Positions 1 through 44,181 of a stretch of 44,181 bases of DNA are shown one piece after another. Each line of letters begins with the position of its first letter. The first letter of the stretch is position 1. The stretch is from a virus. Lineage: Duplodnaviria > Caudoviricetes. The DNA lies in the IMG/VR virus record IMGVR_UViG_3300037742_000022, positions 1 through 44,181 of that record. One strand, written 5' to 3'. The notes under the pieces are model-generated. The model saw nothing but the letters and a program-made list of their open reading frames with translations, did no database searches and was not told where the DNA came from. A program made the translations under genes and the position numbers.

Positions 1-127
1 TGGCGAACGGAATCATCTTCTCGGGGATCTCGACCCTCACTTCGGGGCGACGGCGACTATCTGGATGACGGGCGGCAGCAAATCTTTGCCGTCAGGGCCG
101 GAGAGTTCCTGCTGGATCTTGTCGCCG
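1..127. repeat. Terminal direct repeat, left copy (assembly circularisation overlap)
   Basis: Bases 1-127 are identical to 44055-44181. The repeat spans the terS/terL junction, and 127 is a common assembler k-mer length. Confidence 0.95.
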
Positions 128-516
128 TACTTCTTGGGCTTGAGCTTGGCGGCCACCCATTTCCGGGCGTCAACGCGCAGCCTGTTGCGGGCGACAGCGG
201 TGGAGTCGAACACCACTTCCGCATAGCCGTCATCGTCGTCTGCACGCACGCCCGGGTGTTTTTCGGCCCGGATCATGGTGCATTCCTCGTCCGCGATCGC
301 CACGATCTCGTCAGCCAGCGTGTCGGCCTGGTCCTCGCGGGCGCGCGTGTAAAGGTCGCGGAACTCGTCATTCGCCGCCAACCAGCGGTAAACGGTTGCC
401 TTGTCCGGCATGTCGTCGCCAGCGCAGATGGCTTTCAGGCTCTCACCATCAGCCAGCCGGGCGCACAGCCCTGCGCCGATGTCGGTGGTGTACGACGATG
501 GGCGTCCGCCTGCCAT
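37..516 (-). CDS. terS: Terminase small subunit (Sf6 gp1-like)
   Basis: MAGGRPSSYT..LADGESLKAIC..MPDKATVYRWL..ARNRLRVDARKWVAAKLKPKKYGDK. Its stop overlaps the terL GTG start (GTGA) across the circular junction. Confidence 0.9.
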   Translation of the reverse strand: MAGGRPSSYTTDIGAGLCARLADGESLKAICAGDDMPDKATVYRWLAANDEFRDLYTRAREDQADTLADEIVAIADEECTMIRAEKHPGVRADDDDGYAEVVFDSTAVARNRLRVDARKWVAAKLKPKKYGDKIQQELSGPDGKDLLPPVIQIVAVAPK

Positions 517-518
517 GA

Positions 519-731
519 CTATTGCACGATTCCGGTCACATCATCCAGCCGCAGCACCCGCTCGCCCTTGGACTTGCTGCAGTAATATTCCGCGTCCTCG
601 CGCCTGGCGAACACGCCGACGCCTTGCTGGGACAGGTGCGTCGAGATCGGCACGATCATGCCCTTCTCGACGATCACGGCCCACAGGCGGTCGGTGATGG
701 TGATTTTGTCGCCGGCCCTGAGCTTGCTCAT
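519..731 (-). CDS. Hypothetical protein (70 aa)
   Basis: Coupled by an ATGA overlap to the upstream gene; ends 2 bp before terS. Confidence 0.7.
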   Translation of the reverse strand: MSKLRAGDKITITDRLWAVIVEKGMIVPISTHLSQQGVGVFARREDAEYYCSKSKGERVLRLDDVTGIVQ

Positions 732-970
732 GCCTTCGCCTTTGCCTCGCGCTCGCGCTCGCGCAACGGGATGCCTTCATAGGCAGGGGAGACGATCACG
801 GGGAGCCCGTAGAACAGCTCCTTGCCGCTCAGGTTCGGCGCCACAAGCATCGGCTGAACCTCTGCACGAAGGCTACCGTACTCTTCCGGCGTCAGCCGCA
901 CCGCCTGCATGGGGTCATAGCCCCGCGACATATCCCACATGGCGCGCCGGATGTCGTCGACTACGCTCAC
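728..970 (-). CDS. Hypothetical protein (80 aa)
   Basis: GTG start at 970 overlaps the upstream stop (GTGA); GGAG lies upstream. Confidence 0.6.
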   Translation of the reverse strand: MSVVDDIRRAMWDMSRGYDPMQAVRLTPEEYGSLRAEVQPMLVAPNLSGKELFYGLPVIVSPAYEGIPLREREREAKAKA

Positions 971-1143
971 TTCCGCGGCTCCCACACCATGCGCCCGCTG
1001 GCATCGATCGCCGGGCGCACGTCGCGCTCTCGGGTGACGGTCTTGGGCTGGAACCGCAGCAGGCGCCTTGCGCTCGGCACTGCGCGGAGCAGGCGGGCGA
1101 GTGTCTGGCCGGATAGTCCGGTGATGGTCTGGAGTGCGTTCAC
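967..1143 (-). CDS. Hypothetical protein (58 aa, MNALQTITGLSGQTLARLL...)
   Basis: Read by hand; GTGA overlaps at both ends. Confidence 0.5.
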   Translation of the reverse strand: MNALQTITGLSGQTLARLLRAVPSARRLLRFQPKTVTRERDVRPAIDASGRMVWEPRK

Positions 1144-1283
1144 AGCTCGCTCCGCACGTCGTCCGCAGGGTAGAAATCGAAGTCGCCGGCCTCGATGACG
1201 GCCTCGGCGCGGTCATCTACCGATTTGCTACCGATTTCGGACGGATCGGTAGCAAGCTGGCCGTGCCATTGGCGCGGGATCAT
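1140..1283 (-). CDS. Hypothetical acidic peptide (47 aa)
   Basis: ATGA and GTGA overlaps with its neighbours. Confidence 0.5.
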   Translation of the reverse strand: MIPRQWHGQLATDPSEIGSKSVDDRAEAVIEAGDFDFYPADDVRSEL

Positions 1284-1420
1284 GCCACGAAGCGCCCGAG
1301 CAGCGGAATCACCGCCAGCAGCACGATCGCGATGCCGGCCAGTCGCCACGATGGCCCGACGCCGACAGCCACGAGGATGCCAAGGATCAGGGCGGCGAGT
1401 GCGAGGATCAGGGTCAGCAT
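1280..1420 (-). CDS. Small membrane protein (46 aa, two hydrophobic segments)
   Basis: MLTLILALAALILGILVAVGVGPSWRLAGIAIVLLAVIPLLG; GGAG ribosome-binding site upstream. Confidence 0.7.
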   Translation of the reverse strand: MLTLILALAALILGILVAVGVGPSWRLAGIAIVLLAVIPLLGRFVA

Positions 1421-1490
1421 GACGTGCTCCGAATAGGTGCCGGGAGCGACCCGGCGAAGCTCGCTGGGAACGCCCTGCGAGCAACCTTGT

Positions 1491-1588
1491 GCGTGCGTCG
1501 CTCGCGGACTCGAACCGCGGACTTCTCGCGCGTGGCCGTTTCGTACCACGGGCTCGCCCTCTAGCCGACTGAGGCAAGCGACGCACGC
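1491..1588 (-). ncRNA. tRNA-like structured RNA with a non-canonical anticodon arm
   Basis: 12-bp closing stem GCGTGCGTCGCT/AGCGACGCACGC; D arm CCTC-AGTCGGCTA-GAGG; T arm CGCGG-TTCGAGT-CCGCG. No 7-nt anticodon loop and no CCA. Confidence 0.7.
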
Positions 1589-1592
1589 GTCA

Positions 1593-1621
1593 ATCATTGC
1601 ACTGCTGCTTGCCGGGTTCAA
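1593..1621 (-). promoter_or_regulatory. Putative sigma70 promoter (late-promoter position)
   Basis: TTGAAC-17 bp-AATGAT with an extended -10 TG; predicted +1 falls at the 5' end of the tRNA-like RNA. Confidence 0.55.
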
Positions 1622-1626
1622 GTAGC

Positions 1627-1845
1627 TCACCAGGACATCACCGGCGGCGCCAGCTTCACCACCGCACGGCGTCGGCGCTCCCGTTGCGCCGTCTCATGCT
1701 TGATCGCGACGCACAGGCGGCATATCTCGCTTCGTCGCCGGCTGCCACGGACCCGGGCGAATTCGCACTCCGGTAAGCTCTCGCTGCAGCAGGCGCATTT
1801 GACGATCGTGATACGCCCCGGCGTGGGGAGGCTGTAGGGGCTCAT
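1627..1845 (-). CDS. Small zinc-finger-like protein (72 aa)
   Basis: CACC...CRLC motifs; ATGA overlap with the VRR-NUC gene. Confidence 0.6.
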   Translation of the reverse strand: MSPYSLPTPGRITIVKCACCSESLPECEFARVRGSRRRSEICRLCVAIKHETAQRERRRRAVVKLAPPVMSW

Positions 1846-2147
1846 GCCGCAGCCCTCGCGCCCAGCAGGCGCAGTGCGTCGTCGACGGTCTGGACGATGT
1901 GCACTGGGCAGTTGATCCGCGCCCATTCGGCGTGGAACACGCACTGCGATGGCGTCAGTTTTCGCGCGCTCGGCGGTCGGGCCGAATTCTTGATCTCGAT
2001 CCAGATCAGGCGTCCGCGCCAGCCGATGATTGCGTCGGGGAAGCCGGAGCCGACCGCGGACGTGTCGACGACCAGGGCGCCGAGCGAACGGACTGCGTTC
2101 AGGATTTCGGCGTGGTTGTCGTCGACCCTTGCGGCGCGGCGGCTCAC
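1842..2147 (-). CDS. VRR-NUC / PD-(D/E)xK nuclease (Holliday junction resolvase-like)
   Basis: RVDDNHAEI..GFPDAIIG..WIEIK catalytic pattern. Confidence 0.8.
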   Translation of the reverse strand: MSRRAARVDDNHAEILNAVRSLGALVVDTSAVGSGFPDAIIGWRGRLIWIEIKNSARPPSARKLTPSQCVFHAEWARINCPVHIVQTVDDALRLLGARAAA

Positions 2148-2458
2148 GCGGCCAGCGCCTTGCGCTTGTTCAATTCGAGCACGCCAGCGACCGCGGCCTC
2201 ATTGATCGTGACCAGGCAGTGCCGGTCCTGGGTGTTGTGCTGCGCCTCCCATGCCGGCCAGTCGCTGTGCAGGAACGTGTGGCAGTCCGGACACATCGGC
2301 ATGGCCCACAGGTCGGATGCCTTGCTGCTGCCGAACCGCATGGCGATGTTGTGGTGCGCGTGCACCAGACCGACCACGCCACACCCGCGGCAGGGTTGCT
2401 GGCGGACCCATGCGAGGTATTGGTCGCTGCGCCAAGCCGGCTGTTTCAGGAAGCTCAT
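2144..2458 (-). CDS. DUF968-like Zn/HNH-type protein (104 aa)
   Basis: YLAWVRQQPCRGCG..HAHH..KASDLWAMPMCPDCH; start taken at MSFLK (ATGA overlap). Confidence 0.75.
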   Translation of the reverse strand: MSFLKQPAWRSDQYLAWVRQQPCRGCGVVGLVHAHHNIAMRFGSSKASDLWAMPMCPDCHTFLHSDWPAWEAQHNTQDRHCLVTINEAAVAGVLELNKRKALAA

Positions 2459-2913
2459 GCCGCGCGCCTCCGCTTCGGCTGTTCGTCTTTCTTCGGGAAC
2501 TCCAGCGCGACCCGGCCGGCGTAGTGGTCCTGCACTTGATGCGCGTAGTTGTCGAACTGCGCCTGCGTCATCAGGCTGGTCACCGGCACGAAACGCATCG
2601 CCTTCACCTTCTGCTCGTAGGTCAGGACGTTTTTCATGCCGGCGTCGTAGAACTCGCGGAAGTCGGCATCCTCGGCACGCAGGATCGGCACGCCGAAGTG
2701 CAGCTTGCAGAACGCCTTTACCCCGGCGGCATCGTCCTCGCGCAGCTCGTTTGCCACCTGGATGTACCAGCAGTGCGACAGGGCGTTGTAGTCGAGCGAT
2801 CGATCCTTGCCCGTCTTCACCGACACCCGCAGGAACTTGTGCCGGTTCCATGCCTCGCGGATGTCGCCGATGAACTTCGACAGGCTCTCGGTGCTGTTGA
2901 TGGTCGTGGTCAT
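2455..2913 (-). CDS. NinB/Orf-like recombination protein (152 aa)
   Basis: RSLDYNALSHCW..CKLHFGVPIL..VTSLMTQAQFDNY pattern; nin-region context. Confidence 0.65.
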   Translation of the reverse strand: MTTTINSTESLSKFIGDIREAWNRHKFLRVSVKTGKDRSLDYNALSHCWYIQVANELREDDAAGVKAFCKLHFGVPILRAEDADFREFYDAGMKNVLTYEQKVKAMRFVPVTSLMTQAQFDNYAHQVQDHYAGRVALEFPKKDEQPKRRRAA

Positions 2914-3413
2914 GCGGCACGGCTCCGCGGAATGCTCACGACGATTCCAAGCCCGCTGCGTTCCAGCGCGGCGACGTTGGTGATGCCGTAGGCGACAAGG
3001 CAGATCGGCGCGCCGCTGTTGGACCGTGCGCGGCTTCCATCGGGGTGGCAAAAATGCGGGCGAGTCCGCATAAACAGCACGGCGTCAGCACTGCCCCAGA
3101 TGTGCGCGTAGAACCATTTCGTTTCCGTGCGTGCCGGAACCAGCGCGATCCCGTTACCGTGGTCGGCGAGTTTCGCCAGCCATGCCGCCGCCTCGTCACC
3201 GAAGGGCGGATTCAGCCAGACGCGGTTTCCGGTCCAGTCGGCAGCGAGACCGTCATCGGGCAGCGTGATGTGCTGCAGCGCGGTCACCCACGGACGGGGC
3301 TCAGGCGCGGCGCAGGGATCGAGGCCGAACACGCCAAGCGCGCGCACGATGGGCTCGGGCGTCAACCATGTCGTCGTGCCGGCGCGTGCCGATTGGTGCG
3401 ACGACAGGCTCAC
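2910..3413 (-). CDS. dam: Phage DNA N6-adenine methyltransferase (Dam-type, 167 aa)
   Basis: WLTP..LDPCA..VWLNPPFG..LVPARTETKWF motifs; GTG start at 3413. Confidence 0.85.
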   Translation of the reverse strand: MSLSSHQSARAGTTTWLTPEPIVRALGVFGLDPCAAPEPRPWVTALQHITLPDDGLAADWTGNRVWLNPPFGDEAAAWLAKLADHGNGIALVPARTETKWFYAHIWGSADAVLFMRTRPHFCHPDGSRARSNSGAPICLVAYGITNVAALERSGLGIVVSIPRSRAA

Positions 3414-3456
3414 AACCCCACCGCCCGCGCCGATGCGCGTAGGGTGTCGCCGACTT

Positions 3457-3654
3457 TCATGCCTTGCTCCTGTTGCGCGCCTTGGCTGCTGCTGCGACGG
3501 CGCGGGTTTTGTAGAGGCCCGACAGGTACGCCAGCGCGTCCGCCTGCATCGGTTCGGGCAGCATCGCCACCTGTGCGCGCCACTGCGTATCCGGGTAGCG
3601 CAGCGCGATGATCGAGGCCATGTAGACGCCGGTTGCGTGGGGAGGCCATTGCAT
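3457..3654 (-). CDS. Hypothetical protein (65 aa)
   Basis: ORF abuts the upstream gene on the operon strand. Confidence 0.55.
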   Translation of the reverse strand: MQWPPHATGVYMASIIALRYPDTQWRAQVAMLPEPMQADALAYLSGLYKTRAVAAAAKARNRSKA

Positions 3655-3831
3655 TCACTTGCGCCGCCCGGACACGACGGCATCGACGTAGCGATACGCG
3701 CCGCCGTCGGCCAGTCCAAGTTCGGCCAGATCGGCTCGCACGGCGCGCTCGGTCGTTTGGAGGTACGCGGCGATCTCCGCCGGGTTGCAGTGCTCGGCGT
3801 GGAACGCTGTGAGGGTTTCGGCGGCGGTCAT
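3655..3831 (-). CDS. Small HTH-like protein (58 aa)
   Basis: NPAEIAAYLQTTERAVRADL resembles a helix-turn-helix; ATGA overlap with the loader gene. Confidence 0.55.
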   Translation of the reverse strand: MTAAETLTAFHAEHCNPAEIAAYLQTTERAVRADLAELGLADGGAYRYVDAVVSGRRK

Positions 3832-4637
3832 GCGGCGCGTTGCCCGCGGTGGCTGGTCCAGTCGAACGCCAGCACGCCCCCACACTCCCGGAATCGGTCC
3901 ATGATCCGCTGCCCGATGTAGCCCTCCAGATCCGAGCCGCTGAGATTTGAGATGAGGATGGTCGGCCGCAACGATTGGTAGCGCTCGTTCAGCACTTCGA
4001 ACAGCAGCATCTTTTCGTGGTCGCTGCCGGTCTGGACGCCGATCTCGTCAATGATGAGCAGGTCGGGCTCGACCAGATCGTTGATCGCGTCTTGCTCGCT
4101 GCGGTCGCTGTCGCGGCGATAGGTGTCCTTGATGTGCCGCAGCAGTTGCGTGACCGTGCCGAACCACGGTACTGCGAGGTGCTGGCGGGCCACCGCGGAG
4201 GCGATGGCGCAGGCCAGATGCGTCTTGCCGGTGCCAGGGCCGCCGGTCAGAACCAAGCTGCTGCCTGACGCGGCGCCATCCGCCTCCGCCCAACTGTCGG
4301 CGAAACTCTTGCACACCGACACCGCAAGGCGCTGGCCTTGGTTATCAGCATGGAAATTCGCGAAGGTCTTGTCGACGAAGCGCGAGGGGATGCCGGAGCG
4401 GCCCAGGATGTTGTGCACCCGAGCGTCACGGGCGGCTGCCCTCGCCTGATTTTCCTCCTGTACGCGGCGCGCCTTGTTCGCCGCCATGCACTCGGGGCAC
4501 GCTCCGATGATGTTCTGTCCGCCCAACGCGGACATGTCGATCACGTTCGCCATGTAGGCGCCGTGCTCACCGCATTGGCGCTCAACCTGCTGCAAGGGCG
4601 GCACGAGCGGCGGCACGGAGGGATGGGCGGAGTTCAT
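3828..4637 (-). CDS. DnaC/IstB-like helicase loader AAA+ ATPase
   Basis: N-terminal CGEHG..CPEC zinc motif, Walker A GGPGTGKT, Walker B DLLIIDE, and PTILISNL..RIMDR. Confidence 0.9.
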   Translation of the reverse strand: MNSAHPSVPPLVPPLQQVERQCGEHGAYMANVIDMSALGGQNIIGACPECMAANKARRVQEENQARAAARDARVHNILGRSGIPSRFVDKTFANFHADNQGQRLAVSVCKSFADSWAEADGAASGSSLVLTGGPGTGKTHLACAIASAVARQHLAVPWFGTVTQLLRHIKDTYRRDSDRSEQDAINDLVEPDLLIIDEIGVQTGSDHEKMLLFEVLNERYQSLRPTILISNLSGSDLEGYIGQRIMDRFRECGGVLAFDWTSHRGQRAA

Positions 4638-5394
4638 CGATCGGAGTCCCTTGGTAGGTTTTGCCGGCGAAGTTGTCGGCGGCGGATGGTTTCGATGGGG
4701 CTTTCGCCTGCCCCGGCTTGTTCTGCTCGGACCCCAGCCAGTTCGCGATGAACTTCAGGCATCCGCCCCGCGTCTTCCGCTTTTTGGGGTTGGCCAGGGC
4801 CCAGCCGCGCATGCGACGCAGCTCATGCGGGATATCGACGCCGGGGTAACAGGGCGCGAAGTCGTCGATATGCGCCTGGGTGACGGCGAACTCGCTGCCG
4901 TCTGCCAGTGGAATCAGGAAGGCCGGAGTCGGCGTAGCCGGCGAAGGTTCTGGCCCTGCTTCTTTTTCGGCTTCGCCTTTGATAGCGACTTCGACTTCGT
5001 CTCCGTCTAGCGCGGTGGATTCCGGAAGTTCACCGTGATCCACCGTGGATTCCGGTGGAACGCTTGGAGTCTCGGGAATGTCCGGGTACTTCGACTTGCC
5101 CTGAATGCGCTGCCCGAAGTCCTGCAGCTGCAGATATGGCTTGGCTCCGACCGTGTAGAGAACGATCAGTCCGGCATCTACAGCCTCGGCTAGATGCTTT
5201 TTGATCGAGTCTTCTTTCACGCTATCGAGCTTCAGCGGGTAGCAGGACGCACGGAGCAGCGTCAGGTTCGCGGAGAAGCGCCCGTAGTCATCGACCACGG
5301 ACATCAGGCGCCGGTAGAACAGCTCGGCTCGCTCAGTGAGCGCGTTGATGCGCTCACTGGTGAGGATGCCGTCGCGGATCATCCGGGTTGGCAT
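4582..5394 (-). CDS. Phage replication initiator protein
   Basis: MPTRMIRDGILTSERINAL..FYRRLMSVVDDYGRF N-terminus, low-complexity linker and C-terminal W..ANPKKRKTR..KFIANWL domain; directly upstream of the DnaC-like gene. Confidence 0.8.
   Translation of the reverse strand: MPTRMIRDGILTSERINALTERAELFYRRLMSVVDDYGRFSANLTLLRASCYPLKLDSVKEDSIKKHLAEAVDAGLIVLYTVGAKPYLQLQDFGQRIQGKSKYPDIPETPSVPPESTVDHGELPESTALDGDEVEVAIKGEAEKEAGPEPSPATPTPAFLIPLADGSEFAVTQAHIDDFAPCYPGVDIPHELRRMRGWALANPKKRKTRGGCLKFIANWLGSEQNKPGQAKAPSKPSAADNFAGKTYQGTPIDELRPSLRAAARAALAAG
5011..5060. repeat. Imperfect 10-bp periodic repeats in the initiator gene (candidate origin iterons)
   Basis: cgcggtggat/tccggaagtt/caccgtgatc/caccgtggat/tccggtggaa; GTGGATTCCGG occurs at 5015 and 5045. 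Confidence 0.45.
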
Positions 5395-5397
5395 GGT

Positions 5398-5949
5398 TCA
5401 GTCCCGCCCCTGCCCCAGCAGGCGGATGTCGTGCTTTCGGAACAGCTCCATCAGGTCGGAGAAGAACGCGCCATCCAACCCATCGGTGTCGAGCATCCCC
5501 GACATCTTCTGGAATGCATCGGTGCCGATGCCAAACATCGAAAGGTTTCGAACGAAGCGCCCGGCCGCGAATTGGCAAGGTGCGCTTTTCTCGACCTTTG
5601 CAAGCAGCGTCAGCAGTTCCGCATCGGCCATCCAATCAGCGACTGCCCCTGCGCCGTACGCAAAGAAGTCGTCGATCCCCATTGGACCGTCCACGTCCAG
5701 GCGCGCAAGCAACGCGCTCTGGATGTCCTTGGCGACGTGCGTCTGGTCGTGGCGCGGTTGGCAGAGAACCACCAGCTCGATGTCATCGTATTCCCAGGGC
5801 ATCCGGCCTTTGACGTATCGCTTGTGGTGCACGGAAAGCATCGAGCTTTCGTCATGGCAGGGCTGGCACATCCAGTCCGCATCCTCAAGCTTCTTGAGGC
5901 GCTTTTTCTGCCACCGCGGGTCGCGCAATAGGTCTGCGTACTTGGTCAT
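5398..5949 (-). CDS. HNH-like nuclease-domain protein
   Basis: YADLLRDPRWQKKRL..CQPC..LSVHH..Y..PWEY..LVVLCQPRH (second CxxC degenerate). The frame stays open upstream to an ATG at 6111. Confidence 0.7.
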   Translation of the reverse strand: MTKYADLLRDPRWQKKRLKKLEDADWMCQPCHDESSMLSVHHKRYVKGRMPWEYDDIELVVLCQPRHDQTHVAKDIQSALLARLDVDGPMGIDDFFAYGAGAVADWMADAELLTLLAKVEKSAPCQFAAGRFVRNLSMFGIGTDAFQKMSGMLDTDGLDGAFFSDLMELFRKHDIRLLGQGRD

Positions 5950-5957
5950 CGTGTTAG

Positions 5958-6047
5958 TCCCTAGCCGTCCTAGAAGTGCCGCAGACCGCCAACCCGCTAG
6001 GCTCGGGCTGTCCTGCTCGGCGCTACCGGGCAGTGAGGCGGTGCGGT
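5958..6047 (-). promoter_or_regulatory. Structured three-way-junction leader upstream of the HNH/replication genes
   Basis: CCGCACCGCC/GGCGG(TC)TGCGG closes the hairpins CTGCCCGG/CCGAGCAG and CCCG-AGCCTAG-CGGG; CTAG occurs at 5961, 5970 and 5997. Confidence 0.45.
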
Positions 6048-6107
6048 TTTCAAAAGGATCAGGCGAATACAGCCGCCGCATGTTGTCGATCCGCTCGGCG
6101 TGGGCGG

Positions 6108-6245
6108 TCATGCGGCGCGACTCAGTTGGTCCGCCATCGCATCCGCCCGCTCCATCGCCCGCAGCCACAGCATGCGACGGCGCGCGCGTAGGCCAAGCGC
6201 AGCGATGACCAGCAGCGCGGACAGCATGGGGAGGGTGTCGATCAT
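6108..6245 (-). CDS. Small membrane-anchored protein (45 aa)
   Basis: MIDTLPMLSALLVIAALGL; ATGA overlap with the Cro-like gene. Confidence 0.6.
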   Translation of the reverse strand: MIDTLPMLSALLVIAALGLRARRRMLWLRAMERADAMADQLSRAA

Positions 6246-6427
6246 GCGACCTCTTTCAGTTCGTTGCGGGCAAGCGCGATGATCTTCTCCCCGAGCAGCC
6301 AGCGGTTCCCGTCTTGCCCCTTCTGGATCCGCATGATCTCGCGTGGGGCAATGTTGAGCTGCCCGGCGATCCACAGGGCGGACTTGCCGGCCTGGTTGAG
6401 CTTGTCGATAGCGGTCTTGGGGTCCAT
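6242..6427 (-). CDS. Cro-like HTH transcriptional regulator (61 aa)
   Basis: GKSALWIAGQLNIAPREIMRIQKG..WLLGEKIIALA; first gene after the divergent promoter region. Confidence 0.7.
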   Translation of the reverse strand: MDPKTAIDKLNQAGKSALWIAGQLNIAPREIMRIQKGQDGNRWLLGEKIIALARNELKEVA

Positions 6428-6433
6428 GCGGCG

Positions 6434-6536
6434 AAGATACGGCCGGATTCGCGGGGTGTCCAATTGAAGAAACCTATCGTTCCGCATGACCGATAGGAAA
6501 GATCAATTGGAACTCGGAACGGGCCGGGCGGATGAT
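6434..6536. promoter_or_regulatory. Divergent promoter pair around a symmetric operator-like palindrome
   Basis: Leftward TGGACA-17-TATCTT (near-leaderless cro-like mRNA) and rightward TGGAAC-17-GATGAT, with CCAATTGA..CCTATCG-N11-CGATAGG..TCAATTGG between them. Confidence 0.65.
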
Positions 6537-6571
6537 TCATCCACGCCAACCACAGGCACCAGGAGCGCAGC

Positions 6572-6700
6572 ATGTCCATCCCAATCCTTCTCACCCTCGC
6601 CGTCGTCGAGCTGATCCTCGGTGCGGCCTGGATCTGGCGCAAGCGTCGTTCGTTCGAGTCTCAGCGCAACGCTTGGGGCGATTCGGAGTTTCGGGCGTGA
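6572..6700 (+). CDS. Small membrane protein (42 aa), first early gene
   Basis: AGGAG ribosome-binding site; MSIPILLTLAVVELILGAAWIWRKRR. Confidence 0.65.
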   Translation: MSIPILLTLAVVELILGAAWIWRKRRSFESQRNAWGDSEFRA

Positions 6701-6942
6701 GCTGGTTAACGATCCGAGATCGGGAAGGGTGCATTTCTGTTCGTGAGATGCGGTCGCTTTTCGAGGAATGCATTCGCGATACCAAAAAGTTGAGCGACAC
6801 CACCCCTCTCGGGGTCATGGAGGTCAACGGCGAGTTCTCCCATTACATGGACCCCGACACCGACACGATGTGGCTCGGGTTTGCCATCGGCCTGCGCTGT
6901 GCTGAGCGACTGGCGCGGTCTGACGCAGGAGCCACCGCATGA
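6697..6942 (+). CDS. Hypothetical protein (81 aa)
   Basis: GTGA and ATGA overlaps with its neighbours. Confidence 0.6.
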   Translation: MSWLTIRDREGCISVREMRSLFEECIRDTKKLSDTTPLGVMEVNGEFSHYMDPDTDTMWLGFAIGLRCAERLARSDAGATA

Positions 6943-7349
6943 CGGCCGCGAAGCCGAGTGCGGGCGTGACGCCGGCGCTCGACGTGACGGCAGGCCCTTG
7001 GGCGGTTGTCGAGCGCCAGCCCGAAGAAGACGGGACCGTGTACCCCTTCCGAGTAGCTGGCGACGATGACCATCACGTGTGCTTCATGGAATGGCTTTTC
7101 GATGCCACGCTACTGGGCGAAGTCCACCCTCGCGCACGCGCCAACGCCCGCCTAATCGCCGAAGCCGGCACGGTCTATCACGAAACACAGATGACGCCGA
7201 GGCAGTTGGCGGATGAGGTTGCGCGGCTCAAGACGCAGCTGGATGCGTTGCTGGGTGCGCTGAGAAAGTGCAAGACAGCATCGCTGCCAACCGAAATCCG
7301 TGACCTTGTGAACGCCGCCATCGCCCTTGCCACGGGAGGAGTGAAATGA
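6939..7349 (+). CDS. Hypothetical phage protein (136 aa)
   Basis: TAGPW...ANARLIAEA motif common in small phage early proteins. Confidence 0.75.
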   Translation: MTAAKPSAGVTPALDVTAGPWAVVERQPEEDGTVYPFRVAGDDDHHVCFMEWLFDATLLGEVHPRARANARLIAEAGTVYHETQMTPRQLADEVARLKTQLDALLGALRKCKTASLPTEIRDLVNAAIALATGGVK

Positions 7350-7810
7350 GCCTCCGCATCGTTCCCGTCACCCTCGCGGTGGCCAATGCGTTTGTTGCCG
7401 AGCGCCACCGGCACCACAAGCCCGTGCGCTGGAACAAGTACAGCGTGGCGGTGGCTGACGCCGATGGCGTGATGCGCGGCGTTGCCATCGTCAACCGACC
7501 AGTGTCGCGCACGCTCGATGACGGCTCGGCGCTGGAAGTCTCACGCCTCTGCACGGACGGCGCACCCAACGCCTGTTCGATGCTCTACCGCGCCGCTTGG
7601 CGCGTGGCTCGCGAGATGGGGTTCCTCCGCATGTTCACGTACACGCTGGCCACCGAGCCGGGCACGAGCCTGCTCGCCGCTGGTTGGCGCAACGAAGGCT
7701 TGGTGCGTGGTCAGCCGTGGTCGAAGGGCAAGCGCGCCAGCCACCGCACCGACAAAGCCCCGACTTGCGACAAACAACGCTGGTCTATCTCACGGGGAGC
7801 AACGCAATGA
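7346..7810 (+). CDS. XF1762-family protein (Mom/GNAT-like, possible DNA modifier)
   Basis: ANAFVAERHRHHKP..GVAIVNRPVSRTLDDG..LEVSRLCTDG..NACSMLY..TYTLATEPGTSLLAAGW. Confidence 0.75.
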   Translation: MSLRIVPVTLAVANAFVAERHRHHKPVRWNKYSVAVADADGVMRGVAIVNRPVSRTLDDGSALEVSRLCTDGAPNACSMLYRAAWRVAREMGFLRMFTYTLATEPGTSLLAAGWRNEGLVRGQPWSKGKRASHRTDKAPTCDKQRWSISRGATQ

Positions 7811-8019
7811 CCCGCCACGCCACCACAGAAACGCACCTTGCGACCCGAAGAAACGGAGGCATCCCACCGACCGTCCGCCGCGTCGATCTGATCGAAATCG
7901 GGGCGCTGATCGGAAAAGGCACCGAAGAAGACCCGCTGCGCCTGCACTACTCCTACCACCTTCCGGACGGCACGCACCTGCTGAGCCTGTCGCATCCAAT
8001 CGACGAGCCGAAGTCATGA
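7807..8019 (+). CDS. Hypothetical protein (70 aa)
   Basis: ATGA overlaps; GGAG upstream. Confidence 0.6.
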   Translation: MTRHATTETHLATRRNGGIPPTVRRVDLIEIGALIGKGTEEDPLRLHYSYHLPDGTHLLSLSHPIDEPKS

Positions 8020-8336
8020 CCGTATCCGCGATGACGCACCAGCCGCCGCTTGATCCACCCGATCCGGTCGATCCGCCGTCGGCGAAGTATCACGACAACG
8101 AACTCGGCCCGATGGCGCTGACGTTCATCCGCGCCTGCCCGGATCGACTGACCGACTTTGAGTACTGGATCGAGACGCACGACCTGATGATTCGCGCGCA
8201 GTTGCGCGATGACCAACTCGACCGGATCGGCGCGGGCCTGGTTGCATCGGGCGACGCCGGCCGGCGATGTGTCGCTGCCATCGATGACGTGTTCGCCGAA
8301 CTTGATCGCCGGCAGGCCGCGAGGTCTGCGCCGTGA
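8016..8336 (+). CDS. Hypothetical protein (106 aa)
   Basis: ATGA overlap; Pro-rich N-terminus. Confidence 0.65.
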   Translation: MTVSAMTHQPPLDPPDPVDPPSAKYHDNELGPMALTFIRACPDRLTDFEYWIETHDLMIRAQLRDDQLDRIGAGLVASGDAGRRCVAAIDDVFAELDRRQAARSAP

Positions 8337-8340
8337 TCCT

Positions 8341-8455
8341 TCCCCTTCGCTCCGTCGGCACCAATCCCCTCGGTGCTGCGTCCCCTGGCAGCAGGCCGGC
8401 GGAGCGATCTTCCTTTGCGCCAGACGGTTTCACTCCTACGGATGGCGCGTTTTCT
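8341..8455 (+). ncRNA. Candidate structured RNA with repeated UCCCCU motifs
   Basis: 13-bp stem 8347-8359/8395-8407 encloses two hairpins with TCCCCT loops; a GCGCCA/TGGCGC hairpin and a T-run follow. Confidence 0.4.
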
Positions 8456-8475
8456 ACTGATCGGAGAAGCGCAGC

Positions 8476-8712
8476 ATGAGCAAGTTCAGCATTGGTGACC
8501 GTGTCCGCATCAAGAGCCTGCGCCACAGTGGGTTCGCGCCCTCGTCGGAACAGGGCATATGGGCGGACAACACGGCGACCGTGACCGATATCGTCGGCGA
8601 TAGCTATGTCGGCGTGCGGACTGACAACGCAGATGAAGGTCACGATCTTTGCGGCGAGGCGGGCTGGTGCTTCGACGTGCGCGATCTCGAATTGATCGAG
8701 GTTCCGGCATGA
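8476..8712 (+). CDS. Hypothetical protein, SH3/KOW-like (78 aa)
   Basis: KFSIGDRVRIK..ATVTDI..VGVRTD..WCF..DLELI; GGAG ribosome-binding site. Confidence 0.7.
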   Translation: MSKFSIGDRVRIKSLRHSGFAPSSEQGIWADNTATVTDIVGDSYVGVRTDNADEGHDLCGEAGWCFDVRDLELIEVPA

Positions 8713-8912
8713 ACCCGATCACACCCCCACGCGAATTCCTCGCCCGCCGCCTCGCTGACGAACGCTGTCGCAAGGAAGGCGCCCACGCACAACGCAGCGG
8801 GGCGAGCCGTCTCGCGGCGAGGCTCTACAAGGCTGGCAGCAGTGTCGACGCAGCGGCGCGCGAGGCGTTCCGAACCGTTGCTCGTGCGCCGACGACTGGC
8901 GGTGCGGCGTGA
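8709..8912 (+). CDS. Hypothetical protein (67 aa)
   Basis: ATGA and GTGA coupling. Confidence 0.6.
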   Translation: MNPITPPREFLARRLADERCRKEGAHAQRSGASRLAARLYKAGSSVDAAAREAFRTVARAPTTGGAA

Positions 8913-9166
8913 GCAAGCGCAAGCCAATCAGCCAGACCGAAGCCCGCGCGCTGCGTCGTCGCGTGAAGGAGCTGGAGGATCGTGACGAGGCGCGCATGCG
9001 CAGGTACGGCACCACCTACCCGGGCGGAACGCACCTCGGGAACGTTTCGTGGGACACCGACATCCACCTTGCATCGGCTGTCTACACCGCGCAAATCCTC
9101 GGACACGTCATCGTGTGCAAGGCCGACGGGAAACACACCATCCAGCTTTACGCGGTGCGCCCATGA
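8909..9166 (+). CDS. Hypothetical protein (85 aa)
   Basis: Coupled ORF on the operon strand. Confidence 0.65.
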   Translation: MSKRKPISQTEARALRRRVKELEDRDEARMRRYGTTYPGGTHLGNVSWDTDIHLASAVYTAQILGHVIVCKADGKHTIQLYAVRP

Positions 9167-9342
9167 ACCCCCTCCACGAAGCCCAGCAGATCGCCCAGCG
9201 CGAGCGCGCCATGCGCCAGGTCTGGCAGGGGATCGCGATCACCTTGGCGCTTGCGTGCGTCGGCATCGGCATTGCGGCCGGGGCTGCGCAGGATCGGGTG
9301 CGGGAGCGGGCGACGGTTGTGCTGCCGGTGGCGGCGTCGTGA
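9163..9342 (+). CDS. Small membrane protein (59 aa)
   Basis: Hydrophobic segment VWQGIAITLALACVGIGIAAG. Confidence 0.6.
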   Translation: MNPLHEAQQIAQRERAMRQVWQGIAITLALACVGIGIAAGAAQDRVRERATVVLPVAAS

Positions 9343-9590
9343 AGAACTGCACGCACTGCGTATTTGCGGATTGGGATCGGACACAGGGCGGGAAGCTGCA
9401 TCCGTCTGGCGCTGGTCGGTGCACCTTCAAGTACGTGCCGCGACCGTTGCCGGCGAGCATGTACCGAATTGGCAGCGACAGCATTTGCGGCGGATTCATC
9501 AATCGGCGCAAGGATCTTAATGACCACTGCGTCTACTACGCACGCAGTGATCGGCAGGACGTTTCGATTCAACTGACGAAGGGAGAGTGA
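9339..9590 (+). CDS. Cys-rich hypothetical protein (83 aa)
   Basis: KNCTHCVFA..GRC..HCVYY; GTGA overlap. Confidence 0.6.
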   Translation: MKNCTHCVFADWDRTQGGKLHPSGAGRCTFKYVPRPLPASMYRIGSDSICGGFINRRKDLNDHCVYYARSDRQDVSIQLTKGE

Positions 9591-9591
9591 T

Positions 9592-10125
9592 GTGAAGACT
9601 ACCGAATTGATCGGCGACATGTTCGACGAAGGCGTCCGGGTAGGGGTTGTTATCCACATTGCTGGCGCATGTCCTTGCGAGGAATCGCCCAGTCGAGCTT
9701 TGCGTGATTTCATCGACGAAGACCTTCACGAGGACTACGTCCTTTCCGATCTGGAGGCGTCGGCCCCCGGCCTGTCTGCCGCCGTGGAAAAGATTATGAA
9801 AACCCATGAGCGTGATTTGCAGGACGGTGATCGACGCACGGCAGACGCCTGCTATCGAGCCGAGGCCTGCACAGCACTGCGCGACCTTGCCAAAGGTGTG
9901 TTCCTTGTCCAGATGGATTCCGGGCACACCGAATGCCTTACCGCCGACACGAGAGGCGAATGTCTCGGCACATATCGAGGCGGCTTCGGAATCAGCTACA
10001 CACGCTGGTACTGCGTGGATCGTGTCGAAGATGCGATGCAGCAAGAGCTTGGTCGGCAGCGAGCAAAGAAGCGTGAGTCTTGGCAGAAAGCCGTGAACGA
10101 AGGCCGCGTCAGAAACGCCGCATGA
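9592..10125 (+). CDS. Hypothetical protein (177 aa)
   Basis: GGAG ribosome-binding site and GTG start; acidic composition. Confidence 0.65.
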   Translation: MKTTELIGDMFDEGVRVGVVIHIAGACPCEESPSRALRDFIDEDLHEDYVLSDLEASAPGLSAAVEKIMKTHERDLQDGDRRTADACYRAEACTALRDLAKGVFLVQMDSGHTECLTADTRGECLGTYRGGFGISYTRWYCVDRVEDAMQQELGRQRAKKRESWQKAVNEGRVRNAA

Positions 10126-10320
10126 AACAGCTCGACATCCTCGACGACGACCCGCGCCGCCTAGCTCGCGATGTGGGCGCGAGCCGAACGGACCTATGCC
10201 GAGAACTGGCTGCGCAATCCGTTCTATCCCGTCGATGAGTGCGAGCGGCGGCATGCGATGCATCTGCGGATCGCCGAACAACACGAACAACGGCTGCGCG
10301 AGTTGAGCGCGGCGAACTGA
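10122..10320 (+). pseudogene. Probable frameshifted small gene
   Basis: Coupled start MKQLDILDDDPRRLA; the protein-like continuation AMWARAERTYAENWLRNPFYP... is in the +1 frame from about 10168 to TGA 10320. Confidence 0.4.
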
Positions 10321-10368
10321 ACACACCAGCGCGCCGGCCGCTATGCCGGCAAAGGATTGGAGGAAGTG

Positions 10369-11355
10369 ATGAACGCGGTAGCAAAAATCCCGCAGTACGA
10401 GGTAGCCATCCAGGACTCGAAGGAACGCTTCGAATCGCTGGCCGGCGGCCACCTGAACTATGGCGACGAGGAAATCTTCGCCATGCAAGCCCTGACCAAA
10501 AACGACTACTCGTTCAAGATCGCGAACAGCAACCCGCGCAGCGTGCAACTGGCGATGATCAACGTCGCCAGCACAGGCCTGACGCTGAACCCGGCGATGG
10601 GCTACGCGTACCTCGTGCCGCGCGACAACGCGATCATGCTGGATATCAGCTACAAGGGCCTGATCAAGATCGCCACGGACACAGGTGCGATCATGTGGGC
10701 GCGCGCCGAATGCGTCCACGAGTCGGACAAGTTCACCTATCGCGGCCCGGCCGCGATGCCTGAGATCGTGGCCGACCCGTTCCGCGAGCGCGGCGAGATC
10801 ATCGGAGCCTACTGCATCGCCAAGACGGTCGACGGTGACATCCTGACCGAAGTCATGGATCGGGCGGCTATCGAGACGATCCGAGCGAAGTCGAGCGCCT
10901 GGAAGAACGGCGCGACTGGCAAGAAAGGCCCGTGGGAGGACTTCTTTTCCGAGATGTGCCGCAAGGCCGTGATCAAGCGCGCGCGCAAGACGTGGCCTTA
11001 TACCGACCGCGATGGCCGGATGGCCGCGGCGGTTGAAATCGCCAATCAGGCCGAGGGCGGATACGTGTTCGACCACGAGCCGCCGGCCGAGAGAACGCCG
11101 GAACAAAAGGCCATTGAGCGCAAGGCCGCGCATGACGCCGCGCTGGGGCGCCATTCGGAATCCGTCAAGTTCATCAAGGAACGGATCGAGTCTGGCGACT
11201 GGCCGGCGGTGGCTGGCGAATGGGACGCCATCCCGGCGGACGATCAAATGGCGCTGTGGCTTGCGCCCTCAAAGGGCGGTTGCCTCACGACAGCCGAGCG
11301 CACCGCCATGACCGAACAGATGCCGAAGCATCGCAACAAGGGGAACGCAGAGTGA
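10369..11355 (+). CDS. recT: RecT-family single-strand annealing recombinase
   Basis: ASTGLTLNPAMGYAYLVPR..LDISYKGLIKIA..GAYCIAK..PWEDFFSEMCRKAVIKRARKTWP. Confidence 0.9.
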   Translation: MNAVAKIPQYEVAIQDSKERFESLAGGHLNYGDEEIFAMQALTKNDYSFKIANSNPRSVQLAMINVASTGLTLNPAMGYAYLVPRDNAIMLDISYKGLIKIATDTGAIMWARAECVHESDKFTYRGPAAMPEIVADPFRERGEIIGAYCIAKTVDGDILTEVMDRAAIETIRAKSSAWKNGATGKKGPWEDFFSEMCRKAVIKRARKTWPYTDRDGRMAAAVEIANQAEGGYVFDHEPPAERTPEQKAIERKAAHDAALGRHSESVKFIKERIESGDWPAVAGEWDAIPADDQMALWLAPSKGGCLTTAERTAMTEQMPKHRNKGNAE

Positions 11356-12440
11356 GTAACGAATCCACCCAACTGACGGTTCCGCAGCGGGCCGAAAAGG
11401 CGCTGGCTTTTGCCGAGACGCGCACCAAGCTCGTCGACATGGTGGCCGGCTCGAAAAACATCGTCGAGATCACCAACGGCGACGGCTACAAGGAATGCCA
11501 CGCCGCGCGCATGGCGCTCAAGAACACGCGCATCGAGATCCAGAAGCGCGGCAAGGAAGCCCGCGAAGATGCGGTCAAGCTCCAGAAGGCGATCATCGCC
11601 AAGGAGAAGGAACTCGTCGACCTGATCGAGCCCGAGGAAGCGCGCCTGCAGGAACTGCAGGATGCCGTCGACGAGGCCAAAGCTCGCGAGAAGGCCGAGA
11701 AAGATCGTCTGGAGCGCGGGCGCGTCGAGGCCCTGCACGCCCGGTTCACGGCCATCAAGACCCTGCCGCTCGGCGCAGTGAACGCCACCGTCGAGCGCAT
11801 CGACGAAATCATCGGCGAGGCGGAAGCGATCGATCCCGCCACGTTCCCCGACGACATGCAGGCCGCAGCGAAGTTCGAGCGCAGCGTTGCCATCGCCAGC
11901 CTGCGCGCAGCGCGTGATGCCCGCGTGGCCGAAGATTCGAAGGCGGCGAAGATCAAGGCCGACCTGGAGGAACTGGAGCGCCTGCGTGCGCAACAGGCAG
12001 CCCAGCAGGCCGAGGCCGACCGCCTTGCAGCCGCCGAGCGCGAGCGCCAGGCGGCCGAGGCGCGCCGGCTGGAGGAACAGGCTCGCGCGGAACGGGAAGC
12101 CGCAGAGAACGCCGCACGCGCAGCCCGTGAGGCCGAGCAGGCCCGCATCGATGCGGAACGTGCCGAGGCCCGGCGCAAGGAAGATGCCGAGCGCGCGGAG
12201 GCGGCCGACAAACTGCGCCGCGAGCAGGCCGAGGCTGCGGCGGAACGCGCCCGTCTTGAGTCTGAGAAGGCCGCGGCGGCGCAGGCTGCACGCGACACCG
12301 CCATTGCCAGCGCCACGCTGCTGACGGCCGCTGTGGACGCCGTAGCGTTCCTGCGCGCCAAGGGGTTCGGCGACGAACTGGTCACGCAGAAACTGGACGC
12401 GGCGATCCGTCGCGATGCGCCTGAACAGGTGGCCGCATGA
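11352..12440 (+). CDS. Long coiled-coil protein (362 aa)
   Basis: Ala/Glu/Arg-rich heptads; lies between recT and ssb; GTGA overlap. Confidence 0.8.
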   Translation: MSNESTQLTVPQRAEKALAFAETRTKLVDMVAGSKNIVEITNGDGYKECHAARMALKNTRIEIQKRGKEAREDAVKLQKAIIAKEKELVDLIEPEEARLQELQDAVDEAKAREKAEKDRLERGRVEALHARFTAIKTLPLGAVNATVERIDEIIGEAEAIDPATFPDDMQAAAKFERSVAIASLRAARDARVAEDSKAAKIKADLEELERLRAQQAAQQAEADRLAAAERERQAAEARRLEEQARAEREAAENAARAAREAEQARIDAERAEARRKEDAERAEAADKLRREQAEAAAERARLESEKAAAAQAARDTAIASATLLTAAVDAVAFLRAKGFGDELVTQKLDAAIRRDAPEQVAA

Positions 12441-12892
12441 ACGTGTTTACGGGTATTGGCCGCCTTGGCCGCGATGCAGAGATTCGCTACAGCGCAGATG
12501 GCAAGCCGATCACGACGTTCGCCGTGGCAATCGAGGATGGTTTCGGCGACCGCAAGACGACAAGCTGGATCGACTGCGCCCTGTTCGGCGACCGCGGGCC
12601 GAAGATCGCGGAATACATCCGCAAGGGCGACCGCATCGGCATCACGGGCCCGATCCGGCTGGACACGTACAAGACGAACAGCGGCGAGGAACGCAGCAAG
12701 ATCGCCATGCGCGTGCAGGACGTGACGCTGCTGGGCGACAAGCGCGACGACGCAGCGCCGGCACGCAGCGGCGGCACCTCCGCACGGCCACCGCGTGAGA
12801 CGCCGCGCAAGGCCCAAGAGCAAGCGAGCGCGCCGGCCGACAACTTCGAAGACGACGAGATCCCATTCGTTTCCAACCGGAGCACATGGTAA
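12437..12892 (+). CDS. ssb: Single-stranded DNA-binding protein
   Basis: GRLGRDAEIRY..TSWIDCALFG..YIRKGDRIGITG; acidic tail FEDDEIPF. Confidence 0.95.
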   Translation: MNVFTGIGRLGRDAEIRYSADGKPITTFAVAIEDGFGDRKTTSWIDCALFGDRGPKIAEYIRKGDRIGITGPIRLDTYKTNSGEERSKIAMRVQDVTLLGDKRDDAAPARSGGTSARPPRETPRKAQEQASAPADNFEDDEIPFVSNRSTW

Positions 12893-13284
12893 TGACCACC
12901 GACAACGTTGGCGGGATGACGGATGCGGAGGCGCTGGCACACCTAGACAAGGTATGCGGCCTGCCTTCGCTGGTGACAAACCTTCGCGGCGAGAAATTCA
13001 CTTCAATCAAGTCAAGGCATGTTCGCGTGCATGTCGCCGCCCTCATCGCCGAGCGGGACGCGCTGCGGCAGGAACTACGTGCCAGCGAAAACCTGATGTT
13101 CGCCCGTCTCGACGAAGCGCGGGCCGACCGCGACCGCCTCGCCGCCCGGTGTGGTGGGTTGGAGGCTGCGTTGCGTCTGTTCAAAAAGGCAGGCTTCGGC
13201 AATTCCACCGACTTCTGCATTCAGGCTCAGGCATTTTCCGCATACCACGCGATGCTCACCCCAACCGCCGAGCGTGCGCCGTGA
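12892..13284 (+). CDS. Hypothetical protein (130 aa, coiled coil)
   Basis: TAATG coupling to ssb. Confidence 0.65.
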   Translation: MTTDNVGGMTDAEALAHLDKVCGLPSLVTNLRGEKFTSIKSRHVRVHVAALIAERDALRQELRASENLMFARLDEARADRDRLAARCGGLEAALRLFKKAGFGNSTDFCIQAQAFSAYHAMLTPTAERAP

Positions 13285-13643
13285 GTGGGTTTGTGATGGT
13301 GCCGCGCGAACTGACCGACGCGATGTTCACCGCTCACGTGGCCAACTTGAGCGTGTTGAAGAAATGGCCGGCAGCCGAAAAGCTGCTCGACCTCGCGCAA
13401 AGCACATGGGACGCCATGCTCGCAGCCGCCCCGCCCGCCCCCATCGACACCGCAGCGATCCGCGACGAGTTGCTGGCGCTGGCGGAGCGCCTAAACATCA
13501 ACAATTCCACGAATTACGAGTTTCTTGTGCGAGAGCTTCCGAGTATTGCATCAGGCCTCCGCACCATCGCCGCGAACATAGCAGCCCCGAAGGGCTGCGA
13601 CCAACGGCGCGGCACTACTACTGACGAGGGGGTGGAGGAATGA
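13281..13643 (+). CDS. Hypothetical phage protein (120 aa)
   Basis: GFVMVPRELTDAM..WDAMLAAAP motif common in phage early genes. Confidence 0.75.
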   Translation: MSGFVMVPRELTDAMFTAHVANLSVLKKWPAAEKLLDLAQSTWDAMLAAAPPAPIDTAAIRDELLALAERLNINNSTNYEFLVRELPSIASGLRTIAANIAAPKGCDQRRGTTTDEGVEE

Positions 13644-13846
13644 AAAGTTCGCGCCTTTCTTCGCTGGCAATGATTGCTGCCCTGTCTCTCGCCATGTCGC
13701 CCGATGGCGTCAACGTGTTTGACAGAGCCAAGCCGCCCGAGCAAGATCCTGAAACGAAGCGCCGGAAATTGACGAAGGCCGAAAAGAAACGTGCCAAGCG
13801 TCAGGAACGCAACCTCCGAATTGCCAGCAAGGACCCCGCGAAATGA
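13640..13846 (+). CDS. Small basic protein (68 aa)
   Basis: GGAGG ribosome-binding site; KAEKKRAKRQERN tail. Confidence 0.65.
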   Translation: MKSSRLSSLAMIAALSLAMSPDGVNVFDRAKPPEQDPETKRRKLTKAEKKRAKRQERNLRIASKDPAK

Positions 13847-14877
13847 CCCCTCCCCCGAACCCCCTTGTGCCTGTGTGTGGTGATGCGCGGCTGCGTGAGG
13901 CGCTGGAACAGTTGCGCAGCTACAACGTGGACATCGCAGCAGGCCGCATCAATTACCGCCCGCAAGATCACATCGACGTGATCGACCGCGCCCTCCTATC
14001 CCAGCACGAGCCGCAACGCGGCGAGACCTCCCCCGCACAGGAGCAGCCTGCGGGCGATGCTTTCGACTTCCGCGCCCATTTGCAGCGGCAGCGTGATTGG
14101 TCCTGCAAGACATTTGGCCCCGGCGCGCGCACTGCTGGCGTGATCGACCACATCCGCAAGGAATTGCGCGAGATTGAGGCCGACCCTGCTGACGTGTCGG
14201 AATGGATCGACGTTGCCATTCTCGCGCTCGATGGTGCGTGGCGTGCGGGCTCATCGCCGGACGATATCATTGGTGCGCTGGTCGCAAAGCAGACGAAGAA
14301 CGAAACCCGCGTGTGGCCGGATTGGCTCACCATGCCGGCGGACAAGGCAATCGAGCACGACAGAAGCAAAGACTCGCAGCCTGCGGTGAGTGCGCCGGTG
14401 TCGGCCCTTGCTCGACGCGTGGTGTCCCATCTTGATGATGGGTCGCTCGACACTTCGCGACTGCCCGGAACGATGGGTGACGACTTGCGCGCGTTGCGCG
14501 AATGCCTCGCCCGCCGCCAAAGCGCACTCCGGACCGACGACCATCCGCCCAGCAGCGAGACGGCGGGGGCATGGGCCAACTCGTCAAACCCTGACGACGT
14601 AATTTCCAACGCCAGAAAGAATCGCCTGTCTGAGAACAATGGGTCGCCGGGAAAAACGTTAGCCGCCTTGTTTTCGATTCCACTATTCCACCACCCCGCC
14701 CCGATGGCGCCCCAGCCGAGCGAGTCCGATGCGCGGGATGCGGCGCCGAAGTGTCAGCGTTGCAACGGTAGCGGCGAGTACTGCCTTGGCGGGCGTAGTG
14801 CGCACCCATCGAATTGGCGGAAGTGCGAAGACTGCGCCGCCATCGCGGGGCGTACGGGCAAGGGGGAGGGGCAATGA
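13843..14877 (+). CDS. DUF550 (dATP/dGTP pyrophosphohydrolase-like) domain protein with a C-terminal zinc finger
   Basis: HLQRQRDWSCKTFGPG..GVIDHIRKELREI..EWIDVAILALDGAWR..KQTKNETRVWPDW; C-terminal CQRCNGSG..CEDC. Confidence 0.8.
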   Translation: MTPPPNPLVPVCGDARLREALEQLRSYNVDIAAGRINYRPQDHIDVIDRALLSQHEPQRGETSPAQEQPAGDAFDFRAHLQRQRDWSCKTFGPGARTAGVIDHIRKELREIEADPADVSEWIDVAILALDGAWRAGSSPDDIIGALVAKQTKNETRVWPDWLTMPADKAIEHDRSKDSQPAVSAPVSALARRVVSHLDDGSLDTSRLPGTMGDDLRALRECLARRQSALRTDDHPPSSETAGAWANSSNPDDVISNARKNRLSENNGSPGKTLAALFSIPLFHHPAPMAPQPSESDARDAAPKCQRCNGSGEYCLGGRSAHPSNWRKCEDCAAIAGRTGKGEGQ

Positions 14878-15161
14878 CGATGGCCCGAGCAATCCAACCG
14901 AACGTTTCCGTCGATGGCGAGCTTATGGTTTCGCTTCGCGACTGCACCTATGACGACAAGCCGCGCGGACGCGGGGGAATCGGAGCCGTTTACCACGCGA
15001 TTGTCCGCCGTGATGGCAGGGACGTGCTCGCATGCGGTGCGGGGTTCCCGATCCGGGGGATGGAAGAGCCAGTGGGCGGCCTGCTGCAATCGGAGAAATG
15101 TGCGCGATCCGGGTGCCGACAAGCATTCGAACGCGCCGCCAACGCCAAGGAACCAACATGA
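14874..15161 (+). CDS. Hypothetical protein (95 aa)
   Basis: ATGA coupling; contains several Cys residues. Confidence 0.6.
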   Translation: MTMARAIQPNVSVDGELMVSLRDCTYDDKPRGRGGIGAVYHAIVRRDGRDVLACGAGFPIRGMEEPVGGLLQSEKCARSGCRQAFERAANAKEPT

Positions 15162-15483
15162 CCACGACTGACCAAGGGCGAGACTATGCGCGGTTGCGGG
15201 AGGCGGTGGCTGGGTTGGCGGGAATACCGCAGAGAACCGCGCCGCATGGAATCGTCGCGCGCCCAGCGCAGAGGCGAAGGATGCGCATCGTTACCTTGCG
15301 GCGATCAATTCTGCGCTCGGTGTCGGTGGCGATTTCCCGCTGCGCAAAGACGGCGATCCGCCCTATTGGTGGCGTCCGTGGCTGCAATCGGTCGCCGGGC
15401 TGGAATACGACGGCCAGCGGTTCGTGCCTGCCGCCATCGCCCAGCAAGACGCCCAGCGGGGCGGCGATGGGGAGAAGCTATGA
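15158..15483 (+). pseudogene. Frameshifted or internally deleted phage gene
   Basis: Coupled start MTTTDQGRDYARLREAVAGL. The protein-like C-terminal part (AAWNRRA..PYWWRPWL..GEKL*) is in another frame with no upstream start and ends in an ATGA overlap at 15480-15483. Confidence 0.6.
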
Positions 15484-15674
15484 AAGACCGATCCGATTTC
15501 ACATCGTTCAATGGCGGACGGTGCCCGCTTTCACAGGGGACAATCTTCGACACGCTACATCGCGACGGGAGCATTTCTCTGCGTCGCTGCATCGATACGC
15601 CGGGCCCGGTCTTCTGGAATCACCTCGGCACGCCATGCGACATCGTCGGGTATCGGGAGGTGGATCGTGGGTGA
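15480..15674 (+). CDS. Hypothetical phage protein (64 aa)
   Basis: FNGGRCP..RDG..WNH....DIVGYR motif seen in small phage proteins. Confidence 0.7.
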   Translation: MKDRSDFTSFNGGRCPLSQGTIFDTLHRDGSISLRRCIDTPGPVFWNHLGTPCDIVGYREVDRG

Positions 15675-15855
15675 CTTCCGGCCAGGGGATCGCGTGTTCG
15701 TTCTGGACGATCCGGACGCCGGGATCTTTCAGGGCATCGCCGGCACGGTTGTCGAGATCGGCGTCGCCTGCATGATGGGCGAAGGGATGATTGTCCAGTC
15801 CGCGGAGATCGGGCAATTCAAGGGGCCGTACGACATGTTTGGCAGGGTGAACTGA
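15667..15855 (+). CDS. Hypothetical protein, KOW/SH3-like (62 aa)
   Basis: GGAGG ribosome-binding site and GTG start; FRPGDRVFV..GTVVEI. Confidence 0.6.
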   Translation: MGDFRPGDRVFVLDDPDAGIFQGIAGTVVEIGVACMMGEGMIVQSAEIGQFKGPYDMFGRVN

Positions 15856-16022
15856 TGGACGCACAGCAGCTCATCCCGCGCCAGACCCGCAAGCTCCACG
15901 CCCCGCGCAAGGCCGCGCTGTACCAGATGGTGCGCGAACTGTCGGAAGATGTGGCGCGGCTGCGGGCTGAGAACGAACGGTTGCGGGCGCCCTGGTGGCG
16001 GAAGCTGTTCGGCAGGAGATAG
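15855..16022 (+). CDS. Small coiled-coil protein with a WWRKLFG tail (55 aa)
   Basis: TGATG coupling; last early gene, converging with the tail fibre gene (1-bp gap). Confidence 0.65.
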   Translation: MDAQQLIPRQTRKLHAPRKAALYQMVRELSEDVARLRAENERLRAPWWRKLFGRR

Positions 16023-16023
16023 A

Positions 16024-18189
16024 TCACGATGTCGGCAGTGGCACGGCGGGCGGGGTGAAGTTCGCGGTGTAGCGGCACTCAGCCGTCAGGCGAACCCAGC
16101 TCACATGCCCGTCGACGTAGTTGTTCGCGCTCGGGTCGAAACGCCCGATCACGGCAACGGTGTCGGTCTTGTTGTGCGGGGTGACCGTGGTCGTGCCCCA
16201 CTGCACGCCATCGAGGAAGGCGCGATGCACGCCAGCGCCGTCGCAGGACACGGCCAGATGCACACGTTGCCCGATATAGGGCGTGGCATTGGGCCCGGTG
16301 TACATGGCCCCACCGCCCGTTGCGGGGTCGTAGTAACAGAAGCCACCCAGCACGATGCCGAGCACCATCTGGTTTCCAGAAATCGTGTCGAAGGCGTACT
16401 GGTTTGCGTTACTGTTGAACGTGACGTACATCTCCAGCGTGAACGGGCCGGTGCCGAGCGCCAGGCCGGCGATGGTGCCCGACGTGGCGTAGTCGCCCAC
16501 ACCGTCCAGCAGTAGTGCGCCATCGGGATAGTCCGGGTTGGACGTGTCAATCTGCGCATCGCCGAACGCCGTCCACGTCCCGCCCATGACATCCGTGATC
16601 GTCGTGCTGCCATCCGTGCCTTCCAGCGGCAGAAGGAACACGTTGTCGGCGAAGAACGGGTCGCTTGCAGTGATGGCGACACTTTGCGGGAAGGGCGCGC
16701 TTACCTCCGCGGAGCTGTCTTCGGCGTAGACATCGAACGCGAACGGCGAGCCGGTGTCGTCCGTCGGTGTGCCGTGCAGTTCGCCGTCGGTGTCCAGCAC
16801 CAATCCATCAGGCAATGTCCCGGTGGAGCTGAACGTGTATGGGCCGCCATCGCCGCCGGTGGCGCCATACATGTGCGAGTACGGAATCGACAGCCCGCCG
16901 TCCGGCGCGTCGTTCGTGACCGTGACCGGCGTCACTGTCGCCATTACGGTCGCCCCAACGACACCAGCCTCCGCAGTCCAATAGTCCGCAGTGAACACTT
17001 CGCCACCAGCGGCGGGCGTGTCCAGGTAGCGATACAGCCCCGTGCCGCTGTAGTCAGTTTGCGGGAGCCGAAGCCCGTCCTCGTACAGCGCCACGATGTC
17101 CATGTATGGCGCCTTGTCGAACTGGAATCTGTTGTTCCCTGCGGTCGCCACGATGTCGTCAACGCGATGGCTCAGCGGAGGGGGTGCGCTGCTGATGGCG
17201 CAAAACACCCAGTAACCTGGATCTGCCAGGCTCGTGTCATACACCCATCGGATTGTGATGGATGAGCCAGGCGCGATATTGTAGGTGACGCCGCCGGGCG
17301 TCACGATGTCGTCCTCCGGCTGCGTGGCGCCGCGGTGAATCACCTCTACTGGCGTCAGCGAAGTCGCGTCGTTGCTGATCGTGTACTGGCGCCCTTGTGA
17401 GCCTCCAATCAAACCAGAGACGCCCCATGTTCCGCCACCGCCGCCAGCATTGAGAAAAATGTGCGTGCCACTCATCTGCGTCCCGGCATCAACAACATTC
17501 ATCTCGCCGTAAAATGCGAAGCTATCGTTGCTTGAATAGCTGGTGTTCGTCAGCGCCAGCGCGCCAGCAGACCAGTCCTGCGTGACGCCCTTCGCGAAAG
17601 CGTTGTCTCCGCGCAGGACGGTTTCATCGGAAGGCGTGCCAGTGGCCGACAACGAGGCCGTCAGGTCGCCGAGCACGTATTCCAAGTCGATGAACGTGCT
17701 GTCCATCAGATCGAGTGCAGGAAGATCCGCAGGTGTCACCGCGCGCGTGCCTGTGACGCGACCGAAGCCGTCGCGGGTGATTGCAAGCAACGCCCCCGTG
17801 CCGCTGTCTGCGACGGTTGCAAGGTTGATGATGGGGTTGCCCGCGTCACCGGTCCCGTTCGTGACGACGATGTTGCCTGCCGTGCCTTCGATCGTGCGGA
17901 CCACCCAGTCGCCGGTCACCTGTCGGACGATGACGCCAGCCCCGGTCAGCGCCGCGGCCTCGATGATGTTCTGCGGCTTGCTCAGGACCGAGGCCCATGA
18001 CGTGAGGTAGACCTGGTTTATGACCTCCTCGGTGTCATCGGCCGTTTCCCCGGCAAGGTCCGCTTCCGTCACCAGCGAGCCATCAGGCCAATACAGATTG
18101 ACGCCGACCACGGCGCCGATCGTCGCGTCAGGCTCGATCTCGACGAACTGGTTGGGCTTGTTGAACCAGGGGACGCGGCGCTTGGCCAT
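16024..18189 (-). CDS. Tail fibre / receptor-binding protein with Ig-like and C-terminal LamG/ConA-like domains (721 aa)
   Basis: Start at MAKRRVPW; RDGFGRVTG fibre motif; Ig-like ATGG..PYTFSSTGTLPDGLVL..GELHGTPT; LamG-like GTGPFTLEMYV..HLAV..FLDG..RYTANFTPP. Confidence 0.8.
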   Translation of the reverse strand: MAKRRVPWFNKPNQFVEIEPDATIGAVVGVNLYWPDGSLVTEADLAGETADDTEEVINQVYLTSWASVLSKPQNIIEAAALTGAGVIVRQVTGDWVVRTIEGTAGNIVVTNGTGDAGNPIINLATVADSGTGALLAITRDGFGRVTGTRAVTPADLPALDLMDSTFIDLEYVLGDLTASLSATGTPSDETVLRGDNAFAKGVTQDWSAGALALTNTSYSSNDSFAFYGEMNVVDAGTQMSGTHIFLNAGGGGGTWGVSGLIGGSQGRQYTISNDATSLTPVEVIHRGATQPEDDIVTPGGVTYNIAPGSSITIRWVYDTSLADPGYWVFCAISSAPPPLSHRVDDIVATAGNNRFQFDKAPYMDIVALYEDGLRLPQTDYSGTGLYRYLDTPAAGGEVFTADYWTAEAGVVGATVMATVTPVTVTNDAPDGGLSIPYSHMYGATGGDGGPYTFSSTGTLPDGLVLDTDGELHGTPTDDTGSPFAFDVYAEDSSAEVSAPFPQSVAITASDPFFADNVFLLPLEGTDGSTTITDVMGGTWTAFGDAQIDTSNPDYPDGALLLDGVGDYATSGTIAGLALGTGPFTLEMYVTFNSNANQYAFDTISGNQMVLGIVLGGFCYYDPATGGGAMYTGPNATPYIGQRVHLAVSCDGAGVHRAFLDGVQWGTTTVTPHNKTDTVAVIGRFDPSANNYVDGHVSWVRLTAECRYTANFTPPAVPLPTS

Positions 18190-18701
18190 TACTTGCCCTG
18201 CATCACTCGGACGCCGGACTCTGCGGCGACTGCGGCCCATCCGTCGACGCACTCGTCGCGCTCGATCTGCAGCTCTCCGACCCATCCAAGAACTCGTTGC
18301 AGACTTTCGCGGCGTAGTCGGTCTTGTTCTGCAGCCTGGGCGGCGGTGGCTGCGTCAGCGGACAGTCGCCCGGTTTCACAGCCTGCCCACTGGCTGCGCA
18401 AGCGCACAGTGCCGTCGACAAGACCAGCAGCAATGCGATCCGCATTGGCCTGCACATTCTTCCTCTCCTGCTCGTGGTGTTCCTCGACGCCGCGCAGACG
18501 TGCCGCCTGTGCGATCTCGATGGCCCGAACGTCGGCCGCGCGGGCAATCGTTGCCAGCGCATCGGCCGCTTCGTACTCTGCGGTGCGCGCGTCGTAGCCT
18601 TCCCGGCGCACGTCAGCGCGCCACACCCCGTAGGCAAGCCATGCGCCAGCGACGATGCCGGCGACGATCAGGGCTTTGGCCCACAGGGGGATGATGGTCA
18701 T
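18189..18701 (-). CDS. Rz-like inner-membrane spanin (170 aa)
   Basis: N-terminal transmembrane segment WAKALIVAGIVAGAWLAYGVW, coiled coil, GTVRLR..C; contains an embedded lipoprotein ORF. Confidence 0.8.
   Translation of the reverse strand: MTIIPLWAKALIVAGIVAGAWLAYGVWRADVRREGYDARTAEYEAADALATIARAADVRAIEIAQAARLRGVEEHHEQERKNVQANADRIAAGLVDGTVRLRSQWAGCETGRLSADAATAAQAAEQDRLRRESLQRVLGWVGELQIERDECVDGWAAVAAESGVRVMQGK
18203..18445 (-). CDS. Rz1-like outer-membrane lipoprotein spanin (80 aa), nested in Rz
   Basis: MRIALLLVLSTALCAC lipobox and Pro-rich CPLTQPPPP, in an alternative frame inside Rz. Confidence 0.8.
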   Translation of the reverse strand: MRIALLLVLSTALCACAASGQAVKPGDCPLTQPPPPRLQNKTDYAAKVCNEFLDGSESCRSSATSASTDGPQSPQSPASE

Positions 18702-18910
18702 GCTGCCGCTCCGAATGCAGCCCTTACGCGCTTTTCGTTGTATCGGGCCTGATCGGGATCGATGGTGTAGTCCTGACACGCCTCGCACCAATGGCCCAGC
18801 AGTCCTTCAACAACCACGGACTGGTCATCCCGCTTGAACGTGCCCGCACGGGATCGTTCCTCGGTCATGCCCGTCTCGCAGATGCCGCATCGTGGGGCCA
18901 GCGTGAACAT
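18698..18910 (-). CDS. MqsA/YgiT-type zinc-ribbon protein without an HTH (70 aa)
   Basis: CGIC..GM....TF....VVVEGLLGHWCEAC....D pattern matches the MqsA N-terminal domain. Confidence 0.7.
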   Translation of the reverse strand: MFTLAPRCGICETGMTEERSRAGTFKRDDQSVVVEGLLGHWCEACQDYTIDPDQARYNEKRVRAAFGAAA

Positions 18911-19011
18911 CAGCCGCCCTTCGACTCGCTGCCAGCCACGACGCTGATGCCTTCGCCGTAGCCGGTGCAGAAGTCGCCGGTGGCTTGATCGATCACGGTT
19001 TCGGTGCTCAT
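18910..19011 (-). CDS. Possible 33-aa peptide
   Basis: MSTETVIDQATGDFCTGYG..; TGATG coupling to the next gene. Confidence 0.35.
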   Translation of the reverse strand: MSTETVIDQATGDFCTGYGEGISVVAGSESKGG

Positions 19012-19012
19012 G

Positions 19013-19777
19013 TCACTGCGCCTTGACGTTGATGTCGCATAGCGCGCCGGCCATGCAGGTATTGGCGTTCGGGTCGAACCCGGGTGGGCTGAAATGCACG
19101 CTGAGCCAGTACTTCACCCCCGCGGTGACGCGGCACTCGGCGATTGCTGCGGTCGGCCCGTAGTACAAGCGCCCTTCCCGGGCCGTGGCTTGGCACGCTG
19201 CGAACACGTCGCCGCGACACTGGCTGATCGTCACCGTTGCCGTGCGCGCGGGATTCGGCCACCCGTATCCGGCCGCCGGGATCGGCTGCACCTGTAGCCA
19301 GCGGATGTTGTGCGCCTTCGCGTCGGCGACGAACGAGGTCGTCAGGATCTTGCCGGCGACCGGCAGGCCCTGTTTCGACATGCTGTTGCGCAGAGTGAAC
19401 GATCCGACCGGTGCGAGGTATGACGGCGAGCTTGGTGCAGTGGCGCCGTAGAACATCTGCGCCCATGTCTTTTCCGTGACCTTGAACCCGTCGGGCACGC
19501 GGCAGGTCGGCGTGGTGGGCGGCACCGGCGCGGACTCGCGCTTGCACGCGCCCGACGCGTCCAGCACGCAATCGAATTTGGCCGTGGTGCCGTCGAGACA
19601 GACCAGCGCGCCGGGCTTGACCAGCACGGCCGTCTGGGTGTCGTTGAGCGCGTCCACTACCTTGACACCGCCCCAACACGTCGATGCGCTGGCCTCGAAC
19701 CCATCCTCGAACGGGAGCGCGGACGTGCCGAACAGGACCAGCAGGGAGGCGAGAGCGATGCGCGTGGTGTTCTTCAT
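19013..19777 (-). CDS. Secreted Cys-rich protein with an FEDGFE motif (254 aa)
   Basis: Signal peptide MKNTTRIALASLLVLFGTSA, then LPFEDGFE; 10 Cys; ATGA overlap with the holin. Confidence 0.75.
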   Translation of the reverse strand: MKNTTRIALASLLVLFGTSALPFEDGFEASASTCWGGVKVVDALNDTQTAVLVKPGALVCLDGTTAKFDCVLDASGACKRESAPVPPTTPTCRVPDGFKVTEKTWAQMFYGATAPSSPSYLAPVGSFTLRNSMSKQGLPVAGKILTTSFVADAKAHNIRWLQVQPIPAAGYGWPNPARTATVTISQCRGDVFAACQATAREGRLYYGPTAAIAECRVTAGVKYWLSVHFSPPGFDPNANTCMAGALCDINVKAQ

Positions 19778-20316
19778 TCGGATTCCTCGGGAGCTTGCAG
19801 GATGACGGGGGTTTCGGTTGGCTTTTCCGACGCCACCATCTGGTCGACGATGGCCGCCACTTCCTTGCGGGAATGCACCATCGCGGCAGGGATGATCTTG
19901 AACTTCACCATCACCCAACGCAATGCCGACATCGCGAACATGGGGCCACCGACCGCGCAGAGGAATGACAGAATCACGCCGTCTGCCCGACGCCCCATGA
20001 ACCAGGTAATCACCAGGCCCATGAGAAGCGTGATCAGCCCACTCAGGACGCGCACTCTGCTCTCGGCGATGGCCTTGTCGATGTCCTTGTGCATGAACCA
20101 TGGGTAGCCCACCCCGCACAGTCCGCCGAACAGGATCGAGCCAGCGCCGAGAATCGTTTTCCAGTCGCCTGCAATGCGCTCGACCACTCCCAGCGCGAAC
20201 ATGAAAAACGGCTCCACCAGCGGCCATTTCTCCAGCGCGCCGAACAGCAGCAGCAATCCGGCGGCGATGCTTGCCATCGTCCAGCGGGTAGCCATGGTTT
20301 TCTGCGTGTCGGTCAT
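19774..20316 (-). CDS. Putative holin (180 aa, about four transmembrane segments)
   Basis: Several hydrophobic segments; lies directly after the endolysin. Confidence 0.6.
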   Translation of the reverse strand: MTDTQKTMATRWTMASIAAGLLLLFGALEKWPLVEPFFMFALGVVERIAGDWKTILGAGSILFGGLCGVGYPWFMHKDIDKAIAESRVRVLSGLITLLMGLVITWFMGRRADGVILSFLCAVGGPMFAMSALRWVMVKFKIIPAAMVHSRKEVAAIVDQMVASEKPTETPVILQAPEESE

Positions 20317-20816
20317 TTCACGGCCTCGATGGCGGCGGCGTAGTGTCGCGCCCAGGCCTGCGGATGGGGGCGCCCCGGCCGCCAGTTTCGCAGATAGCAG
20401 TCCCACGCGCCGTCGGCGTCGCCGATCAGCGGCAGCGGGCGCGGATCGGCCCACAGCAGCAGGCGCGAGAATCCGGCGCACAGGATGTCGTCAAACTCCA
20501 GCCGCTGCCACACACTCATCTCGTCCCAATCCACGCGTCGCACGCGGCACAATTCCTTGGCGGCCTGCTGCGTGCTGGCGTGGCCCATGACACCGCGCAC
20601 GCCACCGCGGCGCTCGAACTGCCCGAGCCCGCGCGCGGGGCCGTTGCCGTGCTGCCGGCGGAACTCCAGATTGGACTCCTGCCCGAAAATGGCGACGATC
20701 ATCACGCGCGCGCGGATCGAATCCATCTTCTGCGGCAGCAGCATCAAAGCCGGCCCGACGATCCACCGGTGCGCGTCACGCGGCTTGATTGGGGTTGGCA
20801 GCAGCAAATCCATCAT
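20313..20816 (-). CDS. Putative endolysin (lysozyme/transglycosylase-like)
   Basis: AIFGQES..RRQ..GPARGLGQFE..RLLLWADPRPLP..YLRNWRPG; next to the holin and spanin genes. Confidence 0.75.
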   Translation of the reverse strand: MMDLLLPTPIKPRDAHRWIVGPALMLLPQKMDSIRARVMIVAIFGQESNLEFRRQHGNGPARGLGQFERRGGVRGVMGHASTQQAAKELCRVRRVDWDEMSVWQRLEFDDILCAGFSRLLLWADPRPLPLIGDADGAWDCYLRNWRPGRPHPQAWARHYAAAIEAVK

Positions 20817-21193
20817 TTCGTCTCATGTGATTTGATTTCCTTCCACAGCTCGACCATTGCCCGCTTGAACATCGGGCCGGCGCCGTCAGGCAAGGACTCG
20901 GCTAAGGTCTGTCCATTCGGGCCACTGGACATGTTGGAGACAACTCCGAAAAGCGCAGCGACCCTGTCGACGAGACGAAAGCAACTGCTCCTGTAGCTGT
21001 CGTGGTACACCAGCAAACTCTCCAACGCGTTCGCCAGGTTCTCGAACTCCGAAATCTTCTCCGCACCGTTGACTCGATGCGCCATGACCCGACGCGAAAC
21101 CTCCAGCATTTCCACGGCCCGCGCTCTGGCGTCGATCACTGTCGTCTCTCCTGCGGGATTCGTAAATGGCGTCGTGTGTGGCTGCATGTCCAT
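20813..21193 (-). CDS. Hypothetical protein (126 aa), lower-GC insert
   Basis: ATGA overlap with the endolysin; visibly more AT-rich codons. Confidence 0.6.
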   Translation of the reverse strand: MDMQPHTTPFTNPAGETTVIDARARAVEMLEVSRRVMAHRVNGAEKISEFENLANALESLLVYHDSYRSSCFRLVDRVAALFGVVSNMSSGPNGQTLAESLPDGAGPMFKRAMVELWKEIKSHETK

Positions 21194-21209
21194 CCATCAA
21201 AACGCCCTC

Positions 21210-21377
21210 ATGAGGTATGCTTTCGGCATGGGTGCAATCATCGGGTTACCAGTCGCGGTACTGTTCGGGATTGTCGCAGGATTCGCCATCGGCGGTTTGC
21301 TGCTCGGCTTGCCGCTGGTATGGGCTTGGATGTTCATTCGGCAGCACCTACCACGTCGCGCAGCCAGGCGGCGTTGA
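21210..21377 (+). CDS. Counter-oriented small membrane protein (55 aa)
   Basis: MRYAFGMGAIIGLPVAVLFGIVAGFAIGGLLLGLPLVWAWMF is almost entirely hydrophobic. Confidence 0.45.
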   Translation: MRYAFGMGAIIGLPVAVLFGIVAGFAIGGLLLGLPLVWAWMFIRQHLPRRAARRR

Positions 21378-24300
21378 ACTTCCGCTGCGCCTCCTCACGC
21401 TTCTTCGACTCGGCCAACATTTGCTTGTCGCGCGCGCGGGTTTCTGCAGTCGGAATCAGGCTGGCCGGCGTCTTGCCGTAGGCGTCACGCATCGCCTCAT
21501 TACGCGCACGCACGGCTTTCTCGGCGTCCTTGTAGGCGTCGAACATCGAGCCCGGCACAGCGACAACCTGCGGCCGACCGTCCGACACGATGATTGAGCC
21601 GGGCGCCTGCCCGTTCTGGCCCTTGTTCTTGCGCCGCCGGAAAGCGACGCCAGATAGCTCCGGGGATGCACGCAGCATCGCTTCCGCCTTCGCCTCGCCG
21701 TCGCGCTCGAAGGTGTCGCGCAGTCGCTCCAGCGATCGATTCAGCGCGTCGGAGCGTTCGTAGTAGAGGGACTGCTGCGCGGCCTGCTCGTTAACCTTGG
21801 TGGCGAAGCGCGAAACGATCGGCACGTCGCGCATCGTCACTGGCGCATCGCCCGCGGCCTTCTCGCCCAAGGTGGCCACGTCGATCACGAACTTGCCGGC
21901 GCCGCCGGTCACCTCGCCCAGCAGGTACTCGATGTCCTCCGGCGCGTGGTCAAACCACGACATCGGCGGCGGGGTGTATTCGTCGCCACCGCCCACACGG
22001 TTTAGCCCGGTGGCCGTGAGCTTGAACAGCTCCAGCGTGTCCGGCCGGCCGATGCTTGCACGAGGAACATCGAACTTGCCGTAGGGGTTCTCCTGCCGGA
22101 TCTGCCGGCCGAAGTCGTTGCGGTTCGTCTGGATGTTCGTCGGGATGCGCAGCACGGTAGGCAGGAAGCCCATCGCGCCGTCGCCGATCGGCACCGGCAT
22201 GAACGATTCCGTGGCAGCAGACAAGATATCCGCCGTCAGCTTGCCGGCGCGGTTCTCCGGCCGATCCTCATCGCTCACCACGGCAGCGGCAGTGCGGCCG
22301 GCCATGTAGGTGAACAGGTTGAATCCGTAGGGCATCGGGATCGTCAGGATGTGCTCACCACCCAGCGGCAGGACGATGTTGCGGCGCTTCACATGGTCCG
22401 GAACCTTGTTCCACATCGACTCGCCGTCGTCGTCTTCCATGCCGAGCATGGCCATGGTGCCGGCGACCTGGATGCCAGCCAGCGCGCCGAGGTAGGCGTA
22501 GACCTTTGGCTTGCGCAGAAGCGTGCCAGTGCGGACGGCGCCCTGCGTCGCTGCGTTGTAGAACAGGAACCACGCGTTTAGCGCAGACCCAGACGAGCCC
22601 TTTCGGTTGAAATTCACCGTCAGGTTCTTGGCGTAGATCGCCGCCTTGTCCACCGACATGCCGCGCTTGCGCAGCGTCACGTAGGCGCTCAAGCGCAGCG
22701 CGTTCTCGACAGAGTCGTTGACCGCGGCCACGGCGTCGCCGACCACCCGCGTCGCCCCGGCCAGGCCCGTGGGGGAATAGCCGGTCAGCCGGCCCTTGCC
22801 GATCTTCGCCTGCAAGTCCTCGACCGACGGCATCGAGACATAGCCCGTCTTGCCGCCCGCCTCCGCAAACTCGCGCGCCCACGTATCCCACACGCCCGTC
22901 CCGAGCCTGTTCGTGGCGCTGCGGAACGATGCGATCGCAGCCTTCGGGTAGTTCAGCGCGGCGTCCAGCGCGGCCAGCTCGCCATGCTCCACGGCCAAGC
23001 CCGTCAGTCCGAACAGCGCGTCACGCGATGCGTTGACCGGGACGAACGCCGGGTTGTACTGCGTCAGCACCGCGGAGAAATAGCGATTGATTTTTCCGGC
23101 CGCGCGCGTCACCGCGTTCAACTGGTCGATGCCGACGTTGTTGAGCGCCTGCGCGAGCGGCTGGTTGTTGATCTGCACCTTGTAGGTCTGGCCCTTGAGC
23201 TTGACCGCGACGATGCTCGGATCGCTCCAGTCCTGCACCACGGCCTCGTAGACCTCGCCGTTCGCATCGACCTTGCGTTCCGTCTGCACCGGCTCGACCT
23301 GCCACAGCGCCGGGTTCGGGTTCGCCAGTACGATCCGCATCACGGCGCGCCCGACCCGAGCCTTCTCAGCCAAGATGATGCCGCGTTGTGCGTCGCCGAT
23401 GACCTCGCCCAAGATGTTCTGTGCGCGGTTGCCGGCGCCGCGACCCAAGGCCTGCTGCACCGGGGAACGGCGGGTGTCGACGCCGCGCCCTGCACTGCCT
23501 CCGGCGTTCTGGAAATCGGTTTCCTTCGTCGCCTTGCCACGCAACGGGACGTAGTGCTTGTACTGCGCATCCATCGTGTCGAACGCTTCCTGCGTGATGA
23601 GCCCGGCATCGAGCAGGCGCTTGCGGTTGGCTCGCGTCATCGCGTCCACGCGCTTTGCCAGCGGCTCCAGCGCCGACCTATCGGCGGCCGCAAGGATCTT
23701 ATCGGCCTCCGCGTTCGTCATGCCAGAACCGCCGTCCTGCATCGCGTCGTTGATCGAGGCGATCTGCGCGTTGCGCTCCTTGGCGTGCCGCGCGTACAGG
23801 TATTCTTCCAGTGTCTCCGTCTTGACCTTGGCGTCGCGCATGGCCTTTACCAGCGGCTCGACCTGCGTGCGCTCCATGGCGTCGATGGCATTCGACACGC
23901 GGCCGTGCATCAGGTTCTCGACCTGGTAGACGTTCTGCACGTCCGGCAAGTCACGGCCAAGCTGCTCGGCAAGCTGGGACTGGACATCCGCCCATGCCGT
24001 CATCTTGTCCTGCAACACGGCGCGGGCGCGCTTCCTCGCGCCTTTGCGGCCTTCCCACACGGACTCGTCGTAGTTCCAGCCGGGGGTTCCACGCGCCACC
24101 GGGAGCACGCCAGCAGCGATGCCACGGCGCTGGTCGGCCTCGATCTCGGCCTGCGTGCGGGTGCGGCGGGATTCGAGCGGCGTCTGCGTCTGATCTGCCG
24201 AGGAATCCTCGGGGGGTGCGGCGCGCTCGCGCTCCATCCGCGCCCACACGGATTCCTGAATTTTCTGGCTGGCGCGCGTGCGTTCGCGGGCCTTGGCCGG

Positions 24301-27300
24301 CGCCGGGTATCGGCTGCGCCACTGGTAAACAAGCTCGGTCCCGATCCCTTGGCGGCGGTAGGCGCGGTCAACCACCAGCGTCTCGCCGCTGTTGTAGCTC
24401 GCCACGACCCTATCGCCATCGAACACCGCGGCGCCGTCAGGCGAATACTTTGCGGTCAGGCCATCGCCGACCTGGAACGGCTCGGCCGCCACATCGGCGA
24501 GGGAAGAATAAGCGCGCGGCTTGAGATCGGCCGCGTTCGCGCTGGAAGTGATCTTCGGGTTGCCGATGAACTCCTCCCGCGTCATGCGCGACTCGGCCCG
24601 GCGATTCATTGGGTCGGCGTCGTACTCGGCGCGGGTGGCGGGTTCAATTTCAGCGCCAGGCCAGTTACGGCGCGCGCGCTCCAGGGCATGCGGCTTGTTG
24701 AGCCCCATGATCCCATCCACCATCGATTCCCCATCTTCGAACGTGACGCGCACCGGCTGGAAGAACTTGTATCCCTGCTCGCGGTACTCCTTCTGTGGGC
24801 CTTCGCGACGGAAGCCCATGAGGCTGTCCGGCGCTTTCTCGTAGGCACGCGACTGCGGCGACTTGCTCACAGCCGGCGCACCACGCTGCGGCACAGACGC
24901 GGCGCCGTCCTTCACGTAGCGCCACGCGCCCTCGATCAGCGCGTACACGTCCTCGTCGCTGAATGGCTCACGCTGCGCTTCGGTGCCGCGCAGACGCGCC
25001 ACGGCTTCGTTAAGCGCAGCCTTCAACTGCTGCACGAGGCGAGCGACGTAGCCCGCCACCGTCGCGCGCTGCGCCTGCGGCACCTTCACGCCGTAGCGCG
25101 ACTCGATCTCGCCGTAGTTCCCGGTGCGGACAGCGGCGGCCAGTTCGGCAATCGCTTCCTCGGTCGCCTGCGTGGCGCTGTAGCCCTCGGCTTTCTGGAT
25201 CGCGTCAGCCACTGCGGCAATCGTCGGGTTCTGGCGTGCGCGGCCGATCGTCGCGGCGAAGGCTTGGAACGCCTTGCCTCGATCCGCTTCCTGCCCCATC
25301 AGCATCCCGCGCAGACCGACATGGCCGGCGCGCTCGTGAAATGCGACCCACACCGCACGATCAGCCGTCTCGACCTGATCCTCGAAGATGTAGGACTGCC
25401 CGGTTTCCGGGTCGAAGAATCCTTCCGTCCGGTCGTTCAGCGGGCCGACGCGCGCGGCAACATCGGCGGGCAAGCTGGCCTTGGACGGCAGGACGTTGGT
25501 GTCGCGCGCGGCTGGGCCGAGCGCCTTGGACACGGCATCGCGCATCGGTGATGGTGCGGCGGTGCCGGGTTGCTGCGCGCGGGAGAATGGTGGCGCCATG
25601 GGATCAGTCCAATCCGCCCCACCCTGCCGGTCGGCCTCGGCGAAGCGGCGCGCATGGTCGATGAACCGCTGATCGCGAACGCCCAGCTTCTCACCGCGCT
25701 CGAACTTATCAAAGGCAGATCGGGCCTGTGCCTCGTTGATCGGGTCCGGGCGGTCGCGCCAGAACGACGAGAACCCGCCATTGACCCGCGGGCGGCCGAC
25801 CCACGACGTGCGCGCAACAACATCACCGCCCTTGCCACCATCTTCCTCGATGTCGCGGATGATCTTGCCGCCGCGCTGATCCCAGCCGATCTCGTCGCGG
25901 TAGGCAAGGATGCTGGCGGTGTCGGGCGCTACTTCGGCTTGCGCGTTTCCGGCAGGTACTGCCTGGCCTGTTCCGCCAATCGCTGCTGCGTCTCCTGCTG
26001 CTGCCGGCGCAATTCCTCCATCTGCTTCTCCGGCGACAGGTGATCCACGCCCAAGCGTTTCAGCCTCGATTCGCTGCTCATACGGTTCCCCTTTCTTGCG
26101 TAGTTCGACCTGCGTGTCTGCGTTGCGCAGGATGTCCCCGATCTTCTGCCCCGGCAACACTTCGCTCGTGCCGTAGTGCAATCCTACGCCCGGCGCCGCC
26201 CCTTTCGGATGCGGCAGGTCTGCAAACTCTTGCGTCTGCGCGGCAAAGCTGTCACGAGCGCGCGCCATGGCAGCGTCGACCGTGGGCTTGTCCGCGCCCT
26301 GGACGATGAAGCTGATCTCGTCGCCGCCCTTGCGGATGCCGACAGCCGCGCCCAAAGGCTCCAATTCTGCGCGCACGGTGTCGGCAAAACGCTTGAGGTA
26401 AGGGTCAGCACCAGACGCGCCCAGCTTTGCATTGAGCCCTCCGAGATTGGTCAGGTCGGTTTCCACGTAGACCGCCGGCTGGCCGCTTTCCTGCGCCGCG
26501 GTGATCGTTGCGTCCAGTTCCTCCGGGCGATACAGGCCCGTGACGCGATCGCGCGGGAGCGGCTTGCGCATGCGCGCGCGCACAGCGTCTATCTGCTCTG
26601 GCGGCAGCGACAGTTCGGCAGCCAGTTCCGCGGCGTCGCGCTCGAAGGCGGCGGATGCGCGGGCGTCCGGGTCAATGCTCAACGGCGGGGCGGCATCTGG
26701 CTGCGCTGGCGCCGAGGTTTCACGCGGAGCCAGTCGTGCCTGCGCCTCGGCCGGCGTCAGCTTGGCAATCTCGCTGCGCGTCATGCCCTGCGCCAGCAAT
26801 GCCTCGCGCATCGGGCGCGTGACCATGATCGGCACTTCGGGAGAAGCCGCCAACGGGTCAGCAGGCAGTGGCTTCCTGCCCTTCTTCGCCAAAGCGGTGC
26901 TGATTTGCTCTGGCGTCATGGACCCAATCAAATCAGGCGTATACCCAAGACTCCGCAGATAGTCTCGATTTGATTCGTCGTTTGTCATCCCTTCGTACTT
27001 CGGAACTTCGACGAATGCTGCTGATTTTACCGGCGCATCCTCGGGCAAGGTCGCCGCCTGCGCCGGGCCGGTGGGGATGCGGGCATCGGGAAGGGGAGCC
27101 TGCGGCGCAGGCGGCGAGGGGGTCGGAGTTATGGCAGCAACCATCGCCTCCAGATCGGAAACGTCCTCCGGTGCCGGGCCGGGCATTGGCGCGTCGGGGA
27201 GGTCGTCGAATAGTGGGGCAGCAGGAGTAGCGCGGGGCTTCGTTGCGAATTCGGCCCCGGCAATCGCGGCACCTGGCAGCCCGCCGGCAACCGCGCCGAG

Positions 27301-28422
27301 CGCGCCAGCATTGGCCGCTTCCGTCAGATTCGGATCGCGGCCCATGGCAAGGTCGGCGATGATGTTCTGCCCGCCTTCCTCAACGCCTTCCAGCGGCGCA
27401 TCGGCCACGAAGCCCTTACCGAGCGCGCCGATGAACGACGATGCGTTGCCGCCCAGGGCCCGGGCCAGCACGCCGCCGAGCCCGCCGGTCACGCCGGACA
27501 GCGCGGCCGTGCCAGCCTGCGCGTTCTCCGCGCGGCGCTGCGCCTCGGCCGGGGCCAGCCCTTCGTCCAAGGCTTCCTTGCGGGTGTCGAAATACTGCCC
27601 CTGCGAGACGGCGGCGGAATTGCTCAAGCCGAACCCGAGTGCGTTCGCGAGCTTCCCACCAGCGCCGGCAATGCCTTGTCCGCCGGCAAGCAAGCCGGGG
27701 ATCGCGGGCAGGGATTCCAGAAGCGTGCCGACGATCTGCTCGCCGGTCGGGGCGCCCAGCGTCAGGTCGCCAGCCGTGTCACGTCCGATGATCTTGCTGT
27801 CCAATTCGGACTGGTAGGCCGCCGGCATCAGCGCCGCGGCCCCAGAAATGCCGGGCTCGAACGCATCGCCGATCTCGTTCACCATCTGGTCGCCACGCGC
27901 CATCCCCAGCGGACCAAGCACGAGATCCGGGATGGCGTTCGACGCACGGACGCCCAGCGCCAGCGTGTCGCGGCTGGCGCGCATGATGCCGCGGCCGAGC
28001 TGCAGACCCGACCCAAGCGCGAACTCGCCCATCGTCGTCTCAGGCGTAGTCGCCACATCCGGCAAGTCGTCGAACAGGCTCGCGACCGGCTGGCGCGGGG
28101 CCGAATACTGTTGTTCTTGGTCGTTGTGCAAGCTCTCGGCGTAGGCCGTCGCCTCGTCTGGCGTCTTGAACTTGCCGAGAAACTGGCCGGTGCGGCGGTA
28201 TTCCTGGATCGCGTCATCGTCGGACAGCACGCGCCCGTCGCCGCTGACCGTTGGAATCAACACTTCCTCGCCGTCGAAATTGACCGACATGCTGCGCACG
28301 GTACTGATCGACCCGTCAGGGTTGCGCACCACTGGCCGGTTCGCCAAGTCGATATTGCCGAGCCCATACGCCGCCGGCCGCTTGGCGGAAACATTCGGCA
28401 GATCGTCGAACAGGCCGGCCAT
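21334..28422 (-). CDS. Giant polyvalent ejection (internal virion) protein with GGDEF-like, zincin, GNAT and LPD38 modules (2362 aa)
   Basis: Last gene of the ejection-protein cluster. Motifs: DRVTGLY..DLTNLGGLN..GAD..RKGGDEI; HERAGH..EEAIAE; RRQGIGTEL; C-terminal NFNRKG..FLFYNA..WNKVPDHVKRRNIVLP..IPMPYG. Confidence 0.85.
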   Translation of the reverse strand: MAGLFDDLPNVSAKRPAAYGLGNIDLANRPVVRNPDGSISTVRSMSVNFDGEEVLIPTVSGDGRVLSDDDAIQEYRRTGQFLGKFKTPDEATAYAESLHNDQEQQYSAPRQPVASLFDDLPDVATTPETTMGEFALGSGLQLGRGIMRASRDTLALGVRASNAIPDLVLGPLGMARGDQMVNEIGDAFEPGISGAAALMPAAYQSELDSKIIGRDTAGDLTLGAPTGEQIVGTLLESLPAIPGLLAGGQGIAGAGGKLANALGFGLSNSAAVSQGQYFDTRKEALDEGLAPAEAQRRAENAQAGTAALSGVTGGLGGVLARALGGNASSFIGALGKGFVADAPLEGVEEGGQNIIADLAMGRDPNLTEAANAGALGAVAGGLPGAAIAGAEFATKPRATPAAPLFDDLPDAPMPGPAPEDVSDLEAMVAAITPTPSPPAPQAPLPDARIPTGPAQAATLPEDAPVKSAAFVEVPKYEGMTNDESNRDYLRSLGYTPDLIGSMTPEQISTALAKKGRKPLPADPLAASPEVPIMVTRPMREALLAQGMTRSEIAKLTPAEAQARLAPRETSAPAQPDAAPPLSIDPDARASAAFERDAAELAAELSLPPEQIDAVRARMRKPLPRDRVTGLYRPEELDATITAAQESGQPAVYVETDLTNLGGLNAKLGASGADPYLKRFADTVRAELEPLGAAVGIRKGGDEISFIVQGADKPTVDAAMARARDSFAAQTQEFADLPHPKGAAPGVGLHYGTSEVLPGQKIGDILRNADTQVELRKKGEPYEQRIEAETLGRGSPVAGEADGGIAPAAAGDAAAIGGTGQAVPAGNAQAEVAPDTASILAYRDEIGWDQRGGKIIRDIEEDGGKGGDVVARTSWVGRPRVNGGFSSFWRDRPDPINEAQARSAFDKFERGEKLGVRDQRFIDHARRFAEADRQGGADWTDPMAPPFSRAQQPGTAAPSPMRDAVSKALGPAARDTNVLPSKASLPADVAARVGPLNDRTEGFFDPETGQSYIFEDQVETADRAVWVAFHERAGHVGLRGMLMGQEADRGKAFQAFAATIGRARQNPTIAAVADAIQKAEGYSATQATEEAIAELAAAVRTGNYGEIESRYGVKVPQAQRATVAGYVARLVQQLKAALNEAVARLRGTEAQREPFSDEDVYALIEGAWRYVKDGAASVPQRGAPAVSKSPQSRAYEKAPDSLMGFRREGPQKEYREQGYKFFQPVRVTFEDGESMVDGIMGLNKPHALERARRNWPGAEIEPATRAEYDADPMNRRAESRMTREEFIGNPKITSSANAADLKPRAYSSLADVAAEPFQVGDGLTAKYSPDGAAVFDGDRVVASYNSGETLVVDRAYRRQGIGTELVYQWRSRYPAPAKARERTRASQKIQESVWARMERERAAPPEDSSADQTQTPLESRRTRTQAEIEADQRRGIAAGVLPVARGTPGWNYDESVWEGRKGARKRARAVLQDKMTAWADVQSQLAEQLGRDLPDVQNVYQVENLMHGRVSNAIDAMERTQVEPLVKAMRDAKVKTETLEEYLYARHAKERNAQIASINDAMQDGGSGMTNAEADKILAAADRSALEPLAKRVDAMTRANRKRLLDAGLITQEAFDTMDAQYKHYVPLRGKATKETDFQNAGGSAGRGVDTRRSPVQQALGRGAGNRAQNILGEVIGDAQRGIILAEKARVGRAVMRIVLANPNPALWQVEPVQTERKVDANGEVYEAVVQDWSDPSIVAVKLKGQTYKVQINNQPLAQALNNVGIDQLNAVTRAAGKINRYFSAVLTQYNPAFVPVNASRDALFGLTGLAVEHGELAALDAALNYPKAAIASFRSATNRLGTGVWDTWAREFAEAGGKTGYVSMPSVEDLQAKIGKGRLTGYSPTGLAGATRVVGDAVAAVNDSVENALRLSAYVTLRKRGMSVDKAAIYAKNLTVNFNRKGSSGSALNAWFLFYNAATQGAVRTGTLLRKPKVYAYLGALAGIQVAGTMAMLGMEDDDGESMWNKVPDHVKRRNIVLPLGGEHILTIPMPYGFNLFTYMAGRTAAAVVSDEDRPENRAGKLTADILSAATESFMPVPIGDGAMGFLPTVLRIPTNIQTNRNDFGRQIRQENPYGKFDVPRASIGRPDTLELFKLTATGLNRVGGGDEYTPPPMSWFDHAPEDIEYLLGEVTGGAGKFVIDVATLGEKAAGDAPVTMRDVPIVSRFATKVNEQAAQQSLYYERSDALNRSLERLRDTFERDGEAKAEAMLRASPELSGVAFRRRKNKGQNGQAPGSIIVSDGRPQVVAVPGSMFDAYKDAEKAVRARNEAMRDAYGKTPASLIPTAETRARDKQMLAESKKREEAQRKFNAAWLRDVVGAAE

Positions 28423-28425
28423 GCG

Positions 28426-29298
28426 TCAGTTCCCCATCTCGATTCCCAATTCTCGCAGACGCGCGCGCACAGCAACAGGGTCTTTCCCCGCCTCGATCGC
28501 GGCGCGTGCCTGCGCGATCGCCATCTGCCTCGCCTGCGGGTCGCGGAACCGCGCCGGGTCCAGATCGGCGCGCGTCACCGGGCCGGCAGGCAAAGCGCCC
28601 TGCGCGCCCGGGTCGACGAACACGACATCGCCCGGATTCGTGAAGGTGTTGGCCGGCGTGCCGAGCGGCATCGAGGTTTCGGCAGAGACGCCGGGTGTCG
28701 TAGCTGCGGCAGGCGTGGTGACGGCTGCAACCTTCGGAGCGAATCCGCCGGCCGCCGCCTGCACCGCGTACTTGCCGCCCAGCGCCAATTCCTTTTGCGC
28801 CTGCGCGGCGTACCGACCAGCAGATGCTTCGCGCTCCGCGATGCGGGATTGCCCCACGTCCGTCGCATACATCGGCTGCTGCGGCCCCAGCATCGGGTTG
28901 AACGCGGTGTCGCCGCTGATCTTGGTCAGGTCTTGCGGGCCACCCAGGCTGATCAGATTGGCGTTTGCGCCAGCCAGGTCGCCGCCAAGTGCAGCACCGC
29001 GCGCATCGCGGCGCGTGTTGAACTCGCCGAGATTCAGCAGGCCCTGCGTGAGCTGCGCCGTGTTGCCGCCGCCGGCCTGAAAAATCCCCGCCGTGTCGCC
29101 CAACCCCAGCGGGGCCAAAGTCTGCCCGATGCCCTCCAGCGCAATGCGCTGGTTGCGCGCCATCGTGGCGTCTTCCATCGCCTTGTCGCGGCTGTAGCCT
29201 GCGTTCTGCGCGCGGTAGTTGCGCAGAAGCTGATCCTCGTAGGCCGCGTTGCCGCCGCCTCCGCCGAGCGCTGCGCCGAGCTTCGCCCATCCTTCCAT
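28426..29298 (-). CDS. Internal virion / ejection protein (290 aa)
   Basis: Ala/Gly/Gln-rich; start MEGWAKLG by TGATG coupling. Confidence 0.7.
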   Translation of the reverse strand: MEGWAKLGAALGGGGGNAAYEDQLLRNYRAQNAGYSRDKAMEDATMARNQRIALEGIGQTLAPLGLGDTAGIFQAGGGNTAQLTQGLLNLGEFNTRRDARGAALGGDLAGANANLISLGGPQDLTKISGDTAFNPMLGPQQPMYATDVGQSRIAEREASAGRYAAQAQKELALGGKYAVQAAAGGFAPKVAAVTTPAAATTPGVSAETSMPLGTPANTFTNPGDVVFVDPGAQGALPAGPVTRADLDPARFRDPQARQMAIAQARAAIEAGKDPVAVRARLRELGIEMGN

Positions 29299-29951
29299 CA
29301 CCATGTCCTCGGTTGGTACACGTAGCCGCTGGCGTAGGGGCCGGGCTGTGTTGCGGCGCCAGCAGCGCCGCCCATTGCAGCGCCGCCACCCATTGATCCG
29401 GCATAGGCACTGGCTGCGGTCGCAGCGGCATCGATCCACGGATTGCGGCGGATGGCGCGCAGGCGCAAGTCGTCGATGAAGGACTGCCCTTGTGCCGCGC
29501 GGGATTCGAGATTGATGTCAGTCCCAAGAAAGCCCACGTCCCGCGCTTCACCCTGTCTCTGCATGGTCGGCGCATCGATGCGGCTCAGAAGCCCGGCGTT
29601 CGTGGCGCCGTAGTCCGACACGCCCTGCTCTGCGATCGCGGCATCGGACTGGAACGCGGACCCCCCGGGGCCGTCGAGCCCGGCGCCTGCCATCGCCTGC
29701 TTGCGGCGAAGCTGGTCGGCGTAGCTCTGCAAGGCTTCCGCGCGCTCGTCGGCCGCGTTGCTGCCTTCAAGCTTCTTGACGTTCTCGTTGACCTTGGCGT
29801 CGATGTCACGCTGGCGACGGGATTGGTTGCGGATGCTGTCCGCTGCAGCACTGTCCTGCCGGCGCGCGGTCTGACGGGTGTTGTAGGCCTGCGCGCCTGC
29901 AGCAGCGGCAGCAACGGCAAGCGCGGCGATGGTCGAGGTTGCAAGGGCCAT
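29298..29951 (-). CDS. Internal virion / ejection protein (217 aa)
   Basis: Hydrophobic Ala-rich N-terminus, helical middle and Gly-rich end, typical of podovirus pilot proteins. Confidence 0.7.
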   Translation of the reverse strand: MALATSTIAALAVAAAAAGAQAYNTRQTARRQDSAAADSIRNQSRRQRDIDAKVNENVKKLEGSNAADERAEALQSYADQLRRKQAMAGAGLDGPGGSAFQSDAAIAEQGVSDYGATNAGLLSRIDAPTMQRQGEARDVGFLGTDINLESRAAQGQSFIDDLRLRAIRRNPWIDAAATAASAYAGSMGGGAAMGGAAGAATQPGPYASGYVYQPRTW

Positions 29952-29954
29952 GGC

Positions 29955-30401
29955 TCAGTCCAGGATCTTCGAGTAGGAGGATTCGCAGAGCGTAAAGCCC
30001 ATGCGCTCGTAGAGAGCGCCGGCCTGCGGCGGGCTGTTTGCGAGGTGCGTCATCTGGATCATGCTCGCGCCGGCTTCGCGGCACGCGGGCTCCACCGCTT
30101 CGAGCAAGGCTCGACCGACGCCGGACCGCTGCGCGCCAGGATGCACCCACCACATAATCTCGTGCGCCGACTTCATCGCGGCGTTGAACGGGAACGGCGC
30201 CACGATCAGGCCGACCATGCCGAGCAGTTCGCCATTCTCCTGCGCCACCAGCAGCACGCCGTCGCGCATCACGTTGATCAGCGCCCGGGCAGACCCCTGG
30301 CAATACGGCGAGAACGCCGCATAGTGCGTGCTGTCGTAGAACGCGCGGCCCATGGCGACGATGTCGGCCACGTCCTCGTCGATGGCGCTGCGAACGATCA
30401 T
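29955..30401 (-). CDS. GNAT-family acetyltransferase (148 aa)
   Basis: IVRSAIDED..LLVAQENGELLGM..WWVHPGAQRSGVGRALL..LYERMGF. Confidence 0.85.
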   Translation of the reverse strand: MIVRSAIDEDVADIVAMGRAFYDSTHYAAFSPYCQGSARALINVMRDGVLLVAQENGELLGMVGLIVAPFPFNAAMKSAHEIMWWVHPGAQRSGVGRALLEAVEPACREAGASMIQMTHLANSPPQAGALYERMGFTLCESSYSKILD

Positions 30402-31009
30402 CCGCCGTATCCGTAGTTGGCCTGCTGGCCGTAGAGGTTGAACCCGGTTTCCTGATTTGCACGACGGCGTTGTGACGCCTCGCGGGACTGGTTCAGGAAC
30501 TCGGCGAAGGTGCCGCCAAATGCGCCGATGTCCGACACGTTGTTCGCGGATCGGGCCGCTTCCAGGTTCGTGCGCAGCCCGGCGGCGGCTTGCGATGCGG
30601 CCGTGGTGGCGTCGAGCCCGGACGTGGCAAGCTGGATCAGGCGGGCGCGCGCATCCTGATCGGAGGCCTCGATGTCTGCACCGACAGCGCGGGACCGGCG
30701 ATCGACTTCGAGAACGCCCTTGTTGTACTGCCGGCCCAGTTCCGCACTCTGGTCGATCTGCGTGCTGCCGCCGACCAGGCCGTTGCGCGCAAGCGCGAAC
30801 TTGAGCTGGCGGTCCTGCAGGCTCTTGTCCTCGTCGAGCCCTTGTAACCCGAGATCACGGTTCGCTGAAACGGCGTCGGCGATGTCGGCCTGTCGCTGCG
30901 GCGAGTCGAATACCTGGTTGACTCGCGACTGCGTTTGCCGGATCGCGGCGATCCTCGCATCCTCGGCTTGCTGAGCCGCGCGCTGGGCGGAATTGCTGCT
31001 CGAACCCAT
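30398..31009 (-). CDS. Internal virion protein (203 aa)
   Basis: MGSSS start, helical, LKFALARNGLVGGS; ejection-cluster position. Confidence 0.7.
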   Translation of the reverse strand: MGSSSNSAQRAAQQAEDARIAAIRQTQSRVNQVFDSPQRQADIADAVSANRDLGLQGLDEDKSLQDRQLKFALARNGLVGGSTQIDQSAELGRQYNKGVLEVDRRSRAVGADIEASDQDARARLIQLATSGLDATTAASQAAAGLRTNLEAARSANNVSDIGAFGGTFAEFLNQSREASQRRRANQETGFNLYGQQANYGYGG

Positions 31010-31012
31010 GAC

Positions 31013-31489
31013 TCACCTCACCTTTGCGAACGAGACGGCATCAGAGCCGTCCGCGAAGAATCGACGATGCACGCCTTCCTGCACCATGCCAAGGCCACGC
31101 GCGTACCAGTCGCATGCCTCACGCCTCTCGGGAAGAACATACGCCTGCACACGCGCCACGCCTTGCTTGAGCGCGCTATCGATGATCCTGCGCGCAGTGC
31201 GCGTGATGCGGTCGCCGTAACGCAGCCAGCCAGATTCCGTCGCCAGCATCCAGCATTCCAGCGTGTTCATGCGCACCGGCTCCAGTCCGCCGGCCACATA
31301 GATATGCCCGTTGCGGTCGAGCAGACAGAAATGCGGGCCGGGGATGGCTTTCAATCCCGCCACACACGCATCCTCCGACCACGCGTGCGCAGTCAGCGCC
31401 TCCCACTGCCGGCGCTCGCTGGCGGACGCGCCAGCGGCCAGGGCAGCGTAGTCCTGCGGCCGCGGGTACGAGAGCGTGCCGTCGGCCAT
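31013..31489 (-). CDS. GNAT-fold virion morphogenesis protein (T7 gp13-like position, 158 aa)
   Basis: AGG..ECWMLAT..RVQAYV..W..GLGMVQEG..FFADGSDAVSF. Confidence 0.65.
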   Translation of the reverse strand: MADGTLSYPRPQDYAALAAGASASERRQWEALTAHAWSEDACVAGLKAIPGPHFCLLDRNGHIYVAGGLEPVRMNTLECWMLATESGWLRYGDRITRTARRIIDSALKQGVARVQAYVLPERREACDWYARGLGMVQEGVHRRFFADGSDAVSFAKVR

Positions 31490-32010
31490 CAGCGGCCCAC
31501 CGAAAAATCGTGCAGCGTGACGTTCACCGACAGCAACTCCCACGCTTGCGAATCCTCATCCGGTAGGAAGCGGATGCACGGGGAAATGGACGGGGCCGAG
31601 AACGGCATTGGCACCATCATGCCGGGAATCGTGTCGTCCACATCGAGCTGGTACGGCGGTGTCTCGATGGCAGGCTGCCGCTCGTCGTAGAAGAAGCTGA
31701 TTTGTGCGTCCTGCGTGGCGATGACATCGAAACCCTCGACCATCTTGGTCACGCCAGGATTGCCGAAGTCCAGCCACGGCCACTGCACCATGCCGTTGAA
31801 ATACGTCGTCTGTGCGCCGTCGCCGTCGGTGTATTCGTCCGCCTGCACGCCTTCGGTCACGACAGACACCGAATCAACGCCGTCGATGGTGTGGCGCACG
31901 TACAGCCTGTTGTTGAGCTGCGCGAATTCGGTGATGTCGTAGGGGAAGAAATAGCGCGACCACGAACCGCCGTTCGGGCCTTGCATGTAGACGTAGACGA
32001 TCGTGCTCAT
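31489..32010 (-). CDS. Tail nozzle/tubular protein, C-terminal part (173 aa)
   Basis: Beta-rich VYVY..WSRYFFP..VQWPWLDFGNPGVTKM. Confidence 0.6.
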   Translation of the reverse strand: MSTIVYVYMQGPNGGSWSRYFFPYDITEFAQLNNRLYVRHTIDGVDSVSVVTEGVQADEYTDGDGAQTTYFNGMVQWPWLDFGNPGVTKMVEGFDVIATQDAQISFFYDERQPAIETPPYQLDVDDTIPGMMVPMPFSAPSISPCIRFLPDEDSQAWELLSVNVTLHDFSVGR

Positions 32011-32585
32011 GTCGCCCTCCCGAGCTGCCACTGCAAGCGCTGGCCGGTGTTCATGGCGATCTTCTCCAGCGTGCGCCCAGCCCCGACAAACTGCAGGGGA
32101 TAGTCTACGCCGTAGCGGTCGCGTTGCATCCGCATGTAAAGCTCGCCGGTGAGAAGATACCCGAGGATCACGTCGGAGCTTGTGCTCTGCATCGCGCGCT
32201 TGTCGTCATGGGTGACGCGCGGGTTGATTGCACCAAACGGCAGGCTGGTGAATATCTGCTGCTGCGTCAGGGTATCGAACCACCAGAATTGTGCCTGCCC
32301 GTTGCGCACAAACGCGATCGTGGGGTTCATGTTTGTATCGAATGCCAACGACAGCTCCGTGATTCCGGACAACGAGAACTGCACCGTATCCGGCACGTCA
32401 GCCGCGCCGAGCATCACGTCGTCGCCGTCGAGGTAGACGGTCCACTGTTTCACGCGCAGCCCTTCCGACCCATCCCGCAGTGCCACGCCGCCAAGCTCCG
32501 AATCGACGAGGGGATCGAACGCGATCGCCTCCCCGTCGATGTAGGGCGCCGGAATGGCTGTCGTGCTGAGGACGTTCTGCGGCAT
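32007..32585 (-). CDS. Tail-associated protein (192 aa)
   Basis: Beta-rich; start MPQNVLST by TGATG coupling. Confidence 0.65.
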   Translation of the reverse strand: MPQNVLSTTAIPAPYIDGEAIAFDPLVDSELGGVALRDGSEGLRVKQWTVYLDGDDVMLGAADVPDTVQFSLSGITELSLAFDTNMNPTIAFVRNGQAQFWWFDTLTQQQIFTSLPFGAINPRVTHDDKRAMQSTSSDVILGYLLTGELYMRMQRDRYGVDYPLQFVGAGRTLEKIAMNTGQRLQWQLGRAT

Positions 32586-33484
32586 CACAGTGTTTTTCTC
32601 GCCCATGAAATGCGGAATGTCAGCTCCAGAATCTTTGTGCTGTCCTTCGGGATCGACGGCGTGAACCCGATCTGGAACACGCCCCGCGTGGTCGCGATAT
32701 CCACCGCGCCAACCCCGCCCACTGCGTTGCCAACGGCGATGCTCCACGAGAGTTTCGCGTCGCGATAGTAATCCCCGGCGCTGTAAGTGAGCAGCGTTCC
32801 CGACGCGGTTCCGCTGGCGCTGTCAGCCGGCAACCCGGTGACCGCGCCCAATGGGCCGCTGTAGGTTCGATTGAGCGATCCGCCGCCGCCGAAAGCAAAC
32901 GCCTCCCCCACCGGAGACCAGACGCTGCTCGTCACGAGGGCGGCGCGCACCACGTAATCGTAATCGACGCCGCTGATGGTGATCTCGTCCTCCACGTCTT
33001 CGAGCGGCGGGTATTGCCGGCACTCGTAGGTGACATCGAGAAATTCGTCCGCCAGGACCGTGATCGTCGTTGGCGTTCCGCCGCCATCCAGAATCAGCGC
33101 GCGGGAAAACAACGACCCCGTGGCACCGGTACGCCCCACACCAACCTCCGACAGATTGCCAGCGGCCGCGCCCTGAGCAAACCGGTACACCCTCCGCTGC
33201 CATCCGTAGTACGGGGCAGAGCCCTGGGCGTTCCCGGTGTCTGAAATAACGTTGTTGGTGCCTGCGACGTAGGAGACGAGGGCGGTCTGCGCGTTAGAAG
33301 GTGCGGTGCTTCCGGAGCCGACCTGACACGCCGCAAGGTGCCCGCCCGCGCTCTCGCCGAGGTAGTCCAGGCCCTGGTCAAGGATCAGGTTGGGGAACCA
33401 GTCGGCCAACACGCGCCGCGAGCCGTCCGCCTTGACGGCCTCCAGCTTGAACAGGGCGGCGAATTGGCATGGGATCGAGATCAT
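32585..33484 (-). CDS. Tail-associated protein (299 aa)
   Basis: WFPNLILDQGLD..VGSGSTAP..QTAL..GNLSEVG..LFSRALI pattern of phage tail-fibre-related proteins. Confidence 0.7.
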   Translation of the reverse strand: MISIPCQFAALFKLEAVKADGSRRVLADWFPNLILDQGLDYLGESAGGHLAACQVGSGSTAPSNAQTALVSYVAGTNNVISDTGNAQGSAPYYGWQRRVYRFAQGAAAGNLSEVGVGRTGATGSLFSRALILDGGGTPTTITVLADEFLDVTYECRQYPPLEDVEDEITISGVDYDYVVRAALVTSSVWSPVGEAFAFGGGGSLNRTYSGPLGAVTGLPADSASGTASGTLLTYSAGDYYRDAKLSWSIAVGNAVGGVGAVDIATTRGVFQIGFTPSIPKDSTKILELTFRISWARKTL

Positions 33485-34821
33485 TCTTCCTCTCCGGGGA
33501 GCGCCAGCCAGAATTGACCGGCGCCTGGGTAATAGGTGCCGACGGCGCGGCGCCCCTGCGCTTCGAGCCGCGCGGCCGCTTCCTGCACCAGAACGTCAAC
33601 AGGGGCGCCGACATCAGCAGATGCAAGGTTGGTCGAGCCCACCGCAATTCCGACCGTGCGAACGCCGAGTTGTGACAGGAAAAACAGTTCGTCGGCCACG
33701 GCCACGGCCGCATGCTGGTGCGTGGACCCGATGCCGTCCATCTGGTCGAGCAATGCCATGGACGCAGGATCAGGGTCGACCTGCCACATCTGGAAGGTGC
33801 CGGCGTTGTAGACCACGATGTTGCCGCGGTAGATGTTCATCACCGCGGCGTTGTTGGCGTTGGTCTGCTGGATGCCGGTCGGCAAATACCCGGCATCATC
33901 CGCCGTCGACCAGTCGAGCGGGTTGTTCGTAGCGCAGAAGCGCACGATGTCGCCGTCGGCGGCGAACACCTTGGAGGCTGCGATGGCGACCACCCTGGAC
34001 TGCGGACACTTCACGTCCTGGATGTTGAGCCCGAACGCCTCCCACGAAATCGTGTTGTCCGCGACGAAGGCGCCGGGGATCGTGGGCCATATCGGTTCCG
34101 TCGGCCCTGACAGCATCGTCGGGCTGGCCTGCCAGACGACACGCGTTGTCAGCACCGCTTCCCACGTCACCTCGTTGTCGACAACCGTTACACCCAGCGT
34201 CGGCGGCCAGACCGGCTCCTCCGCGCCGGACGTGCCGACATCGGCCTGCACCGCCTTGTAGATCAGCCCGGCAACCGTCGGCTGCGACACCACGTTCCAT
34301 GCGACCGTGTCGACCCATAGTGGGTCGCTGCCGCCGTTGCGGTAGGCTCGGATTGCGACCCGCACGTACGCCGCGCCGCCGGGCGCCAGCGCCGTGACCG
34401 TGGATTGGCGCCACTGCCCGCCCGATCCCGAACTGACCAGCGAGCCGCGATCAAAACTGATCTGCGCGAATGCGTCGTCCAGCCACTCAAGCCCGACGGC
34501 GGCGCCGGCCTCGCCCGATCCGGACGCGCCCTGCTGCACCATGCAGGTTGCGGTGACGGACTGACCAGGCGTCACGACAGCCTCGGTGGTGTTGACCAGC
34601 CGGACATCGACAGCCGTGGCGTTGAAGGTCGCGGACCACGCGCCCTGATACTTGTCGCCGCTGTTGGTGATCGTCCAGCCGGACTCCTTCGTCCAGCCGG
34701 TGTCGCCATCCTCGAACCCGGGATTGACCAGCGCAGTAGATACGGGCGCCGAGATCGTCAGCGGCCGGCACAGCGAGCCCGGGATGTAGGCGAAGCCGGG
34801 TTTCCAGACTGCGACGGTCAT
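33481..34821 (-). CDS. Tail nozzle/tubular protein, middle part, with a carbohydrate-binding-like insert (446 aa)
   Basis: LVNPGFEDGDTGWT CBM-like domain; SG.EEP.WP...G..V.DN...W repeats; propeller-like C-terminal half. Confidence 0.65.
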   Translation of the reverse strand: MTVAVWKPGFAYIPGSLCRPLTISAPVSTALVNPGFEDGDTGWTKESGWTITNSGDKYQGAWSATFNATAVDVRLVNTTEAVVTPGQSVTATCMVQQGASGSGEAGAAVGLEWLDDAFAQISFDRGSLVSSGSGGQWRQSTVTALAPGGAAYVRVAIRAYRNGGSDPLWVDTVAWNVVSQPTVAGLIYKAVQADVGTSGAEEPVWPPTLGVTVVDNEVTWEAVLTTRVVWQASPTMLSGPTEPIWPTIPGAFVADNTISWEAFGLNIQDVKCPQSRVVAIAASKVFAADGDIVRFCATNNPLDWSTADDAGYLPTGIQQTNANNAAVMNIYRGNIVVYNAGTFQMWQVDPDPASMALLDQMDGIGSTHQHAAVAVADELFFLSQLGVRTVGIAVGSTNLASADVGAPVDVLVQEAAARLEAQGRRAVGTYYPGAGQFWLALPGEEE

Positions 34822-35606
34822 TGCTGACGCCTGTTGCCCGGAGGGTAGCGGTCACGGATGGGGCCAGGCACCGGCAGCGAGCCGCCGGGGTTGTCCTGAT
34901 CCGGGTTCGTGTCGCCGGGGATCGGCGCTGCGGCAGGCGGCCCGAGATCCACGTCCTCGACCACCGTGCCGAGATCGTAGGCCGGCCAGATCGGCTCGAC
35001 CTTGCCAGACCGCGGCGTGTCGCCGACCGTCTCGATCGCGGTGTACTTGTAACCGTTCGGCACCGTCGGCTCGATGACATCGTTCAGCGCACGCAGCACG
35101 TCCGGCGCCCACACCGGGGCAGGATCGCCCAGCCGCGTCGCCCGGTACGTGAACCCGTTCGGCGTCGTCGGCACCACGTAATCGCCGATCTGGTACGGCG
35201 TATCGGGCTCCCACTCCACGCCCGGCACCAGCCAGAAGTGGTACAGGTTCCCCGACTCGAACTCGGCCACGACATAGGGCACACCCAAGTACGCGGCCGC
35301 GAAATGGATGGCGGCGATCGGGGAGGCGACAGCGTTCGGGTCGACGATCACCACCGTCTCGAACAGCGGGTTCGTGGGTGTCGACGGCACATGCGAGAAC
35401 ACGAGGAGCCGCTGGTCGAACGCCATCAGCCCCTTGGTCTGCTCCGGCAGCGCGACCACCTCGACGGTGCCCGGGCGCGACTTGACGGTGGCCGACTGCG
35501 TAACGAACCCGTTCTGCAGGTCGTAGAGCGCATCCTCTGGCGCGCCGCCCTTGATGCGCTGCCGGTTGATGCCGCGGTTCGCGCGGTTGAGGACCTGCGT
35601 CCTCAT
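34818..35606 (-). CDS. Tail nozzle/tubular protein, N-terminal part (262 aa)
   Basis: Start MRTQVLN; LYDLQNGFV..VKSRPGT; W.P.T.Y..G..V.PT repeats. Confidence 0.65.
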   Translation of the reverse strand: MRTQVLNRANRGINRQRIKGGAPEDALYDLQNGFVTQSATVKSRPGTVEVVALPEQTKGLMAFDQRLLVFSHVPSTPTNPLFETVVIVDPNAVASPIAAIHFAAAYLGVPYVVAEFESGNLYHFWLVPGVEWEPDTPYQIGDYVVPTTPNGFTYRATRLGDPAPVWAPDVLRALNDVIEPTVPNGYKYTAIETVGDTPRSGKVEPIWPAYDLGTVVEDVDLGPPAAAPIPGDTNPDQDNPGGSLPVPGPIRDRYPPGNRRQQ

Positions 35607-36991
35607 GGCGGGAACGGCACCGTTGGCACGGGATCGACGTACAGCGCGCCACGCAAGCGTTCGCCCGGGATGTACCGCGCCGTGTGGTGCGAGCCCGCGA
35701 CCAGGCTGGAGACGTAGGTTTCGAGCTGGCTGTTGCGACTGCCCGCGTAAACGGCGGCGTCCGGCTGTTTGAAGTAAGCCTTGCAGTTCGCCACTGCCAG
35801 CAGGTAGATGGCATGATCGTCGATGGTCGCTTCGTCGTCGTCGGCCGCGAACGCGCGCAGCGCCACTTGCGCCTTGACGCGCAGCTTCTGTGCGTCGGTG
35901 CCGGGGGCCGGCCAAATCTCGATGCACGAGCGAACGTCGTAACGGCTCGGCCAGTACGAGTGATCGTTGCGGGAATAGAATTCCGGCGGGATGCCACAGA
36001 TCAGCGAGTACCAGAGATCGCCCTGGCTTTCGCGCTGCATCCCGACCCAGTAGAGCTTTTTCGGATCGGCTTGGTCGAGGCACGGCGGATCTTCGGTCTG
36101 CTCGTCGTTGGCGTCGAAGTCGTAGAGGTTCTGGCCGGGGACGCACGTCCAGGTGAAGAACCGCTCCACCCGGAACACGTCGTAGCGATAGTAGAGCGTG
36201 CGCTGCGCATCCTCCAGTATTTGCTTGACCACGCCGATGGCGTTGGCCGGCATGCGGCGCTCCAGCTCCAGCATGTATTGCTCATAGGTGTCGCGCGCCT
36301 GCTTGGCCCCGTCCTGCTTGATCCGCTCGCGCATCATCGCCAGCGCGAGATTCTGGATCGGCACGTAGTCCATCGCGGACAGGTCGGCGTCGGTGCTCAT
36401 GTAGGCGTTGGCGACGAGGCCGTTCAGTTGATACCGCTTGATGACGATCTGTTGGGCGTCGTTCATCGTGGAATTGATCGCGTCGTCGATGTTCGGCGGC
36501 TTGCGCTGCGTGGTGTCGGACAGATACCGCTCGACCGCATCCTTCCATCCCTGAGCATCAGGCCGGCCGTAGTGTGCGCACGCGATCGCCATCGCCATGT
36601 TCAGCACGGCCGAGCTGTCGACGGTGCATTGATCGGTCGAATTCACCATCGGCGTGGGATAGCTGACGCCGCTGTTGTCCATCTCGACACGGCGCCAGAG
36701 GATGTTCTGCGCCTCGTTGAGCTGGTCGCGAAGCAAGTCCAGCATGCCCGGCGGCGGGTTGGCGATGTTGAGCGCGAAGCCCAGCAGCCGCATCATCTTG
36801 TTTTGCAGGATTTCCAACGTCTCGCGCGTGACCAGCGTGAACGGATCGGCCAGGCCGAGTTCGTTCTTGATCGCCTCGCGCATCTGCGCGCGCGTGCGCT
36901 TGAGCGTGGTGATGTTGGTGGACGCGTCGTCCATCCGTAGGAAGCCGAGCGCCAGCAACGTGGCCGTGGTCAGTTGTGCAAGCGTTCTCAC
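35603..36991 (-). CDS. Head-tail adaptor protein with three repeated helical units (462 aa)
   Basis: Position after the capsid genes; PSRY....IEIWPAP adaptor-like motif; three PP..AQ..R..D..D..LA.A units. Confidence 0.65.
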   Translation of the reverse strand: MRTLAQLTTATLLALGFLRMDDASTNITTLKRTRAQMREAIKNELGLADPFTLVTRETLEILQNKMMRLLGFALNIANPPPGMLDLLRDQLNEAQNILWRRVEMDNSGVSYPTPMVNSTDQCTVDSSAVLNMAMAIACAHYGRPDAQGWKDAVERYLSDTTQRKPPNIDDAINSTMNDAQQIVIKRYQLNGLVANAYMSTDADLSAMDYVPIQNLALAMMRERIKQDGAKQARDTYEQYMLELERRMPANAIGVVKQILEDAQRTLYYRYDVFRVERFFTWTCVPGQNLYDFDANDEQTEDPPCLDQADPKKLYWVGMQRESQGDLWYSLICGIPPEFYSRNDHSYWPSRYDVRSCIEIWPAPGTDAQKLRVKAQVALRAFAADDDEATIDDHAIYLLAVANCKAYFKQPDAAVYAGSRNSQLETYVSSLVAGSHHTARYIPGERLRGALYVDPVPTVPFPP

Positions 36992-37485
36992 GTCAGGCTC
37001 CCTCCGATCAGTGCTGCGCTCACGTCCACCGCCTCGTCTGCCATCGTTGTCTCCACCAGCACCGGACGCAGCGCGCCTTCGAGCAAATCCGCGGCGGTGT
37101 CGATCGCCTCGTCCGCCATTTCCGTCGCTTGGTACGCCACCCGAAGCGAGCCATCCAGCAGGTCGGCTGCCGCATCGATTGCCTCGTCGGCCATCTCGGT
37201 GGCGACCAGGGCATTGCGCAAGCTCCCTGAAACCATGTCGGCGCCGCTGCCGATGGCCTCGACATAGGCCTCCAGAAACAGGCCTCTCAGTATGCCAGCC
37301 CCTATATCCAGCCCCTCGATCGACTCCAGCGGGTAGGGCCGGGATGTCAGGAACAGGTAGTAGTCGATCAGCGCCCCAGCCACCACGGCGGCTGTCGTTT
37401 CGACCGCCTCGGTGATTGCGAAAGCCTCAGTGCCGCCACCCTCACAATCGCAGTTCAGTACGTAGTTGACGGGGATCTGCGGCAT
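36988..37485 (-). CDS. Acidic virion-module protein with 25-aa tandem repeats (165 aa)
   Basis: Three copies of a GSLR....ATEMADEAID.AADLL-like unit. Confidence 0.65.
   Translation of the reverse strand: MPQIPVNYVLNCDCEGGGTEAFAITEAVETTAAVVAGALIDYYLFLTSRPYPLESIEGLDIGAGILRGLFLEAYVEAIGSGADMVSGSLRNALVATEMADEAIDAAADLLDGSLRVAYQATEMADEAIDTAADLLEGALRPVLVETTMADEAVDVSAALIGGSLT
36991..37227 (-). repeat. 75-bp imperfect coding tandem repeat, three copies
   Basis: GSLRNALVATEMADEAIDAAADLLD / GSLRVAYQATEMADEAIDTAADLLE / GALRPVLVETTMADEAVDVSAALIG. Confidence 0.8.
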
Positions 37486-37494
37486 GAATGGTCA

Positions 37495-37518
37495 GAGGGG
37501 CCGGTTTCCCAGCCCCTC
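37495..37518 (-). terminator. GC-rich GAAA-tetraloop hairpin after the capsid gene cluster
   Basis: GAGGGGCTGG-GAAA-CCGGCCCCTC with no U-tract, so a weak terminator or mRNA stabiliser. Confidence 0.5.
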
Positions 37519-37530
37519 GTGTCTCCGCAG

Positions 37531-37941
37531 TTACTTGGTGGACTTGCCCTTGGCCGCCTTCTTCTTGGCCGCCGACCGCGTGTTCACGACAGCTTGCGAC
37601 GCTTCCGGGCTGCGCCGGTTGGCGCCGGCATTCTTCGGAGCACCCAGGCCCGAGGCCTTGGCGAAGTCGCCGACGGTCGGGTAGACCCGTTCGACCACGC
37701 GCAGACCCTTGCCGTTGTACTTCTTGCGCATGCGCTCGTACTCGCCGACCACGTCGTTCGGCACGTCGACTTCGATTTCCTCGCCCTCGATGCGCTCCAC
37801 GTTCTCGGCCATGTGCGCGGCTTCGAGCAGTGCGATCTCGTACTCCGGCACCTGGGTCGCGGTCTTGTCCATGCCGCGGGTGACGAGGACGTGGACAAGC
37901 GCGGTTTTAACGGTGCCGCTATCGTTGGTTGCTTCTGTCAT
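37531..37941 (-). CDS. Hypothetical head-module protein (136 aa)
   Basis: AGGAG ribosome-binding site; basic C-terminal tail. Confidence 0.75.
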   Translation of the reverse strand: MTEATNDSGTVKTALVHVLVTRGMDKTATQVPEYEIALLEAAHMAENVERIEGEEIEVDVPNDVVGEYERMRKKYNGKGLRVVERVYPTVGDFAKASGLGAPKNAGANRRSPEASQAVVNTRSAAKKKAAKGKSTK

Positions 37942-37951
37942 GTCGTTCTCC

Positions 37952-38209
37952 TTACGCCAAGCAATCGACGGTGGCGGCAGTCGACACCTTGATCCAGATC
38001 GGAAGCGTGACCTGCGCCATCGCGGTCGCAGTACCGGCGGCACCGAGCGTGGCGAGCGTGGCATAGCCCGAGTCCGTGGCCGATCCCTGCACGACGAGAG
38101 AGCCCGCCGTGCCGTTGATGAGCACGGCGTTGAAGCCGGGGGAAAACGGCGTGTCACTGAGCTGCTGTGCCGTGCCGGTGATTTTGAGCAGGTTGAGTCC
38201 GAGCGCCAT
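37952..38209 (-). CDS. Small capsid-associated (decoration-like) protein (85 aa)
   Basis: AGGAG ribosome-binding site; Ala/Thr/Gly-rich; directly after the major capsid gene. Confidence 0.65.
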   Translation of the reverse strand: MALGLNLLKITGTAQQLSDTPFSPGFNAVLINGTAGSLVVQGSATDSGYATLATLGAAGTATAMAQVTLPIWIKVSTAATVDCLA

Positions 38210-38219
38210 TCCGTTCTCC

Positions 38220-39269
38220 TTATGCGATGCTGAGGACAGCGTTCGCGTTGCGCTTGTTGATGGTCAGGCCGTACGAGCTGGTCTGCGCGAAGTAGTGGAC
38301 GTAGCGATCGGGCAGGCGCTCCGGCTTGCGGTTGAGCATCCAGCGGCCGGTGAACGGGCGGAAGGTGATCGTCTTGCTGTTGAGGAAGTAGGCGCGCTGC
38401 GTCCACGGCTCCGCGATCACGCCCAGTTCCGCGTCCAGCACTTCGAAGGTCGGGTCCCACACCAGCTCCACGCCCTTGAAGTACAGGCCCGTGGTGGACG
38501 CGTCCAGCGAGATACCGCCGCGCATGTTGCCCGGCGCGTGGATCTCACGGTTGATGGTGACGCCCGCCTGCTCGCGGTACTTGTCGAGGAAGGCTGCGCC
38601 AACCACGATCATGTCGGGCACCAGCCCGCCGTAGAGCGTGCAGGCGCGCCACATGATTTCCATCTGGTCGATCAGGTCCGCATCGGCGATGCCGAGGCTG
38701 ACGTTGTTGCGCCAGTAGGTCGAGGTGCCGGCGTTGATGTTGCCGACGATGCCGGTGGTCGGCGTGGTCGACACCAGCGCGTCCAGGCCTGCGATGGCCT
38801 TGGCGTTCTGCGTGCCGTCAAGCAGAAGCTCGCGGGCCAGGCCGTCGTTGATGCCTTCCTTGAGCGCGGTGTAGCTGACTTCCAGCAGGTTGACGAGCTG
38901 GATCTTCTCGGCACCGGTGGCAACGGCTTCGCGGTCATCGGTGATGATGATGCCGTTCGCGGCGAGGCGGTCCTCGTCGAACCAGAAACCGTCGTGGTAA
39001 TTGGCATAGCCGAACTTGGCCTGACGTGCCGGGTCGCGCTCGTTGTACGTGACCTGATCGGCGCCGAAGTAGTTCTGGTAGTTCGAGTCGTTCGACACGA
39101 ACACGGCTTCGTTGTGGAAACCGTTGCCGAAGATGACGGGCTTCTTGCGGTCCATCAGCCATTTCAGGAACGGGCGTTCCCGGTTGATCTGGTCGATGGG
39201 GTTGTTGCGGCGGTAGGTTTCCAACGAGTAGTTGGCACCAATCGCGATCTGTGCGGCGGTGAAAGGCAT
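38220..39269 (-). CDS. Major capsid protein (podovirus type, 349 aa)
   Basis: Follows the scaffold gene; DGTQ..KAIAGLDALVS..GNIN....YWRN..FKGVELVWDP..AYFLNSK. Confidence 0.85.
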   Translation of the reverse strand: MPFTAAQIAIGANYSLETYRRNNPIDQINRERPFLKWLMDRKKPVIFGNGFHNEAVFVSNDSNYQNYFGADQVTYNERDPARQAKFGYANYHDGFWFDEDRLAANGIIITDDREAVATGAEKIQLVNLLEVSYTALKEGINDGLARELLLDGTQNAKAIAGLDALVSTTPTTGIVGNINAGTSTYWRNNVSLGIADADLIDQMEIMWRACTLYGGLVPDMIVVGAAFLDKYREQAGVTINREIHAPGNMRGGISLDASTTGLYFKGVELVWDPTFEVLDAELGVIAEPWTQRAYFLNSKTITFRPFTGRWMLNRKPERLPDRYVHYFAQTSSYGLTINKRNANAVLSIA

Positions 39270-39404
39270 GGTCGTGATCTCGGAAGTGATGGGGGTTGAG
39301 TCCATCCACGGTCCAAGGGCGCGACGCCTTGTTTCTGCGCTACCGGTGAGCGAGGCCGGCGTGAATCACTGCTGTCGTGGCGCGGGTTGTCAGCCCGCGC
39401 GCAC

Positions 39405-39432
39405 AGTTTGCACCAATCGCGGGGGTTGTCAA
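39405..39432 (-). promoter_or_regulatory. Putative capsid-gene promoter
   Basis: TTGACA-16 bp-CAAACT upstream of a hairpin-rich capsid leader. Confidence 0.45.
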
Positions 39433-40508
39433 CCGCGCGCGGCGGCGAGCCCTTGCTCCAGCGCTTCCATCGGGTCTTTCGTCACCACGTTCATGGCCGG
39501 TCGGCTGCCGGTCGGACGCAGCGGGACAGCGCCGGCACGCGGAACGAGAGGGGCGGCCACCGGAGCAGGCATGGCGGCGACCAGCGCGGCGTAGTCCTCC
39601 GCGATCGCCTGCGCCCACTGGTTCGGGGGTAGCGCGCGCATGATGCGCGTCGCCGCGACGTTGAGCGCCGGGTAGATTTCCTTGTAGCGCGGGTTCTCGG
39701 CCTGCCACTTCGCGCTCAGTTGCTGCACATGGGCGTTGGCCTGCGCCGATTCCTGCTGCACCTGAGCGTGCTGCGTGGTCTGCTGCTGCTTCTGTGCCTG
39801 CGCGTCGGCCTGGAACTTGTTCGCCGATCGGGCGCCGGCCAATTCCTCGGCATGCTTGCGGTCCAGCTCGCCGCTCTCGACCGCGGACATCAGGTCGGCA
39901 TGCTCGGCCAGCGGGTCATAGACGCCCTGCACCGGCTTGCCGAGCATCTTGGACAGGCCGGCCAGCTCCGATGTCAGCATGGCGTGGGCCTTTTCCGCAG
40001 CGGCCCGGTCGCCACCATTGGCCGCGCGGATCGTCTCGCCGTAGCTCAGCAGCGTGCTGAATGTCTCGGAGTCCCCGACGCGACGCGACACTTCCTCGAT
40101 CAGGAAGTCGGCGTCCTTGCGCCGGTCAATGATCTGCTTGAGTTCGCCAACATCCTTGACGCCCTCGGTGGCGAGCATGGCCTTGATCGGCTCGTACTCG
40201 GCCCGGACGGCTGACAGCTCCTTGAACCGCTCGGCTGCACGGTCCTTGAGGTTGAGCGACTTGATTTCCTCGTCGGCGCTCGGCGGGTTCTTTGGTTCGT
40301 CCTTGACTGGCGCATCCTTCGCGGCATCGGCTTTGACGGGCTCCGCGACAGGCGCGGAGGCGTCGGCTTCCGCCTCGGCCGCCAAGCCCTTGTCTAGCCC
40401 GGCCAGTGCTTCGGCCTGCACGTCAACGGGCGCTGCAGGCTCCGGCGCAGCCGGCGCTTCTGGCGCGGGCGTGGCGTCGATCGGTTCGTCAGGCAGGGGG
40501 TTCGGCAT
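39429..40508 (-). CDS. Capsid scaffolding protein (359 aa)
   Basis: Between portal and capsid genes; Pro/Ala-rich N-terminus, helical and Gln-rich. Confidence 0.75.
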   Translation of the reverse strand: MPNPLPDEPIDATPAPEAPAAPEPAAPVDVQAEALAGLDKGLAAEAEADASAPVAEPVKADAAKDAPVKDEPKNPPSADEEIKSLNLKDRAAERFKELSAVRAEYEPIKAMLATEGVKDVGELKQIIDRRKDADFLIEEVSRRVGDSETFSTLLSYGETIRAANGGDRAAAEKAHAMLTSELAGLSKMLGKPVQGVYDPLAEHADLMSAVESGELDRKHAEELAGARSANKFQADAQAQKQQQTTQHAQVQQESAQANAHVQQLSAKWQAENPRYKEIYPALNVAATRIMRALPPNQWAQAIAEDYAALVAAMPAPVAAPLVPRAGAVPLRPTGSRPAMNVVTKDPMEALEQGLAAARG

Positions 40509-42657
40509 TTGCGGCTCCAGGTTGCGCCGGCTCCCCCGGCATGGGCTGCTGGACGGGGCCAGGCGGCGGGAGCAGTTCGCTCACGTCCAGCCGTTCCCCG
40601 TATTTCTCCATCGTGATCTGCGTCAGGCGCTCCAGGCTGTCGGCAATAGCCTCGGGCGTCGACTGGCGCAGCGTGCCGACGGCCGTGATCTGCTGCTGCA
40701 AGAAGGGCAGCACGCCGCTCCACGACTCTTTGTCCCGGTTCGTGTTGGGCTTGCCGCTCGATCCGGCGCGAATCTCGACGTTGACCATCTCGGCCAGCGA
40801 TTCGGCGCCGCTGTACTCGGGCCAGAACGCGTCGGGGCCGACGATCGCGGTCACGTCCTCGGTCGCCATGTAGCAGCGCGCAATCTCCGCGGTGTAGAGG
40901 GCAAGCTCGTTCAGCGCCTCCTCCATGTCGTCGCGGCGCCCACCGGTGCGGGCCTGGAACCCGGCCTGCTGAATCTCGGCCTCGGTCGCGGTCTTGTCGT
41001 TCGTGACGCCGCCGGCCAAGGCTTCCTGTACGCCCCAGTTCATCTCGATCTCGTTGCGCACGCCGCTGACATCGTAGATGGCGAAGTCGAACGCCGGATA
41101 CGCCACCTTGGCGAACATGCTTTCGAGGTTACCGTCGTTGATCTGCGTGCGGCTGATGCCGACCATCTCCCCAACATCGCCCTTTGCCAGCGCCCTCGCG
41201 TCCTTCGGGTCGATCTGCGCCTTGTCGAAGAATGTCTTGGGGATGACGCGCTTGCGATGCTTGGCCGCCGCTGTCTGGATGCGGTTGTACTCGTCCAGTT
41301 GCTTGTAGCTCGACGTGATGAGGCTCTGCGGGTGGCGCTGGCCGTCCACGTCGGAGATGGTGAACAGGAAGAACGGGAAGAACCGCGTCGTCGCGCAAGG
41401 CTGGAACGGTGCCTTGACCCAGCCGGCCACGCCCTCGATGCGCGTCAGGACGGAATTGCTGCCGCGGTCCCAAATCTCCCACACCGCCACGTAGCTACCG
41501 CCGTCGCCGCCACCAGACATCGCGTCGGTCTTGGCTGCGGAGGCGTAGCCCGACGTGAAGGAATCGGCGTCTTGCGCGTTCATGTCGCCAGCCAGCGCCC
41601 CGCTGACGTTGGTCACGTCCGGCTGCTGGATGCACGGCGCGCGCGGCGTGTAGGTGGTGGCGCCGTTGATGCGCTCGGTGGACAGGCCAAACTCAGCCTT
41701 GGCGTCCTCTTTCAACATGAAGATGCGCTGCGCCTGCCACGGCATTTCCTGATTGTCGCTGATCGTGTGGCCCAGCGCGCCCTGCCAGTCCTCGGCGTTG
41801 ATGAAGTCAACCGTGAAACCGCGGGCGATGACGCGCTCGGCCTTGCCCTGCAGCGCGGTCAGTTGCCGCTCGTACTCGGCGGTATCGGCCTCGCTGTCCA
41901 GGCTGGCGCCTTCGGCCAGGTCGAGCCGTAGCTGCGTGACGCGCTTGATGTTGTCTTGCAGGTCGTGGATCTGCCGCGCCATCTCGGGGTCGGGCGCCGT
42001 GCGCTCCTGCCACGAGGCCTTCATCACGCCGAGCCCCACGGTCAGGGCCGATCGGACCCACTTCTTCGCAGGCGATTTGACCCGAGCTGTGAGCCACATG
42101 CGCGAGCACACCAGCTCCAGCGTCTCGGCAAAGGCCTTGTTGTCGCGCTGGCGCTTCTGGAAGCGGTCGCGGATCGTCTTGATCGTCTCGTCGACGTACT
42201 GGTCGATGACCGCCTGCGATGCGGCAGCAGGATCAACCTGCGCCACCGGTATCGCGGGGTCGCCGGTCGGGATCGGCCCCTGTGCTGCAACCATCCCGGC
42301 AAGCTGCGACTGCTGCTGGACTTCCGGCGGAATACTCGCCAGCGCAGCCTCACGAATCGCGTCGTCGTCCGGCGGCTCCGTGCACTTGGCCGGCATGATG
42401 TCGAGGTCGGGGTTCTTCGCGAACAGGAACGCGACCAGGATGCCGATGTAGGTATTCGCGATGTTCGCGTCCAGCTCGTAGCCTGAATCCCCGCGGGCAT
42501 ACTTGCGGTTGCGGGCGTACTCCCTTCGGGCGGGCTCGTCGAACTTGCGCGCGGCCTTGATCGCTTCCTCCCACTTGCGGGAGTCGGCGCGTTCCTGCTC
42601 GGTCACGTCGGTCGGGCGCGGATCACCCTCGGGGATGTCGGTTACGATCACGTCCAC
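40489..42657 (-). CDS. Portal protein (722 aa)
   Basis: Follows terL; VWEIWDR, KTATEAEIQQ and EIRAGSSGKPN motifs of podoviral portals. Confidence 0.85.
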   Translation of the reverse strand: MDVIVTDIPEGDPRPTDVTEQERADSRKWEEAIKAARKFDEPARREYARNRKYARGDSGYELDANIANTYIGILVAFLFAKNPDLDIMPAKCTEPPDDDAIREAALASIPPEVQQQSQLAGMVAAQGPIPTGDPAIPVAQVDPAAASQAVIDQYVDETIKTIRDRFQKRQRDNKAFAETLELVCSRMWLTARVKSPAKKWVRSALTVGLGVMKASWQERTAPDPEMARQIHDLQDNIKRVTQLRLDLAEGASLDSEADTAEYERQLTALQGKAERVIARGFTVDFINAEDWQGALGHTISDNQEMPWQAQRIFMLKEDAKAEFGLSTERINGATTYTPRAPCIQQPDVTNVSGALAGDMNAQDADSFTSGYASAAKTDAMSGGGDGGSYVAVWEIWDRGSNSVLTRIEGVAGWVKAPFQPCATTRFFPFFLFTISDVDGQRHPQSLITSSYKQLDEYNRIQTAAAKHRKRVIPKTFFDKAQIDPKDARALAKGDVGEMVGISRTQINDGNLESMFAKVAYPAFDFAIYDVSGVRNEIEMNWGVQEALAGGVTNDKTATEAEIQQAGFQARTGGRRDDMEEALNELALYTAEIARCYMATEDVTAIVGPDAFWPEYSGAESLAEMVNVEIRAGSSGKPNTNRDKESWSGVLPFLQQQITAVGTLRQSTPEAIADSLERLTQITMEKYGERLDVSELLPPPGPVQQPMPGEPAQPGAANAEPPA

Positions 42658-42782
42658 GCGGGGATTCCTTGGGTCAGGCCGTAGAACAGCTGCATGAAGT
42701 CGCTGATCGTGAATCGCGGCGGCATGATGTAGCCGGCGGCCATCATGTCGCGATGCACCATGTCGTGATACAGCGACGGCAT
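42648..42782 (-). CDS. Possible small protein (44 aa)
   Basis: Fills the terL-portal gap on the operon strand. Confidence 0.4.
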   Translation of the reverse strand: MPSLYHDMVHRDMMAAGYIMPPRFTISDFMQLFYGLTQGIPAWT

Positions 42783-42786
42783 CAGG

Positions 42787-44094
42787 TTAACGGTAATAGC
42801 TCTCACGGTCTTCGTCCTCGTTCGCGCGCATCCTATCACGGTCCTCAAACCATGCAGGGGAGAGGGGAATCAGGGTCTTTTTCTCGGTTTTCTCGGGCGC
42901 GCGGGCGTCGGCCACGAAGTCCAGGCCGCGGGCGAACAGGCTGCAGGCGTCCACCATGTCGTCCGTGCGGCCGTCCTCGCCGTTGAATGCGCACAGTTGG
43001 TCGATCAGCTTGTCGCCCCACTTCCCTTGCTTGACGAACACAGTCCCCGCGGCGGCGCGCGCGGCGAAACCCATGGCGCGTGTCCACTTGTTGCCGGCGC
43101 TGGCCAGCGTCTCCAACCGGATGAAGGCCTGCGCCTCGCGCATCTTGCGGTTCCGGGTGGCGTTGATGGCGCGATGAATGACGCCAGCCTCGTCGAACGC
43201 CATGACGGGCCGGTGCCTGCGGATCATGGCGATCCACGCATTCAGGCCGTCGTCGGGGTCCGTCTGGCCGCTCCACCAGTCCGTGATGTAGGTGTCGCCG
43301 GCCGGGTCCATGGCAAAAATGCCGTGCTCGGTCCAGTCGGGATCGGTCTTTTCGGTGCCGTCGGCGGGCGTCGTAGCCCAGTCAGAGGACAGGTACTTGT
43401 TCAGGTTGGCCGGCTCGGCGTCGTAGCGGCGGAACCAGGCGCGCTTGAACAGTAGCCCGGCGATCGATCGGCACATGCCGCCGTAGACGTGATCGTGCAG
43501 ATCCTTGTTGACCGCCAGCATCTTGAGCCGTTCGGCCTCAAGCTCGGGCGGGAACCACGGGTTGTCCATGTAATTGATGGTGACCACCAGCGTGTCGCTC
43601 GCTGGGTTCTCGGCCATCTTGTGGATGTAGTCCTCGGTCTGGTCCGGGTTGTAGCTCCACCACAGCTCCGACCCAGGCATGCGGATCGTCGGGATCAGGA
43701 TGTTCGCCGACCGCTCCGTGATCTTGTTCGCCTCCTCGCACCACGCGCCATCGTAGCCCTCGTAGGACTTGATCGACTCGGCCGTGTGCTCCTGCAGGCC
43801 CACGAAGCTGAACTCGCTACCGTGCGGCCCCTTGATGAGTGTCTGCTGGATGTCGAACAGGTGCGACACGCCAAGCTCGGCAATCGTGTCCGACAGCAGG
43901 CGGTGGCTCGATTCCTTGGTCGACTTCTGCGTCTCGCGGCAGCACAGCCAGCGGGTTCGCTTGGACACCGCTCGGGCCACCAACAGGCGGGCTATGCTCC
44001 ACGACTTGCCAGAACCTCGCCCACCGCGAGCTATCTTGTGCCGTTTCGCCTCGGTGGCGAACGGAATCATCTTCTCGGGGATCTCGACCCTCAC
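42787..44094 (-). CDS. terL: Terminase large subunit (PBSX-like ATPase plus RNase H-like nuclease)
   Basis: GGRGSGKS Walker A, CCRETQKS, SIKSYEG..AWCEEA, LIPTIR..SELWWSYNP, and nuclease motif DDMVDA. Confidence 0.95.
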   Translation of the reverse strand: MRVEIPEKMIPFATEAKRHKIARGGRGSGKSWSIARLLVARAVSKRTRWLCCRETQKSTKESSHRLLSDTIAELGVSHLFDIQQTLIKGPHGSEFSFVGLQEHTAESIKSYEGYDGAWCEEANKITERSANILIPTIRMPGSELWWSYNPDQTEDYIHKMAENPASDTLVVTINYMDNPWFPPELEAERLKMLAVNKDLHDHVYGGMCRSIAGLLFKRAWFRRYDAEPANLNKYLSSDWATTPADGTEKTDPDWTEHGIFAMDPAGDTYITDWWSGQTDPDDGLNAWIAMIRRHRPVMAFDEAGVIHRAINATRNRKMREAQAFIRLETLASAGNKWTRAMGFAARAAAGTVFVKQGKWGDKLIDQLCAFNGEDGRTDDMVDACSLFARGLDFVADARAPEKTEKKTLIPLSPAWFEDRDRMRANEDEDRESYYR

Positions 44095-44181
44095 TTCGGG
44101 GCGACGGCGACTATCTGGATGACGGGCGGCAGCAAATCTTTGCCGTCAGGGCCGGAGAGTTCCTGCTGGATCTTGTCGCCG
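44055..44181. repeat. Terminal direct repeat, right copy
   Basis: Identical to bases 1-127. Confidence 0.95.

Follow-up and report, generated by a model that had tools for sequence, protein, structure and literature searches.

Residues 625–778 of a 2362-aa protein from an uncultured short-tailed phage are a genuine GGDEF domain, part of a separate and remodelled GGDEF clade, and directly behind this domain a conserved 50-codon gene is nested in the +1 frame. The protein is encoded by the minus-strand ORF 21334..28422 of the window, i.e. the whole 44,181-nt stretch of viral DNA analysed here (IMG/VR record IMGVR_UViG_3300037742_000022). The analysis establishes that the domain has this fold and keeps its metal, base and triphosphate residues, that the clade is remodelled throughout, that an I-site is absent, and that the nested gene is conserved and the surroundings are those of late genes. 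The domain is likely an active purine nucleotidyltransferase, and the giant protein bearing it probably enters the virion and is delivered with the DNA. The combined proposal, an injected GGDEF-fold purine nucleotidyltransferase that the nested 50-aa protein would inhibit and hold off in the producing cell, we place just short of an even chance. The initial annotation, which had suggested that the phage may inject a feedback-insensitive cyclase that changes c-di-GMP or makes another nucleotide, is partly supported; for the effects it considered on pili, motility or superinfection, the analysis gave no evidence. The domain and the elements around it are:

26089..26550, minus strand: GGDEF-fold domain of the NLGGLN/HPK clade, residues 625–778 (profile, fold and motifs), with key residues D625, D656, N659, N664, D673, RKGGDE 697–702, D769 and K776
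26551..26679, minus strand: clade-conserved N-terminal helical extension before the DxVTG turn, residues ~582–624 (conservation)
26188..26229, minus strand: clade-specific insert, residues 732–745 (H738, K740, G745)
26088..26093, minus strand: Shine–Dalgarno-like AAGGGG, 6 nt ahead of the nested start and inside the codons past K776
25929..26081, minus strand: 50-aa ORF nested in the +1 frame, whose product may inhibit or partner the GGDEF domain

All seven motifs occur in order between residues 625 and 778 (window 26550-26089), as the initial annotation had noticed, and the Pfam GGDEF profile, whose cut-off is 23.8, reaches 34.6 bits with the full protein as query and 40.6 bits with the domain excised. 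The AlphaFold model of the domain is confident (pLDDT 92, pTM 0.86). Comparison with PleD and WspR gave Foldseek TM-scores of 0.69–0.70 and 0.72–0.76, respectively, and in VIA the model aligned to WspR over 161 residues (Z 18.9, rmsd 3.4). Of the 50 VIA matches listed, the best 33 are all GGDEF or DGC chains, and neither Cas10 nor mCpol occurs among the 50, an absence that still leaves room for such a relationship. The GVGLHYG strand resembles RIGIHTG of class III adenylyl cyclases, a class ruled out by its Z of at most 11.1 (the best adenylyl cyclase) vs 18–19 for GGDEF. A chance match of motifs is ruled out by the fold and by conservation in the family.

It had also been claimed that the metal-binding Asp and the guanine-reading Asn and Asp are kept, that the conserved Lys is Gly and that the RxxD feedback site is missing, and these statements hold. 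The window copy has metal-binding D656, the GGDE hairpin (699–702), the γ-phosphate Lys K776 and the guanine-reading pair N664 and D673 (N182 and D191 of DgcR); the α-phosphate Lys (DgcR K179) is G661, the second γ-phosphate ligand (DgcR R293) is P780, and the domain contains no RxxD I-site. The cross-dimer contacts D183, H187, Y286 and R147 are replaced by A665, A669, E773 and P633, and D769, the equivalent of D282, is the sole survivor among the conserved cross-dimer contacts. With PleD, WspR and DgcR (PF00990), as far as described in PMC8041772, the domain shares the fold, a DxLT-like turn, two metal aspartates, the N/D guanine pocket, the GGDE hairpin and an equivalent of K289, but it differs in the replacement of K179, D183, H187, Y286, R293 and the invariant Arg past the turn, and in having the HPK insert and the N-terminal helical extension without a sensor domain or RxxD. 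K740 of the insert is a candidate replacement for the missing catalytic Lys, and the N-terminal extension may serve as a built-in dimerisation element. Dimerisation by the ejection complex, as suggested initially, appears weak or unneeded, given that the clade has its own extension and that a tandem relative is predicted to be a pseudo-dimer.

The clade is large and recognisable by DxxNLGGLN and the HPK insert; it forms a separate long branch in a quick tree (SH-aLRT 100) and comprises 306 cluster representatives at E<=1e-30. With the single domain as query no match was found in viral contigs or in 50,697 cultured-phage records (INPHARED), and the loci were recovered with the alignment as query instead. 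Conservation was counted in 111 non-redundant single copies and compared with 30 canonical sequences, which are top Pfam scorers and therefore skewed toward consensus. D656 (108/111), N664 (111/111), GGDE (108/111) and K776 (105/111) are near-universal in the single copies, which indicates selection on catalysis. Moreover, the clade has near-invariant residues of its own: N659, G662 and G745 (111/111 each), H/N738 (107/111) and K740 (99/111). In contrast, D183 (5/111), H187 (30/111) and Y286 (2/111), present in 29–30 of 30 canonical DGCs, are mostly lost, as is the Lys at K179 (3/111 vs 30/30), and the I-site is found in none of the 111. Since most cross-dimer residues of the DgcR model are lost, a canonical competent dimer cannot be assumed, and c-di-GMP, one of the products considered initially, is uncertain because these residues are replaced clade-wide. 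As reported for the Hypr GGDEF enzyme GacA, a cGAMP synthase (PMC6456294), base-reading and cross-dimer residues vary around a central GGDE form, but the specificity site, Ser/Thr in GacA, is Asp (673) in the window copy, so that a Hypr-type assignment was rejected; in the clade it is Asn in 75/111, Asp in 34/111 and Ser/Thr in 0/111. Other domains in the chains of clade relatives include ART, InPase, ParB, RadC, MuF-C and SNF2, and the clade recurs in conflict contexts, i.e. in polyvalent, eCIS-core and Fic-containing proteins.

The nested ORF starts 7 nt beyond the coordinates that the initial annotation gave to the domain and is absent from it; its out-of-frame nesting hides this partner gene from annotation, and 18 homologues are annotated as genes in public data. 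Its product begins with MSxExRLxRLGxxHL and continues into a charged, probably helical tail, which in sequence resembles a coiled-coil helix. Across 20 loci the nested frame is free of stops and shows 41% pairwise identity vs 21% for the host frame. The gene is present in 19 of the 21 single-copy loci that have downstream DNA (missing from L055 and L062), and the nested start signature stands behind 93/108 single-copy domains against a background of 22%. In one locus (L063), a 206-aa enzyme and the partner form a free-standing two-gene pair. Because the ORF has an ATG and a ribosome site to itself and exists as a separate gene in L063, an origin by frameshift extension was rejected. Searches of the nested protein gave no Pfam family common to more than 1 of 20 members, zero NCBIfam matches and no usable Atlas match, and its alignment is too variable to scan DNA with. 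A GLxPEQ-type motif of the partner resembles the N-terminal helices of the domain, as in mimicry, though it may be an ordinary helix cap. Separately, a second +1-frame ORF (26432-26184) and long +1 ORFs at 25841 and 23267 have the appearance of GC-rich shadow ORFs.

An overlapping gene placed downstream is the usual arrangement in toxin–immunity pairs, and here a conserved small gene is tied to an enzyme domain and lies directly behind it. While the lack of an I-site agrees with the feedback-insensitive cyclase of the initial annotation, an unregulated enzyme is doubtful because of this conserved partner. The nested protein might instead be an activator or dimeriser, packaged or co-made, of the same enzyme delivered in the same way, with ordinary c-di-GMP as product; this reading, the nearest to the initial view, seems unlikely to us, if worth keeping in sight. 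The N664/D673 guanine pair and GGDE of the window copy agree with it, as does the report that Asp at the base site drives GTP specificity in GacA (PMC6456294), and a coiled-coil-like tail would suit a dimeriser. The partner also accompanies single copies rather than self-paired tandems, behind which the start signature is not enriched (15/61 behind the first copy, 4/30 behind the second, background 23%), so that on this count a dimerising activator fits as well as an inhibitor. However, four doubly intact tandem loci (L014, L015, L016, L060) retain the partner behind copy 1, the gene order is of toxin–immunity style, the canonical cross-dimer contacts are lost, and the base site is Asn, not Asp, in 75/111.

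Tandem relatives bear on whether the domain is catalytic at all. With an intact copy defined by D656/D701/E702, one copy is degenerate in 45 of 61 tandem pairs and both in none, in a set ranked by profile score, which under-samples doubly degenerate pairs. The degenerate copies have lost metal residues and kept the base pocket (N659, N664 and N/D673, 43/45 each); K776 is found in 10/45 of them vs 77/78 intact copies, and K/R740 in 35/45 vs 78/78. This retention of purine-reading residues suggests a nucleotide acceptor. A weak or dead domain in the window, acting as nucleotide binder, decoy or dominant-negative partner of host cyclases, would fit the change of DgcR K179 and R293 (described in PMC8041772) to G661 and P780, and the NCBIfam TIGR00254 score of 30.3, under its cut-off of 37.4. 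We regard it as rather improbable: ~95% or more of the 111 single copies retain both metal aspartates, the Glu at the fourth position and K776, no tandem examined has lost the catalytic residues in both copies, and four relatives (P0004, L004, L006, P0057) carry an inorganic pyrophosphatase within the same chain.

The model of one tandem relative (pTM 0.74, though 120 of 528 residues are of low confidence) can be read as a fixed two-domain packing, a predicted pseudo-dimer, with two confident helices ahead of each domain; Foldseek matched it to single GGDEF chains, with no two-domain match among the matches listed. The one-site design of the tandems resembles Cas10 by analogy, since Cas10 Palm1/Palm2 have a related palm fold, as has mCpol/OptS, and Cas10 likewise pairs one catalytic with one binding-only copy (as presented in PMC11734703 and PMC12657218). 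The enzyme could be no dinucleotide cyclase: its acceptor for GMP may be something other than an NTP (a protein, an RNA end, a cofactor or water), or it may lengthen oligonucleotides as Cas10 or Thg1 do. In line with this, the one-active-copy tandems recall the oligoadenylate-making Cas10 site (PMC11734703), the triphosphate Lys is lost in degenerate copies, and GGDEF-like mCpol is reported to make 2',3'-c-di-AMP (PMC12657218). Nevertheless, the degenerate copies keep their purine-reading residues, the top structural matches are all GGDEF domains, and the window protein is single-copy, so that both sites of a homodimer would be equivalent; we give this alternative little credence. Unlike Cas10 and mCpol, the domain is nearer GGDEF in sequence and fold and has no CRISPR context.

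The placement of the enzyme in the virion depends on its carrier, whose layout is:

21334..28422, minus strand: 2362-aa protein with the GGDEF domain, by homology a polyvalent (ejection-type) virion protein
28105..28359, minus strand: N-terminal domain, residues 22–106, common to podovirus ‘DNA transfer’ or ‘minor structural’ proteins
27223..28035, minus strand: Gly/Ala-rich region, residues 130–400, marginally hydrophobic at most
24868..25545, minus strand: HExxxH region (HERAGH, residues 1029–1034), probable polyvalent-type metallopeptidase (motif alone)
24319..24384, minus strand: GNAT acetyl-CoA-binding-like motif, residues 1347–1368 (under the Pfam cut-off)
21655..24015, minus strand: conserved C-terminal ejection-protein module, residues 1470–2256, including LPD38 (2003–2203)
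28426..31543, minus strand: upstream block of two GNAT-like and three small Gly/Ala-rich genes (synteny)

Like other polyvalent proteins, the carrier joins unrelated domains (GGDEF and LPD38) in one giant chain and lies among late virion genes; by homology it is an LPD38-type polyvalent virion protein within a podovirus ejection block, and the genes of the upstream block are presumed to be smaller ejection proteins. The ejection-protein slot claimed initially is upheld by synteny with podovirus Mae-Yong1326-1, by an N-terminus 60–66% identical to proteins annotated as DNA transfer or minor structural protein, and by a C-terminus 34% identical to LPD38 giants of Stx-phages. The Gly/Ala-rich hydrophobic segments said to precede the domain are indeed Gly/Ala-rich (37% G+A in residues 130–400), but they are marginally hydrophobic (a single hydropathy window of 1.41) and end ~200 residues before it; a membrane anchor beside the domain was dropped for want of a convincing transmembrane segment. 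The HExxxH region lies 250 residues C-terminal of the domain and has zero Pfam matches, a zincin-like MPTase being suggested by the motif at 1029, a class described for polyvalent proteins (PMC5512222). No tyrosine integrase is present in the phage record, no sigma-70 promoter or terminator pattern occurs at 25700-26900, and the sequencing-run search matched one DNA run, possibly the one the window came from, with no RNA run among the matches listed. That the domain is not injected, and either acts upon late expression of the giant gene or is removed before packaging, is very improbable. In its favour, the HExxxH region is near, P1 DdrB is reported to be processed ahead of packaging (PMC5512222), and virion placement rests on homology; against it, in phage loci the relatives also have the domain within the ejection block, the related phi24B giant gp47 was detected in virions and proposed to be ejected (bioRxiv 10.64898/2026.04.10.717836), and a late-acting enzyme would need no fusion to an ejection protein.

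In the proposed scheme of an injected enzyme with a nested inhibitor, the giant protein and the 50-aa protein would be made late in infection from one mRNA, and the small protein would bind the GGDEF domain and prevent two domains from pairing, protecting virion assembly. The giant protein would enter the virion without its partner; after ejection the domain, possibly released by the HExxxH peptidase, would pair via its own N-terminal helices. The donor domain would activate GTP on Mg by D656, D701 and K776, with K740 in place of the lost Lys, and the acceptor domain would present its nucleotide via N659/N664/D673. Such a pair would yield a guanine dinucleotide (c-di-GMP, a linear pppGpG-type molecule or an unusual linkage), made feedback-free before phage gene expression, and host nucleotide signalling or nucleotide-triggered defence would be disturbed. 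Domain and partner may move jointly as a mobile effector–immunity-like cassette. More tentatively, the clade may be an undescribed effector family, in which a rewired GGDEF makes a non-canonical (linear, mixed-base or oligomeric) nucleotide via a donor/acceptor pseudo-dimer, with an out-of-frame inhibitor cassette, and which is deployed by phages, eCIS-type proteins and giant Nocardia and Variovorax proteins; the window protein would be its virion-borne form.

Both the virion-protein design and the notion that a cyclase is injected date from 2017, when Iyer, Burroughs, Anand, de Souza and Aravind (PMC5512222) described polyvalent proteins of phages and prophages that contain GGDEF, with an Acetonema example. 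There as here, one giant late-gene protein combines GGDEF with LPD38, further enzymes and an HExxxH peptidase motif, and the role, a prediction in that paper, is interference with host nucleotide responses after injection. Our analysis adds the one-site tandems, and also the definition of the remodelled clade, its residue analysis and the conserved nested +1-frame gene; as far as that paper's text extends here, these last three are not part of it. The LPD38 polyvalent giant gp47 of phi24B is similar, but in the accessible text of that preprint no GGDEF is listed for it. ICP3 Gp15 is likewise reported as an ejection protein countering nucleotide-signalled defence; it directly inhibits the CapV effector and makes no nucleotide (bioRxiv 10.1101/2025.07.23.666291). 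The YIP peptides of PB1-like phages also disturb c-di-GMP signalling, but are described as expressed peptides binding a host cyclase, not as a phage-borne enzyme (PMC8085984).

Our literature search found no test of the phage-injected nucleotide-signal synthase predicted in 2017. Such a synthase is now testable, with the clade defined, the domain boundaries including the N-terminal extension and the residues for mutation named, and small natural versions (the 206-aa standalone enzyme and ~520-aa tandems) are easy to express. An inhibitory partner would explain how an unregulated signalling enzyme can be incorporated into virions, and in that case hidden immunity genes would be worth seeking in polyvalent proteins behind their other internal domains. 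A product other than c-di-GMP would represent new GGDEF chemistry within the phage–host nucleotide arms race.

The 2362-aa giant is an LPD38-type polyvalent protein. The initial annotation had proposed that it carries an injected, feedback-insensitive cyclase, and all of the motifs were found in the protein where that annotation had placed them. The domain scored above the cut-off of the Pfam GGDEF model and under that of TIGR00254. An alignment of 16 sequences gave a model with pLDDT 92 and a GGDEF fold, which both Foldseek and VIA-align matched to WspR, SadC, PleD and DgcR (VIA-align to WspR: Z 18.9, rmsd 3.4, 161 aligned; best adenylyl cyclase, Z 11.1). Thus, the GGDEF domain in the giant is genuine. 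As had also been claimed, the domain has no RxxD feedback site (I-site), which is found in 0/111 single-copy relatives versus 23/30 canonical domains; the hydrophobic segments said to precede it proved weakly hydrophobic and distant from it.

The 44,181-base virus record has a 127-base terminal overlap, and CheckV gives its completeness as 59%. Along the minus strand lie the small and large terminase, portal, scaffold, major capsid, adaptor and tail genes, and onward two GNAT-like genes, three small Gly/Ala-rich genes, the giant and then lysis genes. The giant's gene block resembles the P22 ejection block. Podovirus Mae-Yong1326-1 has matches, in unchanged order, to the terminase, portal, capsid, tail-tubular, DNA-stabilisation and GNAT genes and a weak one to the next small gene, and its corresponding block likewise ends in a giant gene (2441 aa), whereas one GNAT is annotated at the position where the window has two GNAT-like genes. 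In the giant, residues 22-106 share 60-66% identity with podovirus proteins annotated as DNA transfer or minor structural protein, and residues 1470-2220 share 34% with Stx-phage LPD38 giants (351 records matched). Virion proteomics detected the phi24B LPD38 giant gp47, for which a role in ejection was proposed (excerpts of bioRxiv 10.64898/2026.04.10.717836). Because of this homology, the 2362-aa giant is likely located in the virion. Other features of the record are as follows, and no tyrosine integrase was found in the whole record.

26713-26970, minus strand: two similar short helical repeats (LxxxGxTxxxIxxxTPxxxxxxL-like), giant residues ~485-570, ahead of the GGDEF extension; no match in a family search
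29955-30401 and 31013-31543, minus strand: the two GNAT-like genes, either side of a small ejection-block gene
31489-36146, minus strand: possibly split DNA-stabilisation (nozzle-like) gene, matching two ORFs (33481-34821 and, weakly, 31489-32031) that tail-fibre-like genes separate
18698-18910, minus strand: 70-aa ORF among the lysis genes, weak MqsA-type zinc-finger match
13843-14877, plus strand: dATP/dGTP pyrophosphohydrolase domain gene (PF04447, E 1e-25), a second nucleotide-handling enzyme of the phage
7346-7810, plus strand, and 2910-3719, minus strand: Mom-like DNA modification protein and DNA methyltransferase (PHROG matches), probable anti-restriction DNA modification
3828-6487: lambdoid-type replication genes (initiator, DnaC-like loader), and RecT

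Homologues of the domain have in common DxxNLGGLN, R.GGDE and an HPK insert, and the profile of this clade matched 306 cluster representatives at E<=1e-30, the top 150 of them being retrieved. In a quick tree without bootstrap, made from profile-chosen sets (65 clade domains sampled of 234, and 30 canonical domains), a long branch (SH-aLRT 100) divides clade domains from canonical ones. Residues were compared in DgcR numbering, mapped by spacing, with own-substrate and across-dimer roles as given in excerpts of PMC8041772. Single copies keep the own-substrate residues (metal Asp 108/111, N182 111/111, GGDE 108/111, K289 105/111), and have mostly replaced the cross-dimer residues (K179 3/111, D183 5/111, H187 30/111, Y286 2/111), which are present in 29-30/30 canonical domains, these controls being top Pfam scorers from five genomes and E. 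coli and biased to consensus. D282 is the cross-dimer residue that stays (83/111). The invariant Arg 8 residues past the turn Asp, taken as R147 of DgcR, is Ala, Gly, Ser or Pro in the clade; N659, G662, H738, K740 and G745 (giant numbering) are new near-invariant residues, and a helical extension of ~45 residues lies ahead of the turn. The base-reading site is Asn in 75/111 and Asp in 34/111 single copies, and Asp in the window's phage copy. Elsewhere, some proteins (P0024, P0091) join the clade's domain to eCIS-core domains, and in several phage giants (P0004, P0057, L004, L006) the chain that carries it also holds an inorganic pyrophosphatase. At L001:9038-10969, where the gene layout is T7-like, it is a smaller protein of 643 aa in the internal-virion slot, and not the giant, that contains the domain; the domain has therefore been inserted into different ejection-block genes.

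Directly behind the domain lies a nested ORF of 50 codons in the +1 frame, with ATG at 26081, AAGGGG six bases before it and its end at 25929. The 32 loci examined comprised 21 single-copy loci with downstream DNA, 7 tandem, 2 cut by a contig end and 2 with weak or partial domains. An ATG ORF stands at the same place in 19/21 single-copy loci (two of these duplicate or nearly duplicate others; the ORF is missing from L055 and L062) and behind copy 1 in 4/7 tandem loci, and a ribosome site, ATG and ORF of such length occur in 27/1320 background bins. In 20 loci selected for having the nested ORF, identity over the first 15 codons reaches 41% when read in the nested frame but 21% when read in that of the host gene; 18 stops interrupt the third frame. 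At the protein level, where no ORF-based selection was made, the dipeptide spelling the start follows 93/108 single copies versus 22% background, but only 15/61 first and 4/30 second tandem copies. Public data contain 18 homologues called as genes. The profile of 17 homologues finds the window's ORF with E 3e-8 among 12,841 segments, a test not fully independent because its members were found with our own alignment; each of its top 20 matches comes immediately after a clade domain, and it misses the divergent ORFs of L004, L006 and L057. In a Chiayiivirga genome bin (L010:8031-14331), GGDEF domain and nested gene are both open although the gene for the homologous giant seems to be split among several ORFs. 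On a bacterial contig (L063:5908-7000), immediately after aspS, the gene of a standalone 206-aa clade enzyme overlaps that of a 161-aa partner, and this pair is the simplest natural test system. From this free-standing pair and the nested loci, enzyme and partner therefore form a mobile cassette, whose nested arrangement is kept on insertion into a giant.

More than one clade copy occurs in 63/176 proteins. After removal of near-duplicates, one copy is without D656/D701/E702 in 45/61 tandem pairs, both are intact in 16/61 and both degenerate in 0/61, a class under-sampled by ranking on score. Degenerate copies retain N659, N664 and N/D673 (43/45 each) and R697 (41/45), have lost K776 (kept in 10/45 versus 77/78 intact copies) and partly lost K740 (35/45 versus 78/78). 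The model of a one-active-copy tandem protein has pTM 0.74, though 120/528 residues are low-confidence, and Foldseek returned single GGDEF chains only, among the matches listed; from this model we infer that tandem copies would form a fixed pseudo-dimer. One-active-copy tandems follow the two-palm logic of Cas10, in which, by excerpts of PMC11734703, one palm activates the triphosphate and the other presents the attacking nucleotide. This shows that the clade is able to work with one catalytic site, and the symmetric c-di-GMP reaction is therefore not obligatory. Tandem domains also occur in Nocardia and Variovorax proteins (L013, L014, L015, L016, L060). The majority of these are giant, exceeding 4500-6800 aa at the loci that reveal their length; Fic or sigma-70 region 4 domains accompany the tandem in some, and in 4/5 the nested gene lies between the two copies.

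The injected-cyclase concept is already published as a prediction, because Iyer et al. 2017, in excerpts of PMC5512222, include GGDEF in their inventory of polyvalent-protein domains and suggest a role in disturbing the host's nucleotide responses; a term search of its available text gave no nested gene. Among the records listed by searches of open-access literature, there was no experimental test of the concept and no description of the clade. Precedents are Gp15, an ejection protein that counters nucleotide-signalled defence, and phage interference with c-di-GMP (PMC8085984). The design is known, and the present variant is distinct and apparently uncharacterised: its partner gene is hidden and its active site remodelled.

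The fold, the residue pattern, the clade, the nested gene and the genomic context are established. Our tentative reading, which we rate marginally short of an even chance, is that the giant's domain is a nucleotidyltransferase delivered by injection and restrained by a nested inhibitor: the giant would be packaged into the virion and its domain injected, domains would dimerise through the N-terminal helices, K740 may substitute for the lost Lys, and the nested partner would inhibit the enzyme. Gene order and size as here fit toxin-immunity pairs. This favours inhibition, and so do the repeated occurrence of the clade in conflict proteins (polyvalent, eCIS-core, Fic), the need for an off-switch on an enzyme that is expressed late and has no I-site, and the retention of the partner in some tandems. 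The main rival, since the partner tracks single copies, is that it activates the enzyme. The single copy in the window would have to pair as a homodimer, and this Asp-type copy, if active, would in our judgement make c-di-GMP somewhat less probably than another guanine product.
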